DNA from: a virus
Taxonomy: Duplodnaviria > Heunggongvirae > Uroviricota > Caudoviricetes
Length of the DNA: 64,000 nucleotides
Strand: one strand, 5' to 3'
Virus record (IMG/VR): IMGVR_UViG_3300031957_002393
Coordinates: 20,373-84,372 of that record
Below the pieces are notes generated by a model. That model saw only the letters and a program-made list of their open reading frames with translations, was not told the origin of the DNA and searched no databases. The position numbers and the translations under genes are program-made. Below are positions 1 to 64,000 of this stretch, piece by piece. How positions within the stretch are numbered: the stretch's first letter is position 1; each line of letters opens with the position of its first letter.

Positions 1-986
1 GGCACGGGCCGATTGCGTTGTACAGGAGCCCCGAGGTCCCCATCAGCCCAGCCCCCATGAATAACACCATTGACTGCATGGGACTCATACGCCAGACGAG
101 GTGTAGGGTCAGAGTTGCGCATGTCACCTGTCTGGTAGATGAGTACCTTGAGCGCATTCTCTGGCGCTGTACCCGACAGGCGAACACGCGCACCGCGTTG
201 AAGGTCAGACACCGTGGTGCCCAACTGGTTAGACTCGGACACCGATGTACCTGTAGGGTCGCCGCCCCTGTTGTCCAATGCCCGAAGGGGACCGAAAGCA
301 ACACGCTCTGATAGCTCAGAAGAAGCGCTGCGGTTACCGAACGGATCCTCGTATACGGCGCACACCTTCCATCGACCACGAAGGGTACCGCTATCCGCAC
401 CCGAGAGCTTATCGCCGGGTGTGCCCAAGCCGCCAGGGAAGCAATACCCGAAAGAGCCAGGAGCGTAACGGTTACGCAACGAAGCCGGAGGGTTTGCAGG
501 TCCCTCAAAGTCGGGAGGACTCGGGGTCTCAGTGAAGCCAAGATCCATAGTCATGTAGTTCATGTCGATGAGTTTAGGTCGAACAAACCCATCGCAGTAA
601 ATGACGTAGTTGCCGAAGGTAACCATTTGGGGAGGGAACATGGCATCACGGTCATCGCGAACGCCTGCTACAAGATTCTGCCAAGTATCTCCGTTACGAC
701 GGTGAGCGTAAAGTCTACCCCCTGCAGCAACGAGTAGCATCTCAGCAGTGCCGCCAAACACCATCGCGTGGTGGATAGCATACATATCACCAAAGTCAGT
801 GGGCGAACCGCTCCAATCACTAAGGTGCTTTGGTTCGTAGAGTGTGGGCCCGGCAACCGATCGCAGCGTACCATCAGCTGTTACTTCCATGTTCAAGATG
901 AGTTGAGCGAGAGCAGACGGAGCGTAACGCGCACTCGTCTGCCCACGGGGTAACAGGATGTTTTGGTGCAACGGTGCCGGGCACAT
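1..986 (-). CDS. virion (tail/fibre-like) structural protein, partial; runs off window start
   Basis: Manual minus-strand translation: ATG at 986-984 preceded by in-frame stop (989-987), then open through position 1 (>328 codons, Gly/Pro/Thr-rich). Not in ORF track because no stop in window. Tightly follows upstream gene (stop 1000). Confidence 0.5.
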   Translation of the reverse strand, partial: MCPAPLHQNILLPRGQTSARYAPSALAQLILNMEVTADGTLRSVAGPTLYEPKHLSDWSGSPTDFGDMYAIHHAMVFGGTAEMLLVAAGGRLYAHRRNGDTWQNLVAGVRDDRDAMFPPQMVTFGNYVIYCDGFVRPKLIDMNYMTMDLGFTETPSPPDFEGPANPPASLRNRYAPGSFGYCFPGGLGTPGDKLSGADSGTLRGRWKVCAVYEDPFGNRSASSELSERVAFGPLRALDNRGGDPTGTSVSESNQLGTTVSDLQRGARVRLSGTAPENALKVLIYQTGDMRNSDPTPRLAYESHAVNGVIHGGWADGDLGAPVQRNRPV

Positions 987-999
987 TCATCACCTCTAC

Positions 1000-1503
1000 T
1001 CAGACGCGACCAGCCATCGCACGGAAGGCTTGACGTGCACGTTGAAGCTCTACCTTATCAGCACGAGCCTTGGCGCGCTTCGCTTCGATAGCCGACTCTT
1101 CCTTTCGGTTGGCATAGATAGACTTCTTGTCATCAGCCGTCAGCGTGTCAACGCCTTCAAGAGACAGCACGTCCTCACGCTTCCAGTAGTCAGTCGCCTT
1201 TTCCTCTCCCTCAAGCAGAGGGAAGCGGTGAGGCCAGTTGATCGGTCGGTACTCGTTAGACACCTTCACCCAATCAACCGGGTGCGGTTGAGCGTCAGTC
1301 CACTGAGAAGTAGCGTTGGTGATGGTGTGACCTCCGCCGAGATCGACTTCCCATGCAGTATCAGAGACAGTGCGAACACCGCCAGCACCACGGATTTCAG
1401 GGCGGCTAATCTTGGTGACAATGGCCTCATGCTCCTTAAAAGAAGCATTCCACTTCACACGGGAACCAAAAGCCGGTGGGTTTTCCATGAAGAACGGTTT
1501 CAT
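1000..1503 (-). CDS. hypothetical virion-module protein (167 aa)
   Basis: ORF with ATGA start/stop overlap with upstream 578-aa gene (translational coupling); same operon as capsid gene. Confidence 0.5.
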   Translation of the reverse strand: MKPFFMENPPAFGSRVKWNASFKEHEAIVTKISRPEIRGAGGVRTVSDTAWEVDLGGGHTITNATSQWTDAQPHPVDWVKVSNEYRPINWPHRFPLLEGEEKATDYWKREDVLSLEGVDTLTADDKKSIYANRKEESAIEAKRAKARADKVELQRARQAFRAMAGRV

Positions 1504-3236
1504 GCGATAGTTACCTTCGAGCGGGGTTGGTAGGGGTGACTGCGGCGAATCGAGCCAGGAACGATCTCCCCCGCTGTGGAGCCTTCGTTGGCCGCCAGAT
1601 TAGCCGCTGCCTCATAGTAACGGGTTTCGGAGTTGTTGGCAGCGCTCTCGTCACCATCAATCCGTTGAATTTGTGACATGACCTTGTAGAACAGGGCGTT
1701 GAGCCCCGGGCGCTTGAGCTTGACGTAGTGGTAGTCATGCGTCATCTCGTGGGGCACACGGCGCACACGGCACCGTAGGGAGGTGTCAGCATCAGGCATA
1801 CCATGGTAACCATAACCGTAGTAGCCGACAGAGGGCACAAGCGGCACCTCAAAGTCAGGCACGACACTGCCATCCCATTCATACGCGCCGTAACGAGGCA
1901 CACCACTAACAGTAACAGAAGCAGTAGGCTCAACCTCGGTCAACAGGTAGAAGCGTTCGTTAGTGGGGATGTTTTTGTACTTGCCTCCATCCTCCTTCAA
2001 CGCTACGACTCGAATCCACCACGCAATGCGCATGCCGCTACGGCCCCGGAATGTGGTACCGCCGAGTGTCAAGTTATCGTCAAAACCAAGAGCCGCATCG
2101 ACGTTGTAAGCCTCGAACACCACCGATGGAGTAGCGATTACGCTCGGGTCAAAGGTGGCAATGGGCGAAGGAGCCGATTCCCACAAGGGCTCTTGGATAC
2201 CACGGGGACGAACAGCTTCCACCATGTCAGTACGCTTACCCCATCGAATAGTGTAGCAGGCTTCAATCTGAACCTGCGGAAACTCAATAGGTGACGCCCA
2301 ACCAGATTCACCCGCGTGAATGAGCGGTGTAGCGATGGGGTCTGGCAACGCAAACTTGTTCTCACGCCAAATGACACGCAGGTCAGATGTAGACGAACCG
2401 ATGTTATTGCGGTAGGTGAGATACTTTGCAGCGGTAGAAGCTTGCACCTCTTCGATAGGAGCCTCACGTCCCTCACGAGTCTCGTAAGGGTAGGGCTTAA
2501 CTTCACGCGTATCGCCAGGGAACCACAAATGCTTTTGGTAAATGATGACGTTGGTGACGACAGAGATTGCGTCGAAGGGGCACGGGTCCACAATCGACAC
2601 GTAGTAAGCGTAAGTCAAAGGAACAGAGCCTACGATTGCTTCACGCCACCATTCACGGGATTGGATGTCAAACGATTGACCGTCAGCAGTGTTTACACGA
2701 AGCCAATAGCGACCATCCCACGTACCGAGGATGTTAGGCACCCAATCAGTAAGAGTGCCATCGGCAGCAGTACGGAACTCAAGAACACGATCATTAATGA
2801 TCGCGGGAGGCGAGTGGGACGACGGAATCTTTACACCGACACCAAGGTCGCCAAGGTCAATCACTTTTAGAAGATCAACCTCTTCTTCCTCATGGTCGAA
2901 CGCATCGGGTGCCGCATCGTGCAAATCACCCAACGCCATGTTGATTTCGTCGTTGAACATCGTAATGGTGCTCGACGAATCCAGCGTGTAACCAAGGCGC
3001 TTGGCGATCATCTGGCGGATACGAGTCAACGTTTGTAGCGGTGCAGCCATCGCCACCTCCGAGAGCCAGTGTAGCACGATCCAAAAGGAAACGCCCGCCC
3101 CATCGAGGTGATGAGACGGGCGTAGGGTGGCCGAACGGGGGAAGGAGAGTGATCGGCGCGAGGTTGAGCGGGCTCGGTCTCCGGGCACGACTCGAAGGGG
3201 CACCCAGAGCATAACGCCCTGGGCACCCGGCGTCAA
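1500..3236 (-). CDS. large virion structural protein (578 aa)
   Basis: Long ORF in minus-strand structural operon immediately downstream of 232-aa gene (3237 start/3236 adjacent); protein-like composition. Confidence 0.55.
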   Translation of the reverse strand: MTPGAQGVMLWVPLRVVPGDRARSTSRRSLSFPRSATLRPSHHLDGAGVSFWIVLHWLSEVAMAAPLQTLTRIRQMIAKRLGYTLDSSSTITMFNDEINMALGDLHDAAPDAFDHEEEEVDLLKVIDLGDLGVGVKIPSSHSPPAIINDRVLEFRTAADGTLTDWVPNILGTWDGRYWLRVNTADGQSFDIQSREWWREAIVGSVPLTYAYYVSIVDPCPFDAISVVTNVIIYQKHLWFPGDTREVKPYPYETREGREAPIEEVQASTAAKYLTYRNNIGSSTSDLRVIWRENKFALPDPIATPLIHAGESGWASPIEFPQVQIEACYTIRWGKRTDMVEAVRPRGIQEPLWESAPSPIATFDPSVIATPSVVFEAYNVDAALGFDDNLTLGGTTFRGRSGMRIAWWIRVVALKEDGGKYKNIPTNERFYLLTEVEPTASVTVSGVPRYGAYEWDGSVVPDFEVPLVPSVGYYGYGYHGMPDADTSLRCRVRRVPHEMTHDYHYVKLKRPGLNALFYKVMSQIQRIDGDESAANNSETRYYEAAANLAANEGSTAGEIVPGSIRRSHPYQPRSKVTIA

Positions 3237-3935
3237 CTACCCGAGGCGAATACGGCCGGTGTTGGTGGCCGTAATGGCCGCCATGCCGGTACCAACGGGA
3301 CCACCCGCAGCCTTCTCCCACCGAGCAATGATGACATCGCCAGTGGTAGCCGTGCCGCCCGTGTTATCCACCACATCATCGTCGATACTCACAACCTCAG
3401 ACGTACGGTCAGTGATCAGACCCGAAGTACCGTCCTGCTCAACAAAGCTGATGAGACGATCCTCAGCCTTGATGCCGGTGATGGCGTGGGCACCAGCAGC
3501 GCCGCCAGCACGCTGAAAACGACCTTCACGGGCCACAGCGGTGATGAAGCCGCCAGCAGTACCGCCCATAGCAATCGGCAGGTCAGCGGTAATACCACCG
3601 GTACCAGCTAGAGCAAGGCACTCACCCCGAACAACAACCCAACCGACGTAACCGACACCGATAGCGGCAACGGTCACACCCTGGAATCGCTCATGCGGAG
3701 AGTCAGTGGACGAAAGCTCGACGTGGGACGAAACAGTCTCTCCATCCTCAGTCACAACAGAGCGAGCTGCAGCGATAGAGGAAGCAGAGGTGTTCTTGAC
3801 GAGCTTGACCTTCTGCGGGCCGTAGGTAGGATCGTCGTATTCGTGAATACGTCCGAGGTAGTTGTCGATGGAAGGGAGAGAAGTCGAAAGGACAGTCTCA
3901 CCCATAGGAATCGGAAGTGTAGTTTCAACAGCCAC
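3237..3935 (-). CDS. Gly/Ala/Thr-rich structural protein (232 aa), possible head decoration/fibre
   Basis: ORF 13 nt downstream of putative capsid gene; repeated GGTAGG / GGAAGA glycine-rich segments. Confidence 0.45.
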   Translation of the reverse strand: MAVETTLPIPMGETVLSTSLPSIDNYLGRIHEYDDPTYGPQKVKLVKNTSASSIAAARSVVTEDGETVSSHVELSSTDSPHERFQGVTVAAIGVGYVGWVVVRGECLALAGTGGITADLPIAMGGTAGGFITAVAREGRFQRAGGAAGAHAITGIKAEDRLISFVEQDGTSGLITDRTSEVVSIDDDVVDNTGGTATTGDVIIARWEKAAGGPVGTGMAAITATNTGRIRLG

Positions 3936-3947
3936 AGTAACCTCCTC

Positions 3948-5057
3948 TTAGGCGTCGATGTTAGCGGTAACACCATGGCCCTTGAGGTTCTCAACGAACC
4001 AGTTGCCATGGAGGAAGAGCTTGCAAACGTAGATACGCTGCTGGCCAGGATCCTCAACGAAGTCATCCTGCAGACCCTTAATCATAGCGGCCTTGTCGGA
4101 ACCACCCTTGAGCAAGGAGAAGAAGAAGATGCTTCGAGTGTTGAGGTGCAGCGCAACACCGCCCTGCGCAGACGAAGTAGTGTACTGCGACGGGTCGATG
4201 TACGGGGAGCTAAAGGCACGCACACCGGGGCCGAGCTGCGTCACGTAGGTCATAGCCTCCATGTCTCGGCCGTTGTCCTTCGTGTTCACAATCTGAAGGT
4301 TGGAGACAATGCTCGCCTGCAGGTTCACGAAAGCGGCGCTGGACATAGCGACGAGATCAGCGCCGTTGCCTCCAGTGATATCGTGGACTCGCGTAAGACG
4401 CTGAGTCTCAATCATCGAGGCGAAACCATCAGTCGACCAGTCGGTAGCCACTTGGTACTGGTTGTAGTGCTCGTTCGCCGTGTTCTTGGCGAGATTCATC
4501 ACAAGCTGACCAGCACTCGTCTGGTTAGCAGGAGTGTCGTAGTCGAGCAGTCCGTGGATGTTACCGGTCTTAGTCCCAGTAGAATGGTCACCATCGAGGG
4601 TAAGCATGTTCTTGAGCTGACCGGCCGCAAACACACGAGCCTGCGTCTGACCGCCGATGAAGTGGCCCATGATGTCCTGAACCCAACCACGCCCAGCCAC
4701 ACCCTTACGCTTCTTCACGAGGTCATAAACCTCAGCGTTCTGGGTACCGATCTTGTCCATCTCCACCTGGGTGAGAACAATGTCGGAAGCGAGAGCAACG
4801 GGAGAGACCTTGACCAGCTCGGTCACGTTGTACGAAGACCGAGGCACAGTGGTGAGACCGGTATCATCGATCTCAACACCCTGAGTACCGGCACGAGGGA
4901 AGAGCGCCTGCTCAAACTCGTAGCCGCCACTCTTGCGCTTCACGTTACCCTGGGTAACCAGCTTCTCAAGGATGGGGTCGTTCTGGGTGAAGTTGATGTA
5001 GTCGTTCTTGAACCACTCACGGTTCGCCATGTTGATTACGTCGAGATGCCCACTCAT
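3948..5057 (-). CDS. putative major capsid protein (369 aa)
   Basis: First gene of minus-strand operon divergent from terminase-portal-scaffold operon; size and composition compatible with HK97-fold coat protein; no other capsid candidate after scaffold gene. Family not verified. Confidence 0.4.
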   Translation of the reverse strand: MSGHLDVINMANREWFKNDYINFTQNDPILEKLVTQGNVKRKSGGYEFEQALFPRAGTQGVEIDDTGLTTVPRSSYNVTELVKVSPVALASDIVLTQVEMDKIGTQNAEVYDLVKKRKGVAGRGWVQDIMGHFIGGQTQARVFAAGQLKNMLTLDGDHSTGTKTGNIHGLLDYDTPANQTSAGQLVMNLAKNTANEHYNQYQVATDWSTDGFASMIETQRLTRVHDITGGNGADLVAMSSAAFVNLQASIVSNLQIVNTKDNGRDMEAMTYVTQLGPGVRAFSSPYIDPSQYTTSSAQGGVALHLNTRSIFFFSLLKGGSDKAAMIKGLQDDFVEDPGQQRIYVCKLFLHGNWFVENLKGHGVTANIDA

Positions 5058-5240
5058 TTTGGGCCTCCGGGGAATAGGGGAGAAACAGGGGTCTGTGTCT
5101 CGCGCCTACCCGGACTGACGATGGACCCCTCTCTGGGGCTACCCATGGCGCCGGAACGCTCGCAGTGATAAGGTAGCAGGTACACGAAGGAGCGGCAAGC
5201 AGAAAGTTGGCTGCACCTCAGATGCTACCCAGGTGTCCAC

Positions 5241-6983
5241 ATGACCGTCACAGCCCCCAACGTAGAGATCAACTTGCCGCTGGGCATGAAGTTGTTTCGG
5301 CCCCCGGGAGCCCACGAACGCTATGACGACATGATGGCACAGTTCTTCGCTACGCCTTATGCGTTTTGTTATGTGTGCCCCATCGTCACAATCAACGATG
5401 TCGTTGAGATGATGCAACCCACGGATAATCAGAAACTGGTGGCAACGAAGGCGCAAGACAGTAGGTTTATTTGGGTTAACAAGTATCGTCAGGCGTTCAT
5501 CACTACACTCATGGACATGATGCTTTTGCGTGATTGTATGTACGGGGAAGGCATTCAGGGCGCGTTCGTTGCACAGAAAGAAGACACCCACAAAGAGCAC
5601 ATGCGGCGCATTTCCTTCACGTACAACAAGATGAAAGAGGATCCCATCCTATCAAAGTTCATCGTGCCGTTGAAGAAGAATACAAGCGCAACGATTTCAG
5701 GTATTGAGTTCATTCACGGTGGTGGTATTTGGCCTATCACTGCGGGCTCTGACAGCCCGGGTGTCGGTCGCTCCTTCTCTCGTGTTGTGGAGACAGAGAG
5801 TTGCGAGATGCCCGCCGAAGACTTCCATAGGCTGAACACAAAGTTCTACCCTACGATCACCAAGCGACCCTTCGGTCGTATTTGGCGAGAGAGCACTCCG
5901 GGTAAAGCAGAAACACCCCAACACCGTGCTTGGCTAAAGGCACTCAAGGGTAACAGTCGATTTGAGCCTGTGTTTTTGAAGTGGTGGGAAGATAGCGTCA
6001 ACACGGTACCCTTGAGTGACAAGTTCTCGCCAATCACAGAAGAAGAGAAGGAATACGCTCGACGCCTTAAAGGCATCACAAAGGGGCACGTTTACTTTCG
6101 CCGCTTTGAGATTAGCGACTTCTGTGACGGTGACGAGAATCTGTTTGAGGTCAAGTACCCGAGCGGCCCTCTCAAGGGTTGGACACGCAGCACAGGCACA
6201 GTGTTCGATCAACACCGTCTACAGAAAATGTACGACACGTCAATCAGCGATGACACGGGACGAAACATCAATCATTACTGCCTCGTTGCCAAGAAGCCCA
6301 ACCCTTATCATCGTTACGTTCTGGTAATCGACCCGACGGACTTCGGGGCCACGGGCGATAATGCGGCTATGATCATGTTTGACCGCTGTGACTGGGAAGA
6401 GGTAGCTAAGTGGGAAGGACGGGAAGACCCTACGAAAAGCTACCCCCGTGCAAAGGAAATGTGCAAATACTACAACAACGCCACAATGGTCATCGAGAGC
6501 AACTGCTCTGCCTTCATTGCCTTAGCTACAAGGGATGACGAACCTGACGCTCCACCAATCTACTACGAAAAGAAAGACAAGCCCGGTTGGCGAGCTACAT
6601 CAAAGTCTATTCAGGAAGGTGAGGCCGCGGTTAATGAGCTACTCAAGGAAGAGGTGTTCACATTGAACTTCGCCTCTACCATTGAGCAGATGCTACACTT
6701 CGATGGTAACAAGCGTGACCGACGAGTACGCAATACCCGTGGCGAAAAAAGTCACTTCGATTCGGCGCGCTGCGCTGTCATCGCCGCTCACTGGCTGTAC
6801 AATGGGGGCTACTGCGCCCCCATCTCGGAGGAAGAGCTGCGGAAGCTACGCGAGGCACAAGCCGAGAGAGACGAGGCTATCGCCCGTGAGCGATTCATCG
6901 CTGCGCTCAAGCGCAACGGACGTTACGAGGATCCCAACGCCGACAGCGTGTGGGCACCTGGGGCAGCTCGGAGGATGATGTGA
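5241..6983 (+). CDS. terL: terminase large subunit (putative)
   Basis: 580 aa. C-terminal region has nuclease-like motifs YVLVIDPTDFGATGDNAAMIMFD and MVIESNCSAF (terminase RNaseH-like D...D...E-x-N pattern); directly precedes portal-sized gene. No canonical Walker A seen, start codon uncertain. Confidence 0.5.
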   Translation: MTVTAPNVEINLPLGMKLFRPPGAHERYDDMMAQFFATPYAFCYVCPIVTINDVVEMMQPTDNQKLVATKAQDSRFIWVNKYRQAFITTLMDMMLLRDCMYGEGIQGAFVAQKEDTHKEHMRRISFTYNKMKEDPILSKFIVPLKKNTSATISGIEFIHGGGIWPITAGSDSPGVGRSFSRVVETESCEMPAEDFHRLNTKFYPTITKRPFGRIWRESTPGKAETPQHRAWLKALKGNSRFEPVFLKWWEDSVNTVPLSDKFSPITEEEKEYARRLKGITKGHVYFRRFEISDFCDGDENLFEVKYPSGPLKGWTRSTGTVFDQHRLQKMYDTSISDDTGRNINHYCLVAKKPNPYHRYVLVIDPTDFGATGDNAAMIMFDRCDWEEVAKWEGREDPTKSYPRAKEMCKYYNNATMVIESNCSAFIALATRDDEPDAPPIYYEKKDKPGWRATSKSIQEGEAAVNELLKEEVFTLNFASTIEQMLHFDGNKRDRRVRNTRGEKSHFDSARCAVIAAHWLYNGGYCAPISEEELRKLREAQAERDEAIARERFIAALKRNGRYEDPNADSVWAPGAARRMM

Positions 6984-8671
6984 AGCCAAAGCAACTTAGA
7001 GCCCTCGTTCGGCGACACAAAGAACGATACAGGCAGGAAGAGAAGGATCTATTCGAGCTGAACACTCGATTCTACAATGGTGCCTTCTACGAGAACTCGC
7101 AACAGCGTTTCAGTCTGATGCGCCATGGCTCCACGGGTACGCCTCTTGCTGCTGTCAACCTAATCTTCGCTCTTACGGAATCCGTTTGCTCGTCTATGCT
7201 CGGGCGAGACATCAGTGTTGTAGCGAAGGGAGCAGACGAAAAATCTGAGCAGTTTGAGTTCATCGTTACGCGAATGCTTGCGAATGAGTTCGCACGCAAC
7301 AAGTTCCGTATGACAGCACAGGTGTCGCTAACTGACGCTGTGTTGAATCGACGTGGTTGCTTCAAGGTCATCCCGGATAAAGCCAACCAAGGAGCAAGGA
7401 TTCTTGAGGTGCATCCACGGTACCTCGGTTACTCTCCAGATGCACGGGTGTTAGACGATTCGTCGTACTTCATCCAATGCGTACCTCTGCCGTGGCGTCA
7501 GTTCAAAGCCAACATTGACAGCGGAGCCTACCTGTCACCGAAGAAGGGAGCCAAGCCCGAAGGCTTACCTCAATGGGCAGCAACAGATGAAGAGCAGCGA
7601 CATCGTGATATCTTCGGTTACGCTACCATGTGGGAAATTTACGACACATGGGAAGGCAAAGTTTATCACTACCATGAGTGTAGTGAGCAGGTGTTGTACG
7701 AAGGTCAACCGAGTAACCACCCTTTTGGTATGTTCAGCCTCAACACGAACCAGCGGAACCTCGATGGTTTGAGTGAAGTGGAGTTGATCCTTGAGCAACA
7801 GGTTGCGTTGAATGACTTCCGTTCGACTGTGAATCAACTTGCCTACACGCTCATCCCTCGGATGATGTACGATGCAGGCATGATTGACGAAGACCAGTTG
7901 ACGAGGGTTTTACACGGCTCCGTTGGCGGCTTTGTTCCCGTGAAGCGAAAAGGCAATGCTGTACAGAAGCAGGCGGATTTAAGCCAAATCTTCCGTGAGG
8001 TACCACGGCCGCAGATTCATGGTGACATGATCAACGCCATGAACACAGCGATGTCGGATGCACAGTTTGTAAGCTCACTCATGCCACAGAACCGTGGCCA
8101 AGCGGTTAACATTCGTACAGCTAAGGAAGCCAGTTTGATTGAGGCTCAGGAGAGAAATCGTATCAGCGGGCGCATGGCTAACATGGAAATCAACGGCATC
8201 GTCCCTGTGGCAGAACGGGTACTGTACTACATTAAGAAGTACAGGCAGGGACCGCACACAGTCAAGATGGGTAAGCAGGACTGGCAGCAACTCAGCGGAA
8301 ATGACCTGTTGTCGTTCAAGGGCTCGTATCAGTTAACGGCTCAGTCGCCAGTCAAGACAAACCCAGCCATCATCGCAGAAAACTTAGGTCAACTGCAAAA
8401 CATGCTCGTGCAAAACCCAGACATCAACATGCGTGAGGTCATCGCCCTTATTTTCGAGGGCATGGGGATTCCGAAGGAGCGAGTGTTGCTTTCTCCCGAG
8501 GAAACGGCTAAGATCCAAGAGCAGATGGCCGCACAACAAGCCGCACAACAAGGCGGCGTGAACCCCGACGCCATGGTGGCTGCGAGCGAGCAGGCCGCAC
8601 AAGAAGATCCCTCCGGGGGTCTCGCGACCGCAGAGCAAACGGCTGCTGCAGCCCAGGAGATGATGGGATGA
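6950..8671 (+). CDS. portal protein (putative)
   Basis: 573-aa ORF immediately after terminase (34-nt out-of-frame overlap, GTG start; alternative GTG 6977), followed by scaffold-like genes; assignment by size/synteny only. Confidence 0.45.
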   Translation: MGTWGSSEDDVKPKQLRALVRRHKERYRQEEKDLFELNTRFYNGAFYENSQQRFSLMRHGSTGTPLAAVNLIFALTESVCSSMLGRDISVVAKGADEKSEQFEFIVTRMLANEFARNKFRMTAQVSLTDAVLNRRGCFKVIPDKANQGARILEVHPRYLGYSPDARVLDDSSYFIQCVPLPWRQFKANIDSGAYLSPKKGAKPEGLPQWAATDEEQRHRDIFGYATMWEIYDTWEGKVYHYHECSEQVLYEGQPSNHPFGMFSLNTNQRNLDGLSEVELILEQQVALNDFRSTVNQLAYTLIPRMMYDAGMIDEDQLTRVLHGSVGGFVPVKRKGNAVQKQADLSQIFREVPRPQIHGDMINAMNTAMSDAQFVSSLMPQNRGQAVNIRTAKEASLIEAQERNRISGRMANMEINGIVPVAERVLYYIKKYRQGPHTVKMGKQDWQQLSGNDLLSFKGSYQLTAQSPVKTNPAIIAENLGQLQNMLVQNPDINMREVIALIFEGMGIPKERVLLSPEETAKIQEQMAAQQAAQQGGVNPDAMVAASEQAAQEDPSGGLATAEQTAAAAQEMMG

Positions 8672-9090
8672 GCAGGATCAACTTCTACCACCGAAACTGC
8701 GACGATTGCGGTTACTACGACAGCGAAGCTTTGTACGAGGACGAGAAGAATGACCCGTGCCCATCTTGTGGTGGAAAGCTGTCGCTCAAGTCTGACGTTT
8801 CGCACCTAGCAGGCTTCAAGATTTTCCCTGAGATGAACCTTGGGGGTGTCACGCTCCGCTCTAAGGCAGAGAAGGACGCTTACTTCGCTCAAGCAAGAAA
8901 GGTCGACCCAGGCGCAGAACTCAACGTTACGCATGTAACAGAGCGTCAACAGCAACAGCGTCTCGATGAACAGCGCCACAAGGTCATTAAGGACTTCAAG
9001 GCCAAGGGTCTCGACGCTAAAGCAAAGCAGTTTGAGCAAACATCCTTGAAGCTAGATAAGAAACGCAAGCAAGCGAAGGGGTTAGCATGA
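8668..9090 (+). CDS. zinc-ribbon protein (140 aa)
   Basis: ATGA overlap with portal stop; CDDCGYY...x17...CPSCGG (CxxC-x17-CxxC) then Lys/Gln-rich tail. Confidence 0.5.
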   Translation: MSRINFYHRNCDDCGYYDSEALYEDEKNDPCPSCGGKLSLKSDVSHLAGFKIFPEMNLGGVTLRSKAEKDAYFAQARKVDPGAELNVTHVTERQQQQRLDEQRHKVIKDFKAKGLDAKAKQFEQTSLKLDKKRKQAKGLA

Positions 9091-9563
9091 CGATCATGAC
9101 ACCGAAGCTACAAGAGCTAATGGATGCCGTTCCTGACGACCCATCGCAAGTCATTCCGAATAAACACCTTCGGCCCATTTGGGTCGAGTTAGAGCGGGTT
9201 GCGGCTCGCGCAGATCAACCAACCGACAAGGATAGTAACATGGAAGAGAAGGATGAAGTCGCACCCGTTGAAGGTGGTGACATGGAAGCCGAAGAGAAGC
9301 CGGAAGGCATGGAAGAGGGGAAGCCGGAAGGTGGAAGCTCGAAGGCCAGCGATGAACAGAAGGCGAAGCTCGCAGAGCTTACCCAACTTGACATCGGCAT
9401 GATCGATGAGTTCATCGAGAAGGCGCTGGTAGCCATGAAGGACATGGGACAGGAGCCCTCCATTGACGCCCTCATTGTCCTTCTGGAGAGTGATCCCCAG
9501 ATGGCCGCCAACATGGGCCCTGCGATGGGAATGCGCTCCGATGGCGGCGGAACCGTGTTCTAA
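9087..9563 (+). CDS. highly acidic protein (158 aa), possible scaffold/head-assembly factor
   Basis: ATGA overlap with upstream gene; Glu/Asp-rich (EEKDEVAPVEGGDMEAEEKPEGMEEGKPEGG). Confidence 0.45.
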   Translation: MTIMTPKLQELMDAVPDDPSQVIPNKHLRPIWVELERVAARADQPTDKDSNMEEKDEVAPVEGGDMEAEEKPEGMEEGKPEGGSSKASDEQKAKLAELTQLDIGMIDEFIEKALVAMKDMGQEPSIDALIVLLESDPQMAANMGPAMGMRSDGGGTVF

Positions 9564-9590
9564 GGCGCATTCCGTGTTACACTGACTGCA

Positions 9591-9618
9591 AGGGGCCCAC
9601 ACGGGCCCCTCGCTTTTG
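9591..9618 (+). terminator. rho-independent terminator-like hairpin
   Basis: AGGGGCCC-ACAC-GGGCCCCT perfect 8-bp GC stem followed by CGCTTTTG, 28 nt after stop of 9087..9563. Confidence 0.6.
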
Positions 9619-9639
9619 AACCACGCAGGAGAGTCCCTG

Positions 9640-10728
9640 ATGAGCACGCAGCAAGCCCAAGAGACGCCCATCGAGGGCGGCAACGACACCAGCCAGGACA
9701 CAGGTGCCTCGGGCGCCGGGGTAGACGGCTCGGGTGTTGACACGTCAACAGATAGCGGAGCAGAGGGCGGCGAGGCTATCGAGCCCGCAGAGGGAACCAT
9801 CGACTGGAACGGTGAGGTCGAGTCGCTGCAGAGCGCAGACTGGTTCAAGTCCGATGCAATCCCAGAGGAAGTACGTGGAGCTATTCTCAAAGGCATCCAA
9901 GAGAAAATCAGCAACTATAACCGTCGCACCACAGATGCCTGGACGAAGGCCGCTGAGGAGCGGAAGAAGTTTGAACAGGAGCAAGAGAAGTATCAAGGTG
10001 AGTGGGCGAATAAGCTACAGGACCTTGAGGATCGACGGAACGCATTCCTGCAGGCAGTAGAGAACGAAGGTCAACATGAGGCGTTGACGGCCGAGTTCAA
10101 GAAGATTCAAGCCGAACTACAAGCAAAGAACGAGCGTACATCTGAGCTTGAGACAAAGCTCGAAGCAGCCAACAAACGCTACTCCATCATGGAAGATGAG
10201 ATTCGTGGGGGTGTCAATGACCTCATTGAGCGCTTGAAGAAGGAGAAGATGGAAGTTACACAGCAGCTCGCTGAACGTAACGAAGTCCTGCAGCAAATCG
10301 AGCAACAGCGACTTGAGGCTGAGCACCAGAAGAACTACGAGTACGCAGTTAATCAGGTGCAGAAGTGGCTACCGCACGCAGACAAGATCCAAGAAGCCGA
10401 CATGGACACATTGATTTACGAGGGTAACCAGTTCATGGAACTGTACTACCGTCGTAATGGAGTCGACCCTGATCGCTTCGACCCGAGCAACCCAGAGCAC
10501 ATGAAGGTCAACAAGGGTGCATTGGAGTTCACCGAGCAGCGCCTCAAGCGACTGTACCCGGAACCTGAGAACCCCAACCCTGCTCCCACTGGAGCGCCCG
10601 CTGCAGATGAGTTGGCGAACGGCGGAAAGGGTAGTGTATCGGTAGAGCAAACGGAAACCAAAGCCGATGCGGTGCGGGCAGGACGAAACCCATACGAGCG
10701 GCACATCAAATCCAGTGTCTTCGGATAG
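9640..10728 (+). CDS. scaffold-like coiled-coil protein
   Basis: ATG 9640 with SD GGAGAG 7 nt upstream; acidic N-terminus then long Glu/Lys/Gln-rich heptad-like region (EQEQEKYQGEWANKLQDLEDRRNAFLQAVENEGQHEALTAEFKKIQAELQAK...). Confidence 0.45.
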   Translation: MSTQQAQETPIEGGNDTSQDTGASGAGVDGSGVDTSTDSGAEGGEAIEPAEGTIDWNGEVESLQSADWFKSDAIPEEVRGAILKGIQEKISNYNRRTTDAWTKAAEERKKFEQEQEKYQGEWANKLQDLEDRRNAFLQAVENEGQHEALTAEFKKIQAELQAKNERTSELETKLEAANKRYSIMEDEIRGGVNDLIERLKKEKMEVTQQLAERNEVLQQIEQQRLEAEHQKNYEYAVNQVQKWLPHADKIQEADMDTLIYEGNQFMELYYRRNGVDPDRFDPSNPEHMKVNKGALEFTEQRLKRLYPEPENPNPAPTGAPAADELANGGKGSVSVEQTETKADAVRAGRNPYERHIKSSVFG

Positions 10729-10776
10729 TAGCTGGTTGAGACTGTTCCCCGAAGAGTGACATCGCCGCACAAGAGA

Positions 10777-10803
10777 AAGGCCCCCGATCGACTCGGGGGC
10801 CTT
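10777..10803. terminator. bidirectional terminator hairpin between convergent genes
   Basis: GGCCCCCGA-TCGAC-TCGGGGGCC; T-rich on minus side (TTTCTCTT) and TTCGTCGTT on plus side; sits between stop 10728 (+) and stop 10830 (-). Member of the CCCCCGAGTCGA repeat family. Confidence 0.55.
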
Positions 10804-10829
10804 CGTCGTTAGAGGGTGTTGACGCTCAC

Positions 10830-11915
10830 TCAGCCATTGGCCATCTCTTCTGCATCACGTTGCGCCACGGCTTGGCGAGCCTCACGGAGCTGAGCGCGTT
10901 TACGGTTACGTTGTTGTTGAACGAACGATGCTACATGAACGCCATTGACAGTAAGACTCTGCATGACAGCTCGGTTCTCGGCGTCGAATACAATATGCAG
11001 CTCAAGAGGCACATCACCTTCATCGTCCACAGGAAGGACAACCACGGGACCAAGGCGCTCCAAGGGCAAGGTAGTGTTTTCTTTGCAGACAAACACCAAC
11101 ACCTCCATAGGCCACCCATCAAACTGCATTCGATCACGGTGCCGAGCGATAGCAGTTTGACGTCCGTGTAGTTGAATACGACTGAACGGAACCGCACAAG
11201 CAACAGCACCGTGTAGCTTGTAATGATTCATGGTCGACACAAGCTTGTTGTCACGGTCGATGGGGTGAGGCACCCAACGCTCAGAGGCAGGCCGCAAAGA
11301 AGGGATGCGTTGAATGACCGCTGACAGAGACAGAGCCGAAGACGCGGAGGGGGAGGGGTCAGGTGTTGACGCGTCAAGAGCCTCAGCCTGCAGGGCCGCC
11401 AACGCCCCCTTGAGCCGCGCCAGCTCCGCCGACACCTCAGCCATCACCGAAGGCACCTCGGACGCAACAGGGGAGAGAGACGGCGAAGCATCATCCCCTC
11501 GGGGCGCATCAACCAGCGGCGCGATCTCCTCACCAAGTAGCTCGGGACCAATGGTGTTACCCTGGACTACATCAGCAGGGATTTCGTCAGGGTCATCACC
11601 ATCGTCGTCTAAATCGAAGATAACTACGGCCGACGGGGTGGAATCAGGCAGTGGATCCGTTGCGTCAAACTTAGTCGATAGCCCCCGCGACGCGGAAGCA
11701 TTAGGATCCACAAGCGACGCGGGATCGATCTCTGTGTCAAGCCACGAACGAGTCGAGTTACTTAGCCCTGGAAAGACTTCCTCGAAACCGTCAGGGGGCT
11801 GAAAGGCATCAGGTAGCAGGAGATGAAGGAGAGTAGATTGAATCCACCCATCCTCCTCTGTGTACACACCCGTAGACGCAAGCCGTTCACGGATAAGTTG
11901 TCGTACAGTAGGCAT
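10830..11915 (-). CDS. hypothetical acidic protein (361 aa)
   Basis: ORF at end of leftward operon; Asp/Pro/Ser-rich central region. Confidence 0.4.
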   Translation of the reverse strand: MPTVRQLIRERLASTGVYTEEDGWIQSTLLHLLLPDAFQPPDGFEEVFPGLSNSTRSWLDTEIDPASLVDPNASASRGLSTKFDATDPLPDSTPSAVVIFDLDDDGDDPDEIPADVVQGNTIGPELLGEEIAPLVDAPRGDDASPSLSPVASEVPSVMAEVSAELARLKGALAALQAEALDASTPDPSPSASSALSLSAVIQRIPSLRPASERWVPHPIDRDNKLVSTMNHYKLHGAVACAVPFSRIQLHGRQTAIARHRDRMQFDGWPMEVLVFVCKENTTLPLERLGPVVVLPVDDEGDVPLELHIVFDAENRAVMQSLTVNGVHVASFVQQQRNRKRAQLREARQAVAQRDAEEMANG

Positions 11916-11917
11916 GT

Positions 11918-12451
11918 TTAGCTCCTTTGCTCACCATCACCACGGATTGTACCTGTGGCTTTACGTTGTTGTAGTTTGGCTGCGTTAGATGCGAGCAGAT
12001 CACTCACCTCAAGACCATGAGACTTCGCCAATCTACCCAAACAATCATAAGCCAACTGGCTCCATCGGTTCATCTCCACCGGAGTTAGGGTTCCTGTGTC
12101 GTGTAAGTGGATAAAAAGGCGATGTGACAGTGCATCGAGTTGCATTAGCGGGTCATTGGTGATGGCCCACGGGTGACAACCTCTCTCAGAGCACGGATTC
12201 ACGGCAGCGCCGCTCAAACACAGGGGCACGGTGGCGAAATTGCGGTGAAGTTCGCTTAGATACCAGTAGCAATCAGCGATTTCGCTGGCCACCTTCTCTG
12301 ACGCCCCCGAGTCGCCGCGAATAACCTTCTTCAAGCGCCCAAAAACCTCACCAACCTCGGACTTAAAGCCGAAGACAAGGTACTTAGCCGCATTTTCGTT
12401 AGGGTAAACGGCCGTAGACGCCGTTTGCTGGGAGTATTCAATCCAATCCAT
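11918..12451 (-). CDS. mazG: MazG-like nucleoside triphosphate pyrophosphohydrolase
   Basis: SEVGEVFGRLKK...EKVASEIADCYWYLSEL matches MazG EExxE...E..xDxxWYL metal-binding helices. Confidence 0.55.
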   Translation of the reverse strand: MDWIEYSQQTASTAVYPNENAAKYLVFGFKSEVGEVFGRLKKVIRGDSGASEKVASEIADCYWYLSELHRNFATVPLCLSGAAVNPCSERGCHPWAITNDPLMQLDALSHRLFIHLHDTGTLTPVEMNRWSQLAYDCLGRLAKSHGLEVSDLLASNAAKLQQRKATGTIRGDGEQRS

Positions 12452-12713
12452 AGTAATCAGAGTCCAAAAAGTTAGCGTCGAAGACGTGGTTAATGACAGA
12501 AGACAAGGAATCGCGGATTAAGGGAGATGAAACGGCACCACGTAAGGATACAAGTAAGTCAACGTGGGCTTTTCGCAAAGGGCTCACGTCGATATCGAGC
12601 AATGTAGCCTCACGAGTCACCAAAACCTGATGCTGAACGGCGGTAAAAGTCCCCATTGCCTGGAAACTTGCAACCAATTCGACGTATCGCCAGAATAAAC
12701 TCACCGCATTCAT
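12438..12713 (-). CDS. hypothetical protein (91 aa)
   Basis: ORF overlapping neighbours by 14/4 nt in leftward operon. Confidence 0.35.
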   Translation of the reverse strand: MNAVSLFWRYVELVASFQAMGTFTAVQHQVLVTREATLLDIDVSPLRKAHVDLLVSLRGAVSSPLIRDSLSSVINHVFDANFLDSDYYGLD

Positions 12714-12982
12714 GCGTCACCAAGGGCGCGAGCCTCTGCCTGAACAAACATGTCCCACACCACCTGACATGAACACGATGCCATGTGAGTAGAATAGGAG
12801 TGTAGGAGCGCAGGACACATCGCCGGAGGCATGTGGTTGAACGTCATGCACCAATCAAGGGTAGCTTGACTCAACTTTCCATACACACGATACTCCCACT
12901 CCATCTGCAACAAGCGTGTAATGAAGTTTAGCGCCGCGTTATGAGGGTCAAGCACATTATTGAGGTCAACGGGCTCCATCAT
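12710..12982 (-). CDS. hypothetical protein (90 aa)
   Basis: ATGA-type overlap with upstream RHH gene. Confidence 0.35.
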   Translation of the reverse strand: MMEPVDLNNVLDPHNAALNFITRLLQMEWEYRVYGKLSQATLDWCMTFNHMPPAMCPALLHSYSTHMASCSCQVVWDMFVQAEARALGDA

Positions 12983-13278
12983 TCAACGTCCTCAAGCGGA
13001 AGCGATAGTTGCGTTCCCGTAATAGGACGCTTACCCGCCTTCATCGCGCCTCCGCATTGAAGCCACATGTCACGAAATGTCTCAGGGTCACCATTGGGAT
13101 CAATGGCAGCGGCATTGATCATTGCGGCCAGGGCAGGATGAGCGATTGTACGCATCCAAATAAGCAGGCGCATACCTTCACGGATAGCGGCTGAGCGGTT
13201 GGTGTTGCCCAGGCTCTCATCAAACTCTTCGATAAGGTGCCCGGGGACGGCAATAGAGAAGCGGTGGGTCTCGGCCAT
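12979..13278 (-). CDS. ribbon-helix-helix (CopG/Arc/MetJ-like) transcriptional regulator
   Basis: HRFSIAVPGHLIEEFDESLGNTNRSAAIREGMRLLI = RHH beta-strand + helices; start moved to ATG 13278 (minus-strand SD AAGGAG 6 nt upstream; track ORF extends to 13359). Confidence 0.55.
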   Translation of the reverse strand: MAETHRFSIAVPGHLIEEFDESLGNTNRSAAIREGMRLLIWMRTIAHPALAAMINAAAIDPNGDPETFRDMWLQCGGAMKAGKRPITGTQLSLPLEDVE

Positions 13279-13470
13279 GTAGTAGCTCCTTGCGATCACA
13301 GTGTCGCAGGCATGAGGTTTCATCGTACACGAGCCCACCGTAACCCGCTGGGCGTCCACCGCACAGACATTCAGCGCAAAAAATCACTCGCTTGCACACT
13401 CGCCGCCCCCGAGTTACCTGTGTGAAGGTCGGCGCACAAGGCGCTACGACCAGTGAGGGACCACAGGTCC

Positions 13471-13484
13471 CTTGACACGTCAAG
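13471..13484. promoter_or_regulatory. CTTGACACGTCAAG palindromic site (operator/promoter-like) just upstream of SD of 13501 gene
   Basis: Exact copy of recurrent 12-mer TTGACACGTCAA; contains TTGACA; in divergent intergenic region next to RHH regulator. Confidence 0.5.
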
Positions 13485-13500
13485 ACTTTAGGGAGCAAAC

Positions 13501-14053
13501 CATGCCCATCGTAACCAGTGACGAACATCTGCACATCTTGACGACACTGAAAGGTGCACTCAACGGTAGCGCACGAAAAGACTTCCCTGCAGAGGTGTAC
13601 GATTGCACCTCCGATGACAGCCCTTTCGTTGCGATCGATTGGGTCCATGCAGCTACACGTCAACGACTGCTTCTGTGGCTACTCGATACATGCAACGAAG
13701 TGACGTGGATCAAGAAGGCGGCGCATACAGGCTACCCCATGATCACATGTGCGTTGCTTCAAGACGAGTTCACGATCGACATGGCTTCCCTTTGTTTAGA
13801 CTACGGACCTACAACGGGAGAAGAAGACCAAGCAATCGTGTTGACACAAGCTGTGTTAAGGGCCATTGACGCAATGAAGACAAAGGGTGAGGAAGAAGCA
13901 CCTCCATCGAAGCTACAAGAGATCATGCAACTGCTAACAGACTATGAAGGCGAACGCCTCAAGTACGCAACCCTAGTGACAGACACCAGCGTCAACGTGT
14001 ACAACTACGAACAGAGAAACATCACAACGATTCTACGGGACAATAAGGAGTAG
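13501..14053 (+). CDS. hypothetical protein (184 aa)
   Basis: ATG 13501 with SD AGGGAG 5 nt upstream; track ORF begins earlier at 13472 inside the palindrome. Confidence 0.45.
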
Positions 14054-14056
14054 AGA

Positions 14057-14782
14057 ATGTCGACAGGCATCAACTACAACCTCGACACGGGACTTTACGA
14101 AGTACGCTGCAAGGATCCACTCCCTGTAGAGCAGGGCTACTTGTTTTGTTACCACGCAGCCAAGAATCGAGACATGGCGGAACGGATCGCACGTGAGCAC
14201 GATGGTGTAGTGCGAGCAGCCATCGACTATGAGGCATGCCAGCGAGTACACAAGTTCTGGTCCCTGTTAAGCGGAAAGACTCAACAACCTATACTTACAA
14301 TGGACGTAATGCGAGCAGTCGTGCGAGCAACGTTCAAGGGTCTATGGAGGCAATTGCGTGTGGCTGTAGTCAAAGCGTTAGCACGCAGTCTGCCTTTACG
14401 CGAACAAGATTACAACGCCAACACAATGGCGATCATCTACCTGATTGCAGAGGATGTCAAGAGTCACACGGAGCCCATGACACCAGAGGATAGGGAGGTA
14501 CAATCGCTCATCATCCAGGCGTGTAAGCAAAACGCACGCCTTCGCTACTACTTCGCGGCAGAGTTGAGCATTAACGCAAACCGTAGCGATCGCATGGCAC
14601 CGAACAACATCTGTTACAACATCGCCATGGCGCTGTGGGGTGTAAAGGCAGAAGGTAAATCGCGTAAGGCATGTATGTACTACGACAACGAAGAGTACAT
14701 CAACATGTATCAACACATCAACCAGGATGACGCCCTCGAAGCTACATGGCTGCAGTGGCGAGATGGGACCACAGCCTCTTGA
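14057..14782 (+). CDS. hypothetical protein (241 aa)
   Basis: ORF 3 nt after previous stop; SD AAGGAG upstream. Confidence 0.45.
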   Translation: MSTGINYNLDTGLYEVRCKDPLPVEQGYLFCYHAAKNRDMAERIAREHDGVVRAAIDYEACQRVHKFWSLLSGKTQQPILTMDVMRAVVRATFKGLWRQLRVAVVKALARSLPLREQDYNANTMAIIYLIAEDVKSHTEPMTPEDREVQSLIIQACKQNARLRYYFAAELSINANRSDRMAPNNICYNIAMALWGVKAEGKSRKACMYYDNEEYINMYQHINQDDALEATWLQWRDGTTAS

Positions 14783-14791
14783 CACGTCAAG
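14778..14791. promoter_or_regulatory. CTTGACACGTCAAG palindromic site upstream of SD of 14809 gene
   Basis: Exact 14-bp copy; followed by GAGTAGAAGGAGTAAAAGATG. Confidence 0.5.
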
Positions 14792-14808
14792 AGTAGAAGG
14801 AGTAAAAG

Positions 14809-15174
14809 ATGACGAAGGATCCACAAGCATGGTGCTGCACAAACTGCGGCCACCATTTGGGCGTAGGCATGGAAAATGTGTGCACAATTTGCAAGGTGTG
14901 CACGCAACGCATGTATTGGCAACCATCAGGTTGCTGGGGAATGAAGAAACCACGGGAGGAAGAAGGCATGAGTGACAACGAAGCGACGAAGGACTACATC
15001 AAACAAGCGCTAAAGGAGCAGTTGGCCAGGGAGGTAGAGCGGTGTAACCATATCTGCGAGAAAAGCGTAGAAGCGGAAGTAGCGAGGTACAAAGCAGCCG
15101 CTAAAGCTGCGGGTGTAGACGGTGAGCACAACAACACGACGATTAACGTCGTGGTCACAATCGACTGGTATTAG
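14809..15174 (+). CDS. Cys-rich (zinc-binding) protein (121 aa)
   Basis: WCCTNCGHH...CTICKVCTQ; SD AAGGAG. Confidence 0.45.
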   Translation: MTKDPQAWCCTNCGHHLGVGMENVCTICKVCTQRMYWQPSGCWGMKKPREEEGMSDNEATKDYIKQALKEQLAREVERCNHICEKSVEAEVARYKAAAKAAGVDGEHNNTTINVVVTIDWY

Positions 15175-15188
15175 GAGTAAACACAACC

Positions 15189-15452
15189 ATGGCTGAAGGC
15201 ACGAAGCAACAACTCATAGAAAAGTACAACGAGGCAGTTAACGAACACATCAAACGGATGAAGCATAAGCACCTCAGAGAACTATACAAGTTTGAAGCGA
15301 TCATCTCCGTAGGCAGCGGTGGTAAGTTCCATGCGGTACCAGCGGAATTAGCGATCGCACGGCGCGACAACGTTGACTTCTTGAACACACCTGAACCCAG
15401 CCTAAAGAAGCTGCGTTATTGGGGTAAGAGGTTGAAGGAATTTGAGGGGTAG
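15189..15452 (+). CDS. hypothetical protein (87 aa)
   Basis: ORF with upstream AGGAG; Lys/Glu-rich. Confidence 0.4.
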   Translation: MAEGTKQQLIEKYNEAVNEHIKRMKHKHLRELYKFEAIISVGSGGKFHAVPAELAIARRDNVDFLNTPEPSLKKLRYWGKRLKEFEG

Positions 15453-15517
15453 GAGGAGGCAAATCGACTCGGGGGCGACATGAGCGACACCTCGGGGGCG
15501 ACACCCATCAGCAAAGT

Positions 15518-15531
15518 GTTGACACGTCAAG
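15518..15531. promoter_or_regulatory. GTTGACACGTCAAG palindromic site in noncoding region
   Basis: Third intergenic exact copy within 2 kb; flanked by CTCGGGGGCGACA x2 direct repeat (15490-15505) and CGCCCCCGAGTCTACGGGGGCG hairpin (15559-15580). Confidence 0.45.
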
Positions 15532-15654
15532 AGCACGGGGTGACAGCCCGCGACCACGCCCCCGAGTCTACGGGGGCGAAGGGATAACAACACGAGGAAG
15601 TGAAGAACAGTAGCACGGAGTAACATTGAGTAACAATCACACAGCATCACACCG

Positions 15655-15775
15655 TGATAATTCCAAATTGAAAAATCAAATTTTTTTATTATCATTGATC
15701 AACATAAATAAAACAAGGTTTGCAGCATACGTATAACATAATAGTCAGGTAAATAGGAAAAAGTAGGCGTATTAC
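15655..15775. other. AT-rich island (~120 bp, <30% GC) in otherwise GC-rich genome; candidate DNA-unwinding element/origin or strong promoter region
   Basis: aattccaaattgaaaaatcaaatttttttattatcattgatcaacataaataaaacaagg...; no ORF; followed by TATACGTATA palindrome at 15866. Confidence 0.4.
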
Positions 15776-16011
15776 GAGAGACACATCGCTTAAATCCCGC
15801 GCGCCGCCCTGGGGGGACGGCCTCGGGGGCCTTGAAAAAAATCGTTCCGCACCTCCCTTCGTGTCGATCGGTCATATACGTATACGGGCATGGGGGGTTC
15901 CACTATTCGTGGGGGCACTTAGACTTTCCCCTCGCAAGGGGACGGCGTTAGTGTCAACCGAACACTATACTTATTGTCATCGTGACACTATGTACCGCAC
16001 TGGTAGCTGGC

Positions 16012-16041
16012 ACGAAAAAGCCTCGCAGTGGAAGGCGAGGC
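16012..16041 (-). terminator. rho-independent terminator for minus-strand genes
   Basis: GCCTCGC-AGTGGAAG-GCGAGGC stem-loop; on minus strand followed by TTTTTCG (plus-strand AAAAAG at 16015-16020); 30 nt after stop of 16072 gene. Confidence 0.6.
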
Positions 16042-16071
16042 TATAGGCTTCTGGGTATGGCGACCGGTCGA

Positions 16072-16362
16072 CTATGCGGCCGCGTTCCACCAATGGGGAG
16101 CGCCGAACCGCAGTGCGAGGAAGGTGCGATCGATTTCGTACTTGACGAGCTGCACTGCGAAATGTGCGGCCATGAAGGAAACGTGATCTTCGGAACCATG
16201 GCCCAAAGCGGTCTGCACCGACTTCACGCAAAAGGGCTGGCCGCTTTCGATCATGCTCTCGACGATCTTGCACGCCTTTTCTTTGCGGAGTTCAACCGTA
16301 AACAGGCGATGGTGACGCATAGCGGTGCGACCCGAATGGACGACAGGGTAGGCTGTGAACAT
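16072..16362 (-). CDS. hypothetical protein (97 aa)
   Basis: Start set to ATG 16362 (minus-strand ACAATGGAGATCGATCAATG: SD GGAGAT); track ORF longer (to 16434). Confidence 0.45.
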   Translation of the reverse strand: MFTAYPVVHSGRTAMRHHRLFTVELRKEKACKIVESMIESGQPFCVKSVQTALGHGSEDHVSFMAAHFAVQLVKYEIDRTFLALRFGAPHWWNAAA

Positions 16363-16383
16363 TGATCGATCTCCATTGTGAGA

Positions 16384-16403
16384 CACAGACAGTGTAATCG
16401 ATC
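16384..16403 (-). promoter_or_regulatory. 20-bp direct repeat CACAGACAGTGTAATCGATC (copy 1), ~10 nt upstream of SD
   Basis: Identical 20-mer again at 16720-16739, same position relative to SD GGAGAT of the next gene. Confidence 0.45.
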
Positions 16404-16440
16404 CATCGCTACGCGGCAAGGGATCGATCATCAAGCGATC

Positions 16441-16698
16441 TTAGAAGATGTCGATCGCTTCGCCATTGTCGATCGCTTCGTTGATCGCGTCGCTGAAGTC
16501 GGTGATGTCCCAACCCGTAGTATCAGTCTCACACCAGTAACCACGGGTCATCGGAACTGCTACACCGATGTCATCAAAGCACAACCACGGACCGTTGCGG
16601 GCCATACGGATATCACCGTCCATCATAGCCGAGAGATCGGCCAGCATCTTTGACGAGATGACAGGGTTGTGACGGTCGGCAGAGTGCGGCATGGGCAT
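16441..16698 (-). CDS. hypothetical protein (EAID-repeat C-terminus)
   Basis: Start set to ATG 16698 (minus-strand ACGGAGATTCAAACCATG); tandem GTCGATCGCTTCG DNA repeat encodes EAIDNGEAID. Confidence 0.45.
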   Translation of the reverse strand: MPMPHSADRHNPVISSKMLADLSAMMDGDIRMARNGPWLCFDDIGVAVPMTRGYWCETDTTGWDITDFSDAINEAIDNGEAIDIF

Positions 16699-16719
16699 GG
16701 TTTGAATCTCCGTTGGGGG

Positions 16720-16739
16720 CACAGACAGTGTAATCGATC
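16720..16739 (-). promoter_or_regulatory. 20-bp direct repeat CACAGACAGTGTAATCGATC (copy 2)
   Basis: Exact repeat of 16384-16403. Confidence 0.45.
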
Positions 16740-17127
16740 ACCCGAGGAATGCAAGGGGCAAGATCCACGCGATCGCAACGACACCGATAGAAGCGCCGAT
16801 GGCATTGTGGCGACGGTGCATAGCGTCGATCGTTGACTCGATACCCGCCCACCACAACGGATCGCGAGTGTCTACGATGACTCGCTGGTCGACAGTGATC
16901 GACGCGCCACCGGTCGAGAGGTTGAGAGCGAGTCGACGGGTAGCGATACCCCCGCGTGCACGGGGCACGATCCGCAGCTCGACACGGTAGCTGGAGACCA
17001 GCGCCGCTACACGAGAGGCATAGTGTCGGATCGACACGATCGCCCGGTACCGCGCCCCCTCAGTAGAATCGATCGCGTGGGTCATAGCAGCGAGAGTGAG
17101 AAGTGCGACGATAGCGAGAGGATACAT
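16738..17127 (-). CDS. membrane/secreted protein with N-terminal signal/TM (MYPLAIVALLTLAAMTHA)
   Basis: Start set to ATG 17127 preceded by ACAATGGAGATCATAATG (same SD context as neighbours). Confidence 0.45.
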   Translation of the reverse strand: MYPLAIVALLTLAAMTHAIDSTEGARYRAIVSIRHYASRVAALVSSYRVELRIVPRARGGIATRRLALNLSTGGASITVDQRVIVDTRDPLWWAGIESTIDAMHRRHNAIGASIGVVAIAWILPLAFLG

Positions 17128-17204
17128 TATGATCTCCATTGTGACGCCGATTGTCTATCAGTGATCACTGACAGGTGCCAGTGATCAAAGATGGACGATC
17201 GGAA

Positions 17205-17459
17205 TCAATCACCGTTGACGTATTCCGTGATCGCGTCGCACTCTGCAATGGCCCGATCAAGCGCTTCGGAAAGGATGCCATCGTCAATCTCGGGGCACTT
17301 GCGGGCCAGCTCGATAGCAGTACCGATCGCTGAAAACCGGTGCCAGTGCTCCTTGCACTCTTCTGTAGTGCGCAAGTATTCAGCGACGCGCACAACGGCA
17401 GCATCCCACGCAAGGGGCGTATGTGAGAGGCCAGAAGGCAAAGAATAAAGAGTAGACAT
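17205..17459 (-). CDS. hypothetical protein (84 aa)
   Basis: ORF, first gene of minus-strand cluster; upstream 580-bp noncoding region. Confidence 0.4.
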   Translation of the reverse strand: MSTLYSLPSGLSHTPLAWDAAVVRVAEYLRTTEECKEHWHRFSAIGTAIELARKCPEIDDGILSEALDRAIAECDAITEYVNGD

Positions 17460-18040
17460 GGCGGGATCTCCTTTGATTGAGACACGACACTGCTACCGCA
17501 GCGATCACGGCATGTCCACAAAAGAATCATGTCCATTATATACGCGAAAGGCGACCGCCTATTGCAAGTATTGGGCCAATTGGACATTGGCACGGGGAAT
17601 GCATTAGTGGGAGTGCTTATGGTCCCGTCTCCAGGCGCCGATAGCATAGTGACTATCGACCTTTTCGTCTTTGTTATTGTTATACCTTACGACCCTTTAC
17701 TTATGTTTTATGTGTCTACCTCTACCCTCTTTTCACCTACGCACTGCTACCATGGGGGTTTATGCGGAGTGTATTGTATGGATCATTACTACATGAATGC
17801 CCCGATGACTCGGGGGCGATCGAGTGAGCATTTTTACTTACCAGGGGGGCGCCCCGTCGACTCGCTGGGGCGATCCCGCGGTGATCGTGTTGACTATGAT
17901 CCCCTTGACGCCTGTATTTCCGATGTCGTCCGAAGATTCTTTTAAAACAACCCTTGCCATTGGGGACCCGTAGACATAAGCTCTCTGTGTCGGAAGGGAA
18001 GCGGCGCCCCGCTGCTACCAACGACAGAGGAGATCAAACA

Positions 18041-18565
18041 ATGCCAAAGCGCAAAATTCTGCCCCGTGTTACGTGGCTGCAAGTCACTGGAGACCTGTCA
18101 CCCGAGGACTACGGTGGAATCTTCGCAAGGGGTAGCCTCTCCAGTTACAGCCGCGACTACGATACCGTGGAGATTCTGCGGATCGAACGCAAAACCGATC
18201 TCGTCGGCGCCGATGCCTTGACAGACGACGATCCCGATGCATACTGGACAAGCGAAGCGGAGATCGATCGCAAGGATCTTGCATCCTTGTGGGAAGGTCC
18301 GAAAGGACAAGCTGTGCGGGATCAGTTTGATCCCGCAATGACCTACCCCGACCCTCGCAAGTGCAGTCTGTTCGATCTGGCGTGCCTTGCGTCAGAGCTT
18401 GCACAGTACGGCTACCTCGGGTGGGATGAAACCTCAGACATTTCGGGGCACGAGATTAGCAAGCGTTACCGCTTGCGCGACTACAACGGTCGATCGATCC
18501 GTCGAGCATTCAAGGTCGGACAGAGGGAACATGATCGTGAGGTTGCCGATCACAATCGGCGATGA
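18041..18565 (+). CDS. hypothetical protein (174 aa)
   Basis: ATG 18041 with SD GAGGAGA 7 nt upstream. Confidence 0.45.
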   Translation: MPKRKILPRVTWLQVTGDLSPEDYGGIFARGSLSSYSRDYDTVEILRIERKTDLVGADALTDDDPDAYWTSEAEIDRKDLASLWEGPKGQAVRDQFDPAMTYPDPRKCSLFDLACLASELAQYGYLGWDETSDISGHEISKRYRLRDYNGRSIRRAFKVGQREHDREVADHNRR

Positions 18566-18691
18566 TAGCATAGATCCATGATTCATCATGGATCGTAATG
18601 GTAATCCGCTGGCCCATTGTTGGGTTGCGTTGACGGGCCACCGGGTTACCTTTACGATCAATGAAGATCGTTTCATCGGGAGATACAAGTA

Positions 18692-18961
18692 ATGCCTGTG
18701 GTCAATGATCATCGGCCCGAAGATCGCAAGGGTGATCGATGGGCAGTAGTGGGCACAGATTCTTTCATGTCCGGTACCAGTTTCGCACGGGGCGGGGCCA
18801 GCTATGCGGCCTGGAGTGTGCGGGATCGTGCGGAGCTGGCCATCGCAGAAGCATACGTGAGAGCAAGATCGGACATGCGGCGCGCCCGGATCGTGGATCT
18901 CCACGATTACCGGCCTAAGTGCAAACAGTTTTCGATCTATGCTTACACAGAGCAGAGCTGA
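18692..18961 (+). CDS. hypothetical protein (89 aa)
   Basis: ATG with upstream SD-like GGGAGA. Confidence 0.4.
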   Translation: MPVVNDHRPEDRKGDRWAVVGTDSFMSGTSFARGGASYAAWSVRDRAELAIAEAYVRARSDMRRARIVDLHDYRPKCKQFSIYAYTEQS

Positions 18962-19051
18962 TCCGGTGTTCACGCTTGCATCATAGCGATCGCCTTGCTA
19001 TGGTGCTGGCGTAAGCAACGGAACAAACAACAGGCAGAGGAGATACAAACA

Positions 19052-19525
19052 ATGCGAACAACAGAAGCACGCTACACGATCGGGCAACGCTACTCGCGCA
19101 ACGCTACAGGCAACGGCTACAGGCCCGCTACCTACGGGGAATGGCACGCCGTGACACTGCGATACAAGCGCAACGAGATCACGATCCTTGTGGATCGATC
19201 CATGGTCGATCGTATGATCGTCCGGCGGGTCATCGGCTCGGCTGTGTTCTGTCTCGCCGATACAAACCCTCGTTACGGCACGGCTTCCTTTATCGTGCTC
19301 GATATGGAAACCGAGATCCGGCATGGATCCACGGTTGACATCGGGGACGGGGAAGCATACGATCTGACGGGTACCACGGGTGATCTTTTCTTTCAGGGAG
19401 AAGAGTGGACCGCGTTTCTACACCCTGATATGGATCCGTGCGCTGACAACACCCCAGATCCTTTCGACCTTGACGATCTCACAGTGATCCGACGCGTGAT
19501 CGACTATTGGGGAGAAGTGTGTTAG
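19052..19525 (+). CDS. hypothetical protein (157 aa)
   Basis: ATG 19052 with SD GAGGAGA; leader GTAAGCAACGGAACAAACAACAGG. Confidence 0.45.
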   Translation: MRTTEARYTIGQRYSRNATGNGYRPATYGEWHAVTLRYKRNEITILVDRSMVDRMIVRRVIGSAVFCLADTNPRYGTASFIVLDMETEIRHGSTVDIGDGEAYDLTGTTGDLFFQGEEWTAFLHPDMDPCADNTPDPFDLDDLTVIRRVIDYWGEVC

Positions 19526-19679
19526 ACGGTTGACATTGCAGCGCTGTAGCGATAGCCCCGTCGACTCGGGGGCTACATAGGCCACAAGATCCGGTGCCTA
19601 CCTTTGGGTATCGTCCACCTGGACGGTACCGTTAGGTAACCATCGGGCCGCATAGGCTCACACTCTGGAGATACAAGCA

Positions 19680-20069
19680 ATGCCATACTATAACGAATAC
19701 CCGCACGATCACGCGCACCGTCGATCGATCCCCACGATCCATATCGGACAGTATCAGACCGGCGCGTGCCCTGTCTGCGGTGAAGATACCGATGACAGCC
19801 GCGATACGTGCACCCATTGTGACGAGGAGATCGATCGCTTGATTGATCCTGTTACCGTGTGGGGCGCCCGGTGCATGATTCCGGGATGCTTGCCGGAAAG
19901 TGATACGGTGTTCTTCGGGGATAGCGGATCTCCATTGTCCGCAATGCTGGAATACCTCCAGCTCTTCGATCTCCCGGGAGATCCGGTGTGCATTGAATCG
20001 CTTGCGGCTCTCACTGAAGCACGCTACGATAGCGATCACAAGGCTCTCACGGAATGGATCAAGGGCTAA
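19680..20069 (+). CDS. Cys-rich zinc-finger protein (129 aa)
   Basis: CPVCGEDTDDSRDTCTHCDEE; SD GGAGAT. Confidence 0.45.
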   Translation: MPYYNEYPHDHAHRRSIPTIHIGQYQTGACPVCGEDTDDSRDTCTHCDEEIDRLIDPVTVWGARCMIPGCLPESDTVFFGDSGSPLSAMLEYLQLFDLPGDPVCIESLAALTEARYDSDHKALTEWIKG

Positions 20070-20170
20070 CCCGGGGGTAATCTTTTCAGCGGAAATTGTT
20101 TGACACTACGATAGCCGCTGATTAGATCACCTTCGGAAAGCAAAGCAACCCAAACAAAGGAGATCGAACA

Positions 20171-20761
20171 ATGGTTGCAAACATCCACCGCCCACACTCT
20201 CACTACCTCGATTACAACCGCAAGCTGCCTGCGGATATCCGGGGCATGGTCGAAAGGATCCACGCTCTCACCGGTGACGCTTCTTTCGGGATCCGGCTAC
20301 ACGCTCCCGGCGGAGGTAAAGCCTACTACAGTATGGTCAAGGTTGACACGTCAACCCCCTGCGGCTACGCGGAAAGCGCACGGCGCCAGAGCTTCACCGG
20401 GCTGGGCCATCTTCGGATCGCTTTGTCAGGATACCTTGCCGCTTTGGAGGAAAAGCTCATGATCGCTACCGTCGTGTGCCTGCATTGGCAGGGGCGCAAC
20501 GATCGTGAAAGCCAGAGCACGGGTAAGATCATGGTCAACGGTCAACCGCTCTGCTACAAAGATGGCGCCCAGGTGCCTGCTCTTTACGACGGCTGCCATC
20601 ATCGCACGGATCACGGTGACGTTCGCCGCATCCTGACTGCGCGGGGCTACAGCGCTTTGATCGACATCGACGTGATCGCTATTCCGGTCGCACGAAAGGG
20701 CGATCTCTACGGTGACTCCGCTCCGCTATGGTCTATCATGGACAAGATCAACGGCGAATAA
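20171..20761 (+). CDS. hypothetical protein (196 aa)
   Basis: SD AAGGAGAT 7 nt upstream; contains an internal TTGACACGTCAA copy. Confidence 0.45.
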   Translation: MVANIHRPHSHYLDYNRKLPADIRGMVERIHALTGDASFGIRLHAPGGGKAYYSMVKVDTSTPCGYAESARRQSFTGLGHLRIALSGYLAALEEKLMIATVVCLHWQGRNDRESQSTGKIMVNGQPLCYKDGAQVPALYDGCHHRTDHGDVRRILTARGYSALIDIDVIAIPVARKGDLYGDSAPLWSIMDKINGE

Positions 20762-21017
20762 ACAACGATCTTTCCCTTGCATCATAGGTCGACATCGATT
20801 AAGGTGTGAGGGAGAGAAAGAAAACAAGGCTCTATCCGAGAGCCGCATAGCATACACGAGCACGGGGATCGGCGTTGATCTCCACCTTCGGACGGGATCG
20901 ACGGTCCATCATGGATCTCTCTCGCTCGGGACACTAACCATTGTGCGCCAGATACCTCGTGTTACGTGTGTGCTATCCGATTCTCGGCAAAGTCAAAGGA
21001 CTATATAGGAGTGAAAC

Positions 21018-21428
21018 GTGTACCTGTTCATCATCAGGGGCTTGCCCGGTAGCGGTAAGACCACGCTCGCAAACACGATCAACCCTTACGGGTTGTGCGT
21101 CGCTGCGGACGATTACATGGTTAACGCTAACGGCAGCTACGCTTTCGATCCGAAGCGGCTAAGCGAGTGCCACCGCGCGTGCCTGGACGCCGTGATCCGT
21201 GACATGATCGACGGTGATACCACGACGCCGATCGCCGTGCACAATACCTTCTCGCGCCCGTGGGAATGGCGAGACTACATCGACGCTGCGGTGGAGCACG
21301 GTTACACGCCCATTGTGATCGACCTTTACGATCGGGGCATGTCCGATCGTGAGCTGGCCGAAAGCACGGTGCACGGTGTGCCCGTGGAGACCATCGCCTC
21401 CATGCGCAGCCGTTGGTACAGGGGATAG
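21018..21428 (+). CDS. P-loop NTPase / small kinase (AAA_33 / polynucleotide-kinase-like)
   Basis: GTG start after SD AGGAG; N-terminal Walker A FIIRGLPGSGKTTLA. Confidence 0.5.
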   Translation: MYLFIIRGLPGSGKTTLANTINPYGLCVAADDYMVNANGSYAFDPKRLSECHRACLDAVIRDMIDGDTTTPIAVHNTFSRPWEWRDYIDAAVEHGYTPIVIDLYDRGMSDRELAESTVHGVPVETIASMRSRWYRG

Positions 21429-21532
21429 CTTTCCGGTTGCTACCTTTCGGGTAAAAGGTTATTGACAGATAGCAAGTTACCCGATAAGTAACCATCGGAC
21501 AGTGAACACACTGTAACATAGGAGCAAAAGCA

Positions 21533-22243
21533 ATGGAAACGATCAAGGTCGCAAGCCGTGAGATCAACGGTACCACGTTCACTCTCCAGGCAACGGTGGT
21601 CCCTGATCACGAGCCGGTTACCTACCCCGTCTCTGACCTGATTCTACAGGGAGACACGGTGGTGATCCGCTCCGGATACCGTGCGTATGAACAGGACGTA
21701 GTCCACGAATACATGATCACCGATACGGGCCCCGATCTCTGCACCGATCTGCGAATCGACGGCGCCTATCAGGTGGAGCGACCGTCACACGTTGACGGAT
21801 CGTGGTTCAAGGCGAGCGCACGGATCCGGCAAGGCGCCAGCTTCGACGGCTCAGAGCTGATCGTGTGGCGCAAGCTCACTGACTTCTATGTCAGTGACGA
21901 TCACCCGCTCGACAAGGCGATCGCAAACTGGCGAGAGCACGTTACCGACATCGCAAGTGGTAATCTGTCCCCTTGGGAGGTCATCGTGGAGCTACACGTC
22001 ACTCACCCTGACGGCTCCGAAGAGACGCGCGAGATCGATCGAATGGGATCGGGGTGGTGGGAAAGCGGTACGTCCATGGTAGACATTGCAGTCGGTTCGG
22101 GCGCCATCGCTACCCCGGACAGTGACACGGCGCACAAGGGTCTCAACCGCGAGATCAAGGAATGGATCGATTACAAGCGAGCCCGCATGAACGCTGCTAT
22201 GACATCATGGGCAGACGCCGATCGGATCCGGGCCGCTTTGTGA
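21533..22243 (+). CDS. hypothetical protein (236 aa)
   Basis: SD TAGGAG 7 nt upstream. Confidence 0.45.
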   Translation: METIKVASREINGTTFTLQATVVPDHEPVTYPVSDLILQGDTVVIRSGYRAYEQDVVHEYMITDTGPDLCTDLRIDGAYQVERPSHVDGSWFKASARIRQGASFDGSELIVWRKLTDFYVSDDHPLDKAIANWREHVTDIASGNLSPWEVIVELHVTHPDGSEETREIDRMGSGWWESGTSMVDIAVGSGAIATPDSDTAHKGLNREIKEWIDYKRARMNAAMTSWADADRIRAAL

Positions 22244-22333
22244 ATCGTGTGTTCACACTGGCATAGTGACGATCACTTTGTTACTATGCCTCTGTAAGCA
22301 AACGGTGCAACAAAGGTACCATAGGAGCGAGCA

Positions 22334-22939
22334 ATGGAACGAAAAGAATTCACGCCGGCGGAAGCCTACGATCTCGTCAAGGGGTTTGCGTTGCGCAGTC
22401 CCTACAGCAAGTGGGCGCTACCCGCGATGACACCCGAAGCAAGGGCGAACCTTGCAGCGGTCTGCGGATACCTTCTCGGGTCCGACAAGGACAACGCCAT
22501 GATCACCGCGTCGCGCCTTGTGGAGAAGATGGAATACTTGCGTACCTACGGGGGCGAACGAAACGTCGAAATGATCGATATGGATCGACATTGCCAGGAG
22601 GAGATCGACGACGCACCGCGCTACCGTGTCGACGTGCCCAGCTTCCGTGTGCTTGTGAGCTGTGCTGGTGAGATCGGATCCTTCGGTGTCCGATGGTTCC
22701 GACACGAGCCTGACGAGTCCGCACTACCTCGGCGGTGGGCGGCTCCTGACACGTACCCGGTCGACGTGTGGGATTCTCTGCCCCGCGATACCCGTGGGCC
22801 TGCGATCCTTCGGACCGTGCGCAGAGAAGACGGCACCTATGCTCGACTCTACCCTACTTACCGTGAGTGTATGTCGGGCATGATGGTGGCGCGAGGGCTG
22901 CTCACTGAGCCCACGGCGGAATGGTCGATTCACACCTGA
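22334..22939 (+). CDS. hypothetical protein (201 aa)
   Basis: SD TAGGAG; leader GTAAGCAAACGGTGCAACAAAGG. Confidence 0.45.
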   Translation: MERKEFTPAEAYDLVKGFALRSPYSKWALPAMTPEARANLAAVCGYLLGSDKDNAMITASRLVEKMEYLRTYGGERNVEMIDMDRHCQEEIDDAPRYRVDVPSFRVLVSCAGEIGSFGVRWFRHEPDESALPRRWAAPDTYPVDVWDSLPRDTRGPAILRTVRREDGTYARLYPTYRECMSGMMVARGLLTEPTAEWSIHT

Positions 22940-23020
22940 AAGTATGTTGCTTTCCTTTACCGTCCGGTTATATTATCGGGCGGGTAAGCAAGGTAACAAA
23001 CAATAACACAGGAGGAAACG

Positions 23021-23530
23021 ATGGAAAAGTTTATGGTGATCGCTCTACAGGAAACGGGCCCGTTCCTTTCGGGTTTCGACGGCCACGTCACTATGCGCAC
23101 GCTGTACGCTACGCAAGGGATCGATGACTGTTTCAGGTACTGTAGCCCGCAGATCCTTATCGACCTGACGCCGATCCGGTGTGAGATCGTGGGAGCGGAA
23201 GGTATAGAAGAGGTACACACGATCTTCCCTGGAGACTCCGAAGAGGAGCAACGGGAAGCAATGTTCGAGGAGGAATTGGCATGCCTTACTACTCAGGGCG
23301 ATAGCGCCGTGGTCCCTTTCGATACCATCGTGGACCATTACAAGCTGGCACGGGTAGCGGAAGCAAACGGACGAAACGGTGCATGGACGATCGATGACAT
23401 GGCTCAGTGTATGCGCGTGCCTCACGAGGTGATCGAATTGGATCCCGATGACTCTTCGGAGATCGCAGAGGGTAAACCGTGGTACGATACAGTAATGGAA
23501 TTGGAGGCGGAAGGGGCGATCGCTCTGTAA
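23021..23530 (+). CDS. hypothetical acidic protein (169 aa)
   Basis: SD AGGAGGA; leader GTAAGCAAGGTAACAAACAATAACAC. Confidence 0.45.
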   Translation: MEKFMVIALQETGPFLSGFDGHVTMRTLYATQGIDDCFRYCSPQILIDLTPIRCEIVGAEGIEEVHTIFPGDSEEEQREAMFEEELACLTTQGDSAVVPFDTIVDHYKLARVAEANGRNGAWTIDDMAQCMRVPHEVIELDPDDSSEIAEGKPWYDTVMELEAEGAIAL

Positions 23531-23616
23531 TCGAAGGTTCACACTTGCACCTTAGCGATCCGATTGTTAAGGTGTATGCGTGAGCAATCGACTACACAAA
23601 GGAATAAGGGGAAACG

Positions 23617-23889
23617 ATGGCTTTGACCTTTGACGAATACCTCACTTCGGTTAAGCCCGAAGTAGCGGAAGCTGTGCGAAAGCACTTCAACCCGGCAGAC
23701 TGGACGCTCACTTTCGATCAAGCCGATGACGAATACAGAGGATCCAACGATCCCGCATGGCCCGCATACTGTTACGTGTGGCGTGATAGTGCCGTGCGCT
23801 TCACTGTCAACGGGTTTGGTCCGTCAAGCGCCTTCGCTGCTATGCACGGGCTACCTTTCCCTCTCTCCGACGCTGAGCTGAACACTTAA
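23617..23889 (+). CDS. hypothetical protein (90 aa)
   Basis: SD AAGGGGA. Confidence 0.4.
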   Translation: MALTFDEYLTSVKPEVAEAVRKHFNPADWTLTFDQADDEYRGSNDPAWPAYCYVWRDSAVRFTVNGFGPSSAFAAMHGLPFPLSDAELNT

Positions 23890-23893
23890 ACCT

Positions 23894-24196
23894 TTGGAGA
23901 TCGTCGTGGAAAAAATGATCGCCATTCAAGCAACGGTTACCCGTACCAATGTCCAGGGCTGGTCGAGTAGCGTACAGATCCCCACGTTCTATGTTGACAT
24001 GGGCGATGTATACGCGGTCCAGTTACAACGCGGTTACTCCGAAGCCACGGCAGAGCAGATCGCAACCGACGCGGCGGCCATGCGGGCCGTCGGGATTCTC
24101 GACCCTCACAACGATGCGGATTGCGTTAGCGTTGACGCGCTCTCACCTGAGCCTCACCGCTGCTACAGTAGCTACACAACAGACAAGCGGAGCTAA
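23894..24196 (+). CDS. hypothetical protein (~95-100 aa; start 23894/23906/23915 uncertain)
   Basis: ORF with SD GGAGAT at 23896. Confidence 0.35.
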   Translation: MEIVVEKMIAIQATVTRTNVQGWSSSVQIPTFYVDMGDVYAVQLQRGYSEATAEQIATDAAAMRAVGILDPHNDADCVSVDALSPEPHRCYSSYTTDKRS

Positions 24197-24198
24197 TC

Positions 24199-24459
24199 AT
24201 GTCACTCACTTGGAACGCAAAGGATCGCACGTTGGGTGGTCACACTCACGCTGACCTTGACGATCAGGGATACGTGAGGCTATACTCTATCGAGCACTGC
24301 GAACACTGCGGCTGTGAGTGTATGGCACCCAATCCGATCAAGTGCTTCACGGGACCGCAGATCCTCGCGCTTGCGATCGGCATGGTCAATCGCCGAGCCC
24401 CGGCTTCCGAGCTGTACGCCAATGAAGACGGCGAGGCGGTGTGCGACAAGTGCTATTAG
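24199..24459 (+). CDS. Cys-rich protein (86 aa)
   Basis: HCEHCGCEC...CDKC. Confidence 0.4.
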   Translation: MSLTWNAKDRTLGGHTHADLDDQGYVRLYSIEHCEHCGCECMAPNPIKCFTGPQILALAIGMVNRRAPASELYANEDGEAVCDKCY

Positions 24460-24517
24460 GATCCGGTTGACGATTCCTAATCCAACGGTTACGATGATTC
24501 CACGGGAGTAAACTACA

Positions 24518-24862
24518 ATGGAAAACAAAGTCTACACGAGCGCAGAGATCCTTGCGATGGACGTTACCGCGCTGGCCGACATACTGTGCGAGTCCGATCA
24601 CTTCCTGTACCGCTTGACGGAAGGCGAGGCGGGATGGTTCGGGTTTGTTGACGGGCGCTATGCGATCGCCGACGCCATCTACTATGCACGGGTCGACATG
24701 GATCCGATCGAAGAGGGAACCGTCATTGACGTGGGAGGGTGCGGCGGCTACGCTGCTATCCGACAAGCGCTTACCGACGACGGAACCGACCGCGCTACCA
24801 TGCTCTCCGACGACACTGCTCTACAGCGGATCGTGTGGATCATCGGACCCGAAGAGGAGTAG
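24518..24862 (+). CDS. hypothetical protein (114 aa)
   Basis: SD GGGAGTA. Confidence 0.4.
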   Translation: MENKVYTSAEILAMDVTALADILCESDHFLYRLTEGEAGWFGFVDGRYAIADAIYYARVDMDPIEEGTVIDVGGCGGYAAIRQALTDDGTDRATMLSDDTALQRIVWIIGPEEE

Positions 24863-25101
24863 GGCGGGTCACTGCCTACGGGGTCACCTCCTGACACACC
24901 GCTGCAAGTGAAAGTCAGTTCCAAGTAGCAGCAGGGACCACGCGCCCAAAGGAACCCAACATGCCAGAAGTAGAAAAGGTCCTCGTGCGCTCTGGTGACG
25001 TTGACGTGTGAACACCGATGACTCGTGGCGTTCGGGGGCGTTATCCCCCAGTCGACTCGCCAAAAGGCGACAACACAAAAGCAATACCAGAGGAAAGCAA
25101 C

Positions 25102-25362
25102 ATGAGTAACAACACCACCATCATTCGTGAGCGATGGGACAACAGGATCGACGAATACGTGCCTTACATCTGGACGGAAGGTGACACAGTGTGTATGGAT
25201 CCGGGGTCCGATTGGGCGTCGGGTACGCTCGAACACAACGGGTTCAAGTGGAATAAGGAAGGCACCTACATGGTCAAAGAAGAAGACGAAAACTACACCG
25301 CTCGTCAGATTGCGATCATTGTCGCTAATGGTGGAGCTGGTAGCACGAGGAGTGCATCGTGA
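25102..25362 (+). CDS. hypothetical protein (86 aa)
   Basis: ATG 25102 after AGAGGAAAG. Confidence 0.4.
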   Translation: MSNNTTIIRERWDNRIDEYVPYIWTEGDTVCMDPGSDWASGTLEHNGFKWNKEGTYMVKEEDENYTARQIAIIVANGGAGSTRSAS

Positions 25363-25934
25363 GCAACAACGAAACCAACCCCGATCGACTGTGCATCGGC
25401 CCGTATGTCAACATGCACGGCCAGGAGCGACGGCCCGTGTGCCTTGGGGACTACGTGTCCGGTGATCGTGCAGGCGATACTTTCCGAAACAAGCGAGGCA
25501 GGGTGATCGGCTTCACCGACTGCGACGATGGTAGCTGCCTTGCGGTAGTACAGATCGAAGGCGAGCAGAACAGACTGTTCACCCGCTACGATCTCCGGCT
25601 ACTGTGCGAAGAAGCGCACCCGTGCATCGGTGAGAGCCTACACGATCCAGCTGCACCTGCAATGTGTAACCTACCTGACGCTTACATCTTCGCTGTCCAC
25701 GGGACACTGTCCGGCGAAGAGGTAGACCAGGAAGCAGACTACCGAGTGCAGGAACAGGTGTTCAATGGATCGCGCTCGGGATGGATCGTGTGGCAGTATA
25801 CTGTGCCCGGGGGTGACTCTGCGCTCGTAGGGTGCGGTCGCCCGACAAGCGACGACAAAGAACTGAATTACCCGCGTGACTTTGTTGGATCCGACGCACT
25901 ACAGATTATGCGGTGGGCGGGCATGAACGTTTGA
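25359..25934 (+). CDS. hypothetical protein (191 aa)
   Basis: ATGA overlap with previous gene. Confidence 0.4.
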   Translation: MSNNETNPDRLCIGPYVNMHGQERRPVCLGDYVSGDRAGDTFRNKRGRVIGFTDCDDGSCLAVVQIEGEQNRLFTRYDLRLLCEEAHPCIGESLHDPAAPAMCNLPDAYIFAVHGTLSGEEVDQEADYRVQEQVFNGSRSGWIVWQYTVPGGDSALVGCGRPTSDDKELNYPRDFVGSDALQIMRWAGMNV

Positions 25935-26091
25935 GCCTTTGCGTATTCCGTTTGGTGTCCGAGGAATCAGGCTTTAAACTACACGAGCCGATGCCTCATG
26001 GTTCCTCGGGTGCCTCACCGAAAGCACAACGGTAACCACTGGACAACAACGATCACCGCTGTTATAGTGACAGTGAACAAAAGAGAGTAGA

Positions 26092-26298
26092 ATGGAAACC
26101 ATCGTTACCTTCGTCAACATCCTCGCCTGGATCACTTTCGCAGTGACTACGATCTGCACGCTGGGGGGGCTTTACGAAGTGGCATTCCAGTCCCCGTTTG
26201 ATCGAGCACTGTTCGGTCGACGCACCCTGATGTATCGGTGGCCCATTGCGGCTACGATTTCCGGTGCGTGGCTACTGGCACAGTACATCAACACCTGA
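26092..26298 (+). CDS. small membrane protein (68 aa, 2 TM)
   Basis: Hydrophobic helices ILAWITFAVTTICTLGGL and WPIAATISGAWLLAQ. Confidence 0.4.
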   Translation: METIVTFVNILAWITFAVTTICTLGGLYEVAFQSPFDRALFGRRTLMYRWPIAATISGAWLLAQYINT

Positions 26299-26350
26299 TA
26301 CCACACGATCCACACGAGCAACAAAGCCCACAACAACAAAGGAACCGACA

Positions 26351-26632
26351 ATGCCTAAGCGTCAACCCTTCGTCACCCTCTCCACGCTCGCCGGTCATCG
26401 TGTGATGGCACAGCACAAAGGTACGGTGCGACTCCGAAACGACAACAACGGTCGAGAGTGTGTGGTCAACGTGAGCCGCAATGGTCATCGGGTGCAGAGC
26501 TGTACCTTCGACAGCCCCAACACCGGTGGTCAGTGGCACAGCGCGGCGACCCCGAGCGGCATCGACTACGTTGCTTCGTGGGTCTCTCCCTCTACTGCAC
26601 GTCGACGTTTCAAGTGTGAGACGGGGGTGTAG
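26351..26632 (+). CDS. hypothetical protein (93 aa)
   Basis: ATG 26351 after AAAGGAAC. Confidence 0.4.
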   Translation: MPKRQPFVTLSTLAGHRVMAQHKGTVRLRNDNNGRECVVNVSRNGHRVQSCTFDSPNTGGQWHSAATPSGIDYVASWVSPSTARRRFKCETGV

Positions 26633-26697
26633 GTGAGGCCGTGTGACAACGATCCCTCGTGATTGCACGAGGGTAACAACGGTAACAGGAGAGTAAC

Positions 26698-27213
26698 ATG
26701 TCTGACGGATTCAACCTCATCGGCGCCTATGTTCGCATGAACGGCGACGATGAACACTGGCGTATCATTCGACTGCTTGACACACCTGACGGGCAACGTC
26801 CGCTATGCGTCAACATGACCACGGGCGCGATGATGGACATTGGGTGGCAATATCTTGCCCTCGTGAATATCAGCGCTGTGGAGTCGATGGGTGTGAATGC
26901 CGACGATTCCACAATCACTGGCCTCACAGTCGACTCGGGGTCGATGGCTGACAACGCCACTCCCACGAGCCCAGGTCCAGCAGTTCCAAGTGTTGACACG
27001 TCAACAGGCGAGGCAGGGAACACAGCGCCCGGTCCGAGTCGCAACGAGCTGTTGGAGCTACTGATCGATCTCACCGATGCGTGGGCCTATTCTACACCTG
27101 AACAATTCGACGAGGTGTTTAAACATCAAATGTCAGAGCTGATCGAGAAGCACCCGAGCGCATACGCTTCCATTGTCGAATCGCTACGATTCTACATGGA
27201 TAAAGAAGCGTGA
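26698..27213 (+). CDS. hypothetical protein (171 aa)
   Basis: SD AGGAGAG; contains internal GTTGACACGTCAAC copy. Confidence 0.4.
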   Translation: MSDGFNLIGAYVRMNGDDEHWRIIRLLDTPDGQRPLCVNMTTGAMMDIGWQYLALVNISAVESMGVNADDSTITGLTVDSGSMADNATPTSPGPAVPSVDTSTGEAGNTAPGPSRNELLELLIDLTDAWAYSTPEQFDEVFKHQMSELIEKHPSAYASIVESLRFYMDKEA

Positions 27214-27508
27214 CAGCTCTCGGTATCAGTCGACGGGACGTAGAGTCGTTGCGGCTACAAGGGACCTTGTCGAATGGTACGAGGGTTGCAACAGGACGAC
27301 AAGTCTACATGATCGACAATCCGATGGTACACGGAATGTACATCGGTGTCACGCCTGACGGCTACGTCACCATCCTACACGACAACAAGAGTCAATGGGA
27401 AAAAAGTAGTCGACGGGATGAATTCAACCGCCTATGTAGGAAAGTGTACGGTGAGCGGTGGCGTACACGAGTCTACAAGAACAACACAGATGGAAAAAGG
27501 AACACACG

Positions 27509-28075
27509 ATGAACAACGATACCATGAACGCTACTACTTTTGACTTCGGGGATGGTGCCGGTCCTGTGCCTGCGAAGCGTCATATCAACCCCGATGGCAG
27601 CGAAGGTGGATGGGTGGCATCGACCGCAATTGTTGCGGGTAGCGCGTGGGTGTTCGGGAATGCACGGGTGTACGGGGATGCATGTGTGTACGGGTATGCA
27701 CAGGTGTTCGGGAATGCACGGGTGTACGGGTATGCACGGGTGTACGGGGATGCACAGGTGTTCGGGAATGCACAGGTGTACGGGGATGCATGTGTGTACG
27801 GGAATGCATGTGTGTACGGGAATGCACGGGTGTGCACCACCGCTGACTGCGCTTTCGGGAGCACAGGAGATTACGCCTGGACAGCATACACCACTAACAC
27901 AACTACCTTCCTCAAGTATGGGTGTGAAGCACATGCTATCGAGTGGTGGCGTCAGCAGGACAGCAAACTCTCGGTGAAGCACGGTCACGACGAGAACCAT
28001 TGGGCGTATGTCAAAGCAGTCATCGCGATCGCAGAAGTAATCGAAGCCAACAGGGTTAAGGAAGGTGAGGAATGA
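27509..28075 (+). CDS. hexapeptide-repeat (left-handed beta-helix-like) protein
   Basis: 10 tandem V[FY]G[NDY]A[RQC] hexapeptides encoded by 18-bp tandem DNA repeat; ATG 27509 after AAAAAGGAAC. Confidence 0.5.
   Translation: MNNDTMNATTFDFGDGAGPVPAKRHINPDGSEGGWVASTAIVAGSAWVFGNARVYGDACVYGYAQVFGNARVYGYARVYGDAQVFGNAQVYGDACVYGNACVYGNARVCTTADCAFGSTGDYAWTAYTTNTTTFLKYGCEAHAIEWWRQQDSKLSVKHGHDENHWAYVKAVIAIAEVIEANRVKEGEE
27650..27829 (+). repeat. 10 x 18-bp in-frame tandem repeat GTGT(A/T)CGGG(A/G/T)ATGCA(C/T)(G/A)G
   Basis: Direct reading of 27650-27829; encodes the hexapeptide array. Confidence 0.85.
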
Positions 28076-28491
28076 GCAGTAGCAAAGCACATGAGCTTGT
28101 TGCGCAGGATCTCAAGCGACAAATCGAACGTATCGAAGGGATCACAAAGGCAGCAAAAAGCCGAGGGATCACAGACTTCGATGTCACCTGGCCATCGTTT
28201 AACCGCAAGGTAATCATGAGCGGCTACGTCACCTTCGCTTCGATAGAGAGTTTCATGCGCTTGGTGCCTGCCTTCGCAAACGGCAAAGCATACAGCTTTG
28301 AAATCAAAACACACGACGCAAAGTACGTGGAAGTGCAAGCGTCGCAGGGCTCAGATGTGTACATTCGAGTGATCGTAGTCGATGAAGCGGTGCCGCGAAC
28401 ACTTCACACGATCACGAGGATGATGAAGGTTGCCATGCAGCACATCAACAATGTGGATGAGTTCTTTGTCAAAGGGGCTGGTTGCGGTTAG
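28072..28491 (+). CDS. hypothetical protein (139 aa)
   Basis: ATGA overlap with upstream gene. Confidence 0.4.
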   Translation: MSSSKAHELVAQDLKRQIERIEGITKAAKSRGITDFDVTWPSFNRKVIMSGYVTFASIESFMRLVPAFANGKAYSFEIKTHDAKYVEVQASQGSDVYIRVIVVDEAVPRTLHTITRMMKVAMQHINNVDEFFVKGAGCG

Positions 28492-28608
28492 GGAGATAAG
28501 TGCGAACAGAGTCAACACAGTTGACCCCATCGACGAGGCGACAAGTCGACTCGGGGCGGGGGCCAGGGCTACACAGTAACACAACGTATACAGGTAAGGA
28601 GTTCTACA

Positions 28609-28950
28609 ATGCGCATCGAACATGACATGGACATCGATCACTACGGCATCGCACCCCGTGGGCGCCTGCGGCCTCGACACGTCAAGGCCATCACACGGGC
28701 CCAGATTCGGCGCGAGGGAGGCCATGGGCCCGCAGTGGTGGTGCAGGTGGGAGATGGAGGTAGGAGCCAGCGGGAGGCAGAGACGGCGGAGGACGTGCGG
28801 GTGCCTGCAAGGGACAGCGGGTGGATGGAACCCGTGGGTGTGGCTACCCCGGGGATGCACGTTGATGCAGCCCTTGGTGCAGGTATCATGGGAGCTGCGA
28901 TCGCTGTATTGATCTGGTTGCCGAGTGTAGTCCGATCGCTTACGGGGTGA
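28609..28950 (+). CDS. hypothetical protein (113 aa)
   Basis: SD AGGAG 9 nt upstream. Confidence 0.35.
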   Translation: MRIEHDMDIDHYGIAPRGRLRPRHVKAITRAQIRREGGHGPAVVVQVGDGGRSQREAETAEDVRVPARDSGWMEPVGVATPGMHVDAALGAGIMGAAIAVLIWLPSVVRSLTG

Positions 28951-28975
28951 ATGGTCGCACAAAAGGAACGAACGC

Positions 28976-30196
28976 ATGAACAACAATGATTCCACGGGGG
29001 AGTGCATGGAACTATACGATCAAGTTTTCAAGGTGCCAGCCATGCAACAATGGTTACAAGAGCACGAAGCCAATATCGACTTCATCTGTGTGAGATGTAC
29101 GCTATCCCACGGGGACAAAGGGTACCATGTGATCGGTGTCCGTGGACCCACGGGCCTTACCTTCTACCTGTGGAGCATTCAACATAACGACAGTGTTAAG
29201 GCTACGCCTTACTACGGTTGGCACACACTCAATCTCAATCACTGCAAAGTTACTGCGGTGGCGTGGAATGAAGAGGGTGTGCAGGTTCCATGCAAGGTAC
29301 CACGTTGGGCACTCTTCTCTCTTGCGTGCAGAGCTGCAAGTGTCGAAGGTTACAAGGGTGAGCCTACCAACCGCTTTCACACGGGCGCGCACGGGAAGCT
29401 GAAGTACACATACGGCAAGCAAGAAGACGTAGCTATGCCCCCAAGGTACGATCACCGTGACATGTTCACTGTGACAGAGGTGCAATGGGATGTTAGGTAT
29501 GACACCACGGAGGAAGACATGACTACACCGAAGCAACTACAGCCCGGGGAAGTAGTTGAAACAGAGGAGCTAAGGGAACGCATCGTTCACATGGACGAAT
29601 GCTACTTCGAGCGAGAGGAGAGACAGCGTAACCCTGTTGGTGGCTACACAGAACTCAAGTGGGTCAAGTCTGCGGGGCGATACTACGAGCGACTCTCAGC
29701 TAAGCGTGAATGGGTATCGATCGGAACGATGCTAAAGGTGTACGGTTTCTGTGTCAAGTGGCGTATCGTTTCGCCCCCGAGTCAACTGTGCACCACCGAC
29801 AACATGAGCGACAAGGTAGAAGCCATGAGCGACAACACGGACAAAGTCAACGACACGGTGCCTGTGGACACGATCACTATCACTCTCACGCTACCTGTAC
29901 CCATCGGTACGGGGAAGCTGGTCGACAAGAAGCGATTGCTCGACTACTTTGCCTCACTTATGCACGATGAGGCGTTTAGGGACGCATGTAGCATGGTCGA
30001 TGCGGGCATTAGTGTGTGCGACACCCACAGCGTAGAAAACGGTGGGTCAGTAGGTGCGTGGATCCGTGAACGATCCTATGTCACCACGAAGGATGACGCC
30101 CCCGAGTCGACTGGAGTAGCATCTGACCTCAACGCCCCCGAGTCTACTGGGCGCACAAAGGGAACGATGCTACGATCAGCTCCTCCGTGTAAGTAA
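28976..30196 (+). CDS. hypothetical protein (406 aa)
   Basis: Long ORF; contains two CGCCCCCGAGT repeat copies near 3' end in-frame (DAPESTG x2). Confidence 0.4.
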   Translation: MNNNDSTGECMELYDQVFKVPAMQQWLQEHEANIDFICVRCTLSHGDKGYHVIGVRGPTGLTFYLWSIQHNDSVKATPYYGWHTLNLNHCKVTAVAWNEEGVQVPCKVPRWALFSLACRAASVEGYKGEPTNRFHTGAHGKLKYTYGKQEDVAMPPRYDHRDMFTVTEVQWDVRYDTTEEDMTTPKQLQPGEVVETEELRERIVHMDECYFEREERQRNPVGGYTELKWVKSAGRYYERLSAKREWVSIGTMLKVYGFCVKWRIVSPPSQLCTTDNMSDKVEAMSDNTDKVNDTVPVDTITITLTLPVPIGTGKLVDKKRLLDYFASLMHDEAFRDACSMVDAGISVCDTHSVENGGSVGAWIRERSYVTTKDDAPESTGVASDLNAPESTGRTKGTMLRSAPPCK

Positions 30197-30229
30197 AAAG
30201 GTATTACGCGGTGAGTGTCGACACACATG

Positions 30230-30895
30230 TCACTCGTCGGGTCTCAGCCAATCGGGTACAGTGGTGTCGACATGATCACTTTCATTCAATCGACTCGGGG
30301 GCGTAGTAGCTGTTGTGTCGATGGTGTCAATGAGCGACGTTGGTGCCACGGGGGTAACGTCGACACGGGGAGGATCCTTTTTCAATCCATCACGTTTTAC
30401 TCCCTCAGTCATCATGCGTAGACGATCGAAGATTTCTGCGATGCCAGCTTCCTCGGGAGACACAGGCTTGTTCTCTCGCAACGCTGCCTCGGTGTCGTAT
30501 TGATACTTCGATGCCACACCTGCGTGAAACAACACCTGCTTCGCTGCGTTGACACGGGCTGTATCTTTCGCTTCCACGTCTTCGGCGATGTCCATTAGTA
30601 CAGTGAGTGCACGGGGACCAAAGCCGATAGCTTTCTGAGCGATCGACAAGCGTTGCGATTCCATGTACGCCACTCGTGCACGACGGAGAGCGGGGTGGCA
30701 CGAGAGACCCGATGTGAAGGATAACAAACTGAGGCCAAGGGACGTTGCGATTGCCGGATCACTTTGACCCTCGGACAACAAGCGTATACATTCCTCGACC
30801 ATCATGGCGTTGTGGACCCACGGGGGTGCACCCGGCGCAATGTTGTATTCGGGTACATTAACGGTAGTCATTGTGCCACTGGTAACTTTAGGCAT
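30230..30895 (-). CDS. terminase small subunit-like HTH DNA-binding protein
   Basis: ECIRLLSEGQSDPAIATSLGLS (HTH) and RALTVLMDIAEDVEAKDTARVNAAKQVLFHAG resemble Terminase_2/TerS C-terminal motif; start set to ATG 30895 (minus-strand SD GGAG). On opposite strand and 24 kb from terL. Confidence 0.4.
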   Translation of the reverse strand: MPKVTSGTMTTVNVPEYNIAPGAPPWVHNAMMVEECIRLLSEGQSDPAIATSLGLSLLSFTSGLSCHPALRRARVAYMESQRLSIAQKAIGFGPRALTVLMDIAEDVEAKDTARVNAAKQVLFHAGVASKYQYDTEAALRENKPVSPEEAGIAEIFDRLRMMTEGVKRDGLKKDPPRVDVTPVAPTSLIDTIDTTATTPPSRLNESDHVDTTVPDWLRPDE

Positions 30896-31655
30896 AGTTG
30901 GACTCCATGGATGAAGGTAGCTGCGTTGAACTCGGGGGTGACGGCAAGAAACGGCATGGGCAGAAAGCATATTCGACTCGGACACCCCTTCGACTCGGGG
31001 GCGACCACGAGTCATCGGGGGTAGCGCGTCGCCCAGGCGAGTCGACTGTGCAAGTCGCCTGAGGGAGTAGAAGGTGGAAGCATGGAGCGCCACGGCACAC
31101 ACAGAGTACCACGGACAGTGGGGTTTGTCGATCAGGTAGGCATATCCCTACGGGATTCTACGGGGGAGGGGTCACCTGCTCCATTACGAGAGTGTCGGCC
31201 GTCAGCGGATTCTCGGGGGGCTAAATGGAGAAACCTCGTACTTCCCCTACCCCTACCTCATTTCTACTACTCTACTACTACTCGACTACGATCACTCTCT
31301 CGTGAAGAAGTGCTACGGAGTAGGCGAGGTTTTGATCGGTACTATAGGGGCTGTAGAAAACTTCTGAGCGAACGTGACAGCCGTGTGACACCGAGCTGTC
31401 AAAATCGCCGAGAGTGTAGTAGCGGCCGACATTCTCTTAATGGAACCCGCGTTTCCTCCGTGCAACTACCTACCGCCATTACGACTATGACCGTCACCAC
31501 AGCACTCTCGCGGAATCGTGCCATATGGCCCGCAGTTTGTGAGGGCTTGTGCGTAGTCACACGGTGTAACTCCCTGTACCACACTTCCACAAAGACGTTG
31601 CACCCTGCTACCCAATGGGCTACAATGTGTGCACCATCCTCATGGAGACACACCG

Positions 31656-31964
31656 ATGCAGTTGTTTAAGTCACCTCGTCGACGACGAGTCAGGTACCAT
31701 GGTACCTTGCCTTTCCACAAGAGTTGTAGGGTGTACGACTGTGAAGTCATGATCCCCTACAGAGGCAAAGAGTACAGATACGTCGCTGTCATGCGATCAC
31801 AGGTACCGGGGCTTGAATCAGGTCTCACACTTTACTTCGTGTACGAGAGTGAAGATGGGCGACAGCGGTTGCGGGGACCTGTGGGATGGTGCGACACAGT
31901 GAGCTACAAGTCTGCGTTGCGATCGATCAACATGGTTCTCGTGGGTGACGATGGATCTTCATGA
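31656..31964 (+). CDS. hypothetical protein (102 aa)
   Basis: ATG 31656 ORF embedded in repeat-rich noncoding region. Confidence 0.3.
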   Translation: MQLFKSPRRRRVRYHGTLPFHKSCRVYDCEVMIPYRGKEYRYVAVMRSQVPGLESGLTLYFVYESEDGRQRLRGPVGWCDTVSYKSALRSINMVLVGDDGSS

Positions 31965-32423
31965 ACATGTTGACATGCTCCCACGGGGATGCTACCATGT
32001 GGATATAGACAGTCGCCCCCGAGTTGACTGTGCGCTCCTGGCGAGTAAACGGGGATAACAGGATTAACAACATTCGCCCCCGAGTTATCTGGGCGATATA
32101 GAAGGGTCAACGGGGCTAACACTACAAAGATGACACGATTGAGCACCGGCCATGATGATCGCCCAGGCGAGGCAACTGTGGTCAGTGGCATGGTAATCAC
32201 TACACCACAACGACATGTTACCCCCATCGACTCGGGGGATGAGGGTTGTTGCTTCTTACTACCACAGTCAACTCGGGGGCGATCACCGGTTGACACTCTT
32301 CGGGCCCGGTGTTACATGAGAATCGGGGTGAAAAAGTAACACCATCCTACAAACAACAACTGACGCCCCCGAGTCAACGGGGCAACATGACGATACCTTC
32401 CACACCACTACAAAGGTAAAACA

Positions 32424-32999
32424 ATGACCTACAGTAACGATGACTACAAAGAACTACAGCACTCCATCATCGCACAGGTAGCAGGGTTCAAGAGGACACG
32501 CAGCTCAAGCTGCGGAGCATGGTTCACGGACGAGTATCGTGGGATGGTGGATGGCAAGGAAGATGTCATTCGTGTGTCAGGTGCCGTTCACGAGCGACGA
32601 GACCTGTTGCTCAATGAGCTACGGCGGCTGAACATTCTTCCATCCCCGACGGATTGTTGGGTCGCATGGGTGAAGGAACTGAATGATCTTCGCGACGTTA
32701 TGTACAGTGAGCTACGGGCTCTACATCGACAGGGGATTGAGGAACGTGCACTCATGTGCCTCAACAACACTATGGGTCCCGATGCAACTCATGCCGTAGT
32801 ATGGTATCGTGGACAGGTGCCGATGGAGATTAAGGACCTGTCTACCAACGGGGGCGATGAGGATTGGTTCATGGTCTACACGGACTCGTTCACTTATGGT
32901 CAACCATCGTGGGCAGAGGAAGGCAGCTCCTTTGGTTGCTGCTGTGTCGAAGAGCATGTGATCGGTGACTACACTGTTCTTATCGGTTGTCACTCGTGA
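32424..32999 (+). CDS. hypothetical protein (191 aa)
   Basis: ORF after AAAGGTAAAACAATG. Confidence 0.4.
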   Translation: MTYSNDDYKELQHSIIAQVAGFKRTRSSSCGAWFTDEYRGMVDGKEDVIRVSGAVHERRDLLLNELRRLNILPSPTDCWVAWVKELNDLRDVMYSELRALHRQGIEERALMCLNNTMGPDATHAVVWYRGQVPMEIKDLSTNGGDEDWFMVYTDSFTYGQPSWAEEGSSFGCCCVEEHVIGDYTVLIGCHS

Positions 33000-33173
33000 A
33001 TGCACTCGACCATGAACGTGAGCGAATCCGTTTTCGTCAACGTCTTCTCGCTTGCAATGGAGGCCCAGAGTGGTTACTACACATCATCAAGCTGTTCGGC
33101 TGTCACGAGCAACGACTCGGCCCGGGTGACTTCGGGCTGCCACAACACATCATGCAGCAGATGAGGTGAAACC

Positions 33174-33749
33174 ATGACCACTGCAACGCCTGAACAACTC
33201 GCTGCCCTGGTACTACCGGCAACGCTGCCCGGTGTGGTGCGTCCATTCACGCCTCTTCGACCTCCAGCCGGGAGCAAATGGGATTCGACGTGGATTCGCG
33301 GCTGTGCGCTCGAAGTCGATTGGGATGTGGAGCCGGTTAACGGCAAGCCGTCCCCTCCTGAACTTTTCGGCGACGTGGCCTATCAGTACATGTCGAAGCA
33401 TGGCATGACTCTGCCTTGCGTTGTGGACAGCATGTGTCTGCGGCACTGGCTTGTCGACCTGACCGATGCAACTGCCAGGGCGCATGTGGCGTGGGCGGTC
33501 GCGTCAGCGTGTGGGCTGGAGGAGCCACTCAAGGCCGTCTACGCCCCAGGGCGCTCCGTGCTGACCGGGGAGGTCGGCTTTGGTATCATCACGCAATCGG
33601 CCGAAGAAGGGGAAGACTCTCGGTGGTTCTGGGACGAGGTCAGTGCGCTCAACATGCACGACGACACCCGCCTCCCAGACGGCTCCCGCTGTGTCGACGC
33701 CGAAGCCCTCCGGCTCGTCGCGCTGCAAGTGCTCGGGGATAAGCCTTGA
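33174..33749 (+). CDS. hypothetical protein (191 aa)
   Basis: ORF with SD-like AGGTGA. Confidence 0.4.
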   Translation: MTTATPEQLAALVLPATLPGVVRPFTPLRPPAGSKWDSTWIRGCALEVDWDVEPVNGKPSPPELFGDVAYQYMSKHGMTLPCVVDSMCLRHWLVDLTDATARAHVAWAVASACGLEEPLKAVYAPGRSVLTGEVGFGIITQSAEEGEDSRWFWDEVSALNMHDDTRLPDGSRCVDAEALRLVALQVLGDKP

Positions 33750-34021
33750 CAAAGCGTGAACACCCGTAGTTAGACGAGCGAGGAGAAGAAGTTACGAGGT
33801 ACACGTTTCACCCGATCGCACCGTGTTACCCCGAAGACTACACTCCACGTTACTTAACCCGAGTTGACTGTGCTCGTTGGCGCATGAAACTCTTGACATG
33901 TCAACCCCTACACCGTGTGACTTTCGCTTGCCGCCCGTGCCTACCGTGTTACCCTTGGTGCGGGATGCAGGATCCCAGGGCGTTGAGGAACCATAACACT
34001 TTTTCACACAGGAGCATAACG

Positions 34022-34321
34022 ATGCGCATGTACACAATGATCACCGCACTACTCATTGCCTGTGGTAGCGGCGGCAACGATGACGACAATGCCTACATGG
34101 ACACGGGCTATGATACAGTCGTTGAATGTGAGACAACTGCTCACAAGCTCGGCTATGTTGACGGGTGTGAAGCAGGTTCAGCCAATGGTCGCTCATGTGC
34201 CTATGGTGAGCGCGATCGAATCGTTGCCATTCGCTCACGCAACGAATACACACAGGCTTACGTCGAAGGCTTTGTCGATTGCTTCGATTCTGCCGTCATC
34301 ATCGAACAACTCTGTAACTGA
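34022..34321 (+). CDS. lipoprotein (99 aa)
   Basis: MRMYTMITALLIACGSGGN: signal peptide with lipobox LIAC; SD AGGAG. Confidence 0.5.
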   Translation: MRMYTMITALLIACGSGGNDDDNAYMDTGYDTVVECETTAHKLGYVDGCEAGSANGRSCAYGERDRIVAIRSRNEYTQAYVEGFVDCFDSAVIIEQLCN

Positions 34322-34331
34322 GGAAGCCAAG

Positions 34332-34805
34332 GTGACCCGTGATAAAACATCAGGCATGTATCCGATCGAAACAGTTACAAGGTACCGTGTTCTCTCCGAA
34401 GAGTATTCACGCCTGGAGGATGCAGAGTTCTTTAGGCAGTCGATCATTGATGTCGAAGAAGCCAACGAGATGTGGAAGGCGGGAGCGACATTGGCAGAGG
34501 TAGCTGAGCGTTTTCCTCTAACCTTCTGCTCCACGAAAGAGAGGTTCACTCGTGACGGTGTCGACTTGCGCAACGCAGAGAAGTTGGCGTCGATTACAGT
34601 TCATCACCGATTTGTGATTTCGCATTGGCAGTGCTCGGATAAGCCTATCTACCAAGCTTCTGCGTTTATACCACACTCACGTCAATATGGGTGGCGCCTA
34701 CGTGTGTTTGGAACCAAACCGACAGGTGGGCTTAACAGAGTGTACGGTGAAACATTGCGACTGCCTACCCTGGCTTTGTTCAACTTTACACTGCCTGCAA
34801 CATGA
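34332..34805 (+). CDS. hypothetical protein (~157 aa; GTG 34332 or ATG 34359)
   Basis: ORF with SD GAGGAAG. Confidence 0.35.
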   Translation: MTRDKTSGMYPIETVTRYRVLSEEYSRLEDAEFFRQSIIDVEEANEMWKAGATLAEVAERFPLTFCSTKERFTRDGVDLRNAEKLASITVHHRFVISHWQCSDKPIYQASAFIPHSRQYGWRLRVFGTKPTGGLNRVYGETLRLPTLALFNFTLPAT

Positions 34806-34913
34806 CTCTCGTAATACCCTCGCTAAGTGAAAAAGTTCCTTGCATGTACTGCGGCGCTACGATAAACCATCCATGTACCGACAAGCTCAAGCGTCCGTTA
34901 GGATGGTATCATA

Positions 34914-35342
34914 TTGAGCGTCGTCGAGCCGCAACGCTTCACATTCGCACAGGTAAGCACAGTGAAAGACAAACCTGCACCCAACGTGAACTATCGGTTC
35001 TGCGGTAAGTGTTCTCAGGAACGCTACCGTAGAGAGGATGTCAAGGAAGCAGCTCGTGAGGCAGATAAACTAAGGGCCGATGTTGCTCAGTTGACTCTTG
35101 ACGTGTCAAGGCTTCGAGCTGAAAACAAACGCATTCGGGATCGTCTGCGTGTAGCACTGGACAACGCTGCTTATTGGCAGAGCCTTGCCACTCGTCGCTC
35201 CCGAGTCGATGGGGGCGATGTGTCACCCCTACCCCTCGCTACAATCAAAAAGCTTTTGGCCTTGTGTCACCCCGATCGCCATGATAACAGTGAGCTGAGC
35301 AACGAGGTTACACGTTGGCTCATTAACCAGAGGAAAAAATGA
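34914..35342 (+). CDS. J-domain (DnaJ-like) protein
   Basis: C-terminal IKKLLALCHPDRHDNSELSNEVTRWL contains HPD tripeptide in J-domain helix II/III context; N-terminal coiled coil; start uncertain (TTG 34914); overlaps out-of-frame Zn-ribbon ORF 34802..35008. Confidence 0.45.
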   Translation: MSVVEPQRFTFAQVSTVKDKPAPNVNYRFCGKCSQERYRREDVKEAAREADKLRADVAQLTLDVSRLRAENKRIRDRLRVALDNAAYWQSLATRRSRVDGGDVSPLPLATIKKLLALCHPDRHDNSELSNEVTRWLINQRKK

Positions 35343-35788
35343 ACAGAGATGAATACATTGACATGATCGTAGAGTCGTCGACGAGCGTGTATCGACTGCA
35401 AAGCAATACACTGCTCATTGCAGCGGTGTGGGATACTGTGCAAGCAATGGCAGATGAAGACAAACCTGTAACCGTGGAACTGTCGGATAAGCAGTCGATC
35501 AAGTTGACGTGGGATGATCGCTTTGTTACGGTCAACGGGCATCACATTAAGGAAGGTAAGCTGTTCCTATCGGCGGGCTTCCACAAGCCGTTTAGCTTTA
35601 CACCTCACAACTACCTCAAGCTATCGCTGCTGTTTCGTGGGTACATGCTTATGCCGGAAGGCACAACCCTGCTGACACCACGAGACCTCATTAACGTTGA
35701 AGATTTGCATGACACCATCGACATCGTGTGTTATGCTCTTGACCGAGCGGACTCACTGCTCAAAGCACAGGAGAAGAAGGATGCTTAA
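35339..35788 (+). CDS. hypothetical protein (149 aa)
   Basis: ATGA overlap with upstream gene. Confidence 0.4.
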   Translation: MNRDEYIDMIVESSTSVYRLQSNTLLIAAVWDTVQAMADEDKPVTVELSDKQSIKLTWDDRFVTVNGHHIKEGKLFLSAGFHKPFSFTPHNYLKLSLLFRGYMLMPEGTTLLTPRDLINVEDLHDTIDIVCYALDRADSLLKAQEKKDA

Positions 35789-36596
35789 TCCCATGTGGGA
35801 CAAGGTTGCACCATACTGCGAGTTTGTTAAGGCTCGACATATTGCTAAGGCATGTGGGTTCTCACATACCACTGCGTTCAAGAAGCGTGTCAATGAGATG
35901 CAGCGACGTGGCGTGAAGGCGCAAACTCCGCGAGGACGCAACGCTGATAAGGGATGGGAGTTTGAATACATGCAGGGCCATGTGCCTGTGGATGTACAGG
36001 AAGCTATCATCAGCTCCATCAACAATCTGAGTGCTACGCCTGCTGTCAAGCCCATGGGTATCAATTCGTCTACTGTTGCTGTGACCGTTGACGGCAAGCG
36101 TTACCCATCGCTGCGGCGTAACATCAAGGGCGCCCCTGCGCCCGTGGAAGCAACGTTCCATGTGCGCCTCGGGGGAGCCATGGCTGCGCAACTTTACGCG
36201 CTGGCGCAGGCGAGCGACAAGCCCCCCGAAGACATTCTCCTTGCGCAGATGGAGAAGCTACTCGGCTCCAACGCTGAGCATGATTGGCCGTCGGCTGTGT
36301 CTTACGCCGGTTGCCGCGACTACCATGAAGCCATGGACACCATCGGACTTGTCGCTGATGACAAGGTTGCTGAGAAGCTGTCGCTGTCGAAGGCTACTAT
36401 TCAGGAGTGGCGTCGTCGCATGAAGCGTAGCGCCCCTACAACCACCAATGCTACGTTCCCCGCCAACGTGTACAACACCCTACAGCGCCACAAGCAGTGG
36501 ATCGGTGTGGCGCCTGACACCTCAGTCGCTGAGGTAACGGGCGTAGACCTGAAGTGGGTTCGCAAGTATCGCAAGATGCAGGACGGTAACGCATGA
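35781..36596 (+). CDS. putative DNA-binding protein (271 aa)
   Basis: ATG 35781 after GAGAAGAAGG; HTH-like segments (ARHIAKACGFSHTTAFKKRV; LSKATIQEWRRRMK). Confidence 0.35.
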   Translation: MLNPMWDKVAPYCEFVKARHIAKACGFSHTTAFKKRVNEMQRRGVKAQTPRGRNADKGWEFEYMQGHVPVDVQEAIISSINNLSATPAVKPMGINSSTVAVTVDGKRYPSLRRNIKGAPAPVEATFHVRLGGAMAAQLYALAQASDKPPEDILLAQMEKLLGSNAEHDWPSAVSYAGCRDYHEAMDTIGLVADDKVAEKLSLSKATIQEWRRRMKRSAPTTTNATFPANVYNTLQRHKQWIGVAPDTSVAEVTGVDLKWVRKYRKMQDGNA

Positions 36597-37003
36597 TCGA
36601 ACCATCGCGAGAAACTGATCGCTGGTTTACATTCGGTCAGTTTACGAAGGGCATTTACTGCCGTGGTTACGTGTACGTGAAGACGGAAAGTGCTGCCCTT
36701 GCACGAGCCCTGGCCCGTGAAGCTGTGGAAGAGTCTGTCGTGAGCATCGCGACTGCTGCTAAGCTGCCTGATTCTAAAGGTCTGCATGCTGTGTGCCTGT
36801 ACGTTCCTGGCAATGGTCACACCGATGGGGTAGAGGCTTGGTTCCGTGAGGTCATCGGCACCTTGATTGACGAGAATTCTGTGAACGATCGCCTTGCGGA
36901 ACCGAAGTGGGTGGGTTATCGTAGCACACGTAACAGTAAGCAAGCGAAAGGCAAAGTGCCCGAGGTTGTCTACAAGAACCGTCGTAGCCGGAGGGAAACA
37001 TGA
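36593..37003 (+). CDS. hypothetical protein (136 aa)
   Basis: ATGA overlap chain 36593/37000. Confidence 0.4.
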   Translation: MIEPSRETDRWFTFGQFTKGIYCRGYVYVKTESAALARALAREAVEESVVSIATAAKLPDSKGLHAVCLYVPGNGHTDGVEAWFREVIGTLIDENSVNDRLAEPKWVGYRSTRNSKQAKGKVPEVVYKNRRSRRET

Positions 37004-37281
37004 GTCATCTACACCGCACCGCAAAGTCCCTGGTCGCAGCTACCAAAGGCTTTGAACGCGACACTGTGCTCACAGGCGCTTGCCGTAGCGTTGAGGGTCT
37101 TGTCGAGCGAATCGACTACACGCCACCAGAATGTAAGGCTGAGGCAAAGTGGCTTGCGCTTCGTAGGCTACAGTCGATTCGTAACCGCATGGACGAGAAA
37201 GACTTTGCATGGCACAAGCGACCTGAATACAGTGCTGTTGTAGCGGCGATGGATTCGCTTACCTCACAGCTCATGGAGTGA
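37000..37281 (+). CDS. hypothetical protein (93 aa)
   Basis: Overlapping start/stop. Confidence 0.4.
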   Translation: MSHLHRTAKSLVAATKGFERDTVLTGACRSVEGLVERIDYTPPECKAEAKWLALRRLQSIRNRMDEKDFAWHKRPEYSAVVAAMDSLTSQLME

Positions 37282-37284
37282 ACC

Positions 37285-37527
37285 ATGCCCCATAGCCACG
37301 GCTACTATGTCCTTCCATGGACGCCTATTGATCAACGACGTAAGGAGACGGAAAACCAAAAGAGTGTCTCCCAGTGGATCGAAGAACTCAAGGAATTGGA
37401 GAAGGCGGTAAAAGCGAAGCAAGCAAAGAAGATCGCAGCAAGCAAAAAGAACTTGCCTCCTGAGCACCGACCAGTTAACCTCAACAAAGAACTAGCACTG
37501 CGCATCCTGCGCCTACAAGGAGAGTGA
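37285..37527 (+). CDS. hypothetical Lys-rich protein (80 aa)
   Basis: Short spacing operon. Confidence 0.35.
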   Translation: MPHSHGYYVLPWTPIDQRRKETENQKSVSQWIEELKELEKAVKAKQAKKIAASKKNLPPEHRPVNLNKELALRILRLQGE

Positions 37528-37530
37528 ACC

Positions 37531-37824
37531 ATGTCTGTTTCTACCATCAAGGCTGTGTGGACCAAGAGTGACGCAACCCGTGAAGCCGAGGACCTTGACC
37601 TCGCCATCGATCTCTTCCGCGCCGAAGCCGACCGTGCCATCACTGTCGCTCGTGGTGACCTTCGCCGAGCCCAGCGTGCCTACACCAAGACGCTTGAGGC
37701 CGCCCGTATCGATCCCAACTTCGACAAGATCGTCACCGCTAGACTCGATGTCAAGGCTGCGGAACTGACCCTCAAGGAAGCTGTAGCTCTTCGCTCTGAG
37801 CTGTTCACTGTTGAGAGTGAGTGA
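37531..37824 (+). CDS. hypothetical protein (97 aa)
   Basis: Short spacing operon. Confidence 0.35.
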   Translation: MSVSTIKAVWTKSDATREAEDLDLAIDLFRAEADRAITVARGDLRRAQRAYTKTLEAARIDPNFDKIVTARLDVKAAELTLKEAVALRSELFTVESE

Positions 37825-38309
37825 TGTTTGCCGTAGGTGACATCGTTGAGCCTAATTACGACAGATCCAATTGGCCCGTGCCTTCATGGTTTTGTCGAGC
37901 GCAACAAGCCAAGATTGTCGCTGTAAACAACGGCTCAGCTTCGATTCAAGTCACTGAGGGTTTGTGGAAAGACTACGTGATCGAAGCTAACTTCGCGTTG
38001 CTAAAGCACGCACAGTTGATTCCTGTAACCGTTACGCCGCAACAACTCACAGACGTGAAGCAGCGGTACCCTGATCAACAGGCTTTCGTCGATAACGATC
38101 CACTGTTTCGTGCGATCATGCAGGCTGATCTTAAAACCTTGGGCGTGGTGTGGGACAGCGTTACCCACTGGCGTGACGAGATTCCTGCGGGTATGCGCGC
38201 TAAGTGCGTTATGCGCGCTAAGTGCGTAAAGTTGACGCATCGGGAGAAGCTGATGTCGCCCTACCGAAAGCGCGAATACACGGTTGCAACCATCCTCATG
38301 CTGAGTTAA
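37821..38309 (+). CDS. hypothetical protein (162 aa)
   Basis: ATGA overlap with previous. Confidence 0.4.
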   Translation: MMFAVGDIVEPNYDRSNWPVPSWFCRAQQAKIVAVNNGSASIQVTEGLWKDYVIEANFALLKHAQLIPVTVTPQQLTDVKQRYPDQQAFVDNDPLFRAIMQADLKTLGVVWDSVTHWRDEIPAGMRAKCVMRAKCVKLTHREKLMSPYRKREYTVATILMLS

Positions 38310-38354
38310 CTTCTACCCCCCGGGCGAAAGCACCTCGGTGCCGTAGCCCCTCGA

Positions 38355-38425
38355 TGGCGCATCGTCTAACGGCAAGGCCCTGGTTTTTGGCACCAGTGAT
38401 GAGGGTTCGAGTCCTTCTGCGCCAG
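38355..38425 (+). tRNA. tRNA-Gln(UUG)
   Basis: Hand-folded: acceptor TGGCGCA/TGCGCCA (U1-A72 as in bacterial tRNA-Gln), AC stem CTGGT/ACCAG, loop TTTTGGC, T-arm GAGGG-TTCGAGT-CCTTC. Confidence 0.65.
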
Positions 38426-38473
38426 CTCTTGTGGGTTCAGTCAACGCTTGCTACGGGAAGGCAGGTACCTTAT

Positions 38474-38542
38474 GGGGTGATAGCTTAATGGAGAGCGGCA
38501 GGCGGCCACCTGCAGGTGAGGGTTCAAGTCCCTCAAACCCCT
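38474..38542 (+). tRNA. degenerate tRNA-like element (possible tRNA pseudogene; anticodon unclear)
   Basis: Good T-arm GAGGG-TTCAAGT-CCCTC and D-loop TAGCTTAATGG but acceptor has 2 mismatches and anticodon loop is 6 nt (GCAGG-CGGCCA-CCTGC). Confidence 0.3.
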
Positions 38543-38546
38543 TCGT

Positions 38547-38620
38547 GATTCTGTAGCTCAGTTGGTTAGAGCGGCTGATTGTTAATCAGCGGGTCGGAGG
38601 TTCGAGTCCTCCCAGAATCG
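38547..38620 (+). tRNA. tRNA-Asn(GUU)
   Basis: Acceptor GATTCTG/CAGAATC, D-loop TAGCTCAGTTGGTTAGAGC, AC stem GCTGA/TCAGC loop TTGTTAA, T-arm GGAGG-TTCGAGT-CCTCC. Confidence 0.8.
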
Positions 38621-38625
38621 CTTTT

Positions 38626-38698
38626 GGTTGTCAAGCTCAGTTGGCGGAGCGCTGGTCTGAAGCACCAGAGGTGCGGGGTTCGATTCCCCGGGCAACCA
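38626..38698 (+). tRNA. tRNA-Phe(GAA)
   Basis: Acceptor GGTTGTC/GGCAACC (one G-U), AC stem CTGGT/ACCAG loop CTGAAGC, T-arm CGGGG-TTCGATT-CCCCG. Confidence 0.75.
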
Positions 38699-38722
38699 TT
38701 TTCTTTTAGGGAGCAATGAAAC

Positions 38723-39097
38723 ATGTACAAGCAGGTACTCATCTATCGACGTGACCTCAAGATGCGGAAGGGTAAGATTGCGGCGCAGTGTGCTCATGCC
38801 GCAGTGAGGTTGTGTGTCCAGTGTTTCACGTCGTCATTCACTGGCATCGATCGGTTGAGGGAATGGTACCATAGCGGCCAGAAGAAGATCGTGCTCAGCG
38901 TCGACACCCTTGAGGAGCTGTACGAGTTGCAGGCCCAGGCGGCTGTTGCAGGGCTACGCAACGCCATCGTGACTGATACAGGTGCGACGGAGTTTCACGG
39001 GGTAGCTACGGTCACTGTACTCGGCATCGGTCCCTGTACAGATGAAGAAGTCGATCCGATCACTCGCAATGGTGATGTTGCAACAAAGCTCGCATGA
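38723..39097 (+). CDS. pth2: peptidyl-tRNA hydrolase, PTH2 family
   Basis: KQVLIYRRDLKMRKGKIAAQCAHAAV matches PTH2 signature (human PTRH2 ...[21 protein letters not shown]...); SD GGGAG; sits between tRNA genes. Confidence 0.75.
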   Translation: MYKQVLIYRRDLKMRKGKIAAQCAHAAVRLCVQCFTSSFTGIDRLREWYHSGQKKIVLSVDTLEELYELQAQAAVAGLRNAIVTDTGATEFHGVATVTVLGIGPCTDEEVDPITRNGDVATKLA

Positions 39098-39117
39098 GGT
39101 TATGATTACATTAACAC

Positions 39118-39190
39118 GGGCCCCTAACTCAATCGGTAGAATACCGTCTTTTTAAGTCGGGGGTTGTGGGTTCGAGTCCCACGGGGCCCA
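39118..39190 (+). tRNA. tRNA-Lys(UUU)
   Basis: Acceptor GGGCCCC/GGGGCCC, AC stem CCGTC/GTCGG (one mismatch) loop TTTTTAA, T-arm GTGGG-TTCGAGT-CCCAC. Confidence 0.6.
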
Positions 39191-39219
39191 TTACTCACAT
39201 AAACCAAAGGATCCATACA

Positions 39220-39855
39220 ATGCAAGGCACTACCATTCACCGCAACCTCCACCGCTGCCACCACCCTAACCTCAGCAGTATTCATGTTGCCCCTGGTGTA
39301 CGAGCGTTTATCGCATCTGGTGATGGGGTTTCGCTGTTCCATCCATCAGGCGCATTCAGTGTTGCGGCCCATGGGCATCGCACGGACATCGATCTGATTG
39401 TGTTGCAAGGTAGCTTGATCAACTGGCTTATGTGGCCAGGTATGTGTGTCGAAGCCAAACCTCATCACTTGGGGTTGTATGAGTTTGATTACGTGTCGGG
39501 CTTGATGTCTGGTGATGCCCCCGAGTTTAAGCCTACGGGATCTGTGCTTCATAGCTCTGCACCTAAAGCCTACTGGCTGCGCCTAGGCATGGGTATGCCG
39601 CTCGGGGCCGATGAGGTGCACACGGTTAGTTGTACGTCCGATGCTATCTGGTTGGTAGTTGAGCGACAGGAGCGACCAGTGCCACGAAAGGTGTACAGCC
39701 CAGTGAACACTGTTGCATCTTACAAGGATCTATATCAGACAATGTCTGATGAAGAGGCACGCGCTTATCTTAGGATCGTGCGAGGTCTTTGCGGCAAGCT
39801 GCGTAAAAAAGATTACACTCTCAACGACATTGACCTTCGCACGGAGCACGCATGA
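39220..39855 (+). CDS. hypothetical protein (211 aa)
   Basis: ATG 39220 with SD AAAGGA 9 nt upstream. Confidence 0.4.
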   Translation: MQGTTIHRNLHRCHHPNLSSIHVAPGVRAFIASGDGVSLFHPSGAFSVAAHGHRTDIDLIVLQGSLINWLMWPGMCVEAKPHHLGLYEFDYVSGLMSGDAPEFKPTGSVLHSSAPKAYWLRLGMGMPLGADEVHTVSCTSDAIWLVVERQERPVPRKVYSPVNTVASYKDLYQTMSDEEARAYLRIVRGLCGKLRKKDYTLNDIDLRTEHA

Positions 39856-40505
39856 ACAAGATCACTCCCCCCTACCCTACGCTACCCGAGTGGGTTGAAG
39901 CGAACAAGCCGAAGGATGAAATGCTGTGGAAGGGGGCATTTGAGCAAAGTGTTCTACGAATGATCGCGCTTACATCTTGGTGTGAAGCCGTTAAGGCACC
40001 TGCTCTGGTTGTCAGCACGCATACGTCCAAGTCGATCACGTTGCCCGTCATTCGATTCCAAACGGATCACGCTGCGTGGTGGATGCGTGATAACTTACAC
40101 GATGTAGAGCTTGCGTTCATGGCTGATCGCCCGATCAACGTTGACCTATCGGGCATCTTTCACTACATGAGTGCCGTCGATTATACGGCGGCGTTGAAGC
40201 GTGCTCGCGGTTGGCATGAGCGCCACGCCAAAGACAGCGAGTCGCTGCGCGATGTCAAACAGGGGTGGCTGCTCAAGTACCCCGACAACCTGGGCTGGTA
40301 CGAGCAGTACGGGGGCGGCAAGCTGGTGCGAGTTGGTGAGGCGGGGAGCCCGGAGGCTGTCTACTATATCCTTAGTAGGTGTTACAGACAGGGCATGGAG
40401 TATCTTGGCCTGCGGGACTGGTGCCCGGGCATGGCGGGAGGTACGATCTCTGTTGACGCCGATCGCGCCATGAAGTTTGTTGCAGCCTTCGAGTCGACCT
40501 GTTAA
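39852..40505 (+). CDS. hypothetical protein (217 aa)
   Basis: ATGA overlap with upstream gene. Confidence 0.4.
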   Translation: MNKITPPYPTLPEWVEANKPKDEMLWKGAFEQSVLRMIALTSWCEAVKAPALVVSTHTSKSITLPVIRFQTDHAAWWMRDNLHDVELAFMADRPINVDLSGIFHYMSAVDYTAALKRARGWHERHAKDSESLRDVKQGWLLKYPDNLGWYEQYGGGKLVRVGEAGSPEAVYYILSRCYRQGMEYLGLRDWCPGMAGGTISVDADRAMKFVAAFESTC

Positions 40506-40551
40506 ACTACTTTCAGGCCCCGATGGCGGAATAGGTAGACGTACGGGCCTT

Positions 40552-41240
40552 TGAGGAGCAATATGACATTGTACGCCGGCTATCGACTTAACGGGCCGTA
40601 TCTTCGACCTGATGGACGTAAGCACTTGGTAGTGGTTAAGCCCAACGGAAAGAAGACGACGCTATCTTACCCTAAGTATCTAATGGAGATGCACTTGGGC
40701 AGGTACTTGCTGCCTAATGAGTCGGTTGATCACATCAACAAGGACTTTACGGATGACAGGCTAGAGAATCTACAGGTTCTCACCCATTCCGAACACGCCC
40801 AACTTGATGCGAAAAGGCTGGTAGCTCAAACTTTTGAATGCCCTTGGTGTGAAAAGGAGTTTGAGCTTGTGGGCAAGAAGTTGTCTTACGCACTATCTAA
40901 CAGAAAGAGAGGCAAAGCTGGACCTTTCTGTGGTAGGAGCTGTGCGGGTAAATACGGCGCTTCCGTGCAAAACGGAGGTAAGCCTATTGCCTGTACCTTG
41001 ATTACTCCAGAGTACACTTGTCATAAGTTCACACAGAGCCTCAATCAAGAAACTGATTGAGTGGACGGCGCTAAGTCGGGGAAACCTTAACAGGTAACGC
41101 TGATGGCAATCCCGAGCTAACCCTAAAGGGTGAGTGTAGAGACTTTACACGCCGCACCTAAAGCTATTAGCTAAGGTGAAGAGAAAGTCCAGACTACAAA
41201 CAAACAGCTTGCGTTTGGCTACGAAAGTAGTAGTGGTAAG
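40552..41240 (+). mobile_element. group I-like intron (689 nt) in tRNA-Leu anticodon loop, carrying HNH homing endonuclease ORF
   Basis: Inserted after U34 (U at -1) and ends with G (41240), as for group I introns; 3' 180 nt contain GGGAAACC and AGACTA core-like strings; same insertion site as cyanobacterial/plastid trnL(UAA) intron. Confidence 0.55.
40563..41060 (+). CDS. HNH homing endonuclease (intron-encoded)
   Basis: ATG 40563 with SD GAGGAG; DHINKDFTDDRLENLQVLTHSEHAQ = HNH motif; C-terminal Cys cluster CPWC...CGRSC (zinc finger). Confidence 0.75.
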   Translation: MTLYAGYRLNGPYLRPDGRKHLVVVKPNGKKTTLSYPKYLMEMHLGRYLLPNESVDHINKDFTDDRLENLQVLTHSEHAQLDAKRLVAQTFECPWCEKEFELVGKKLSYALSNRKRGKAGPFCGRSCAGKYGASVQNGGKPIACTLITPEYTCHKFTQSLNQETD

Positions 41241-41336
41241 AAAAGCCTGTGGCCGATCGGTCGTGTGGGTTCGATTCCCACTCGGGGCACCATTCACACA
41301 AGGGCTGTTAAGCCCGCAACCCAAGGAGACATGCTA

Positions 41337-41984
41337 ATGCATGCGCTATTTCGTTTCGCTCTCCCTGCTGCCCTACTTGTGGCAGCTACAACCGCACCGA
41401 CAGCCGCTGAGGCAGCCACGCCAGAGCCGTGGGCATCCATGCCGATGGGCGATCAGATCAGTTGGCTCCTCCAGTACAACCTTGCGCTGGCGTCTGGCTC
41501 TTGGGCTCGCGTGTGGGCTATCGTCAACGCTTTCGCTGAAGAGATGGGCCTGTCCTACCTTGAAGCCAAGGCCGCGCTGGAAGCCGCTGCTCCAGACTTC
41601 TTCGTCAACGGCAACCTACCTCACCTCATGATCAACATCAACGTGCCTGATGCTGTGCTGAAGCCTGGATGGGATCATGCCCCTCCTGACCTAGCTCTGA
41701 ACATTGACTTTGGTGGCGGTGACGGTTATGAGGGCGGAGGCACGGACGTCTATCAGGTTGAGGTGGATTGCCCCGAGCTGGAGGAAAACGATCCGTCGGT
41801 TGAGTGTGATGACAGCGAGGTGTCTATGACCACCTTTGTTGAGCCTGTTGTCGATCTGGACGGCGCTGATTGGTGCGTCATCTCCACTGACCGCGCAGCC
41901 TACTTCATTGACGTTTCGTGTGATCAGGTTATCAACAGTAACGAGCCGGTGCCTGTCACTGGTATCATCTACCCCACGGAGTAA
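41337..41984 (+). CDS. secreted protein with cleavable signal peptide (216 aa)
   Basis: MHALFRFALPAALLVAATTAPTAAEAA signal; SD AAGGAG 8 nt upstream of ATG 41337 (ATG 41331 also possible). Confidence 0.5.
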   Translation: MHALFRFALPAALLVAATTAPTAAEAATPEPWASMPMGDQISWLLQYNLALASGSWARVWAIVNAFAEEMGLSYLEAKAALEAAAPDFFVNGNLPHLMININVPDAVLKPGWDHAPPDLALNIDFGGGDGYEGGGTDVYQVEVDCPELEENDPSVECDDSEVSMTTFVEPVVDLDGADWCVISTDRAAYFIDVSCDQVINSNEPVPVTGIIYPTE

Positions 41985-41987
41985 AGC

Positions 41988-42185
41988 ATGTGGAAGTTCG
42001 CTGAAAACAACCCTGTGCGTTTTGTTGTTATCATTACCATTATCGCTATCGTGGGTGTCGCTATTGCCTCTGTGATTCCGCAGACCGTTGCTGTGATCAC
42101 GGTTACTCCGTATGAGTCCGGTGGAGGCAAGCTACACATGACGGTCGGTGGAGATGAAGGTGTCGACGCCGACGACAACCGATAG
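41988..42185 (+). CDS. small membrane protein, paralog A (65 aa)
   Basis: N-terminal TM helix; C-terminal ESGGGKLHMTVGGDEGVDADDNR shared with next gene. Confidence 0.45.
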   Translation: MWKFAENNPVRFVVIITIIAIVGVAIASVIPQTVAVITVTPYESGGGKLHMTVGGDEGVDADDNR

Positions 42186-42245
42186 GATCGTGGTGGAGCT
42201 TGGCGCCTCTACTGTCAATGTCTCTATCAACAAGAGAGGTGAGTA

Positions 42246-42455
42246 ATGGAAAAGTTTATGCGCAATAGCCCTTTTGCTTTCGTTCTACTCGTGTTCATCG
42301 TTGCGTCTGTGGTTACCAGTGTTTTCGACATGGTAACTATGACGGCCATGGCCGCTATGGGCGTCAACTTTGAGCAGGGCGGAGGCAAGCTTCATGTCTC
42401 CCTGGGGGGTGACACCGATGCATCTACCGAAAGCGACGCCGACGACAACCGATAG
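42246..42455 (+). CDS. small membrane protein, paralog B (69 aa)
   Basis: Same architecture; C-terminal EQGGGKLHVSLGGD...DADDNR; DNA repeat GACGCCGACGACAACCGATAGGATC at both 3' ends. Confidence 0.45.
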   Translation: MEKFMRNSPFAFVLLVFIVASVVTSVFDMVTMTAMAAMGVNFEQGGGKLHVSLGGDTDASTESDADDNR

Positions 42456-42459
42456 GATC

Positions 42460-42570
42460 ATGTCTCTCATTGTAGTAGTATTTTTCTTTGCGATCCTGTT
42501 CGCTCTGGGTTACGCTGCTACAACGAAGACTGAACTGAGGAAGGTACAACAAGGAGCGCTGCTTGCCTAA
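42460..42570 (+). CDS. tiny single-TM peptide (36 aa)
   Basis: MSLIVVVFFFAILFALGYAA...; weak SD; low confidence. Confidence 0.25.
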   Translation: MSLIVVVFFFAILFALGYAATTKTELRKVQQGALLA

Positions 42571-42854
42571 GTTAGAAAGGAGCCTGTGTGTTGGGAAATG
42601 GCCGTGCTGTCACACGGCAATTCGTCATAGGGTGATGGCTCCTGCTGCGTAAGGGCTTACGTGCGTGCACGGGGACGTGCACGGTCGAAGGCGTGAGACC
42701 TTTGTTTGACGGCGGGTGACGAAAGACACCCGTGGAAACCCGTCAAGTACCGTGATTGCGGACGCAGTGACTACAGTTACGCTATAACGGATAGGCTTTG
42801 TGTGCACGTTGAGCCGAACGAGATCCTGCTTGAAGGATCGAACAATGTGCATTT

Positions 42855-42930
42855 GCCGGGTTAGCTCAGTTGGTAGGGCTGTGGTTTTGTAAACCACCGG
42901 TCGTGGGTTCGAGTCCCTCACCCGGCACCA
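42855..42930 (+). tRNA. tRNA-Thr(UGU), CCA encoded
   Basis: Acceptor GCCGGGT/ACCCGGC, D-loop TAGCTCAGTTGGTAGGGC, AC stem GTGGT/ACCAC loop TTTGTAA, T-arm GTGGG-TTCGAGT-CCCTC (one mismatch). Confidence 0.6.
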
Positions 42931-42952
42931 TTTTTTCTCAGAGGAGGGTGTA

Positions 42953-43441
42953 ATGCAGGTAATCATTGATCCCAGTGAATTTGCGTATGCAGACGAAGAC
43001 GGCTTTGAAGATGCTGTAATTCGTGCAGTAGCGTCTCAACTGCTACGTGAACGTACCATGCGTACAGACATTCAAGCTGCTGTCAAGGAGCTGGTGAAGG
43101 AGAAGGTGCGAGATGAGGTGGCTCCCGTGGTGGACAAGGTGATGACGGAGGAGTTTACTGTCGGTGATCGTTGGGGCAGTAAGCGCAAGACTACTGATCT
43201 CCGAGGCGCTATCGGCCACTACGTGGAAGAGGTGATGAAGGAATACGTTGATCACCATGGCCGAACGACTACTACCGGGCGCACTACTCGGGCAAAGTGG
43301 ATGGCCTCTGAGTTCATCGTTAAGGTGGTCAAAGCCGAAGCCAAGAAGCACGCCGATGAAATGGTGAAGGGCGTTAAGGCAAAGGTTCAGAAGGAACTTA
43401 CTTCTGAGATGGGTGATCGGCTAAAGCGGCTGCTACGTTAA
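42953..43441 (+). CDS. hypothetical Lys/Glu-rich protein (162 aa)
   Basis: SD GAGGAGGG. Confidence 0.4.
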   Translation: MQVIIDPSEFAYADEDGFEDAVIRAVASQLLRERTMRTDIQAAVKELVKEKVRDEVAPVVDKVMTEEFTVGDRWGSKRKTTDLRGAIGHYVEEVMKEYVDHHGRTTTTGRTTRAKWMASEFIVKVVKAEAKKHADEMVKGVKAKVQKELTSEMGDRLKRLLR

Positions 43442-43469
43442 CATCGCCTACACTTAAAGGTACAACATC

Positions 43470-44117
43470 ATGCTGATTCGCGTAGACTCCGATGTTGATT
43501 GGATTGTCAAGACTCACAACGTGAGCATGGAGCATTTGACTGGCGGCTCGGAGCTGCAGGCCATGAAAGACTTTCTGCGCCTGGAGGATGAGGGATGGAC
43601 ATTCAACGCAATGAGCCCAAGGATGGCGGCTTACGGTCATATTGAGGTTGCGGAGTTGCCAGTACAATCTATAGTCGACGGTGCTTACCTGCCTGTGATT
43701 GATCGTAAGCATTTACCAGTTCAACGCTATGCTATAACATGGGTATCGAGTGATCGATTGCAGATTGGCAACCGTTACCATCTGATGAGTGAGATCATGC
43801 GGCGCCTTGAGGCATCGGCAGGTGAGCATTCGATGGTGGAGGCTGCCCAGGAGAAGCACCGTCCTCACATGGGGCACATTTGCCGTCAGCTCGTTCACTA
43901 CCCTTGGCGATCGTACACTCGAAAGAAGTTGCGACGCATGCGGTACCATGATATCAAACGAGCGTGGGATCGTCTCTGCGGTAAAGCGTGGCGAGTAAGA
44001 GTAACAAAATTCGCCTACATCGCAGTTGACGTAGAAACCAAAACCTGTTACTACAGCGGATACCTACCACTCGTGATCAAAGTGATCAAAGGAGAAGTGC
44101 CATGTATGCATTCTTGA
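43470..44117 (+). CDS. hypothetical protein (215 aa)
   Basis: ORF after AAAGGTACAACATCATG. Confidence 0.4.
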   Translation: MLIRVDSDVDWIVKTHNVSMEHLTGGSELQAMKDFLRLEDEGWTFNAMSPRMAAYGHIEVAELPVQSIVDGAYLPVIDRKHLPVQRYAITWVSSDRLQIGNRYHLMSEIMRRLEASAGEHSMVEAAQEKHRPHMGHICRQLVHYPWRSYTRKKLRRMRYHDIKRAWDRLCGKAWRVRVTKFAYIAVDVETKTCYYSGYLPLVIKVIKGEVPCMHS

Positions 44118-44407
44118 ACATCATCGAACCTGCTTACCGTCGAGTCGAAGCTGGTGTTGCTACGCTTGATGCCTTCTACGCTAAGCAAGATGCCGTGGGC
44201 AAGGGAGCGATTGTGATCTGCATGGCGGCCACTGCTGTTCTTTCTACCCTTGCCTTTGTGTGGCTTGCGGGCATTCTGCTGAATAAGAACGGCCTGTTCG
44301 CTGCGGCTATCATTGTTTTTGCATGGTCTTTCTGGACGCTTGTGACCAACAGTGTTACTGTCATCATGTCGGCTATGGACAAGGCCGCAAACATCAACAA
44401 GGACTGA
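44102..44407 (+). CDS. small membrane protein (101 aa, 2-3 TM), possible SPFH-operon partner
   Basis: Hydrophobic helices AIVICMAATAVLSTLAFVWLAGILL and AAAIIVFAWSFWTLV; immediately upstream of SPFH gene. Confidence 0.4.
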   Translation: MYAFLNIIEPAYRRVEAGVATLDAFYAKQDAVGKGAIVICMAATAVLSTLAFVWLAGILLNKNGLFAAAIIVFAWSFWTLVTNSVTVIMSAMDKAANINKD

Positions 44408-44410
44408 ACC

Positions 44411-45223
44411 ATGCGCTACCTACTTCTACTCTCTTCTTTCGCTATGGGTTGCACCGTCATTGAGCCGGGTACCGTGGGAGTCGCTACGGACCTGGGTACT
44501 CTCCGAGAGGCTCCGCTCACTCCTGGCATTAACTTCTACCCGCCCATCTATCGCTCCATCAATGTCTACAGTACGCGGTATGAAGCCTTTGAGGTTGATG
44601 AGGCATCGGCAACCAAGGACAACCAGAAGGTCAACGTCAAGGTGACTATTAGCTGGGCACGTCAGGCTGACGCTGTGCCTATGCAGGAACGAGAGTATCC
44701 GAACCTTGAACAGATGGTGCTCAAGCCTCGACTCGTCGAGGCTATCAAGGCCGCAACGTCCATGTACAGCGCTGACGAGCTGACAGCTCAGCGCGAGATG
44801 GTTAAGGAGAGCATCACGCAGACCATCAGCACTGCCCTTGCGCCTGTCGGTATTGTCGTGGATGATGTCAGTGTGGGCAACTTCGACTTCTCTGAAGCCT
44901 ACGATCGCGCCATCGAAGAGAAGATCCGTGCTCGTGAGGAGTCGAAGCGGGCGGAGGAAGAGCTTCGCAAGGCTGAGGCTGAGGCAAAGAAGAAGATCGT
45001 CAAGGCTACTGCAGACAAGCAGGCGGCTATCCTTGTGGCAGAAGGTCAGGCGGAAGCGCTTCGCATTCAGGGTCAGGCCATCGAAGCCAATCCTGCAGTG
45101 GTTGAGCTTGAGCGCATCAACAAGTGGAACGGTGCGCCTGCTCGTGTTATCATGCTCGGAGAGGGTGGATCTGGTATGGCAGGAACCATGCTGCAGGTGT
45201 CTGCTGGTGCCAGCGCTGAGTAA
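44411..45223 (+). CDS. SPFH/band-7 (prohibitin/HflC-like) lipoprotein
   Basis: Lipobox LLLLSSFAMGC; SPFH core ...KDNQKVNVKVTISW...VKESITQTISTALAPVGIVVDDVSVGNFDFSEAYDRAIEEKIRAREESKRAEEE...VVELERINKWNG. Confidence 0.6.
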   Translation: MRYLLLLSSFAMGCTVIEPGTVGVATDLGTLREAPLTPGINFYPPIYRSINVYSTRYEAFEVDEASATKDNQKVNVKVTISWARQADAVPMQEREYPNLEQMVLKPRLVEAIKAATSMYSADELTAQREMVKESITQTISTALAPVGIVVDDVSVGNFDFSEAYDRAIEEKIRAREESKRAEEELRKAEAEAKKKIVKATADKQAAILVAEGQAEALRIQGQAIEANPAVVELERINKWNGAPARVIMLGEGGSGMAGTMLQVSAGASAE

Positions 45224-45254
45224 CGGGCATTCAACTACAAAGGAGCTACAACCA

Positions 45255-45821
45255 ATGTCTTTTTTGAAGAAACCAGAGGGTGAACGCCCTCGAATCAAAA
45301 GTGTTCTCCACTTCACCGATCTACAAGCTGAACCTCAACCCCCCAAGCTACCTTCTCGTGGTCGTCTACGTGGCGCTGTGACGGACATGGATGATCTTAG
45401 CAGGCAACTTGATAGCTGGGTAGGTTTAGGTCACATTGACAATGAGCGTATGTGCTCCTTCATCGACGCTCTTTCCAGCCTGTGCGGCTACTACGATGAT
45501 GTAGTGGAGAACATGCACCTGACATACGAACATGAACCCGCAGAGCTTGTAGTCTACAACATCGAAGATGAATCAGTTACGGTAGAGCAACAACGTAAAC
45601 TGGAGCAGTACAACAAGGATCGTAAAGCGTGGGATGCTGCTGTCGTTAAAGCCCGTGAACACAATGAATCCATTGCTGATCGGCTTGAGTTGTGGTATCA
45701 GTGGGATGAGCAGGGTAAGATGCTTCGTAATGGCCTGAGTGTTGCACGACACATGGGCTTCGATAACGAGGTTACGGCTAAGATTCAGTCCCGTCTAATC
45801 GAATACGGCCACGAGGAGTAG
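45255..45821 (+). CDS. hypothetical protein (188 aa)
   Basis: ATG 45255 with SD AAGGAG 9 nt upstream. Confidence 0.4.
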   Translation: MSFLKKPEGERPRIKSVLHFTDLQAEPQPPKLPSRGRLRGAVTDMDDLSRQLDSWVGLGHIDNERMCSFIDALSSLCGYYDDVVENMHLTYEHEPAELVVYNIEDESVTVEQQRKLEQYNKDRKAWDAAVVKAREHNESIADRLELWYQWDEQGKMLRNGLSVARHMGFDNEVTAKIQSRLIEYGHEE

Positions 45822-45824
45822 TCA

Positions 45825-46091
45825 ATGCCACGAGTAACCATGAAACCGTGTGCAGAGTGCTTCACATATGGCACCGTTGACTGCCCCATCTGTGACGGTC
45901 AAGGTTACTATCGCTGTGAAGAGTGCCTGGGCCATGGCTTTTACTCTAGCTCCTACGGTACCACGTCTTGTCATGCCTGCGAAGGTGAGGGAATGGTTGA
46001 CTGTGCAAGTTGTCATGCTGCCGGCGAGACAAAGTGTCGCTCCTGCAACGGTGTTGGAGCTGTAGAAGTTGACGATGAAGAGGAAGAGTGA
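45825..46091 (+). CDS. DnaJ-type zinc-finger protein (CxxCxGxG repeats)
   Basis: CPICDGQG, CEECLGHG, CHACEGEG, CRSCNGVG (+CASCHAAG) = DnaJ central Cys-rich domain pattern; acidic tail. Confidence 0.55.
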   Translation: MPRVTMKPCAECFTYGTVDCPICDGQGYYRCEECLGHGFYSSSYGTTSCHACEGEGMVDCASCHAAGETKCRSCNGVGAVEVDDEEEE

Positions 46092-46357
46092 TGCCCAACC
46101 GTCCACTCTACTTCGATCCCTATGTTTTGGCACTGGCCGCGAAGCGGCCCCACGGCCCCTTTCGCCTTGGCAGTGACCTTGGGGCAGACCCTGTACTAAG
46201 AGACATGCGTAAAGCAATGGTTATCAAGTATCGGCCACCGGGCGATACGTGGTGGCTGCGGGTAATGATGTTGATCTACGGTGACGCATTGAGGTCAATG
46301 GATGATCTACATGAAGTCAACGAGATCGATAGTCCTTACCTGCAATGGGCATTGTGA
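46088..46357 (+). CDS. hypothetical protein (89 aa)
   Basis: ATGA overlap. Confidence 0.35.
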   Translation: MMPNRPLYFDPYVLALAAKRPHGPFRLGSDLGADPVLRDMRKAMVIKYRPPGDTWWLRVMMLIYGDALRSMDDLHEVNEIDSPYLQWAL

Positions 46358-46719
46358 TGAGTAACGTGGCACCCTACGGCATCTTCATTGACAACGGCTG
46401 TACCATCACAGGTGACACAGTTGATGAGGTGCTTGGCGCGTGGTTTGAGTGCTTTGCTCTTGACATGTCAACCCCTCAGCGAGTGGAGCTGGAGCTGTTG
46501 ACGAGGCCGCGCTTCTGCCGTGGAGGGTGTGACGACGTATCATCTCACACCTGCAACAACCATGGTCTGCACGACGTAGATTATGGTTCATGCGGAAAAC
46601 CTGTCCTTTTACCCTTGCTTCTCTCCTATACATCGGTTACTGCAATTGAGCTGATTGTCGACGGTGACAGTTGGCGTCTACTCGAACCCCATGAAGAATG
46701 GATCAACAATGACTCGTGA
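46345..46719 (+). CDS. hypothetical Cys-containing protein (124 aa)
   Basis: Overlapping start. Confidence 0.35.
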   Translation: MGIVMSNVAPYGIFIDNGCTITGDTVDEVLGAWFECFALDMSTPQRVELELLTRPRFCRGGCDDVSSHTCNNHGLHDVDYGSCGKPVLLPLLLSYTSVTAIELIVDGDSWRLLEPHEEWINNDS

Positions 46720-47320
46720 CGAAGCAATCAAGCAGCTACAGAAGTGGGCTGCGCAGACCTCTTACACCTTCGATGATCTAGTTAACCTGCAGGTGTTCGA
46801 GATTGAAGTCAGTGGTCACATTGACATCGCTGAGACTGCGGTATTGATCGAAGACTACTGGACCTATGCCTGCAAAGATCCTTATGGCACTGAAATTCCA
46901 TTCAATGCGCTACATGCTGTATCCCTATCTCCGTTTGAGATCCGGCGCATCAACCGTAGCAACCAGCGCCTTGCTCGTTCGTGGGGAGGCAAGCGTAACT
47001 GTCGTGTAGGAGGAGCAGAGGCGACAGTGAAGAACCTTGTCGGCCGAGAGGTTGCGGCGAAGCTCATGGATGTACGGGCCCGCATCCTGCAGGAGTGGGA
47101 GCGTCGAGGCTTGAAGGAGTACAAGCCGTGGGTGATCATCGTTGATGGTCAGGCGCGACGCTACAAGGGAGCGAAGCCGTTCCTACAGGCCGCTCGTGAC
47201 TTGCAATCCCCTCTCGTCGAGTATCGCTACGCTGATGGCAAGGGGGACCTCGGCGCTGATACTCCTGGTTCGCTACTGGAAAAGGTCTGTCTTCGTGGTC
47301 TATTCCGTGGGCGTGTGTAA
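46709..47320 (+). CDS. hypothetical protein (203 aa; start 46691/46709 uncertain)
   Basis: ORF overlapping previous stop. Confidence 0.35.
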   Translation: MTRDEAIKQLQKWAAQTSYTFDDLVNLQVFEIEVSGHIDIAETAVLIEDYWTYACKDPYGTEIPFNALHAVSLSPFEIRRINRSNQRLARSWGGKRNCRVGGAEATVKNLVGREVAAKLMDVRARILQEWERRGLKEYKPWVIIVDGQARRYKGAKPFLQAARDLQSPLVEYRYADGKGDLGADTPGSLLEKVCLRGLFRGRV

Positions 47321-47495
47321 TGCAGGTGGCCTGGGGCGATTTTGCCCTTGGTGTCTGCTTTATGCTTTGGGTAATGATGTTTATCGTTGACTGCGGCAAG
47401 CATAACGATGGACAAGAAGAAGTCGTAGACGCGTGTGAGACTGAACTACAACAACAAATCGAGCTGCTGAAAGCATGCGGCTGCGGAGAATCGTG

Positions 47496-48110
47496 ATGTC
47501 CGACATTCAAAACCTTACCATCTCTTCCGAGGTTGATCTCTCTACGATCGCTACGGCCATGGAGCACCGCATTGAGCAACAGCTTGAAGCGGAGTACACC
47601 CGGATTAAGGAAGTGGCAGGTCAACACACGCGTGAATTCGAGAATGCAGAGGAAGCTCTGTGTGACACACTGCAAGAGCATATGCCTGACTACACGCGCG
47701 CACTTATTGCAATGGGTTATGATGTTGTAGTTGTTCCCACTCGACCCTGTGAACGTCACCCGCGCTATAGCTTCTACATTGAAGTCACGGCTAACCATTA
47801 CCTTCAAGAAAGTGATCGACGGACACAGGGCTTTGTTCGTACCAACGGGGGCATCTCTACTTGGTGGGATGTCAGTAGTGATCATCTTGAGGAATGGGGT
47901 CTATTGAGCGAATTTGTGTCGCTTAGGCGCCTGTTTGATCGCCATAAGCAGTCGGAGTCTGCGTTGACCAAGGCGTACGAGCGTTACAAGAACAAGCGTG
48001 AGATCGCACGCAAGGCAAAGAATGAGTTCCTTGCGAACCTTGTGGAACTTCATATGCCGAACGTGGCTCAGATCATGGGCACGTCGAAGGCTAAGGCCCT
48101 GGAGGGATAA
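47496..48110 (+). CDS. hypothetical protein (204 aa)
   Basis: ATG 47496 with SD GGAGAA 6 nt upstream. Confidence 0.4.
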   Translation: MSDIQNLTISSEVDLSTIATAMEHRIEQQLEAEYTRIKEVAGQHTREFENAEEALCDTLQEHMPDYTRALIAMGYDVVVVPTRPCERHPRYSFYIEVTANHYLQESDRRTQGFVRTNGGISTWWDVSSDHLEEWGLLSEFVSLRRLFDRHKQSESALTKAYERYKNKREIARKAKNEFLANLVELHMPNVAQIMGTSKAKALEG

Positions 48111-49042
48111 TGTTCGATCCAACCCTGTATGGTTACAACTCTGAACATTTCAATGTCACTGTGCGAGCGGATAGTATCGGACCCAATGGCGTTCGTCTGA
48201 CTACCCTGGAGTGTACATACCCAGACATCATCCACACTCATGTGCTAACGCACCGTGTCTTCTCCCGTAACACCTCCAGCAGTCGAGCAATCCCTACCCG
48301 AAAGCTACTCGGTCGACTCAAGAACCATGTGTTGCCGCTGGTATGGCGCCGTAATCAACGAGGTATGAGCGGAGGAGAAGCGTTTGACCACATGCAAGCA
48401 GGTCGACTAGACTTTATTGTAGATCAATTGGTTGAGGTAACTCGCTTGTCGGTGGGTGAATTGCGCGAACACAAGGTAGCGAAGGAGACAATCAACCGCT
48501 ACATTGAGCACTTCCTCACCCGCACGGTCGTCATCACTTCTACTGAGTGGCAGAACTTCATCAACCTGCGTACAGCGTCGAATGCGCAACCAGAGGTGCA
48601 ACTCTTGGCGACCTTGGTTCGTCAAACCCTTGACACGTCAACCCCTACTACACTGCACCCTCTCCAATGGCACATGCCCTTCATCGACGCTGAGGCAGCG
48701 CAACTGCCCGAGGCTGATCGGCTAAAGGTCTCTGTGGGCCGCTGCGCTCGGGTGAGTTACCTTACCCACGATGGAGAGAGGGATCCGATGAAGGACATTG
48801 CCTTGGCTGATCGACTCCTGGCTGACGGTCACATGTCGCCATTCGAGCATGTAGCTCAGTGTCTACCCCCGGATACATTCGGCATGAGGCTCGATGGTTT
48901 CACTGTTGACGCTTTGCTTGCGTGGAAGGTAGGGTTCACGGAAGCTGAGCTACTCACGTCTAAGCTCTGGTCCGGTAACCTACGTGGTTGGCGCCAGTAC
49001 AGGAAGACTATCCATGGTGAAAGTACCTTCACTCCCTCATGA
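48110..49042 (+). CDS. thyX: flavin-dependent thymidylate synthase ThyX-like
   Basis: LTHRVFSRNTSSSRA fits ThyX signature RHR-x7-S-x-R (HRVFSRNTSSSR vs HRMFSFNQQSQR); FINLRTASNAQPEVQ downstream motif. Confidence 0.55.
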   Translation: MFDPTLYGYNSEHFNVTVRADSIGPNGVRLTTLECTYPDIIHTHVLTHRVFSRNTSSSRAIPTRKLLGRLKNHVLPLVWRRNQRGMSGGEAFDHMQAGRLDFIVDQLVEVTRLSVGELREHKVAKETINRYIEHFLTRTVVITSTEWQNFINLRTASNAQPEVQLLATLVRQTLDTSTPTTLHPLQWHMPFIDAEAAQLPEADRLKVSVGRCARVSYLTHDGERDPMKDIALADRLLADGHMSPFEHVAQCLPPDTFGMRLDGFTVDALLAWKVGFTEAELLTSKLWSGNLRGWRQYRKTIHGESTFTPS

Positions 49043-49373
49043 TCAGTTCAAAGCCTTCATGGAGTTGTTGATGGCACAGAAGCGCACAGCGAACTACCTT
49101 ATCGGCCGATTAAAGCTTCAGCAAGAAAACACTGATCGCATGAAAGCCATGTTGCAGTGGCTCGATAATCAAGGCATTGCGACGATTTCAACCAACGTAA
49201 ATACCACTCGTTGTTATGTGACTATCTATGAGCGTGACTTCCAAAAGCTCGTGCGGAAGTTTCAACTAAAGGTCACTGAGGAACACACCAACAACGGCTA
49301 CACCTACGCTAACGCTAAGTTCAATGGGTGTTATCTACGTTGCCTGCTACCCGGCCGGAGGACAAACTGGTGA
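49014..49373 (+). CDS. hypothetical protein (119 aa)
   Basis: ATG 49014 with SD AGGAAG 7 nt upstream. Confidence 0.4.
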   Translation: MVKVPSLPHDQFKAFMELLMAQKRTANYLIGRLKLQQENTDRMKAMLQWLDNQGIATISTNVNTTRCYVTIYERDFQKLVRKFQLKVTEEHTNNGYTYANAKFNGCYLRCLLPGRRTNW

Positions 49374-49828
49374 ACACGTATAACGACATGACCGTTCCTT
49401 ACATGCTACTACAGCCAGGGATGCCTGACCCCCAAGGTTACACTGTTGCGTGCAGTCACCCTGATGACGGCGATGCGGTCATTGGCCTGTGTATAGGTGT
49501 GACTCGATCACTTGAGGGCAAGGTGACTCGTCTCCGTATTAATGGCTTTGACGAGGAGAGTCAGGGCCCGTTCACCGAGATCGTGTTCAACCCCTGTTTC
49601 GTCAGGGTTATCAACCAAAGTTACAGGTATGAAGCTGATGAGGTGTTTGCGCATCATCGTAAAGACACGATGTACGAGGTGATCACTATGGTCAACATGC
49701 GTCACCCGAGTGACCGCTTTCCGCGTGGTGTCGTGTTCGATGAAGTCGATCGCGACTACGATTCTCCGTACCACAAGTCGCTGGATCGTTTCCGAGCTAC
49801 AATGCTGCTGCCAAAGGATGTACAATGA
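49370..49828 (+). CDS. hypothetical protein (152 aa)
   Basis: GTG 49370 after SD GGAGGA; GTGA overlap. Confidence 0.35.
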   Translation: MNTYNDMTVPYMLLQPGMPDPQGYTVACSHPDDGDAVIGLCIGVTRSLEGKVTRLRINGFDEESQGPFTEIVFNPCFVRVINQSYRYEADEVFAHHRKDTMYEVITMVNMRHPSDRFPRGVVFDEVDRDYDSPYHKSLDRFRATMLLPKDVQ

Positions 49829-50412
49829 CTGACCACGAGTCGACTGAGGTTGAATCTCATACTTCAAGCGTAGAATCCCACAAGTTCGGTTCACACAAGT
49901 GGCATGACTGCGCGGTGCATGGGCATATGCAGAACGCCGAGCAGTGTTCTATTTGTCGGGGAGGTTTAAGTTACTGCGTTGTTTGCGGTCACGCTGAGGG
50001 GGCAATCGCAGACTACAATGTGTGTCCGGGTGAAGTTGACCTTACATCCTCTGACTGTATGGATAAGCTGAGGTCTTTTCACTACAGCGTGGCGCCTCTA
50101 TTTCGTGCTGCAAACGTATATGACTTCTGGGATCAGTGGGAGATTGATCGGCTTGAAGCGCAAGGATTCACTCCCGTGCGCCACGACCTCCCTCAACTGT
50201 TTTGGTTCTGGGACTACGGTGCTTGGCAGTACCTTGTTCGTATCGTTAGTGTGACGCCCCACATTCTCACGCTGCAGTTTGTGGACCCTCCGAGTGATAA
50301 GTTATTCACGCTTGAGGATTGGCAGGACAACGCAAAACACTACGCTCCGTTGGGTATGTACGATCCATATGGCGCGATTGGCTGTTATACTGTGACAGAA
50401 GATGTTGATTGA
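49825..50412 (+). CDS. hypothetical Cys/His-rich protein (195 aa)
   Basis: ATGA overlap; HDCAVHGHMQNAEQCSICRGGLSYCVVCGH. Confidence 0.4.
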   Translation: MTDHESTEVESHTSSVESHKFGSHKWHDCAVHGHMQNAEQCSICRGGLSYCVVCGHAEGAIADYNVCPGEVDLTSSDCMDKLRSFHYSVAPLFRAANVYDFWDQWEIDRLEAQGFTPVRHDLPQLFWFWDYGAWQYLVRIVSVTPHILTLQFVDPPSDKLFTLEDWQDNAKHYAPLGMYDPYGAIGCYTVTEDVD

Positions 50413-50558
50413 TCTCGTCATCATTCTCGTCGCTCAGCCGTTCATCACCGTAGCCCTTTTCTTGACGATCATCATGATCCTTTTTGCTGCAGGCACTGGC
50501 ATCACTTCGCTGTTCGAGTTACTTGGGTGGCGTAAACCAACTAACTACGAGGAGTACG

Positions 50559-50903
50559 ATGTTTGAACTTACTTTGATCATCTTCATGTGCGTGTTTATC
50601 GGCTGTGCTCTTGTATACAGGTGGCTGTGGCAAAAGGCTGAGCGATCTGCTGACGTTTTACGTAATCGCGTGAGTGATTATGTTTGGCGCTATGATGATC
50701 TCATGCGAGAGATGGTCGCTTTGGAGCGTGTGGAGCATGCACTACGTTCTGCATGGGAAGATGCCTATAAGGAAGCTGGGCGCTTGGAGCGTAGTGAGAT
50801 CGATATGGACGATTACATGATCCTGATGACCGAGCTGGATTGTCAAGTCTACGCGGTGACTCGCAAGTATGAGAACCGTGAAGACGAAGAAGGAGAAGAG
50901 TGA
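50559..50903 (+). CDS. membrane-anchored protein (114 aa)
   Basis: ATG 50559 after GAGGAG; N-terminal TM LTLIIFMCVFIGCALVY. Confidence 0.4.
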   Translation: MFELTLIIFMCVFIGCALVYRWLWQKAERSADVLRNRVSDYVWRYDDLMREMVALERVEHALRSAWEDAYKEAGRLERSEIDMDDYMILMTELDCQVYAVTRKYENREDEEGEE

Positions 50904-51145
50904 TGCGTTTTGAACGCGTCTATTGCGCTAACTGGCGTGTCAAGTGGCAGGCAGAGACCGACGACGGGCTTACGCTACTTGTTGTACGCGATCGCAGACC
51001 CCTTCGCTGGTGGTGGCGCCTTCGTCGAGGTAAGCGTAATCTCGCAAAAGGTAACGCTCGGGATACACGAGATGGCATCAAGCGTGTTATGAAGGCAATG
51101 CGTCAGTACAGTAAAAAACATGAGCCCATTGAAGGAGAAGAGTGA
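50900..51145 (+). CDS. hypothetical basic protein (81 aa)
   Basis: ATGA overlap. Confidence 0.35.
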   Translation: MMRFERVYCANWRVKWQAETDDGLTLLVVRDRRPLRWWWRLRRGKRNLAKGNARDTRDGIKRVMKAMRQYSKKHEPIEGEE

Positions 51146-51543
51146 TGGAAGACAGTAAGGTGTTTGATCTCGTCGGGGATCTCAAAGAGAAGTTGACACT
51201 GATTCATAACGCTAACAGTCAGCAGGGAGCGCCTGTTACCAGAGAGGATCTACAGTCAGCGATCGAACAGCTCGGGGACAGATGGATGCGGCCCTGGCTA
51301 TTGACACGTCAAGGGAAACTTGACCTCTCGTCGCCTGACGCAGAAGCGATGATCATTGAGACCTTGGGTGATCATCGTATTACGATCGATCGTGCAGAGA
51401 ACGGATACGTGGCTACTTTCATCTCATCGGGCACGGATGTTGTTGCACCTTTCGTTGCAGGAGGTTATTACCCCAACAAGGCACTTGCGGTCGCAGGCGT
51501 CTACATCAAAGCGTGGAAGCTCAACTTCCCCGGAGAAGAATAG
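51142..51543 (+). CDS. hypothetical protein (133 aa)
   Basis: ATGA overlap; internal TTGACACGTCAA copy. Confidence 0.35.
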   Translation: MMEDSKVFDLVGDLKEKLTLIHNANSQQGAPVTREDLQSAIEQLGDRWMRPWLLTRQGKLDLSSPDAEAMIIETLGDHRITIDRAENGYVATFISSGTDVVAPFVAGGYYPNKALAVAGVYIKAWKLNFPGEE

Positions 51544-51743
51544 TGGCAAAGCTCAAGGCTCGTTTCATCGTAGAGGGTTACCGTCACCACAGGTGGAACC
51601 AAGAAGGTCGGCGTAAGTTCAAGACGATCAACGATGCCTTCAACTACATGGGCAATGGTTGGTTCCGTGTTCTCGAAACTTCCGAGTGGCGAATCCGCAA
51701 CACCAAGACGGGTGAAGTGATCTACATTGACAAGGTAGCGTAG
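51543..51743 (+). CDS. hypothetical protein (66 aa)
   Basis: GTG start overlapping stop, SD GGAGAAG. Confidence 0.3.
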   Translation: MAKLKARFIVEGYRHHRWNQEGRRKFKTINDAFNYMGNGWFRVLETSEWRIRNTKTGEVIYIDKVA

Positions 51744-51745
51744 CC

Positions 51746-52165
51746 TTGTTACCTAATAAGAAACGCACCCAAAGGAGACGACAGTTGTACAACCTTCAAA
51801 CACTCAACCGACGCGCACTGCTCGAAAGCTACCTTATGTTGGTAGCTGAGCGTGGAGCCTTGTTTCCTCGTAAAATCGAGATCGAGCACGCTGATCTCGT
51901 AGACTCTCTGCATGAACAGCTCTGCGTCAATTTCTTCGACAACCCTACAATGCGCACGGTCATGACTCCTCTTGTTGCCCTGATTGATGCGGCCCCTGAT
52001 CAGCAGAAAGCAACTATTGCCGTAAATGCTGCCGCCATTATTTACGGCGAAATGGGGCTGTTGGATTCTACGGCTGACAGCGTGAAAGACTACTGCGCTA
52101 AGTTGGCCGAGGCGCTACAAAAGGAGTCGGATGATGCTACGAACGTTCAACCAGACGACGCTTGA
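51746..52165 (+). CDS. hypothetical protein (139 aa)
   Basis: ORF 3 nt after previous stop. Confidence 0.35.
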   Translation: MLPNKKRTQRRRQLYNLQTLNRRALLESYLMLVAERGALFPRKIEIEHADLVDSLHEQLCVNFFDNPTMRTVMTPLVALIDAAPDQQKATIAVNAAAIIYGEMGLLDSTADSVKDYCAKLAEALQKESDDATNVQPDDA

Positions 52166-52781
52166 CATACTACACGCGGTACCGTCCAACACGTACATGC
52201 ATGCCAAAGCTATTGCGGTCAAAGCGGGTTACGCCCGAACGGCAGTTAGCAACCACCTTCGGCTGCTTGAAGCCCTTCGCTGGGTGAATGTGAAGTGGGC
52301 GGATACTCCCCGAGCGCGTTATAAGTACCGTCTGTCTCAGGCGGGTGCTCAGGTACGCGCTACGACCCACAACATTGAGCACACGATTCCACTTTGGGTT
52401 TTTGAAGAGATCCGTCACATCTCATCGGTGCCTGATCACGACCATTTCTACGCTCTTCGAGACCTGGGCTTGTTGGCTGTTGATGGCGATTGCATAGCTG
52501 TGACTGATGCAGGGGAGTTTGCACGTAAAAATATCCGCAGCTACGGTCACTCAACCGTCATGCCTCTGTTTCCTTGGATGTTCGATCTGATGAAGTATAT
52601 TAACGACACCGAGATCGACAACCCTAGCACGCTCATTGCAGGAGGGCGTTGGCCAAACGTTCCAAGAGGCGTAGAAGCGTTGAAGTCGTGGGGGCTTGTG
52701 GAAGAGTTCCATAAGCCGTGGAGCGTTCACATCACTTCGGCTGGAGTGAAGTTGCTCATGTCACTAAAGGAGCGTGTGTGA
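52131..52781 (+). CDS. winged-HTH (ArsR/MarR-like) transcriptional regulator
   Basis: HAKAIAVKAGYARTAVSNHLRLLEALRWVNV...YKYRLSQAG = HTH + wing. Confidence 0.4.
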   Translation: MMLRTFNQTTLDILHAVPSNTYMHAKAIAVKAGYARTAVSNHLRLLEALRWVNVKWADTPRARYKYRLSQAGAQVRATTHNIEHTIPLWVFEEIRHISSVPDHDHFYALRDLGLLAVDGDCIAVTDAGEFARKNIRSYGHSTVMPLFPWMFDLMKYINDTEIDNPSTLIAGGRWPNVPRGVEALKSWGLVEEFHKPWSVHITSAGVKLLMSLKERV

Positions 52782-52918
52782 TGCATGATCCTACCGGTTT
52801 CGAGTCCGTGCCGTCGCATTACGCCGATGACGCGGGACGTGAAGTTATTGATGTTATCCGCGAACACTTGACTAAGGAAGAGTTCATTGGTTCCTGTGTA
52901 GGTAACAGGATGAAGTAG
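52781..52918 (+). CDS. small hypothetical protein (45 aa)
   Basis: ATG after SD AAGGAG 8 nt. Confidence 0.3.
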   Translation: MHDPTGFESVPSHYADDAGREVIDVIREHLTKEEFIGSCVGNRMK

Positions 52919-53105
52919 CAACTACGTGCAGGTAAGAAACCGGGCACAGATGACGCAAAGAAGGCAGCGTGGTATCGACAGATGGCGAAACATGTGAGTG
53001 ATCCCGACAAGTACGATGATCCACGCGTAAACAGGAAGTAGGCACTGAAAACCGCCTGCTCCTCTGCCTTTTCGCTGTTACAGTGGGGGCTGAGGAGGTG
53101 TGCGC

Positions 53106-54692
53106 ATGGTGACTACGACCGGTATCATTACTGATGAGACTACGCAGATTCTCTCATGGACGGGGGAGCCCTGGCTCGACCGTCGACGAGAGGCCAAGCG
53201 GACGGGCAAGTCGGGTACAGGGCGGGCCGCCCTTCGTCGCTGGCTACTCCTGCAGGGGTGGGTCGACCTGCAGGGCTCTGCTCCATCGGAACGCGCTGTG
53301 CGGCAATCTCTGCGCCTCATGGACGCCGAGCTGGAGCGAGAGGCGACGGATCCAGGCTACACCAGTTGGGTGAGGGAGTCGAGAGGAATCCCCTCAGTGG
53401 ACGCTACGGGTCCTGTACGTACTTCTACACGAGGAGGCAAGACTGTCGATCCTGACCTCATCGACATTGAGCAGCTTGAAGATGGTGTCAGAGCAGCCGG
53501 AACGTCGCTGTTCAAGATGCTGCAACCAGAAGAGATTGCAGAGAGAATCGGCCTGGACCCCGCTCGCTATGAGGCTCGGCCGGTAAAGGTAAAGCATTAC
53601 TCGGGCTTTATGAAAGGTCCCGACGGTAACCCTGTCACAGTGCCGTTGTTCAGCTACACGGTTGAGTTCCATCGACGCTTGATTCAGCCTGAGACACTGA
53701 ACACTACAATCAACGTGACTATGGTAGATGATGGCTTGTTTGAGGAACCGTCGCTTGACTATGAGAGAGCGTTGTTCATTGGGGATATGCACTTTGGGTA
53801 CAGATGGGAGGACATGAAGTGTAATAAGCTGATCCCCATGATGAACCTCGAAGCCTTCGACGCTTTGCTGCAGTATATTAGGATCCGTCGACCGCATTAC
53901 ATTATCTTCATGGGCGACGACCTCGATAACCCTGAGAGCGGTCGACATCCTCACAGTGCATTATTTCGCGGCACATTGACGCCAGCGGCTCACACGTTGA
54001 TGTGGGCTTACGGTGCAGTGAGACAGGCGGCAGGCGAAGAATGTACAATCGTCAAGCTTATGGGCAATCACGATGCAAGGACTGTGCGATCCCTTGAGAT
54101 GACACACCCTGAGTTAGCGCACTATAAGCCTGCCGATTCACCCCACAGTAATGTGGGGTTCAGTGCGTTAATGGGTAACGCTTTTCAGGCTCTAAACATC
54201 CATGTGCCGCAGCATGAGCACCTCGGTGAAGAGCATGGGGCTGAATACTGGTTGTGGTTAGACGACGCTCAAGTGCCGACACATGCGTCGCACGGCTACG
54301 CTATAGGCAAAGGCATGAAGCTGGCGCAGAAACTATTGGATCAGCCTGGAGCGTTTCATAGGGTTTGTGGACATGTACACAAAAAGTTCATCGCTCATCG
54401 CACAGAGGTGATCGCGGGTTACGGCACCGTTGACATCACGGCTTTTTGTCCAGGAACCTTAGCCTACAACGATAAACGAGTACCGGCGAACAATCGAGGC
54501 AAAGGTCACGAGGACTGGCAGTATGGTTTTGCAGAACAGTTACTTGACATGAAGACAGGTCTCACTTCTACCGCAGTGTACGACATCGTGAAGGGTCGAC
54601 ACATTCATCTCCCAGAGGGAGGGGTGATCACAGGTGTCGCCCGGACAGAGGCCATCGCCCAGGCTACAGGCATCAGAGCTATCCACGGCTGA
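53106..54692 (+). CDS. calcineurin-like metallophosphoesterase domain protein with ~230-aa N-terminal extension
   Basis: ATG 53106 after GAGGAGG; MPP motifs ALFIGDMHFG / IIFMGDDLDN / LMGNHDAR / CGHVHKKF. Confidence 0.5.
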   Translation: MVTTTGIITDETTQILSWTGEPWLDRRREAKRTGKSGTGRAALRRWLLLQGWVDLQGSAPSERAVRQSLRLMDAELEREATDPGYTSWVRESRGIPSVDATGPVRTSTRGGKTVDPDLIDIEQLEDGVRAAGTSLFKMLQPEEIAERIGLDPARYEARPVKVKHYSGFMKGPDGNPVTVPLFSYTVEFHRRLIQPETLNTTINVTMVDDGLFEEPSLDYERALFIGDMHFGYRWEDMKCNKLIPMMNLEAFDALLQYIRIRRPHYIIFMGDDLDNPESGRHPHSALFRGTLTPAAHTLMWAYGAVRQAAGEECTIVKLMGNHDARTVRSLEMTHPELAHYKPADSPHSNVGFSALMGNAFQALNIHVPQHEHLGEEHGAEYWLWLDDAQVPTHASHGYAIGKGMKLAQKLLDQPGAFHRVCGHVHKKFIAHRTEVIAGYGTVDITAFCPGTLAYNDKRVPANNRGKGHEDWQYGFAEQLLDMKTGLTSTAVYDIVKGRHIHLPEGGVITGVARTEAIAQATGIRAIHG

Positions 54693-54701
54693 GGAGGCAC
54701 C

Positions 54702-55016
54702 ATGCTGATCGGAGCCCCGGTAGAGATCACTGTAGATGAGCTTCGCGCTGCCATGCAGTCCATCTTCCTCCTGTGCACGGAGCTGTCGGACTGCACGCCT
54801 GACGATCTCAGCTTCGGAGAGCTGTACGAGACCGAGGATGAAGAAGTGTGCGCCTATGTGTACAAAGATGGAGAGCCCATCCTCCTGCTCCTCGTTGAAG
54901 ACGATGCGTCCATGCGCATCTTTGTTGTTACGGAAGGTGAAGACACCGTGGACAAGGGAGTGCCGCTCTCGTTCGGTGGACGACGGCTCCACGTAGATCG
55001 GATCGGATTCGCATAA
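54702..55016 (+). CDS. hypothetical acidic protein (104 aa)
   Basis: SD GAGGAGG. Confidence 0.4.
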   Translation: MLIGAPVEITVDELRAAMQSIFLLCTELSDCTPDDLSFGELYETEDEEVCAYVYKDGEPILLLLVEDDASMRIFVVTEGEDTVDKGVPLSFGGRRLHVDRIGFA

Positions 55017-55127
55017 AAAAGTGGTTGCGCGCTCGGGCAGGGGGGCATAAGGTATGAGTGTCGCCGGGAGGGAGAGCATCAACCGCCCCGACACTTCAAC
55101 CAAACCCCATTGAAAGTGAGTTGTACC

Positions 55128-55646
55128 ATGTCCGAGATCGATTTTGTTGCCCTCCAGGCCCAGCAGTCCCAGCTTTCCGAGGACCGCGCTGCCCTTGATT
55201 CCCGCGTGAAGGCCGCTGTTGCCGAGCTACAGGCTGAGCAGGCGGTTGCCATTCAGGAGCTTGAGGCTTCGTTTGCCGGTGAGTACGCCGAGCTGGACGC
55301 TCGTGCCGAGGAGATGCGCAACGCTCTCCGTGGTTCCCCTCTGTTCGATCTTGTCGCCAAGACCGTCGAGGAGGAGCGTGCCAGCGCCCGTGAGTCCGCG
55401 CGTGAGACCAGCCCCCGTGATGTCCTGTCCTACATCGTTGACAACGAGGGCCCCTCCAGCTCCGGTTACGGTGAGATCGGTGAGCACTTCGGTATCACTA
55501 CGCAGACCGCCCGTACCCGCGTCGAGAAGCTGCTTGAGGCGAAGCTCGTGGTCAAGAAGCAGAACCCTGACAACGCCCGCCGCGTTTACTTCGTGGCTGT
55601 CGACGAGGCTCGTGCCGAGTACGACGCCAGGGCTGACGAAGAGTAA
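55128..55646 (+). CDS. coiled-coil protein with C-terminal winged-HTH
   Basis: ATG 55128; EIGEHFGITTQTARTRVEKLLEAKLVVKK HTH-like. Confidence 0.35.
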   Translation: MSEIDFVALQAQQSQLSEDRAALDSRVKAAVAELQAEQAVAIQELEASFAGEYAELDARAEEMRNALRGSPLFDLVAKTVEEERASARESARETSPRDVLSYIVDNEGPSSSGYGEIGEHFGITTQTARTRVEKLLEAKLVVKKQNPDNARRVYFVAVDEARAEYDARADEE

Positions 55647-55695
55647 TCACTCTGGGGGCTGAGCGTCCCTGCTCCCTCAACTCCGCTCGCCCCCC

Positions 55696-55723
55696 GGGGC
55701 CCCTGGCAATGGTCAGGGGCCCC
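55696..55723. terminator. bidirectional terminator hairpin between convergent genes
   Basis: GGGGCCCCTG-GCAATGGT-CAGGGGCCCC perfect 10-bp stem followed by ACTTCTTTGGG; between stop 55646 (+) and stop 55755 (-). Confidence 0.6.
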
Positions 55724-55754
55724 ACTTCTTTGGGCGCTGTGTGTTGTTCTCCTT

Positions 55755-57977
55755 TTACACACCCTGGTCGAGCACTCGTGCAGCAGCCTTTGCGTCCCCG
55801 ATATCCGACGGGTCCATTGAGCTAAACAAGGGTCCGATCTTCTCCCACGACAATTGCCACCCGAGCTGGTCACTGTACCTCAGCTTACCATCGGGTCCGC
55901 TGAACTTGTACCTGCCAGTACGGATACCATACTTGAAGTAGTCATTGTTGCTCATCTCAAGGTCATGCCTCGTGGCTTCGTCATTGAGCACCTGAATGAC
56001 ACCCTTGTTGCCCCATTCGTTAATCAGGCTCCGGCCGTCAAACCCGCTGTCCGAGAACTGCATAAATGCGGCTAGCCCAACTCGTGTAAGCAGCAAGTGG
56101 TCTTGATCGGAGCGCGGCCATACAGCATAGATACGAGAAGGCAAGTCCTCGTTTCCCAGGCCGAGCACACACGCAGGCTGACTCTGCAGCCAAGCGCCCA
56201 GGTTGAGAAGCTGGTTCTCTGTCTCGTTAGAAGCGTCCCCCACGTTCATGATCGCTTCCTTGAACTTGAGATCAATGGCCGCCATGCCGCAACGAGGCAT
56301 CTCGAAAATCTGACCTGAATCGTCCATGAGAGCATGTTGAAAGAACCACATGGCTGTGTCGATTAGGGCGATGTAGTTTGCACAACGGGTCATCTCACTG
56401 CACGAGGAATACAGGGTGTACATATCCCTCGCTTCCTTGTAGTGGTCGATGATCGCTTCACGCCATTGTTCATTGGCCCACAGCTCTACAAAGTACCGTA
56501 GGAACAGGTATCCGACGTAGCCTTGACAACGTGTACCAAGTTCGTTAATGCGTTTGATCTTGTCATTCGCCTCTGGTCCGAATGCTCCCGTGGGAGGTGA
56601 GCGAACAGGCACCAATCGAGCCCTCATACCCGCAGCTCCCTTTGCTCGGTAGAGAAGACCTGACTCGTCCGTGGATCCGGCTACTGTGGCACATGTGTGT
56701 TCAGCGGCCAGAGTGTAATCTGCTGTGGCCCCTGAGCGAACATCCCCGTCATTGATGAAGTAAGCGATTTGTTGTGCACCCTTAATACCTTTGACGCCCC
56801 GGTAACCTTCTCGACGCTTCAACTCCTCGAACCCGACGAACATGTTGTTGAACACGCCCGTGAGAATCTGCATCTTGAGGTTCGTAGACTCCCATGAAAT
56901 CTTGAGTTTCGTGGGGTCGCCGTTGACCGTCAACATCACATTCTGCATGGTCGTCTTGCCTGTACCAGACCGACCACCCATGTCAACAGTGAAGCCTTCT
57001 GCGCCGTAGTTTTTCAACGGCTGCACAAGGAATGCAGATAGAGATGCACAGACACCGATGTACAACCATGGAAACTCGCTAAGCGCAGCGATCCATTCTT
57101 GTGCGTGTACCTGCAGAGGTCCGCCAAGGTCGTAGATAGGTGGAATGCCTGCGACATTAGGCGCGTTGCGAATGTTCTCAAAGAACACGCCTGGGTCTTC
57201 ATTAGCTGCTGGCGCAACGACCGTGTGAGGCAGAATGAAGTAACGGTCCTTATACCAACCCAAGCTCTCAGAAATCTGATATCGCGGGATTGTTTTTTTG
57301 TTAGCACGTCGAAAGGTACTAATGTACTTCACAAAGCCTTTCGAGTTGAGAGTGTCTACAGGCACACCCTTGTTCGCCAGCTTACTTGCGTACCGTGTGA
57401 AAGCAACGTCACCCGCAGCGAAGCTACACGAGATCCATCGGTTCTGGCTCCTATAGGCCAGTGTGAGGAGCTGTTCACTCGAATGGATCGATTGACTTTC
57501 CGACGCTACCAATAGCGGTTCGTCAAGTACAGGTGTCCACACTTCCTCATCGAAGTCATCCAACGTGACCTTAAATACACCATCGTCAGTGATGCGGTAG
57601 CCTTTCGGGTTGATGAGCTTTTCGATCACACTCGTGTGGATGATGTCGTCCGGTGGTAGTGTATCCAATGTTTCTGTGAGCAGAGGTTTGTCATTGATCT
57701 TCGCCTTTACATCATCCAAGGCTGACGCAGTGATCAGCGACTTGAGAGAGTCGACTTCCCTCTTTGCCCCTGTGGCTTTTAGTCGCATCAACACTAACTT
57801 GGCAGCCACCTCCGTCGGCTTCTCCTTGTACAGAGACTGCATCTTGTCGATATGACCGAAGCAGTGCTCCAAGATCGCCTTTGCGTCGGTTGCTGTCTGG
57901 ATCTTGTACTCGGTGAAGACCTGCTCGATCGGAAAAGTCTTGAGGGCATCCCTCACTCGCAGCGCATTTACGCTCAT
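55755..57977 (-). CDS. P-loop NTPase, putative primase/replicative helicase (SF3/D5-like)
   Basis: 740-aa ORF; Walker A DMGGRSGTGKTT, Walker B-like FVGFEEL; lone minus-strand gene in replication module; family uncertain. Confidence 0.4.
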   Translation of the reverse strand: MSVNALRVRDALKTFPIEQVFTEYKIQTATDAKAILEHCFGHIDKMQSLYKEKPTEVAAKLVLMRLKATGAKREVDSLKSLITASALDDVKAKINDKPLLTETLDTLPPDDIIHTSVIEKLINPKGYRITDDGVFKVTLDDFDEEVWTPVLDEPLLVASESQSIHSSEQLLTLAYRSQNRWISCSFAAGDVAFTRYASKLANKGVPVDTLNSKGFVKYISTFRRANKKTIPRYQISESLGWYKDRYFILPHTVVAPAANEDPGVFFENIRNAPNVAGIPPIYDLGGPLQVHAQEWIAALSEFPWLYIGVCASLSAFLVQPLKNYGAEGFTVDMGGRSGTGKTTMQNVMLTVNGDPTKLKISWESTNLKMQILTGVFNNMFVGFEELKRREGYRGVKGIKGAQQIAYFINDGDVRSGATADYTLAAEHTCATVAGSTDESGLLYRAKGAAGMRARLVPVRSPPTGAFGPEANDKIKRINELGTRCQGYVGYLFLRYFVELWANEQWREAIIDHYKEARDMYTLYSSCSEMTRCANYIALIDTAMWFFQHALMDDSGQIFEMPRCGMAAIDLKFKEAIMNVGDASNETENQLLNLGAWLQSQPACVLGLGNEDLPSRIYAVWPRSDQDHLLLTRVGLAAFMQFSDSGFDGRSLINEWGNKGVIQVLNDEATRHDLEMSNNDYFKYGIRTGRYKFSGPDGKLRYSDQLGWQLSWEKIGPLFSSMDPSDIGDAKAAARVLDQGV

Positions 57978-58038
57978 TCCACTCTCCTCGTCCCTGGCGG
58001 GCCTTGTAACTCGGAGCCCGGCGTGTTACAAGGAGATC

Positions 58039-60039
58039 ATGTTGAGCATCATCAAAGCACCGCACACTGTTTTCACAGTGAAGGCGAAGCCTTCGCTCGT
58101 GTCTCCGCTTGAACTCTTGGTCCCAGGGGCGCTGGTCTACGGGCTGCCGGACGGCATCTCACCATATAGCATAGGCTGGGGCAAACTGCGAGTCAGGTGG
58201 GACGCTTCCCACCAATGTTCACACGGCTACGAGGGCCCAGGCCGCGAGCCTCCATCTACGCAAGTCTTCGTAGCTACCCACGGGGCTTGGCTGGTAGAGA
58301 ATTTCCTTATCGCCAACAAGTTCCATTATGAGATCAAGAGGACGAGTGAACCGAAGTTCATCAATCGCAACGATGACGATCTCTCTGCTTACATGCTTCG
58401 CCTCGGTCGAGGTGTGTTACATGAGATGGCGGAAGTGAAGTGGATCAAGCCAGGGTGGGATACGCAGGCATTCGATCGTCAAGCGGAGGCCGTGGGTTAT
58501 GCGATATCTGGTTTGCCTTGTGAGCTATTGACATGGGATGGTGGATCGGGTAAAACCATTGCCGCCATTTTGACCATGTTAGCAATGGGTTACAGGAAGC
58601 GTGGTACCATGGCATGCGTGGTGCCGGGTAACACTCGACCCGGTTGGAGGGATGACTTCGCTAAGGTCAGCACTTTGTATCCATATGTGTGCTGGGCGAA
58701 AGACAAAGGCGGCGGTGGTCTTGCGTTCTTCAAGTACATCGAAGACATGGAACGGAAGGGTGTACCTCCGGTACTTGTGGTAGGCAGAGAGCGTCTACCT
58801 GAATGGTTCAATGCCCTCAAGTCTATCAAGCTGGCGGCTGTGGGTCTCGATGAGATCGATGCCTGTGCTCCCAGCCCTCAACTGTACCGTAACATCAAGT
58901 TTCTACCCGATGGTTCAATGGAAGTCACAAAGAAACGTACTACAGCACGAGGCTCGATTAATCGTGGAGCTGCATTCGTCGAGTTGATGAGTCGTCAAGA
59001 CCTGCGCTTCCGTATGGGTCTCACGGCAACACCGCTTAACAAAGGTGTACCTGACAAGGTGTGGCCCATCTTTAACCTGTTGTGGCCAGGGTCCATGGGT
59101 TTTAGTGACTTCAACTTCAAGCAAAGGTACTGTGGCGGGCAGTTGAATGAATGGGGTAGGTGGGAGTATCCTCGCGGCACGAACATGGGCGAGTTATCTC
59201 AACGCTCTGCTTTCATCCTCCACTATGTCAGCAAAGAGGAATCGGCTAAGGGTAGACCGCCGGTCACATACGGATTGTTGAAGGTCGACAAGTCGTCACA
59301 GGATCGTACAAAAGCTAAGACCATGTTTGACGATAAGATGTCGTGGTCTCAGGCGATTAAGTACGTGGCCAAGAACGAGAAGACGAAGGTTGATGATGGC
59401 TTGGAAGCCGAAGACATTTCGTTACAAAACACAAATCTAACCGAGATCAGCAGCGCTTATGCATGTGCGATCAAGCGAACGGCTGTTACTGAAAAGGCCG
59501 TTGAATACGCTGTGTCCGGCAAGCGTATTATCATCGGCGTCGGTCGCAAGAAAGAGGCTCGTGAATGGGCAGCCGCTTGCGAGGCGTTAATCAAGAAGAA
59601 GATGCAGAAGGGGGCAGATCTTCCACCTGTCTACATGGCAACTGGCGATTATCATCTTGACGATCGCATGGAAACGGTTAGACGCTGGCGTGAGGCCCCT
59701 GGCATCTTGATCATCACCTACCAAGCCATGGGTCGAGGTGTCGATGGGATGCAGCATGCCCATCTCATGATCGCTGCTCAGCTACCAGGGCGTAACACCG
59801 CTACCCTTGAACAGTTCTTCGTTCGTGGCGATCGTGTGGGGCGCAACCACGAGATGGAATGTCTCATTGCTGTGGCTGAGGGAACAGCGGACATGGAGAA
59901 CATTAAGCGGCTGGCCGAAGGCTACGATGCCTTCATCAACTTCTTCCGTGACGATACCTTCACTGACATTAAAAAGTTGCTTGAGGATCGCATGGACGTT
60001 AAGTCGGCTGTGGACGAATGGGCTGACGGTCTTTTTTGA
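58039..60039 (+). CDS. superfamily 2 (DEAD/SNF2-like) helicase
   Basis: ATG 58039 with SD AAGGAGAT; motif I DGGSGKT, motif II GLDEID, motif VI YQAMGRGVDG. Confidence 0.55.
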   Translation: MLSIIKAPHTVFTVKAKPSLVSPLELLVPGALVYGLPDGISPYSIGWGKLRVRWDASHQCSHGYEGPGREPPSTQVFVATHGAWLVENFLIANKFHYEIKRTSEPKFINRNDDDLSAYMLRLGRGVLHEMAEVKWIKPGWDTQAFDRQAEAVGYAISGLPCELLTWDGGSGKTIAAILTMLAMGYRKRGTMACVVPGNTRPGWRDDFAKVSTLYPYVCWAKDKGGGGLAFFKYIEDMERKGVPPVLVVGRERLPEWFNALKSIKLAAVGLDEIDACAPSPQLYRNIKFLPDGSMEVTKKRTTARGSINRGAAFVELMSRQDLRFRMGLTATPLNKGVPDKVWPIFNLLWPGSMGFSDFNFKQRYCGGQLNEWGRWEYPRGTNMGELSQRSAFILHYVSKEESAKGRPPVTYGLLKVDKSSQDRTKAKTMFDDKMSWSQAIKYVAKNEKTKVDDGLEAEDISLQNTNLTEISSAYACAIKRTAVTEKAVEYAVSGKRIIIGVGRKKEAREWAAACEALIKKKMQKGADLPPVYMATGDYHLDDRMETVRRWREAPGILIITYQAMGRGVDGMQHAHLMIAAQLPGRNTATLEQFFVRGDRVGRNHEMECLIAVAEGTADMENIKRLAEGYDAFINFFRDDTFTDIKKLLEDRMDVKSAVDEWADGLF

Positions 60040-60428
60040 TGGAGGGAGCCATGCCTAAATACTCACGACACACGTTGGACACGTTCAACAATGAAATGTT
60101 TGCTGCGCCTGTAGAGGCAGAAGCTAAGCGCTTTGAGAAGGTGCTCAATACCTACGGCCATAAACATGTACGCTTTGTAGTCGACAAGTATGTCAAGGAG
60201 GGGATCGCTCGCACAGGCACAGAGATGCAGGATGTGTTACGTGTGGCACAGGCTACATTCGGCGGCCCTCGTATGATCGCTCTTGACGTGTCAGCAGCTC
60301 TACGCTTTGCAACCTACACTGCTATTGTACGGGTCGAACGACCGTACATGGACCACATTTGGCCCGACGAGACCATCGGTGAAGAGGTACCTGCTGTCAC
60401 AGAAGAGGCTCCGCTGCCGGAAAACTGA
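60036..60428 (+). CDS. hypothetical protein (130 aa)
   Basis: ATGA overlap. Confidence 0.35.
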   Translation: MMEGAMPKYSRHTLDTFNNEMFAAPVEAEAKRFEKVLNTYGHKHVRFVVDKYVKEGIARTGTEMQDVLRVAQATFGGPRMIALDVSAALRFATYTAIVRVERPYMDHIWPDETIGEEVPAVTEEAPLPEN

Positions 60429-60649
60429 TGGATAACTTCAATCGCAATAAACATCAGCATCGTAAAGGCGCCCCATCGTACATGATGTGTGGCAGTGATG
60501 TGTGCGAACCGTTTACGTGCCCAGCGAGTAATAAGCATGAAGCTAAGGTTTGCAAAAAACGATGTAGGCAGCGAGGGAAGGGGTCTTCGCGTCAACGTCT
60601 CAAGCGCTTGGATCGGCAGAGCTTGGAGCGCACAGGAGAGGGCTACTGA
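60428..60649 (+). CDS. hypothetical basic Cys-rich protein (73 aa)
   Basis: ATGA-type junction; low confidence. Confidence 0.25.
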   Translation: MDNFNRNKHQHRKGAPSYMMCGSDVCEPFTCPASNKHEAKVCKKRCRQRGKGSSRQRLKRLDRQSLERTGEGY

Positions 60650-60722
60650 GACACCTGATGGTGGCGCTCGTGGGCGTTGTGGGCTAAGGTGTTCTCCTGC
60701 ACCTCTGCCCGAAGGCCGCCCC

Positions 60723-61754
60723 ATGCCCAGATTAATCAACGCCAGCAAGTCTCGACGTGGTTGGAGCCGCATCGGTAACTTCATTCTTTGTGAATACCTT
60801 GCAGGTGCTATTGAGCGAGGTGCGATTCTCGGCTCACGAGACGCATTGAACAAAGGTAGTTTGGGTCATGCAGGCCAGGCACACCTTCATACAATCGAAG
60901 GGGTTGAACATGGACCCGTTCTCGTGAACGGTGAGCTTGTGGAAGACGCTTCTGACTTCGCTACACCGGAACAAGCGATTGTTATGTTAGCCAACAGTGA
61001 ACTTGAGTATCGTCCCTTCAAGGAAGAGATCCTCGAAATCCACAAGGGGTACATGCAGAAGCGTATGGAAGGCGCAGGTCATGCGATCATGGTTGAGCAG
61101 GAGATGATCGGTGTCATCGGTGAGTGTGACGGTGAAAGCGGTCTACATCTTGTGGCTGATGACCAATGGGATCTATTAGACCCCAGGGAAGATAACCCTA
61201 CACCGCCGAAGACGCTAAAGGCTTTTAGCGGTCGTACAATCAACGTAGTTCCGTTGGATGTCCCCGGACACCCACGGCATGGATGGCCCATCTACATCAG
61301 CCGTCGACTTGACCTTGTGCGACGGAAAGGTAAGTACGGTGAGATCATTGTCGAAGACCACAAGTTCAAGGCGCGCATCAGGGGTGGTTCCTCTAAGCAT
61401 GCGTATCGTGCCGATGGCGGTTTCGTTGCTATTGATGTGCTTTGTCGACAGCGTTTCACATGGGAGTACGGCGGTATCTGGTTGAACCTCATTTCAACCA
61501 ATCCATCCTCTTACGGTGAGCAGAATCGTTTCAAGCTGCCGCCTGCACGAGACAAGGAACTCAAGTTCCCTTACACTCTTTGGTATCGTGAAAACGAGTT
61601 CGCAAAGATGCAGGTGAAGGCGATGACAGGTGAACTGCCCTACGAATACTGGCCCGATCGCTCGGCTGAGAATGGGGCAAACTGCGTATCGCGGTACGGT
61701 AAGTGTTTTCTCTACGATCACTGCTACAAGAACGTACCTCTGCGGTTCAAGTGA
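60723..61754 (+). CDS. PD-(D/E)xK nuclease with Cys cluster (Cas4/RecB-like exonuclease)
   Basis: ATG 60723; D...GEIIVEDHKFK (D-ExK) and C-terminal C-x6-C-x5-C (CVSRYGKCFLYDHC) plus N-terminal Cys. Confidence 0.45.
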   Translation: MPRLINASKSRRGWSRIGNFILCEYLAGAIERGAILGSRDALNKGSLGHAGQAHLHTIEGVEHGPVLVNGELVEDASDFATPEQAIVMLANSELEYRPFKEEILEIHKGYMQKRMEGAGHAIMVEQEMIGVIGECDGESGLHLVADDQWDLLDPREDNPTPPKTLKAFSGRTINVVPLDVPGHPRHGWPIYISRRLDLVRRKGKYGEIIVEDHKFKARIRGGSSKHAYRADGGFVAIDVLCRQRFTWEYGGIWLNLISTNPSSYGEQNRFKLPPARDKELKFPYTLWYRENEFAKMQVKAMTGELPYEYWPDRSAENGANCVSRYGKCFLYDHCYKNVPLRFK

Positions 61755-61844
61755 TCGAGCGAAAAAATCCCCTTGCGTCACCTCGGCGCACACCATAGAC
61801 TACACCACGAAGGGCGGCGCGGGAAGGCGCGGCAAGGAGGGACA

Positions 61845-63008
61845 TTGACTCTATCGTTAGTGCATGGCGACCGTAAGGATAGCATCGGGCTATACGGGTT
61901 GCCGGGAATGAGCAAGAGTGCTCAGATTCAGCTTGGTTTCGAGCGGTGTTTGTTCATCGGCCGATCCATGGATCTACACTCTGTTGCGAAGGATGTGGGC
62001 GCACACCCAGGTGTGTCTCTGCCGGCGATTTACCAACAGGAAGAGCCAAAGGAATGGACCCTCGGTGCTATGCGCGAGCTGCTTGGTTTCATCTTTGAGG
62101 ACTGGAACTCCAACACTGACGGCTTCCGTGAGTTTATGGGTGAGTACGATTGTTTGCTGATCGACGATCTTTCCTTGCAGGCTATTGTCATGCCTGATAT
62201 CATCGAAGAAGAGATTGCCCAGATCGGTGCCGCTCACCCTCTGGCGACTAAGAACGGTAAGCCGAACACATGGCATATCCTCGGAGCTATCGGCAAAGAG
62301 ATGATGCGTCTTTGTAGCCTGGGAGGCAAACTGCCCATGTCGTTTGCGGTGGTGTGCCACGAGCGTGAGGCTTGCACCAACACCAACGGTGATGCGATTA
62401 AGGGTGCGCCGCAGATGCCGACAAAGAATCTCGGACCGAAGATTCAGAGCCTATTCTCTACGTTCCCTCGGGTCGCTAACAACCCAGACTTCATGGACCC
62501 TTGGTCGTCAGCTAACGCTGCCTATAGCTGCAGCTTCTTCGCGGACTCGTTCGATCCTGATTGGGCGTCGCGCGATCGCAGCGGTGTTATCAAGGGGCAC
62601 GGTCCGTCGGACCTGTGGTCCGTGCTTGAGCACGCGGGTATCCGCCACCGTAGAGCCAAAGGTCGTGAGTTTCTTGACGATTTCGTGTTGCAGGCTGCGA
62701 ACCAAGCCGTTAAGATTTGCGGCGAGGGTGCTTCCTTTGCTAACACGATGGACGCTAAGAAGCAGGTTGCTCGTTGGATTACGAAGCAGAACTATGCTTC
62801 CAAGATTCCTGCAGATGCGCCTTCTTCGGTGCCTCGTGACTGGCGACTTAACCGTCTGATTTTCCAGCAGGGCTTTGGTTACGCTTACTACGCTGAGGCG
62901 TCCAAGACCGACCCTCTTGATTTCGATCTGCCTGACGCATCGGTTGTGCAGGCTTCCACTAGCGCAAAGCCCAAGGGTGGGCTCGCGCTTCCTCCCCCGT
63001 CTAAGTGA
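61845..63008 (+). CDS. RecA/DnaB-like P-loop ATPase (recombination/replication)
   Basis: TTG 61845 after SD AAGGAGG; Walker A GLPGMSKS, Walker B CLLIDDLS. Confidence 0.4.
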   Translation: MTLSLVHGDRKDSIGLYGLPGMSKSAQIQLGFERCLFIGRSMDLHSVAKDVGAHPGVSLPAIYQQEEPKEWTLGAMRELLGFIFEDWNSNTDGFREFMGEYDCLLIDDLSLQAIVMPDIIEEEIAQIGAAHPLATKNGKPNTWHILGAIGKEMMRLCSLGGKLPMSFAVVCHEREACTNTNGDAIKGAPQMPTKNLGPKIQSLFSTFPRVANNPDFMDPWSSANAAYSCSFFADSFDPDWASRDRSGVIKGHGPSDLWSVLEHAGIRHRRAKGREFLDDFVLQAANQAVKICGEGASFANTMDAKKQVARWITKQNYASKIPADAPSSVPRDWRLNRLIFQQGFGYAYYAEASKTDPLDFDLPDASVVQASTSAKPKGGLALPPPSK

Positions 63009-63037
63009 CGGGTTTACCCAGAGAAGGAGTGTGAGGG

Positions 63038-63733
63038 ATGGCTATTTCCCTTAGTATGTTTGAGGGCGTTCGTGCTATCGGCGCCACCCAGGATTCCCCC
63101 CTTGGCGGCTCGGCTGTCAGCACGGGTATCTACGAGCTGCCAATCACTGAGGTCTTTGTTCAGAAGACTTCGCAGGGTAGCCCCTTCAAGATGAAGGTGC
63201 ACATCAACGGCATCGACATTCAGTCGGAGTTCATCAACAACCCCGCTGATTCCAAGCCGAAGTTCGCTCAGGTTGAGGCCGGTCGATTCATGGCCATTCT
63301 CCAGGCTTGCACCCGTGATGGCGCCGAGAAGTCGGTCTTCGATGAGCTGCAGCCCGGTGGCGCGCTTGAGTCCTACGCTGACCGCATCGACGAGCTGTTC
63401 CTTGCGCTTGGCTCCGATGAGGTTCCTGCCAAGGTCCGTTGCATCATTCGTGCGGGCTACGCCTGGACGGACAACGAGGGTAACCTTCGCAAGAAGGCCA
63501 AGCTCGTTCACTTCCTGAACGCCAAGGAGTTCGCTGAGAAGTCGGCTCTTGAGGCCAGCGGCGAGCTTGTGATCGAGGACTCGAATGAGTACGAGACGCA
63601 GAAGGCTCAGCGTGAGGGCCGTGATGCTGCGGCTGTGCAGGGCGCTGGTCGTCCGAGCTTCGGTGGGGGTAACAGTGCTCCTACCAGCGGAGGCACCGGC
63701 CGCAAGTTTACTCCCCCGCCTCCGAGCAAGTGA
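63038..63733 (+). CDS. putative ssDNA-binding protein with Gly-rich C-terminal tail
   Basis: SD AAGGAG; C-terminus GRPSFGGGNSAPTSGGTGRKFTPPPPSK; position between ATPase and MTase; function inferred weakly. Confidence 0.3.
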   Translation: MAISLSMFEGVRAIGATQDSPLGGSAVSTGIYELPITEVFVQKTSQGSPFKMKVHINGIDIQSEFINNPADSKPKFAQVEAGRFMAILQACTRDGAEKSVFDELQPGGALESYADRIDELFLALGSDEVPAKVRCIIRAGYAWTDNEGNLRKKAKLVHFLNAKEFAEKSALEASGELVIEDSNEYETQKAQREGRDAAAVQGAGRPSFGGGNSAPTSGGTGRKFTPPPPSK

Positions 63734-63750
63734 GTAAGCGTTGAGTCATC

Positions 63751-63778
63751 GGGGGCCCATGTTAACGCATGGGCCCCC
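63751..63778 (+). terminator. terminator-like hairpin
   Basis: GGGGGCCCATG-TTAACG-CATGGGCCCCC 11-bp stem 18 nt after stop 63733. Confidence 0.55.
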
Positions 63779-63798
63779 ACTTGGTTGAGGGAGCATAA

Positions 63799-64000
63799 AT
63801 GCCAAAGTTTTTCAATTACGCGGGTTCCAAGAAGGATGCTGCCAGGATCATCGCGCTCTACATGCGCAATGCGCTAAGTGAAGGCAAGCCTGTATTTTTC
63901 CCTTTCATCGGCAGCGGCGGCCTCTTCTGGCACCTGATGTACAAGGGGTCATTGGCGAACAACGTTGTCTACGTCAACGATGCCAACCCTTACCTCATCG
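63799..64000 (+). CDS. DNA N6-adenine methyltransferase (Dam/D12-class), 5' partial
   Basis: SD GGGAGCA; NYAGSKKDAARII (cf. Dam WAGGK) and FFPFIGSGGLFW (cf. motif I EPFxGGGAV); continues past window end. Confidence 0.6.
   Translation, partial: MPKFFNYAGSKKDAARIIALYMRNALSEGKPVFFPFIGSGGLFWHLMYKGSLANNVVYVNDANPYLI

What the first reader, a model, noticed from the sequence alone, without database searches (positions are those of the whole stretch)
13471..15531. Exact 12-bp inverted-repeat motif TTGACACGTCAA present at least 9 times (operator/promoter-like), with three intergenic copies next to an RHH regulator
Exact copies of TTGACACGTCAA (TTGAC-N2-GTCAA, carrying a sigma70-like TTGACA) were read at 9737, 13472, 14779, 15519, 20344, 26993, 35098 (reverse-strand form), 48630 and 51301. 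Near-copies occur at 28677, 33903, 46462 and 60283. The chance expectation for one specific 12-mer on both strands of 64 kb is about 0.01. Three copies (13471, 14778, 15518), as the 14-mer (C/G)TTGACACGTCAAG, sit about 6-12 bp upstream of Shine-Dalgarno sequences. They lie in the divergent region next to the RHH (Arc/CopG-like) repressor gene 12979-13278. Copies inside genes fall in different reading frames (D-T-S, L-T-R-Q, D-V-S), which argues for selection on the DNA rather than the protein.
Basis: seen in the sequence. Interest (0 to 1): 0.8.

Follow-up and report, generated by a model that had tools for sequence, protein, structure and literature searches.

The report
Dispersed palindromic operator sites in phage
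An uncultivated 92-kb phage carries a dozen perfect copies of one 14-base palindrome, most of them written into its genes, and they look like docking sites for a DNA-binding regulator that acts across the whole genome.

Summary
TTGACACGTCAA occurs 9 times (0.01 expected). The true unit is the palindrome S-TTGAC-RY-GTCAA-S, with 12 perfect copies, 3 one-mismatch copies and almost no decayed copies.

Nine of 11 intragenic copies share one reading frame (V/L-D-x-S). A second frame is barred by the TGA inside the motif. Codon choice is fixed: 9 of 27 D[TVAM]S tripeptides use GAC-RYG-TCA against 0.4 expected.

Two copies are phylogenetic footprints. The 13472 copy is 14/14 identical in a relative whose flanking DNA is about 58% identical. 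The thyX copy (48630) is 14/14 identical in a relative whose ThyX is 46% identical.

The motif is not a sigma-70 promoter and not an RNA structure. In at least 120 bacterial genomes the same 12-mer occurs as paired boxes over a promoter, next to a MarR-family gene. It also forms the core of the footprinted BetI box. It is therefore a classic operator for a helix-turn-helix dimer.

Best reading: a multi-copy operator for a phage DNA-binding protein. Candidates are the winged-helix proteins at 52131-52781 and 55128-55646. The ribbon-helix-helix protein is linked only by position. Its function remains untested.

The parts
13472..13483 (.). Perfect copy (cTTGACACGTCAAg). It lies in the divergent intergenic region between the RHH-like gene (leftward) and gene 13502-14053 (rightward), 19 nt before the ATG.
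   Evidence: The 14-mer is 14/14 identical at the orthologous place in L147, where the remaining intergenic DNA is 58% identical.
14779..14790 (.). Perfect copy. Its internal TGA is the stop codon of gene 14057-14782. It ends 19 nt before the ATG at 14809.
15519..15530 (.). Perfect copy in the 620-nt noncoding stretch 15453-16071. It is flanked by three copies of the second repeat (15467, 15490, 15559).
9737..9748 (.). Perfect copy inside gene 9640-10728 (putative capsid protein), in the V-D-T-S-T frame.
   Evidence: It is not present at the orthologous place in L128, a relative whose portal is 69% identical.
11366..11377 (.). Perfect copy with GC centre, inside the minus-strand gene 10830-11915. 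Read as L-D-A-S-T-P on that gene's sense strand.
20343..20354 (.). Perfect copy inside gene 20171-20761 (V-D-T-S-T-P).
26993..27004 (.). Perfect copy inside gene 26698-27213 (V-D-T-S-T-G).
33893..33904 (.). Perfect copy with AT centre, intergenic, 118 nt before the ATG at 34022 and 32 nt after a second-repeat copy (33861).
35098..35109 (.). Perfect copy (GT centre on the + strand) inside gene 34914-35342 (L-D-V-S-R).
46460..46471 (.). Perfect copy with AT centre inside gene 46345-46719 (L-D-M-S-T-P).
48630..48641 (.). Perfect copy inside thyX (48110-49042), at codons L174-D-T-S177.
   Evidence: C-TTGACACGTCAA-C is conserved at the orthologous codons of L268, whose ThyX is 46% identical and keeps the same codon at only 39% of conserved residues.
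51301..51312 (.). Perfect copy inside gene 51145-51543. It is the only intragenic copy in the other open frame (L-T-R-Q).
25001..25012 (.). One-mismatch copy (TTGACGTGTGAA), intergenic, 46 nt from a second-repeat copy (25047).
28674..28685 (.). One-mismatch copy (TCGACACGTCAA) inside gene 28609-28950. It sits in the frame where a perfect copy would create a TGA stop, and the mismatch removes that stop.
60283..60294 (.). One-mismatch copy inside gene 60051-60428 (L-D-V-S-A).
13402..13428 (+). Copy of the second repeat (GCCGCCCCCGAGTTACCTGTGTGAAGG), 44 nt upstream of the 13472 site. It may be part of the same control region.
   Evidence: 27/27 identical in L147. Six of 15 TTGAC sites have such a repeat within 80 bp, against 1.0 expected (P=1.5e-4).
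12979..13278 (-). RHH-like gene (99 aa), candidate binder by position only.
   Evidence: The N-terminal 40 aa match the NikR RHH domain 2bj1_A, E=0.005. The AF2 model shows strand-helix-helix but at pLDDT 53. No Pfam or PHROG hit. The only homologue is P0007, 63% identical.
52131..52781 (+). Winged-helix protein (216 aa) with an ArsR/MarR-type recognition helix (YARTAVSNHLRLLE). Candidate binder.
   Evidence: Weak Pfam hits to MarR_2, HTH_IclR and HTH_5 and to NCBIfam ArsR/SmtB. It is the best match among 98 window proteins to the HMM of the bacterial MarR subfamily that sits beside paired TTGACRYGTCAA boxes, but the match is weak (E=0.06; hhalign E=0.004). The helix core AGYARTAV is 8/8 identical in homologue P0010, which is 32% identical overall. 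P0010's contig L268 keeps the motif.
55128..55646 (+). Coiled-coil plus MarR-type winged-helix protein (172 aa). Candidate binder.
   Evidence: Pfam MarR_2 scores 28.1 bits against a cut-off of 27. The N-terminal part has a homologue at the end of L268.

Best explanation
The 14-bp palindrome S-TTGAC-RY-GTCAA-S is a high-affinity docking site for a symmetric (dimeric) sequence-specific DNA-binding protein, most likely of the helix-turn-helix or winged-helix class and encoded by the phage. The phage keeps about one site per 4-5 kb across its early and middle gene region.

Shown:
- The sites are real and are kept perfect.
- They are selected as DNA even inside genes.
- They are placed only where the reading frame tolerates them.
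- At least two are conserved in diverged relatives.
- The same sequence is used as an operator by bacterial MarR-family and TetR-family (BetI) repressors.

Inferred:
- Bound protein represses or times transcription. At the 13472 site it would sit between a conserved upstream block and the ribosome-binding site of gene 13502-14053.
- Three sites bracket the four-gene unit 13502-15452.
- Intragenic sites would act as roadblocks or as anchors for looping or spreading.

The binder is not identified. The winged-helix proteins at 52131-52781 and 55128-55646 fit best by family. The RHH protein at 12979-13278 fits only by position.
For: - Counts against shuffles: 9 exact vs 0.01 expected, and 12 vs 0.03 for the degenerate palindrome.
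- Mismatch spectrum: 12 perfect, 3 with one mismatch and 4 with two, where about 10 sites with up to two mismatches are expected by chance. There is no decay tail.
- Flanks are G or C on 23 of 24 sides.
- Codon evidence: 9 of 27 D[TVAM]S tripeptides are encoded GAC-RYG-TCA against 0.42 expected, and TCA is the rarest Ser codon at 9%.
- Frame logic: the frame carrying TGA is used only where a stop is wanted (14779) or where a mismatch removes the stop (28674).
- Footprint 1: the 14-mer is 14/14 in L147, where the other intergenic DNA is 58% identical and third codon positions 55%.
- Footprint 2: the 14-mer is 14/14 inside thyX of L268, while the positions just outside it differ and only 39% of conserved residues keep their codon.
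- Operator class: at least 120 bacterial loci (about 1 expected by chance) have two such boxes 15-17 bp apart. Box 1 supplies the -35. A TATGAT-like -10 abuts box 2 in 56 of 72 loci. A MarR-family gene is adjacent in 78 of 120.
- The BetI box ATTGACGCGTCAAT has been footprinted (PMC12442346).
- The phage encodes winged-helix proteins. One of them keeps its recognition helix in a relative that also keeps the motif.
Against: - No binding or expression data exist.
- The match between the phage winged-helix proteins and the bacterial MarR subfamily is weak (5 bits; hhalign probability 8%).
- Phage sites are single, not paired, and do not overlap recognisable promoters.
- Eight of 12 perfect copies are intragenic, and enrichment in noncoding DNA is not significant (P=0.07).
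- One intragenic copy (9737) is absent from a closer relative, so not every site is conserved.
- No lysogeny genes were seen in the window, so a silencing role has no obvious setting.
- About 29 kb of the genome was not examined.
- Both AF2 models were too poor to use.
Confidence: 0.55

Rival explanations
1. The RHH protein (12979-13278) is the binder, and the motif is its operator.
For: - The gene is RHH-like.
- It lies beside the densest group of sites, 3 within 2.1 kb.
- Its only homologue, P0007, has the same 14-mer about 200 bp upstream together with a conserved intergenic block.
Against: - The link is adjacency only.
- The conserved site lies 194 bp from the RHH start codon but only 19 nt from the start of the divergent gene.
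- From general knowledge of Arc, MetJ and CopG structures, RHH dimers read short subsites of 4-8 bp, usually in tandem, not a single 14-bp palindrome.
- The bacterial and literature precedents for this exact sequence are winged-helix (MarR) and TetR-type HTH proteins.
- No Pfam RHH model matches the protein.
Confidence: 0.2
2. A host transcription factor, such as a MarR-subfamily or BetI-like repressor, binds the sites. The phage either senses host state through it or titrates it away as the genome replicates.
For: - The same 12-mer is a widespread bacterial operator.
- A distant relative (portal 37% identical) has one copy in the analogous divergent noncoding region.
Against: - Bacterial boxes are flanked by R and Y (83% purine on the 5' side), whereas phage sites are flanked by S with C on half of the sides. 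This suggests a different reader.
- The host is unknown.
- The bacterial loci are mostly in genomes of 65-73% G+C (G+C range from general knowledge of these actinomycete genera, not measured here), while the phage is 54%.
- The single copy in the distant relative is not significant after allowing for the number of loci inspected.
Confidence: 0.12
3. The sites serve a DNA function other than transcription. Options are anchoring or partition (ParB/KorB-like), replication, recombination hot spots, or targets of a phage nuclease or methyltransferase.
For: - Perfect palindromes spread at kilobase intervals, mostly inside genes and with no decay tail, resemble parS or KorB OB sets more than ordinary regulons.
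- Sites are rarer in the structural module: 1 in 18.7 kb against 14 in 50.5 kb.
Against: - No ParB N-terminal domain, ParA, methyltransferase or restriction-type nuclease was found among the window proteins. There is only a faint HTH_ParB hit for 52131-52781.
- The best-conserved copy sits in a control region next to a ribosome-binding site.
Confidence: 0.13
4. The copies are sigma-70-type promoters (TTGACA as the -35), or back-to-back -35 elements.
For: The motif contains TTGACA on one strand and TTGACG on the other. In the bacterial loci, box 1 really is the -35.
Against: - No copy has a TAnnnT hexamer at 16-18 nt on either side.
- Eight of 12 copies are inside genes.
- The start codons at 13502 and 14809 lie only 30 nt after the start of the motif, which leaves no room for a -10 and a leader.
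Confidence: 0.03
5. The motif acts in RNA as a hairpin operator, or it reflects a selected peptide motif (L/V-D-T-S-T-P).
For: - Nine of 11 intragenic copies share one frame.
- AC centres are mostly in the sense orientation.
- Two copies abut Shine-Dalgarno sequences.
Against: - The RNA hairpin is only a 4-7 bp stem with a CACG loop. It forms in 2 of 5 contexts and is no more stable than shuffles.
- Rfam finds only tRNAs.
- Four perfect copies are noncoding.
- Every instance of the peptide uses the same codons, with no synonymous variants.
- The sense bias of AC is simply the choice of Thr (ACG) over Val (GTG).
Confidence: 0.04

Closest known systems
Paired operator boxes of a MarR-family / LLM-monooxygenase divergon in Actinomycetota and Paenibacillus
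   Same: The 12-mer TTGACRYGTCAA is identical, with the same four centres (AC, GT, GC, AT). It is a palindrome suited to a winged-helix dimer.
   Different: In bacteria there are two boxes 15-17 bp apart over one promoter, next to the regulator gene, with R/Y flanks. In the phage the boxes are single, kilobases apart, mostly inside genes, with S flanks.
BetI box (TetR family), e.g. ATTGACGCGTCAAT in Ruegeria pomeroyi (PMC12442346)
   Same: It contains TTGACGCGTCAA exactly, is footprinted, and covers a -35 element.
   Different: The flanks are A/T. It regulates choline catabolism genes. No TetR-family protein was found in the window. Most phage copies have an AC centre.
Stoperators of Cluster A mycobacteriophages (L5 and relatives; PMC9283540)
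   Same: More than twenty repressor sites are spread through a phage genome, in promoters and within transcription units, and they stop elongation as well as initiation.
   Different: Stoperators are asymmetric 13-mers bound by a monomer. They are orientation-dependent, lie in short intergenic spaces, and belong to temperate phages. Here the site is a palindrome, mostly intragenic, and no lysogeny genes were seen.
KorB OB sites of plasmid RK2 (PMC11790492)
   Same: One palindrome (TTTAGCGGCTAAA) is repeated around a mobile genome, at promoters and far from them, and gives long-range silencing. That RK2 has 12 such sites is from my own knowledge.
   Different: KorB is a ParB-family CTP-dependent clamp. 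No ParB-type N-terminal domain was found here.

Membership tests
Sigma-70-type promoter | A -35 TTGACA followed at 16-18 nt by a TAnnnT -10, with a transcript start downstream | tested here: not met
   No copy has a -10-like hexamer at the right spacing on either strand. Transcript starts cannot be tested with these tools.
MarR-family operator (the subfamily found) | Sequence TTGACRYGTCAA | tested here: met
   12 exact copies. The bacterial boxes use the same four centres.
MarR-family operator (the subfamily found) | Two boxes 15-17 bp apart overlapping the -35 and the start site of a promoter, beside the regulator gene | tested here: not met
   The nearest neighbouring sites are 740 bp apart. 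No promoter overlaps them. The winged-helix genes at 52131 and 55128 have no site directly upstream.
MarR-family operator (the subfamily found) | A cognate regulator with recognition helix W-[ED]-[RK]-S-R-L-S-H-H-L | tested here: inconclusive
   The protein at 52131-52781 has Y-A-R-T-A-V-S-N-H-L and is the top hit of the family HMM, but only at 5 bits, E=0.06, and hhalign E=0.004 with probability 8%.
RHH (Arc/CopG/NikR-type) repressor with its operator | A protein with the strand-helix-helix fold | tested here: inconclusive
   The NikR RHH domain matches at E=0.005 over 40 aa. No Pfam hit. The AF2 secondary structure fits, but pLDDT is 53.
RHH (Arc/CopG/NikR-type) repressor with its operator | The protein binds the repeated site | not testable with these tools
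   Only adjacency and conserved synteny with L147 are available.
Stoperator system (Cluster A mycobacteriophages) | Asymmetric site whose orientation follows transcription | tested here: not met
   The site is a palindrome. Only the central dinucleotide is asymmetric, and its sense bias is explained by the choice of Thr over Val codons.
Stoperator system (Cluster A mycobacteriophages) | Sites lie in short intergenic spaces of a temperate phage with an L5-type repressor | tested here: not met
   Eight of 12 copies are intragenic. No integrase or L5-type repressor appears among the Pfam hits. About 29 kb of the genome was not seen.
ParB/KorB with parS/OB sites | A dispersed, perfectly conserved palindrome | tested here: met
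ParB/KorB with parS/OB sites | A ParB-family protein (N-terminal CTPase domain) and usually a ParA | tested here: not met
   Neither appears in the Pfam scans of 98 window proteins. There is only a faint HTH_ParB hit (E=0.025) for 52131-52781.
BetI box (TetR family) | A TetR-family regulator and A/T-flanked TTGA-N-CG-N-TCAA boxes at bet genes | tested here: not met
   No TetR_N hit and no bet genes. The phage flanks are G/C.
Structured RNA element | A stable or covarying RNA fold, or an Rfam match | tested here: not met
   Folding z-scores range from +0.65 to -2.2, and the motif hairpin forms in 2 of 5 contexts. Rfam finds only tRNAs.

The most novel reading that the evidence does not exclude
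A probably lytic phage uses a palindromic, genome-wide set of sites written into its own coding sequences. A phage winged-helix protein (52131-52781, which appears to hold several winged-helix-like modules) binds them to impose timed, long-range silencing or genome organisation. This would be a symmetric, intragenic counterpart of stoperators or KorB OB sites, working without a ParB clamp or a lysogeny switch. The second repeat (CGCCCCCGAGTYNNCTGTG) would be its partner element in composite control regions.
Probability: 0.2. Interest if true: 0.7.

Novelty: new member of a known kind. Interest (0 to 1): 0.5.

Why it matters
If confirmed, this would be a clean natural example of a regulatory DNA word maintained inside protein-coding sequence. 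The word is allowed in only two of three frames. Once it supplies a stop codon, and once it is mutated to avoid creating one. It is conserved in thyX between phages whose ThyX proteins are less than 50% identical.

It would also provide a ready handle, a single 14-mer, for finding the master regulator of an uncultivated phage lineage that has almost no annotated genes.

As a by-product, the work points to an apparently undescribed MarR-family regulon in actinomycetes and Paenibacillus whose operator can now be predicted.

Tried and rejected
- Sigma-70 promoter reading: rejected, because no -10 is present.
- RNA hairpin or known RNA family: rejected.
- Peptide-motif reading: rejected, because codons are invariant and four copies are noncoding.
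- Strand-specific function inferred from the 8:1 strand bias: rejected, because in genes the bias is the choice of Thr over Val.
- Noncoding enrichment: not significant (P=0.07).
- Cultured phage relatives: none by DNA or by portal protein. The large terminase and the primase give only about 22% identity hits.
- IMG/VR: it does not hold this lineage. The 14-mer scan returned unrelated contigs, some with arrays of the core, which share no protein with the window.
- Portal relatives at 30-43% identity lack the motif, except for one copy in L125.
- Homologue searches for the RHH protein and for gene 14057-14782 gave one hit and none.
- AF2 models of the RHH protein and of 52131-52781 were too poor for fold searches (pLDDT 53 and 40).
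- The F-sopC-like inverted repeat GGGACCACAGGTCCC beside the 13472 copy is not conserved in L147.
- Sample accessions were not found in any paper.
- The 12-mers are absent from the literature library except in the BetI box.
Full report
**Observation**

TTGACACGTCAA occurs 9 times in the 64-kb window, 8 on the + strand. Dinucleotide-preserving shuffles give 0.01. Allowing one mismatch adds copies whose only change is the central dinucleotide. The unit is therefore the degenerate perfect palindrome TTGAC-RY-GTCAA, with 12 exact copies against 0.03 expected.

Only 3 further copies have one mismatch and 4 have two. About 10 sites with up to two mismatches are expected by chance, so there is no tail of decaying copies.

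The bases on either side are G or C on 23 of 24 sides at 54% G+C, so the conserved word is 14 bp.

It missed 11366 and 25001.

**Setting**

The window comes from an uncultivated phage. Identical DNA is found in JGI contig Ga0565006_000107 (92,564 bp) and in two Logan assemblies.

Recognisable genes:
- an SU10-type portal, a DUF927 primase-helicase and a helicase;
- ThyX, PTH2, a MazG-like protein and an SPFH protein;
- six tRNAs.

Nothing similar exists among 50,697 deposited phage genomes at the DNA level or for the portal. Most proteins have no family assignment.

One further copy lies in the 9 kb upstream of the window (L121:18551). About 20 kb of the contig could not be fetched.

**Where the copies lie**

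Gene calls came from my own caller and agree with the JGI calls.

Four perfect copies are noncoding or terminal:
- 13472, which ends 19 nt before the ATG at 13502;
- 14779, which ends 19 nt before the ATG at 14809;
- 15519, inside a 620-nt noncoding stretch;
- 33893.

Eight copies are inside genes. With 13.7% of the window noncoding, 4 of 12 is not a significant enrichment (P=0.07).

**Reading frames**

They do not. On each gene's own sense strand, 9 of the 11 intragenic copies (8 perfect and 3 near) are read xTT-GAC-RYG-TCA-Axx, giving V/L-D-(T/V/A/M)-S. One copy (51301) is read TTG-ACA-CGT-CAA.

The third frame contains TGA and appears only twice:
- At 14779 the TGA is the real stop codon of gene 14057-14782.
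- At 28674 the single mismatch (TCGAC) removes the stop.

The strand bias of the AC centre follows from this, because ACG codes Thr and GTG codes Val. It is not evidence for a strand-specific function.

**Selection is nevertheless on the DNA**

The predicted proteome has 27 D[TVAM]S tripeptides. Nine of them are encoded GAC-RYG-TCA, where codon usage predicts 0.42. TCA is the rarest serine codon at 9%.

All seven [LVIF]-D-[TVAM]-S-x peptides are motif copies, and none uses synonymous codons. Four perfect copies are not translated at all.

**Comparative evidence**

Relatives are scarce, but three contigs are informative.

1. *L147.* The RHH-like protein has a single homologue among 5.8 billion proteins, P0007 at 63% identity, on the 547-bp contig L147.
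   - Its 208 bp of upstream DNA align with the window.
   - CTTGACGTGTCAAG is 14/14 identical at the orthologous place.
   - A second block, window 13402-13428, is 27/27 identical.
   - The rest of the intergenic DNA is 58% identical and third codon positions are 55% identical.

2. *L268.* The winged-helix protein at 52131-52781 has a homologue, P0010, on the 7.9-kb contig L268, which is syntenic with window 48.1-55.6 kb.
   - L268 has one perfect copy, at the orthologous codons of thyX (L174-D-T-S177).
   - The 14-mer C-TTGACACGTCAA-C is identical in the two phages.
   - The bases just outside it differ, and the flanking residues are diverged.
   - ThyX is 46% identical, and only 39% of conserved residues keep their codon.

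3. *L128.* The 9737 copy is absent from L128, whose portal is 69% identical. Not every copy is conserved.

More distant portal relatives (30-43% identity) lack the motif, apart from one copy in a noncoding region of L125. That single copy is not significant once the number of loci inspected is allowed for.

**What the motif is not**

- *Not a sigma-70 promoter.* No copy has a -10 at the right spacing on either strand. Two copies are followed by a start codon within 30 nt.
- *Not an RNA element.* The possible hairpin forms in 2 of 5 contexts and is no more stable than shuffles. Rfam finds only tRNAs.
- *Not part of a longer repeat.* The flanks are unrelated. Four copies do share a CCCCT extension.

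**What kind of site it is**

The architecture of these loci is consistent:
- The spacer is 15-17 bp in 72 of 120 loci.
- Box 1 supplies the -35.
- A TATGAT-like -10 straddles the start of box 2 in 56 of those 72 loci.
- A MarR-family gene is adjacent in 78 loci.
- An Atu2307/SP_0267-type LLM monooxygenase gene is adjacent in 60 loci.

This is the textbook layout of a repressor-controlled divergon, so the 12-mer is the operator of a widespread MarR subfamily. That subfamily's recognition helix is W-[ED]-[RK]-S-R-L-S-H-H-L.

The literature library holds none of the four 12-mers except in the BetI box ATTGACGCGTCAAT of Ruegeria, which was footprinted and gel-shifted.

Unrelated viral contigs also carry arrays of the core, such as twelve boxes in 400 bp in L094.

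The word is therefore a proven docking site for symmetric helix-turn-helix dimers from more than one family.

**Candidate binders in the phage**

- *55128-55646.* Pfam finds a MarR_2 domain just above its cut-off, following a coiled coil.
- *52131-52781.* Weaker winged-helix signals.
- *35781-36596.* An HTH_23 protein.

Among the 98 window proteins, 52131-52781 is the best match to the HMM of the bacterial MarR subfamily. Its aligned helix is Y-A-R-T-A-V-S-N-H-L. The score is weak: 5 bits, E=0.06, and hhalign E=0.004 with probability 8%. The helix core AGYARTAV is 8/8 identical in P0010, which is 32% identical overall.

The RHH-like protein matches the NikR RHH domain (E=0.005) but no Pfam model. 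Its link to the motif is adjacency and conserved synteny only.

Phage sites are flanked by G/C, with C on half of the sides. Bacterial boxes are flanked by purine and pyrimidine. This argues for a reader distinct from the bacterial regulators.

**Mechanism**

Shown:
- The sites are maintained as DNA.
- They are symmetric.
- They belong to an operator class.
- Two of them are conserved in relatives.

Inferred:
- A phage-encoded dimer binds them and controls transcription.
- At 13472 it would sit between a conserved upstream block and the ribosome-binding site of the first gene of a four-gene unit. That unit is bracketed by three sites.
- Elsewhere the sites would act as roadblocks or as anchors for looping.

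The closest functional analogues are stoperators (PMC9283540) and KorB OB sites (PMC11790492). Membership in either family fails on defining features:
- the site is symmetric rather than asymmetric;
- most copies are intragenic;
- no L5-type repressor was found;
- no ParB domain was found.

A role outside transcription, or capture of a host regulator, cannot be excluded.

**Second repeat**

A second word, CGCCCCCGAGT(C/T)NNCTG(T/G)G, often forms a G+C-rich hairpin. It has about 20 strict copies, clustered at 29.8-32.4 kb and 15.5-15.8 kb.

Six of the 15 TTGAC sites have one within 80 bp, against 1.0 expected (P=1.5e-4). The copy next to 13472 is fully conserved in L147. The two words may form composite control regions. 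I did not resolve what the second one does.

**Verdict**

This is a real, strongly non-random and evolutionarily maintained DNA word of the operator type. It is most likely the multi-copy binding site of a phage helix-turn-helix regulator.

It was wrong about promoters and reading frames, and it had only positional grounds for naming the RHH protein.

I class the finding as a new member of a known kind, dispersed repressor sites in a mobile genome. Its unusual feature is how clearly the coding frame shapes where the sites can sit.

Noticed in passing
window 29770-32380, 15460-15830, 13402-13428 and about 10 other places: A second repeat family, CGCCCCCGAGT(C/T)NNCTG(T/G)G, often folds into a hairpin of the form CCCCCGAGTCGA-CGGGGG. 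There are about 20 strict copies, mostly intergenic and in both orientations. It is spatially associated with the TTGAC sites (6 of 15 within 80 bp, P=1.5e-4). One copy is 27/27 conserved in L147. It is absent from IMG/VR.
   Followed up: partly
window 30230-30895 (-): A 221-aa protein with a weak HTH_23 signal sits in the middle of the second-repeat cluster. Its only relative (L125:7290-7703) lies next to the large terminase gene, so it may be a displaced small terminase with a pac-like repeat field around it.
   Followed up: no
whole window: CGATCG occurs 66 times against 18 expected from base composition, and GCGATCGC (the cyanobacterial HIP1 word) 11 times against 1.3. This is a possible clue to the host.
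   Followed up: no
window 15453-16071: A 620-nt noncoding stretch between convergently arranged gene blocks has an A+T-rich core (about 15650-15790) and iterated TCGGGGGCGACA words. It looks like an origin or a promoter hub.
   Followed up: no
window 13457-13471: GGGACCACAGGTCCC is an inverted repeat resembling the F-plasmid sopC SopB site with one extra central base. It abuts the 13472 copy. It is not conserved in L147, so it is probably chance.
   Followed up: yes
loci L148-L267 (GTDB genomes): At least 120 bacterial genomes, mostly Micromonospora, Streptomyces, Actinoplanes, Amycolatopsis and Paenibacillus, carry two TTGACRYGTCAA boxes 15-17 bp apart over a promoter. The promoter lies between a MarR-family gene and an Atu2307/SP_0267-type LLM monooxygenase gene. 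No paper in the library mentions these boxes.
   Followed up: partly
L094:2937-3335; L065:5138-5180 and 6276-6330; L022:470-620: Viral contigs unrelated to this phage carry dense arrays of the same core (TGACRYGTCA) in long noncoding regions or upstream of small operons. L094 has twelve boxes in 400 bp. The others have a 16-bp period.
   Followed up: partly
window 52131-52781: The 216-aa protein appears to hold three winged-helix-like modules in tandem, at residues about 7-75, 86-134 and 145-212. Its only real homologue (P0010) shares the layout. The AF2 model was too poor to confirm this.
   Followed up: partly
window 38355-42930: Cluster of six tRNA genes (Gln, one of undetermined identity, Asn, Phe, Lys, Thr), next to a PTH2 peptidyl-tRNA hydrolase gene (38723-39097).
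   Followed up: no
L121:19562 onward (upstream of the window): A gene for a 2415-aa protein starts here in the structural module. It could be a virion-associated giant protein. The sequence was not retrievable.
   Followed up: no

What the first reader, a model, noticed from the sequence alone, without database searches (positions are those of the whole stretch)
15455..16045. AT-rich island with flanking direct repeats, palindromes and hairpins in a 600-bp noncoding gap: candidate origin/DUE or regulatory hub
Between convergent gene blocks there are several elements in a row. The first is a CTCGGGGGCGACA x2 direct repeat (15490-15505). Next come the GTTGACACGTCAAG site (15518) and the CGCCCCC-N8-GGGGGCG hairpin (15559-15580). 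Then there is a 120-bp stretch below 30% GC (15655-15775). After that come a GC-rich GGGGGACGGCCTCGGGGGCC segment, a TATACGTATA palindrome (15866) and a minus-strand terminator (16012-16041). The combination of iteron-like repeats plus a DNA-unwinding-like AT tract is typical of replication origins. The region could also host a strong promoter or an ncRNA.
Basis: seen in the sequence. Interest (0 to 1): 0.6.

Follow-up and report, generated by a model that had tools for sequence, protein, structure and literature searches.

The report
Non-coding junction with dispersed phage motifs
This is a real 619-bp non-coding junction between two converging gene blocks of a very unusual phage, but its "origin-like" repeats are copies of two short motifs scattered across the genome, so only the extreme AT-rich island still hints at a replication origin.

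Summary
All the described elements are present, some a few bases off the stated coordinates. The gap (15453-16071) lies between convergent ORFan operons. It is non-coding by gene calls and by codon score.

The origin reading rests on "iterons", and these are not local. CTCGGGGGCGACA x2 and the CGCCCCC...GGGGGCG hairpin belong to a dispersed family (ACTCGGGGGCG: 21 copies, 1.4 expected). Twelve of the 21 copies lie at 29.7-32.4 kb. GTTGACACGTCAAG belongs to a second family (TTGACACGTCAA: 15 sites, 0.5 matches expected). This second motif is conserved exactly in all the distant relatives I could find. Both families are enriched in intergenic DNA.

The central ~430 bp is unique within the window. 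It has no Rfam match and no unusual fold, and nothing similar turned up in the phage or plasmid collections. It contains the most AT-rich, least stable DNA of the 64 kb (25% GC against a mean of 54%) and one rightward sigma70-like promoter match of ordinary quality. The minus-strand terminator is canonical.

Best reading: a transcription-boundary and regulatory junction built from genome-wide motifs, plus an unexplained promoter or unwinding island. A replication origin is not excluded (about 0.2) but has no specific support. No orthologous gap exists in any relative, so conservation could not be tested.

The parts
15189..15452 (+). Last gene (87 aa, ORFan) of the + operon 13502-15452. Its stop codon TAG is at 15450-15452.
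   Evidence: Gene calls on the source contig. Codon score +0.20, like confident genes. No Pfam or PHROG hit.
15468..15503 (+). Two direct copies of CTCGGGGGCGACA (15468-80 and 15491-503). They are members of the dispersed 'G5' family (core ACTCGGGGGCG).
   Evidence: The family has 21 copies at <=1 mismatch against 1.4 expected.
15519..15530 (+). TTGACACGTCAA quasi-palindrome (extended identity 15514-15533). It is a member of the second dispersed family, probably a protein-binding operator or promoter element.
   Evidence: The motif is exact in all relatives.
15557..15578 (.). G5 stem-loop CGCCCCCG-AGTCTA-CGGGGGCG. It is also the inverted partner of the copy at 15466-15477. It has no U-tract and is a likely 3'-end or barrier hairpin for the + operon.
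   Evidence: I2, I6; dG -19.5, z -3.4. Similar G5 hairpins sit after other genes (10777-10801, 19551-19574).
15655..15775 (.). AT-rich island: 25.6% GC, and 15% GC over 15657-15716. It is the least stable duplex of the window.
15668..15695 (+). Sigma70-like promoter match TTGAAA-16-TATCAT (10 of 12). The predicted start is near 15702, pointing right into non-coding DNA.
   Evidence: The match is no better than about ten others in the window, and promoter-like sites are not enriched genome-wide.
15681..15716 (.). Imperfect 20-nt-arm palindrome centred on TTGATCAA (15695-15702).
   Evidence: (I1).
15796..15831 (.). GC-rich segment with an imperfect hairpin and a degenerate G5 copy CCTCGGGGGCC (15821-15831). 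That copy is inverted relative to 15558-15566, so G5 cores bracket the AT island.
   Evidence: D2, I8; z 0.1, fold not significant.
15916..15953 (.). Local hairpin around TCCCCTCGCAAGGGGA.
   Evidence: I3; dG -21.5, z -2.7.
15948..15991 (.). Two 21-nt direct repeats, TTAGTGTCAACCGAACACTAT and TTATTGTCATCGTGACACTAT (76% identical, 23-nt spacing). Significance is borderline.
   Evidence: D3. My estimate gives about 0.2 such pairs expected by chance.
16012..16042 (-). Intrinsic terminator of the - operon: 8-bp stem, 8-nt loop, then TTTTTCG.
   Evidence: (dG -14.7).
16072..16362 (-). Last gene (96 aa, ORFan) of the - operon 17459-16072.

Best explanation
The gap is the non-coding junction where two convergent operons of small ORFan genes end. 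It has three parts.

(1) Left 130 bp (15453-15580). This is a cluster of the phage's two genome-wide motif families. It holds three copies of the G-rich element GACTCGGGGGCG. One of them is folded with its inverted partner into a strong stem-loop, which most likely ends or stabilises the + operon transcript. It also holds one copy of the lineage-conserved quasi-palindrome TTGACACGTCAA. That motif is most likely the binding site of a dimeric phage DNA-binding protein, or a phage-specific promoter element.

(2) Right end (16012-16042). This is a canonical intrinsic terminator for the - operon.

(3) Middle (about 15581-16011). This 430 bp is unique, non-coding DNA bracketed by inverted G5 cores. 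Its AT island most likely acts as a stand-alone promoter or unwinding element that gives a short rightward non-coding transcript.

Shown: the anatomy, the dispersal and enrichment of the motifs, conservation of the palindrome in relatives, non-coding status, and the extreme AT content. Inferred: protein binding, termination at the G5 hairpin, and promoter activity.

The repeats are therefore general regulatory or structural punctuation of this genome, not origin-specific iterons.
For: - Dispersed families. ACTCGGGGGCG has 21 hits against 1.4 expected. TTGACACGTCAA has 18 matches (15 distinct sites) against 0.5 expected. These are the two most over-represented k-mers of the window.
- All similarity between the gap and the rest of the window is confined to 15462-15580.
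- Both families are enriched in the 12% of the sequence that is non-coding: 12 of 21 (p=9e-7) and 5 of 14 (p=0.02).
- Both are absent from the structural-gene region, from about 4.8 kb upstream of the window to window position 9.7 kb.
- G5 hairpins follow other genes. One example is the hairpin after the scaffold-like gene at 10777-10801, which is conserved in the relatives L137 and L138.
- TTGACACGTCAA is exact in every relative. It occurs 4 times in the 7.3 kb of L137 and 1-2 times in each short contig. The relative orientation is kept, and the motif is present in the orthologous divergent intergenic region.
- Orientation follows transcription in 11 of 13 exact copies (p=0.011).
- At 13472 and 14779 the motif starts exactly 30 nt before the ATG, just 5' of the ribosome-binding site.
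- ORFs inside the gap have negative codon scores, while the flanking genes score like real genes.
- The terminator is confirmed.
- A MarR-type winged-helix protein is encoded at 55128-55646. It is one candidate binder of the palindrome, by inference only.
Against: - No transcript or binding data exist.
- The G5 hairpin has no U-tract, and about half of the G5 copies cannot form a hairpin at all. Termination is therefore not the family's only role, and perhaps not its real one.
- G5 orientation is not tied to transcription direction.
- Most TTGACACGTCAA copies lie inside genes.
- The sigma70-like match is ordinary, and it points at the 3' end of a convergent operon with no gene to serve.
- The central 350 nt folds no better than shuffled sequence on either strand (z -0.7 and -0.6).
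- Nothing in this explanation requires an island as extreme as 15% GC over 60 bp.
Confidence: 0.45

Rival explanations
1. Replication origin. The AT island is the DNA-unwinding element. The adjacent G5 or TTGAC sites, or the 2 x 21-nt repeats on the other side, bind an initiator such as the 740-aa primase-helicase. Alternatively, a transcript from the in-island promoter primes synthesis through an R-loop.
For: - The island is the least stable duplex in 64 kb, with z about 5.
- It lies in about 430 bp of non-coding DNA enclosed by two transcript-ending structures, where no gene needs a promoter.
- Significant repeats sit directly beside it.
- A promoter-like site lies inside it.
- From my own knowledge: every phage needs an origin, and phage origins often pair protein-binding repeats or a promoter with an AT-rich tract.
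Against: - The 'iterons' belong to dispersed families of 21 and 15 copies. The main G5 cluster is at 29.7-32.4 kb.
- No replication gene is nearby. The neighbours are strict ORFans: for the 241-aa protein the only hit among 1.84 billion representative proteins is itself.
- Cumulative GC skew shows no inflection at 15.5 kb.
- G5 is scarce in the relatives.
- Nothing here is specific to replication.
Confidence: 0.2
2. An independent non-coding RNA gene. The transcript would be about 300-340 nt, starting near 15702 (+) and running to the hairpin at 16019-16042. It could act in trans, for example through its CACCUCCCUU anti-Shine-Dalgarno-like stretch at 15850-15859, or as an antisense RNA against the end of the - operon.
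For: - A promoter-like site has no downstream gene.
- The region is non-coding.
- There are two local hairpins, at 15916-15953 (z -2.7) and at 16019-16042.
Against: - No Rfam family matches, even at E<=10.
- The overall fold is not better than shuffles on either strand.
- The 3' hairpin lacks a U-tract on the + strand.
- No homologous sequence exists with which to test covariation.
Confidence: 0.12
3. The region is mostly functionless. It would be a recombination scar, or foreign AT-rich DNA captured between G5 repeats during shuffling of ORFan cassettes. Only the terminator and the motif copies would be under selection.
For: - The AT island is bracketed by inverted G5 cores at 15558-66 and 15822-30 (I8).
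- The adjacent + block (13502-15452) is not homologous in any relative, although the flanking conserved genes are syntenic. It is bounded by G5 plus TTGAC motifs on both sides.
- The island's composition is far from the genome's.
Against: - Phage genomes are compact. This is the second-largest gap in 60 kb.
- The same sequence is 100% identical in the second assembly that spans the gap (L002, from a different sample). That says little, because the population is clonal.
- No donor sequence was found.
Confidence: 0.15
4. A physical genome terminus or packaging site (a DTR boundary or a pac site), lying between the structural region and the long early-gene array.
For: The position is suggestive. 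The gap lies between the structural or late genes (before about 13.3 kb) and the roughly 38-kb + strand array of small genes that starts near 18 kb. It is non-coding, repeat-bearing, AT-rich DNA.
Against: No read-level evidence is available. The Logan contig that spans the gap runs straight through it. The terminase gene is 8.5 kb away.
Confidence: 0.05

Closest known systems
Iteron-plus-DUE origins (lambda ori and plasmid-type origins; from my own knowledge)
   Same: Repeated short sites lie directly beside a strongly AT-rich tract, with GC-rich, palindrome-bearing DNA on the far side.
   Different: The repeats here are not locus-specific: they have 21 and 15 genome-wide copies. Only two are direct repeats at this locus. 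No initiator gene overlaps or adjoins the site.
Transcription-primed phage origins (T4 oriF/oriG, the T7 primary origin, lactococcal phage c2 ori; from my own knowledge)
   Same: A promoter-like site is associated with an unwinding-prone AT tract inside non-coding DNA that serves no gene.
   Different: The promoter match lies inside the AT tract, not upstream of it, and it is of ordinary quality. No transcript or R-loop evidence exists.
PeSL cassettes of T4-like phages: small composite terminator/promoter sequences in hyperplastic regions that mediate indels (PMC4122927, PMC2839356)
   Same: Short conserved stem-loop-containing motifs are dispersed among small ORFan genes and enriched between genes. 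They flank a gene block that is replaced by unrelated genes in relatives.
   Different: No sigma70 -10 element accompanies the motifs. Spacing between the G5 and TTGAC elements varies from about 30 to 130 nt. No pair of close relatives is available to show an indel bounded by the motifs.
Stoperators of Cluster A mycobacteriophages: numerous repressor-binding sites across the genome that also stop elongation (PMC9283540)
   Same: A 12-14-bp site is present in many copies across the genome, with orientation biased towards the direction of transcription. Several copies sit at stop codons or just upstream of starts. The 3' end, GTCAAG, resembles the L5 consensus ...TGTCAAG as I recall it.
   Different: The site here is quasi-palindromic, and most copies are intragenic. 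No repressor or integrase was identified, and the phage looks lytic (92 kb, tRNAs).
Satellite phage P4 ori/crr: two separated clusters of short repeats bound by the alpha primase-helicase (from my own knowledge)
   Same: There are two clusters of the same short motif (15.47-15.58 kb and 29.7-32.4 kb), and a P4-alpha-like primase-helicase gene is present (DUF927 and phrog_8841).
   Different: Many single G5 copies lie elsewhere, including inside genes. There is no evidence that the primase-helicase binds them.

Membership tests
Iteron-type replication origin | A locus-specific array of three or more initiator-binding direct repeats | tested here: not met
   Only two direct copies and one inverted copy lie here. 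The motif has 21 copies window-wide, 12 of them at 29.7-32.4 kb.
Iteron-type replication origin | An adjacent AT-rich DNA-unwinding element | tested here: met
   25.6% GC over 121 bp. This is the lowest GC and the least stable duplex of the 64-kb window.
Iteron-type replication origin | Linkage to an initiator or replication gene | tested here: not met
   The flanking proteins have no Pfam or PHROG hit. The primase-helicase and helicase genes lie at 55.7-60 kb.
Iteron-type replication origin | A strand-compositional switch at the site | tested here: inconclusive
   Cumulative GC skew rises through 15-16 kb without an inflection. Skew in this genome largely follows gene orientation.
Iteron-type replication origin | Initiation of replication or autonomous replication | not testable with these tools
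   This needs marker-frequency data, 2D gels or cloning.
Transcription-primed origin (T4 oriF/G, T7, c2 type) | A functional promoter that directs a non-coding transcript into a DUE | tested here: inconclusive
   One 10/12 sigma70-like match lies at 15668-15695 inside the island. Such matches are not enriched in this genome.
Intrinsic (Rho-independent) terminator | A GC-rich stem-loop followed by a U-tract, downstream of a stop codon | tested here: met
   16042-16019 (-) has 8 bp with 6 GC pairs, followed by TTTTTCG, 30 nt after the stop at 16072. The 15557-15578 hairpin fails the U-tract criterion.
PeSL-like composite promoter/terminator cassette | A conserved stem-loop joined to a host-type early promoter | tested here: not met
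   No -10 hexamer lies at 16-18 nt from the TTGACA of the motif in any copy. The spacing between the stem-loop and the palindrome is variable.
PeSL-like composite promoter/terminator cassette | Dispersed in ORFan-rich plastic regions and sitting at the boundaries of swapped genes | tested here: inconclusive
   The motifs are enriched in non-coding DNA and confined to 9.7-60 kb. The + block 13502-15452 is non-homologous in relatives and is flanked by the motifs. No close pair of genomes shows an indel junction.
Stoperator-type dispersed operator | Many copies of one asymmetric site, oriented with transcription | tested here: inconclusive
   There are 9 exact copies plus 6 with one mismatch. 11 of 13 exact copies (window plus L137) are co-oriented with transcription (p=0.011). 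The site is quasi-palindromic.
Stoperator-type dispersed operator | A cognate immunity repressor and a temperate lifestyle | not tested
   No repressor or integrase was seen among the proteins scanned. Only a MarR-type protein was found. About 29 kb of the contig lies outside the window.
Known ncRNA family (Rfam 15) | A covariance-model match | tested here: not met
   There were only noise hits at E>4 in 14500-17000. At gathering thresholds the whole window gave only tRNAs.

The most novel reading that the evidence does not exclude
The gap is the replication origin of a previously undescribed phage lineage and works in a P4-like, two-cluster fashion. The phage's DUF927-type primase-helicase, or an ORFan initiator, would recognise the G-rich GACTCGGGGGCG motif at this locus and at a second, larger cluster 15 kb away (29.7-32.4 kb). 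It would then open the 15%-GC tract, possibly helped by a non-coding transcript started inside the island.
Probability: 0.12. Interest if true: 0.6.

Novelty: new member of a known kind. Interest (0 to 1): 0.33.

Why it matters
If the best explanation holds, this is ordinary phage punctuation: terminators, operator or promoter motifs, and a junction between cassettes. What is unusual is the lineage, which is so isolated that nearly every gene is an ORFan.

Two things are useful. First, the two motif families are defined here. TTGACACGTCAA in particular is conserved exactly across relatives whose proteins share only 39-59% identity, so it is a handle for finding the lineage's regulator and its transcription units. 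Second, the AT island is the single best experimental candidate for an origin or a strong promoter in this genome.

The finding does not by itself open a long-standing question.

Tried and rejected
- **Similar DNA in the phage (INPHARED) and plasmid collections.** blastn found nothing for the gap, and megablast found nothing for 24 kb of the window against phages. tblastn with the portal protein against phages also found nothing.
- **Relatives of the flanking proteins in IMG/VR.** None.
- **Exact-motif scans of IMG/VR.** Only single chance hits, and no contig with several copies.
- **Relatives through conserved neighbours.** The scaffold-like and MazG-like proteins gave only short Logan contigs, L137-L146. 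Those contigs end before the gap or carry unrelated genes where the + block would be. No orthologous gap is therefore available, and no covariation test was possible.
- **Scans with the protein alignments A1 and A3.** IMG/VR and JGI metagenomes gave nothing usable.
- **A concatenated query of nine flanking proteins.** It returned nothing, not even the self matches.
- **The 241-aa neighbour.** It is a strict ORFan, and its single-sequence AlphaFold model was too poor (pLDDT 47.7) to use for a fold search.
- **Other samples.** They carry 100% identical sequence, so there is no strain variation to exploit.
- **Small-ORF readings.** The candidates include a 35-aa ORF at 15480-15587 and a hydrophobic 30-aa ORF at 15784-15692 (-). 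I rejected them for lack of a ribosome-binding site at working distance and for low or negative codon scores.
- **TTGACACGTCAA as a sigma70 -35 element.** Rejected, because no -10 follows in any copy.
- **TTGAAAAATCAA in the island as a variant of the palindrome.** Rejected, because one such TTGA-N4-TCAA match is expected by chance.
- **A third over-represented 12-mer (ACACCCGTGCAT).** It comes from 18-nt coding repeats of a beta-solenoid protein and is unrelated.
- **Literature search for the motifs.** It returned only primer-like coincidences.

Full report
**Context.** The window is part of a 92.5-kb metagenomic phage contig (JGI 3300076251, Ga0565006_000107). Identical fragments occur in two Logan assemblies. 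The window carries these recognisable genes:
- an SU10-like portal gene at 6980-8671;
- a block of large minus-strand, presumably structural, genes upstream;
- a primase-helicase and a helicase at 55.7-60 kb;
- six tRNA genes.

Between about 18 and 55 kb lies a long array of small plus-strand genes, almost all without family assignment. The lineage is very isolated. There was no DNA or portal match in 50,697 phage records. The gap-flanking proteins have no relatives in IMG/VR. The 241-aa neighbour of the gap matches only itself among 1.84 billion representative proteins.

**Observation.** Details and corrected coordinates are in the observation check. Independent gene calls place a four-gene + operon at 13502-15452 and a four-gene - operon at 17459-16072. 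The gap is therefore 15453-16071: 619 bp between convergent genes. It is the second-largest non-coding stretch in 60 kb. A codon-usage log-odds score trained on 13 confident genes gives +0.08 to +0.27 for the eight flanking genes. It gives -0.26 to +0.05 for every ORF inside the gap. The gap is non-coding.

**The repeats are not local iterons.** K-mer matching of the gap against the whole window showed that all shared sequence is confined to 15462-15580. That sequence belongs to two dispersed families, which are also the two most over-represented k-mers of the window.

*Family 1, 'G5' (core ACTCGGGGGCG).*
- It has 21 copies at one mismatch or fewer, against 1.4 expected.
- Twelve copies lie at 29.7-32.4 kb, around the largest non-coding gap of the window (31670-32423).
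- Twelve of the 21 copies lie in the 12% of the sequence that is non-coding (p=9e-7).
- About half of the copies pair with an upstream CCCCG to form a GC stem-loop with a conserved GACT-containing loop. The rest cannot form a hairpin.
- Orientation is not tied to the direction of transcription.
- Hairpin forms follow the scaffold-like gene (10777-10801, dG -25.5) and gene 19052-19525. The first is conserved in relatives.
- In the gap, the copies are the two CTCGGGGGCGACA repeats, the 15557-15578 stem-loop (dG -19.5, z -3.4) and a degenerate copy at 15821-15831.

*Family 2, the quasi-palindrome TTGACACGTCAA.*
- The scan gave 18 matches at one mismatch or fewer, which are 15 distinct sites, against 0.5 expected.
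- Its one-mismatch variants include perfect palindromes (TTGACGCGTCAA, TTGACATGTCAA).
- At 13472 and 14779 it starts exactly 30 nt before an ATG, immediately 5' of the Shine-Dalgarno sequence.
- No -10 hexamer follows it in any copy, so it is not simply a sigma70 -35 element.

Neither family occurs in the structural-gene region, from about 4.8 kb upstream of the window to window position 9.7 kb. Four places in the window show a co-oriented G5 copy followed 30-130 nt later by the palindrome.

**Relatives.** Searches with the conserved neighbours recovered three related lineages, all as short Logan contigs (L137, L138, L139-L146). The neighbours used were the scaffold-like protein (39% identity to the relatives) and the MazG-like pyrophosphohydrolase (55-59% identity).
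- Synteny is kept from the scaffold-like gene through the MazG block up to the divergent intergenic region.
- The genes that follow are unrelated to the window's + block, and no contig contains an equivalent of the gap.
- Conservation or covariation of the gap could therefore not be tested.
- TTGACACGTCAA is exact in every relative. It occurs four times in the 7.3 kb of L137 and once or twice in each short contig.
- Its relative orientation is the same throughout. It is present in the orthologous divergent intergenic region and between genes of the variable block. It shares a downstream extension, GAG(T)TT-GGGG or CCCC.
- Eleven of 13 exact copies point with transcription (p=0.011).
- G5 is scarce in the relatives apart from the terminator after the scaffold-like gene. 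Its spread looks specific to this phage.

**The unique centre.** Positions 15581-16011 match nothing else in the window, and nothing similar turned up in the phage or plasmid collections. There is no Rfam match, even at E<=10.
- The AT island is the compositional extreme of the 64 kb. Over 120 bp its GC is 25%, against a mean of 54.1% (SD 5.0); the next lowest value is 40%.
- Over 15657-15716 the GC is 15%.
- Nearest-neighbour duplex stability is about 5 SD above the mean.
- One sigma70-like match, TTGAAA-16-TATCAT at 15668-15695 (+), lies inside the island. There are about ten equally good matches elsewhere, and such matches are not enriched over shuffles in this genome.
- The 351 nt from 15700 to 16050 fold no better than shuffled sequence on either strand (z -0.7 and -0.6).
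- Only local hairpins stand out: 15916-15953 (z -2.7) and the terminator.
- The ATACGTATA pair and the short 10-nt-period repeats are at chance level. The 2 x 21-nt repeat at 15948-15991 is borderline.
- The minus-strand terminator (16042-16019 plus its T-run) is canonical.

**Origin tests.**
- For an origin: the DUE-like island; its position in about 430 bp enclosed by two transcript-ending structures, where no gene needs a promoter; and the significant repeats beside it.
- Against an origin: the repeats are genome-wide families with a larger cluster elsewhere; the neighbours are ORFans and the replication genes lie about 40 kb away; and cumulative GC skew passes through the gap without an inflection, although skew here mainly follows gene orientation.
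- Nothing found is specific to replication.

**Conclusion.** The best-supported reading (confidence about 0.45) is a transcription-boundary and regulatory junction with three parts:
- a left-hand cluster of the two genome-wide motifs, with a G5 stem-loop ending or stabilising the + operon transcript and a TTGACACGTCAA operator or promoter element;
- a right-hand intrinsic terminator;
- a unique AT-rich core between them, whose role (a stand-alone promoter for a short non-coding transcript, or an unwinding element) remains inferred.

The rivals are an origin (about 0.2), a trans-acting or antisense ncRNA gene (about 0.12), a largely functionless recombination scar between G5 repeats (about 0.15), and a genome terminus or pac site (about 0.05).

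**Comparison with known systems.** In kind, the region resembles known dispersed phage regulatory repeats. The closest are the PeSL terminator/promoter cassettes of T4-like phages (PMC4122927, PMC2839356) and the stoperators of Cluster A mycobacteriophages (PMC9283540). Membership of either family fails on defining features. There is no accompanying sigma70 promoter, and no repressor or temperate lifestyle was identified. The motif sequences do not occur in the searchable literature other than as coincidental primer-like matches.

**Limits.** There are no expression, binding or replication data. There is no orthologous locus. The host is unknown. About 29 kb of the contig lies outside the window and was only partly inspected.

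Noticed in passing
window 29700-32450 (gap 31670-32423; divergent gap 30896-31081): This is the largest non-coding stretch of the window. It is the main cluster of the G5 motif: 12 of 21 copies, in both orientations, some of them inside the 406-aa and 221-aa genes on the antisense strand. It also carries further sub-repeats (CGCCCAGGCGAG.C.ACTGTG at about 31025 and 32150; ACGGGG.TAAC). It is at least as good a candidate for a cis-acting DNA element as the gap under study.
   Followed up: partly
window 17460-18040: The called gene 17619-17945 has a negative codon score (-0.08). The stretch holds the second most AT-rich spot of the window (17640-17770) and a G5 hairpin (17795-17818). It is probably another roughly 580-bp non-coding region, at the divergent junction in front of the long + gene array.
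   Followed up: partly
L137 5450-5700; L139/L140/L145 downstream of the TTGACACGTCAA site: In relatives, the orthologous divergent intergenic region carries a purine-rich, degenerate GGATGGTGGAGG-type repeat tract of about 250 bp. This tract is absent from the window.
   Followed up: no
window 11366-11377; L137 3399; L138 1971; L139 2016: A copy of the TTGAC..GTCAA palindrome sits at the same position inside the 361-376-aa gene in all four lineages, on the antisense strand, although the proteins are only about 39% identical. It may be a DNA-level site embedded in a coding sequence.
   Followed up: partly
window 27509-28075: The gene encodes a YdcK-type beta-solenoid repeat protein. Its 18-nt coding repeats produce the third most over-represented 12-mer (ACACCCGTGCAT).
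   Followed up: yes
window 38355-39190 and 42855-42930: There are six tRNA genes (Gln, Asn, Phe, Lys, Thr and one other). For the sixth, at 38474-38542, ARAGORN reports an odd two-base anticodon, while Rfam scores it as a tRNA (43.8 bits). A PTH2 peptidyl-tRNA hydrolase gene lies among them (38723-39097).
   Followed up: no
window 9640-10728: I first took this 362-aa protein for the capsid protein. It is E/A/R-rich and looks like a coiled coil in the alignment with its relatives, so it is more likely a scaffolding protein. The G5-type hairpin after it is conserved in the relatives.
   Followed up: partly
window 55128-55646: A MarR-type winged-helix protein is encoded next to the primase-helicase gene. 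It was the only DNA-binding family hit among the roughly 30 proteins I scanned, and it is a candidate binder of the 12-bp palindrome.
   Followed up: no
window coordinates versus the source record: Mapping the loci gives window position 1 = record position 29003. On that mapping the 64-kb window would run 438 bases past the end of the 92,564-bp JGI contig. The window must therefore come from a longer or circularised copy, which could bear on where the genome ends lie.
   Followed up: no

What the first reader, a model, noticed from the sequence alone, without database searches (positions are those of the whole stretch)
16000..26000. About 8-fold over-representation of GATC (often as CGATCG) across the early small-ORF region, together with a Dam-like methyltransferase gene at the window end
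Hand counts give about 20 GATC per 660 bp at 18.1-18.8 kb, roughly 1 per 33 bp against an expected 1 per 256 bp. Density is visibly lower in the structural module. Asp is encoded mostly by GAT and Ile by ATC in this region, whereas GAC dominates elsewhere, so either the codon bias differs or there is selection for the site. A D12-class N6-adenine MTase (63799 onward) is encoded in the window. Phages normally deplete palindromic restriction targets. Enrichment suggests a positive role such as methylation-dependent timing or regulation, SeqA-like sequestration, or decoy/anti-restriction chemistry, or else a distinct evolutionary origin for this block.
Basis: seen in the sequence. Interest (0 to 1): 0.6.

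Follow-up and report, generated by a model that had tools for sequence, protein, structure and literature searches.

The report
GATC-saturated early-gene block in a phage
A 10-kb stretch of small, unique genes in a previously unseen phage carries about five times more GATC (the site a Dam-type methylase marks) than expected, because synonymous codons are chosen to create it, which points to selection on the DNA word itself; why is still unknown.

Summary
Window 16001-26000 has 193 GATC (19.3/kb). The structural module (1-16000) has 3.9/kb and the rest has 6.7/kb. The excess survives every null: z=24, 17 and 5.8 for order-0, -1 and -2 Markov models fitted on the block, and z=11-15 for three codon-aware shuffles.

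Amino-acid composition and plain codon bias do not explain it. Asp before a C-starting codon is GAT 62/77 times, against 48/155 otherwise. Ile after a G-ending codon is ATC 90/101 times. 67% of all synonymous opportunities for GATC are used, against 20% in structural genes. All three codon frames, both gene orientations and intra-operon spacers are enriched.

Flanks are symmetric, there is no longer motif, and sites show no helical phasing. The block is two divergent operons of small acidic ORFans and has its own codon usage.

The gene at 63799 is the N-terminus of a D12 methylase. Its orthologue in a relative is closest to DpnM and EcoDam.

Best reading: a selected, dense field of Dam sites over the presumed early genes, probably read through its methylation state. 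The mechanism is unproven, and no comparative or methylation data exist.

The parts
16072..26298 (.). GATC-dense block: 197 sites, about 19 per kb; 67% of synonymous GATC opportunities are used
16072..17459 (-). Leftward operon of four small genes (96, 85, 133 and 84 aa). GATC runs at 12-25 per kb, in the same two codon frames as in the rightward genes
   Evidence: gene calls; per-gene counts
16019..16042 (-). Terminator-like hairpin plus T-run just downstream of the leftward operon. It coincides with the sharp left edge of the enrichment (first dense site at 16128)
15453..16018 (.). Non-coding gap between the structural module and the block. It has an AT-rich core at 15640-15760 and only 2 GATC in 566 bp, so it is not enriched
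17460..18040 (.). Divergent control region between the two operons. It holds a 277-bp GATC-free stretch (17504-17780) and two copies of the CCCCGNNGACTCGGGG hairpin motif. The called ORF 17619-17945 is doubtful
18041..26298 (+). Rightward operon of 16 small, mostly acidic ORFan genes with shared GGAG-type ribosome-binding sites. GATC occupancy falls from 0.8-0.9 to 0.3-0.7 along it
   Evidence: (D5 repeats)
18692..20761 (+). Peak of saturation: four genes use 79-89% of their synonymous GATC opportunities (19-34 sites per kb)
16400..16483 (.). Tightest cluster: 7 GATC in 84 bp. Five further clusters of at least 4 sites with mean spacing under 18 bp lie at 18230-18275, 19177-19216, 19433-19498, 19707-19736 and 20867-20914
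21018..21428 (+). The only block gene with family matches: a P-loop AAA_33 / polynucleotide-kinase-like ATPase
63799..64000 (+). First 67 codons of a D12-class (Dam/DpnM-type) N6-adenine DNA methyltransferase, cut off by the window end. Motif I reads FPFIGSGG
1000..15452 (.). Structural/packaging module (TerL 5241-6983, portal 6980-8671). It serves as the contrast: GATC is at zero-order expectation and slightly below the codon-aware expectation (z about -3)
26299..63000 (.). Nucleotide-metabolism and replication genes with an intermediate GATC excess (6.7 per kb; codon-aware z 4-6; occupancy 0.3-0.45)

Best explanation
The block is a 10-kb field of GATC sites kept at near-saturating density by selection on the double-stranded DNA word itself. 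It covers exactly the two divergent operons of small ORFan genes, presumed early or host-takeover genes, that lie between the structural and replication modules.

Shown: synonymous codons, rare codons, spacer DNA and even dipeptide content are bent towards GATC. The word is exactly the palindrome GATC, with symmetric flanks.

Inferred, step 1: the sites are substrates of the phage's own Dam-family methylase, encoded at 63799, so virion DNA would carry a dense N6-methyladenine field over these genes.

Inferred, step 2: the field acts through its density and its methylation state. The infecting genome is fully methylated and its early genes are expressed. After replication the block becomes hemimethylated or unmethylated. 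Proteins that sense GATC state would then bind it preferentially: SeqA in a Dam+ host, or an unknown phage factor. That would switch the early operons off, while the GATC-poor late genes stay accessible. The graded density, early > middle > late, is what such a replication-coupled timer would predict.
For: - Excess over all nulls.
- Context-dependent codon choice: Asp-GAT 62/77 before a C-starting codon against 48/155 otherwise; Ile-ATC 90/101 after a G-ending codon; no such effect in structural genes.
- 166 of 249 opportunities are used, against 55 of 275 in structural genes. The rare xGA|TCx frame is used 14/32 times against 0/33.
- Opportunities per codon are also about 1.5x higher in the block, so the protein sequences are shaped too.
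- Intra-operon spacers carry 15.7 sites per kb against 3.8-5.0 elsewhere.
- In an unbiased k-mer contrast, GATC is the most block-specific word (z=25).
- Flanks are symmetric at positions 1-5, with no extended motif.
- Short repeats only; no paralogous duplication explains the sites.
- The methylase is D12 class. Its orthologue is closest to the GATC enzymes DpnM and EcoDam and sits in the same syntenic position.
- The gradient runs block > replication genes > structural genes, with a slight deficit in late genes.
- 68% of block sites have a neighbour within 31 bp, against 11% in the structural module.
Against: - There are no methylation data, and the host is unknown, so the presence of Dam or SeqA cannot be checked.
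- Site spacing shows no 10-11 bp phasing.
- No SeqA, MutH or GATC-nuclease family is found in the window.
- The methylase lies in the replication module. It could therefore re-methylate quickly and shorten any hemimethylated phase.
- The relative with the orthologous methylase shows near-expected GATC in its structural and replication modules. Phage T1, with its own Dam, has no such block. A Dam gene alone therefore does not produce this pattern.
- 'Early' status is inferred only from gene size, position and orientation. No sigma-70-like promoter was found in the divergent region.
- The block also has a distinct codon usage and oligonucleotide signature, which fits a separate origin.
- No homologues or variants exist, so conservation of the sites could not be tested.
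Confidence: 0.4

Rival explanations
1. Mosaic origin. The two-operon module was acquired from another phage lineage whose DNA is GATC-rich for reasons of its own, and it has not yet drifted to the composition of the resident genome. On this view the enrichment has no role in this phage.
For: - After masking GATC plus or minus 3 nt, the block's tetranucleotide signature correlates with other regions at r 0.66-0.77. Those regions correlate with each other at 0.77-0.92.
- Third-position C is 0.387 against 0.29-0.31 even without GATC-touching codons.
- The left edge coincides with an operon end.
- Genome-wide 3-4x GATC excess exists in other phages: contigs L009/L010 at 69% GC carry 8.5 per kb against 2.8 expected, and B3 mycobacteriophages show it too (PMC4841201).
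Against: - It only moves the question to the donor. 67-89% saturation of synonymous opportunities still needs selection somewhere.
- The same context-dependent codon choice is present, more weakly, across 26-64 kb. A slight deficit is present in late genes. That makes a graded genome-wide pattern rather than one foreign island.
- CTAG avoidance is shared with the rest of the genome (0 in the block).
- The right edge is gradual.
- No donor or homologue exists among 5.8 billion proteins.
Confidence: 0.2
2. The fully methylated state is the functional one. A dense m6A field on the DNA that enters or acts first would protect or activate it. Possible routes are shielding from a methylation-sensitive nuclease, easing strand opening, or promoting RecA-type loading and recombination-dependent replication.
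For: - The methylase sits with the replication genes, which favours rapid full methylation.
- Published work shows that RecA nucleation and filament growth rise with the density of methylated GATC (PMC12403123).
- The phage encodes an Mre11/SbcD-like nuclease, and its relative encodes an SbcC-like ATPase.
- The genome strongly avoids many 6-bp palindromes, so nuclease pressure is real.
- The block is about 10 kb of a genome of at least 92.5 kb. By my own recollection this resembles the size of the first-step-transfer segment of T5.
Against: - Protection by methylation does not require more sites, and fewer sites would be safer.
- Genome termini and the order of DNA entry are unknown.
- There are no DnaA boxes and only one Chi site, so nothing origin-like was found.
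Confidence: 0.15
3. Decoy or titration. Hundreds of GATC sites per genome copy soak up a host GATC-binding protein (Dam, SeqA, MutH or a GATC-specific nuclease) and so disturb host replication control or defence.
For: Density-dependent selection is what a titration role predicts: near-saturation, no positional pattern and no phasing.
Against: - It does not explain why the sites are confined to one block instead of being spread over the genome.
- It does not explain why untranscribed spacers are spared.
- Carrying its own Dam works against titrating the host Dam.
Confidence: 0.1
4. RNA-level motif. GAUC in the early transcripts is the selected feature, for example as the target of a sequence-specific endoribonuclease that clears early mRNAs. 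T4 RegB does this at GGAG (from my own knowledge).
For: - Enrichment follows the presumed transcribed units. Intra-operon spacers carry about 16 sites per kb.
- The two putatively untranscribed spacers (15453-16018 and 17504-17780) carry 2 sites in 843 bp.
- The left edge lies at a terminator.
Against: - The word is a perfect palindrome with symmetric flanks in transcript orientation. That is expected for a duplex-DNA site and would be a 1-in-16 coincidence for an RNA motif.
- A GATC-family methylase is encoded in the same genome.
- No RNase with this specificity is known to me.
Confidence: 0.08
5. Artefact of amino-acid composition or ordinary codon bias (Asp and Ile rich, with GAT/ATC preferred).
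For: Asp (8.5% against 6.3%) and Ile (6.2% against about 4.9%) are somewhat commoner, and the ATC share is higher.
Against: - The GAT share is unchanged.
- Keeping the protein sequences and each gene's codon usage predicts 99 sites. Keeping the proteins with genome-wide codon usage predicts 73. Shuffling codon order predicts 68. Observed: 166 (z 11.5-15).
- Spacers are enriched too.
Confidence: 0.01

Closest known systems
GATC arrays at Dam-controlled origins (E. coli oriC: 11 GATC in 245 bp; P1 oriR), read by SeqA when hemimethylated
   Same: Local density is of the same order: up to 7 sites in 84 bp and 20 in 660 bp. The word is the same, a Dam-family methylase is present, and the function is thought to depend on density.
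   Different: The scale is 10 kb of coding DNA instead of a few hundred bp of non-coding origin. There are no DnaA boxes and no phasing. The host's Dam/SeqA status is unknown.
Intragenic GATC clusters of E. coli and Salmonella (Henaut 1996; Riva 2004, PMC493266)
   Same: The clusters lie inside coding sequences. Six stretches in the block meet their definition of at least 4 sites with mean spacing under 18 bp. A transcription-blocking role tied to methylation state was proposed for them.
   Different: In E. coli there is one short cluster per gene in about 76 genes scattered over 4.6 Mb. Here there is a continuous field over about 20 adjacent genes, with 67% saturation of synonymous opportunities. 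The E. coli hypothesis itself is unproven.
Genome-wide GATC over-representation in subcluster B3 mycobacteriophages (PMC4841201)
   Same: The excess is about 4-fold, for the same palindrome, in a phage, against the usual avoidance of palindromes.
   Different: In B3 phages it is explicitly genome-wide, extends to GGATCC, and occurs in a host reported to lack Dam methylation. Here it is regional and bounded by operons, with no preference for GGATCC over other flanks.
Phage P1 pac site (a methylation-gated packaging site with seven GATC) and other single-promoter Dam switches such as Mu mom and IS10 (from my own knowledge)
   Same: A phage uses the GATC methylation state as a temporal signal, and P1 encodes its own Dam.
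   Different: Those are discrete sites of 3-7 GATC in under 200 bp, at a defined protein-binding site. Nothing comparable in size or coding context is known to me.
Phages with their own Dam, e.g. T1
   Same: A D12/Dam-type methylase sits among the replication and recombination genes.
   Different: T1 has 4.8 GATC per kb (1.26x), spread evenly, with no dense block.

Membership tests
D12-class (Dam/DpnM/T4 Dam) N6-adenine DNA methyltransferase (gene at 63799) | Significant match to Pfam PF02086 above the gathering score | tested here: inconclusive
   The 67-aa fragment scores 20.4 bits (E=4.6e-4) against a cut-off of 22. The 64%-identical orthologue P0051 scores 62.2 bits, E=8e-17.
D12-class (Dam/DpnM/T4 Dam) N6-adenine DNA methyltransferase (gene at 63799) | AdoMet-binding motif I (FxGxG) near the N-terminus | tested here: met
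   FFPFIGSGG at residues 33-41 of the fragment.
D12-class (Dam/DpnM/T4 Dam) N6-adenine DNA methyltransferase (gene at 63799) | Catalytic motif IV (DPPY) | not testable with these tools
   The window ends at codon 67, and the rest of the gene was not found in any collection. The orthologue P0051 has NDPPY.
D12-class (Dam/DpnM/T4 Dam) N6-adenine DNA methyltransferase (gene at 63799) | GATC target specificity | not testable with these tools
   The best solved relatives of the orthologue are the GATC enzymes DpnM (2dpm, E=3e-15) and EcoDam. The NGLxRxN hairpin is conserved. D12 enzymes with other specificities exist, so this needs methylome data.
SeqA-sequestered GATC array (oriC type) | At least two GATC within about 31 bp, at high local density | tested here: met
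   68% of block sites have a neighbour within 31 bp, against 11% in the structural module.
SeqA-sequestered GATC array (oriC type) | Sites phased on one face of the helix, or association with DnaA boxes and an unwinding element | tested here: not met
   No power at periods of 10-11.5 bp (z -0.8 to 0.7). No TTATNCACA in the window.
SeqA-sequestered GATC array (oriC type) | The host encodes Dam and SeqA, and a hemimethylated state persists | not testable with these tools
   The host is unknown. The phage is known only from metagenome assemblies.
Intragenic GATC clusters (Henaut/Riva definition) | At least 4 GATC with mean spacing under 18 bp inside a coding region | tested here: met
   Six such clusters lie in 16.4-20.9 kb, and only one lies elsewhere in the window.
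Genome-wide GATC-rich phages (mycobacteriophage B3 type) | The excess is uniform along the genome | tested here: not met
   19.3 per kb in the block against 3.9 and 6.7 per kb in the flanks.
P1 pac-type methylation-gated site | A short array of repeated GATC-containing hexamers flanking a cleavage site | tested here: not met
   No repeated unit: only short two-to-four-copy repeats, and no extended consensus around the sites.

The most novel reading that the evidence does not exclude
An operon-scale epigenetic mark. The phage uses its own Dam to write a near-saturating m6A field over its early genes only. The methylation state of that field (full on the infecting genome, diluted by replication) then serves as the clock or identity tag that turns the early programme off, or distinguishes parental from progeny DNA. 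This would be a way of temporal control not described for any phage.
Probability: 0.25. Interest if true: 0.8.

Novelty: new variant of a known kind. Interest (0 to 1): 0.62.

Why it matters
Phages usually purge short palindromes, and this one strongly avoids many 6-bp palindromes. Yet it drives one 4-bp palindrome close to the maximum its proteins allow, and only over one gene block.

That is a clear signature of selection on DNA sites acting through synonymous positions. The signature is strong enough to have shifted amino-acid content.

If the sites are methylated and read out, this would extend Dam-type epigenetic control from single promoters and origins to a whole temporal gene class. 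It would also give a directly testable system: recode the sites, knock out the methylase, and map m6A.

If instead the block is an imported module, it marks an unsampled phage lineage with extreme GATC usage.

Tried and rejected
1. Near-identity search of the block against 50,697 phage records found nothing.

2. Relatives found through TerL:
   - Hits among known phages are only 22-25% identical.
   - No relative was found in IMG/VR.
   - Metagenomic relatives at 38% identity (L009-L012) and 68% identity (L013-L015) were fetched. The 10-kb flanks stop before any equivalent of the block.

3. A homologue search with the largest block protein returned only itself among 5.8 billion proteins, so no comparative test of site conservation is possible.

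4. Other assemblies of the same phage are 100% identical, so there are no polymorphism data.

5. The rest of the methylase gene could not be recovered:
   - An exact 51-mer was absent from viral and JGI metagenome contigs.
   - The fragment has no word-index hits.
   - Only the exhaustive HMMER search found an orthologue.

6. Helical phasing of sites: none.

7. Extended or asymmetric motif: none.

8. Paralogous repeats as the source of the sites: none.

9. DnaA boxes and Chi: none, and one.

10. Pfam, PHROGs and NCBIfam scans of all 98 proteins found no SeqA, MutH or restriction enzyme.

11. Rfam found only tRNAs.

12. Literature searches found no report of a regional GATC-rich block in a phage.

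13. One Markov simulation timed out and was rerun.

Full report
**What the window is**

The window matches a 92,564-bp JGI metagenome contig (3300076251, Ga0565006_000107) and several Logan contigs at 100% identity. No record in a 50,697-phage collection is near-identical. The large terminase (5241-6983) is only 22-25% identical to any known phage terminase. The window therefore comes from an unsampled tailed-phage lineage.

Gene calls and family scans give three parts:
- 1-15.4 kb: a packaging and structural module.
- 16.07-26.3 kb: two divergent operons of about 20 small genes.
- 26.3-63.7 kb: nucleotide-metabolism and replication genes, namely ThyX, a MazG-like protein, nucleotide kinase, a DUF927 primase, a helicase, an Mre11/SbcD-like phosphoesterase and six tRNAs.
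- The window ends 67 codons into a methyltransferase gene.

**Checking the observation**

The window has 512 GATC. Counts per kb are 0-8 up to 16 kb, 12-28 from 16 to 26 kb, and mostly 4-10 afterwards.

| Region | GATC observed | Order-0 expectation | Order-1 | Maximal-order Markov |
|---|---|---|---|---|
| 16001-26000 | 193 | 37.7 | 66.8 | 137.6 |
| 1-16000 | 63 | 60 | – | – |
| 26001-64000 | 256 | 146 | – | – |

Simulated chains give z=23.7, 16.6 and 5.8 when fitted on the block, and z=14-26 when trained on the rest of the window. The order-2 model is over-conservative, because the GAT and ATC counts it uses are themselves inflated by GATC.

In an unbiased contrast of all 4-, 5- and 6-mers between the block and the rest, GATC (z=25) and CGATC are the top words.

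**Is it codon bias or amino-acid content?**

ATC rises from 0.63-0.64 to 0.82, and Asp and Ile are moderately commoner.

The decisive feature is context:

| Comparison | Block | Structural module |
|---|---|---|
| Asp before a C-starting codon written GAT | 62/77 | 25/59 |
| Asp before any other codon written GAT | 48/155 | 97/227 |
| Ile after a G-ending codon written ATC | 90/101 | 30/59 |

Three codon-aware nulls were run against 166 coding sites observed:
- Synonymous shuffle within each gene: 99 expected (z 11.5).
- Same proteins with the codon usage of the rest of the genome: 73 expected (z 13.3).
- Codon-order shuffle: 68 expected (z 15.1).

I also counted every position where the protein sequence would allow a GATC:
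- The block uses 166 of 249 (67%), reaching 79-89% in genes 18692-20761.
- The structural module uses 55 of 275 (20%).
- The other regions use 30-45%.
- Even the frame that needs rare CGA/GGA/AGA codons is used 14/32 times, against 0/33 in the structural module.
- Opportunities per codon are about 1.5 times more frequent in the block, so protein sequences have shifted as well.

Spacers inside the operons carry 15.7 sites per kb, against 3.8-5.0 elsewhere.

**Nature of the site**

- Flanking bases are symmetric at positions 1-5 when sites are oriented with transcription. The only preference is C before and G after, and it is also present outside the block.
- There is no longer motif.
- No repeat family explains the sites.
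- Site spacing has no 10-11 bp periodicity.

An exact palindrome with symmetric context, enriched in all frames, both gene orientations and spacers, points to a duplex-DNA recognition site.

**Boundaries**

The left edge is sharp. The 566-bp non-coding stretch 15453-16018 has two sites. A terminator-like hairpin for the leftward operon sits at 16019-16042. The dense series begins at 16128.

The divergent control region contains a 277-bp site-free stretch, 17504-17780. These presumably untranscribed spacers are thus not enriched: 2 sites in 843 bp, against 26 in 1640 bp of intra-operon spacer.

The right edge is gradual. Occupancy falls from about 0.85 (18.7-20.8 kb) to about 0.65 (21-25 kb), to about 0.4 (26-31 kb), and then varies between 0.1 and 0.7.

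Structural genes are slightly below the codon-aware expectation (z about -3), and replication genes are above it (z 4-6).

**The block's genes**

- Median length is 114 aa and median pI is 4.8.
- They share GGAG-type ribosome-binding sites (family D5).
- Only one has family matches, an AAA_33/polynucleotide-kinase-like ATPase.
- The largest has no homologue among 5.8 billion proteins.
- 'Early' status is an inference from this anatomy. No sigma-70-like promoter was found in the divergent region.

**The methylase**

- The 67-aa fragment matches Pfam D12 at E=4.6e-4, just under the cut-off, and carries motif I.
- An exhaustive HMMER search found a 287-aa protein that is 64% identical over the fragment.
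- That protein is a clear D12 enzyme (E=8e-17). It has DPPY and is closest to DpnM and then EcoDam, both GATC-specific.
- A cluster member lies in a contig from the same sample as the 68%-TerL relative. It follows the same primase-helicase gene series as in the window and is followed by UDG-like and PolA genes. It is therefore the orthologue.
- GATC specificity is likely but not shown.

**Does a Dam gene by itself give this pattern?**

No.
- The relative's structural module (L013) has about 4.4 GATC per kb against 3.6 expected, with little context effect.
- Its replication module (L015) shows the same.
- Phage T1, which has its own Dam, has 4.8 per kb spread evenly.
- The relative's early region was not recoverable.

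**Distinct composition**

After masking GATC plus or minus 3 nt, the block's tetranucleotide signature correlates with other regions at r 0.66-0.77. Those regions correlate with each other at 0.77-0.92. Third-position C is 0.387 against 0.29-0.31 even when GATC-touching codons are left out. This fits either a separate origin or a separate expression class. CTAG avoidance is shared with the rest of the genome.

**Interpretation**

The firm conclusion is direct selection for the DNA word GATC over the two operons.

The most economical link is to the phage's Dam-type methylase, which would give a dense m6A field. I favour a role that depends on density and methylation state: the early operons are read differently before and after replication. 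The reasons are that the density is graded early > middle > late, that late genes are slightly depleted, and that saturation implies each extra site helps.

This model is weakened by several points:
- Sites are not phased.
- No reader protein was identified.
- The host is unknown.
- The methylase sits among the replication genes.

Rivals:
- An imported GATC-rich module. This is supported by the distinct composition but only relocates the question.
- A role for the fully methylated state in protection or recombination. RecA loading has been reported to rise with methylated-GATC density (PMC12403123).
- Titration of host GATC-binding proteins.
- An RNA-level GAUC motif. This fits the transcription-unit boundaries but not the palindromy.

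**Comparison with known cases**

- Dam-site arrays at oriC and P1 oriR or pac, and single-promoter Dam switches, are short and non-coding.
- The Henaut/Riva intragenic clusters are single short clusters per gene (PMC493266). Six stretches in the block meet their definition.
- B3 mycobacteriophages have a 4x excess, but it is genome-wide (PMC4841201).
- I found no report of an operon-bounded, near-saturated GATC field in a phage. The absence from this library is not proof.

**Verdict**

The mechanism is open. I rate it as a new variant of a known kind (Dam-site clusters), of moderate to high interest.

Noticed in passing
window 10783, 15560, 17800, 17852, 19556, 25013, 26925, 29775-30151, 30985/31005, 32078-32382, 35199: A 16-nt hairpin-forming motif, CCCCGNNGACTCGGGG, occurs 18 times (up to 2 mismatches) against 0.5 expected. 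It is often intergenic and often oriented with the downstream gene. It may be a phage promoter, operator, terminator or RNA-processing element.
   Followed up: partly
whole window: Many 6-bp palindromes are almost absent: GAGCTC 0, CACGTG 1, CAGCTG 2, CCGCGG 2 and GCCGGC 4, each against 18-25 expected. CTAG occurs 15 times against 245 expected. AGATCT occurs once, although about 11 are expected from the flanks of the 512 GATC sites. This suggests strong restriction pressure, including a BglII-like enzyme that Dam methylation would not block.
   Followed up: partly
window 15453-16071: A 619-bp non-coding gap lies between the structural module and the block. It has a very AT-rich core (15640-15760), a sigma-70-like promoter match at 15668-15695 (+), and GC-rich structured sequence after it. 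It could be a genome terminus, an origin or a small RNA locus. Rfam found nothing.
   Followed up: no
window 63563-64000: The JGI contig ends at window position 63562, but the window continues into the methylase gene. That continuation was absent from the viral and JGI contig scans and from the protein index. The window must therefore come from a longer or different assembly.
   Followed up: partly
window 27509-28075: This gene has internal near-tandem repeats (27649-27833, about 89-92% self-identity at offsets of 54 and 108 bp). They encode a YdcK-type beta-solenoid (GNARVYGDA...).
   Followed up: no
window 38355-39190 and 42855-42930: Six tRNA genes (Gln, Asn, Phe, Lys, Thr and one more). 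ARAGORN gives the sixth, at 38474-38542, an abnormal anticodon loop, but Rfam scores it as a tRNA (43.8 bits).
   Followed up: no
window 17619-17945: The ORF called here (108 aa) lies in the divergent control region, overlaps two hairpin motifs, and has an odd hydrophobic, low-complexity translation. It is probably not a gene.
   Followed up: no
window 5119, 17525, 21309, 23521, 30979, 41604, 48874: Logan short-read contigs of this phage break at these positions. 21309 is the start of contigs from two different runs (SRR17634824 and SRR8639428). The cause is unknown; coverage, strain variation or repeats are possible.
   Followed up: no
L009/L010 (JGI 3300034072, Logan SRR10854513): Distant relatives (38% TerL identity, 69% GC, contigs of about 96 kb and 89 kb) carry GATC at 8.5 per kb against 2.8 expected. 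The excess is uniform over the 22 kb seen, so this is a genome-wide 3x excess, unlike the regional one here.
   Followed up: no
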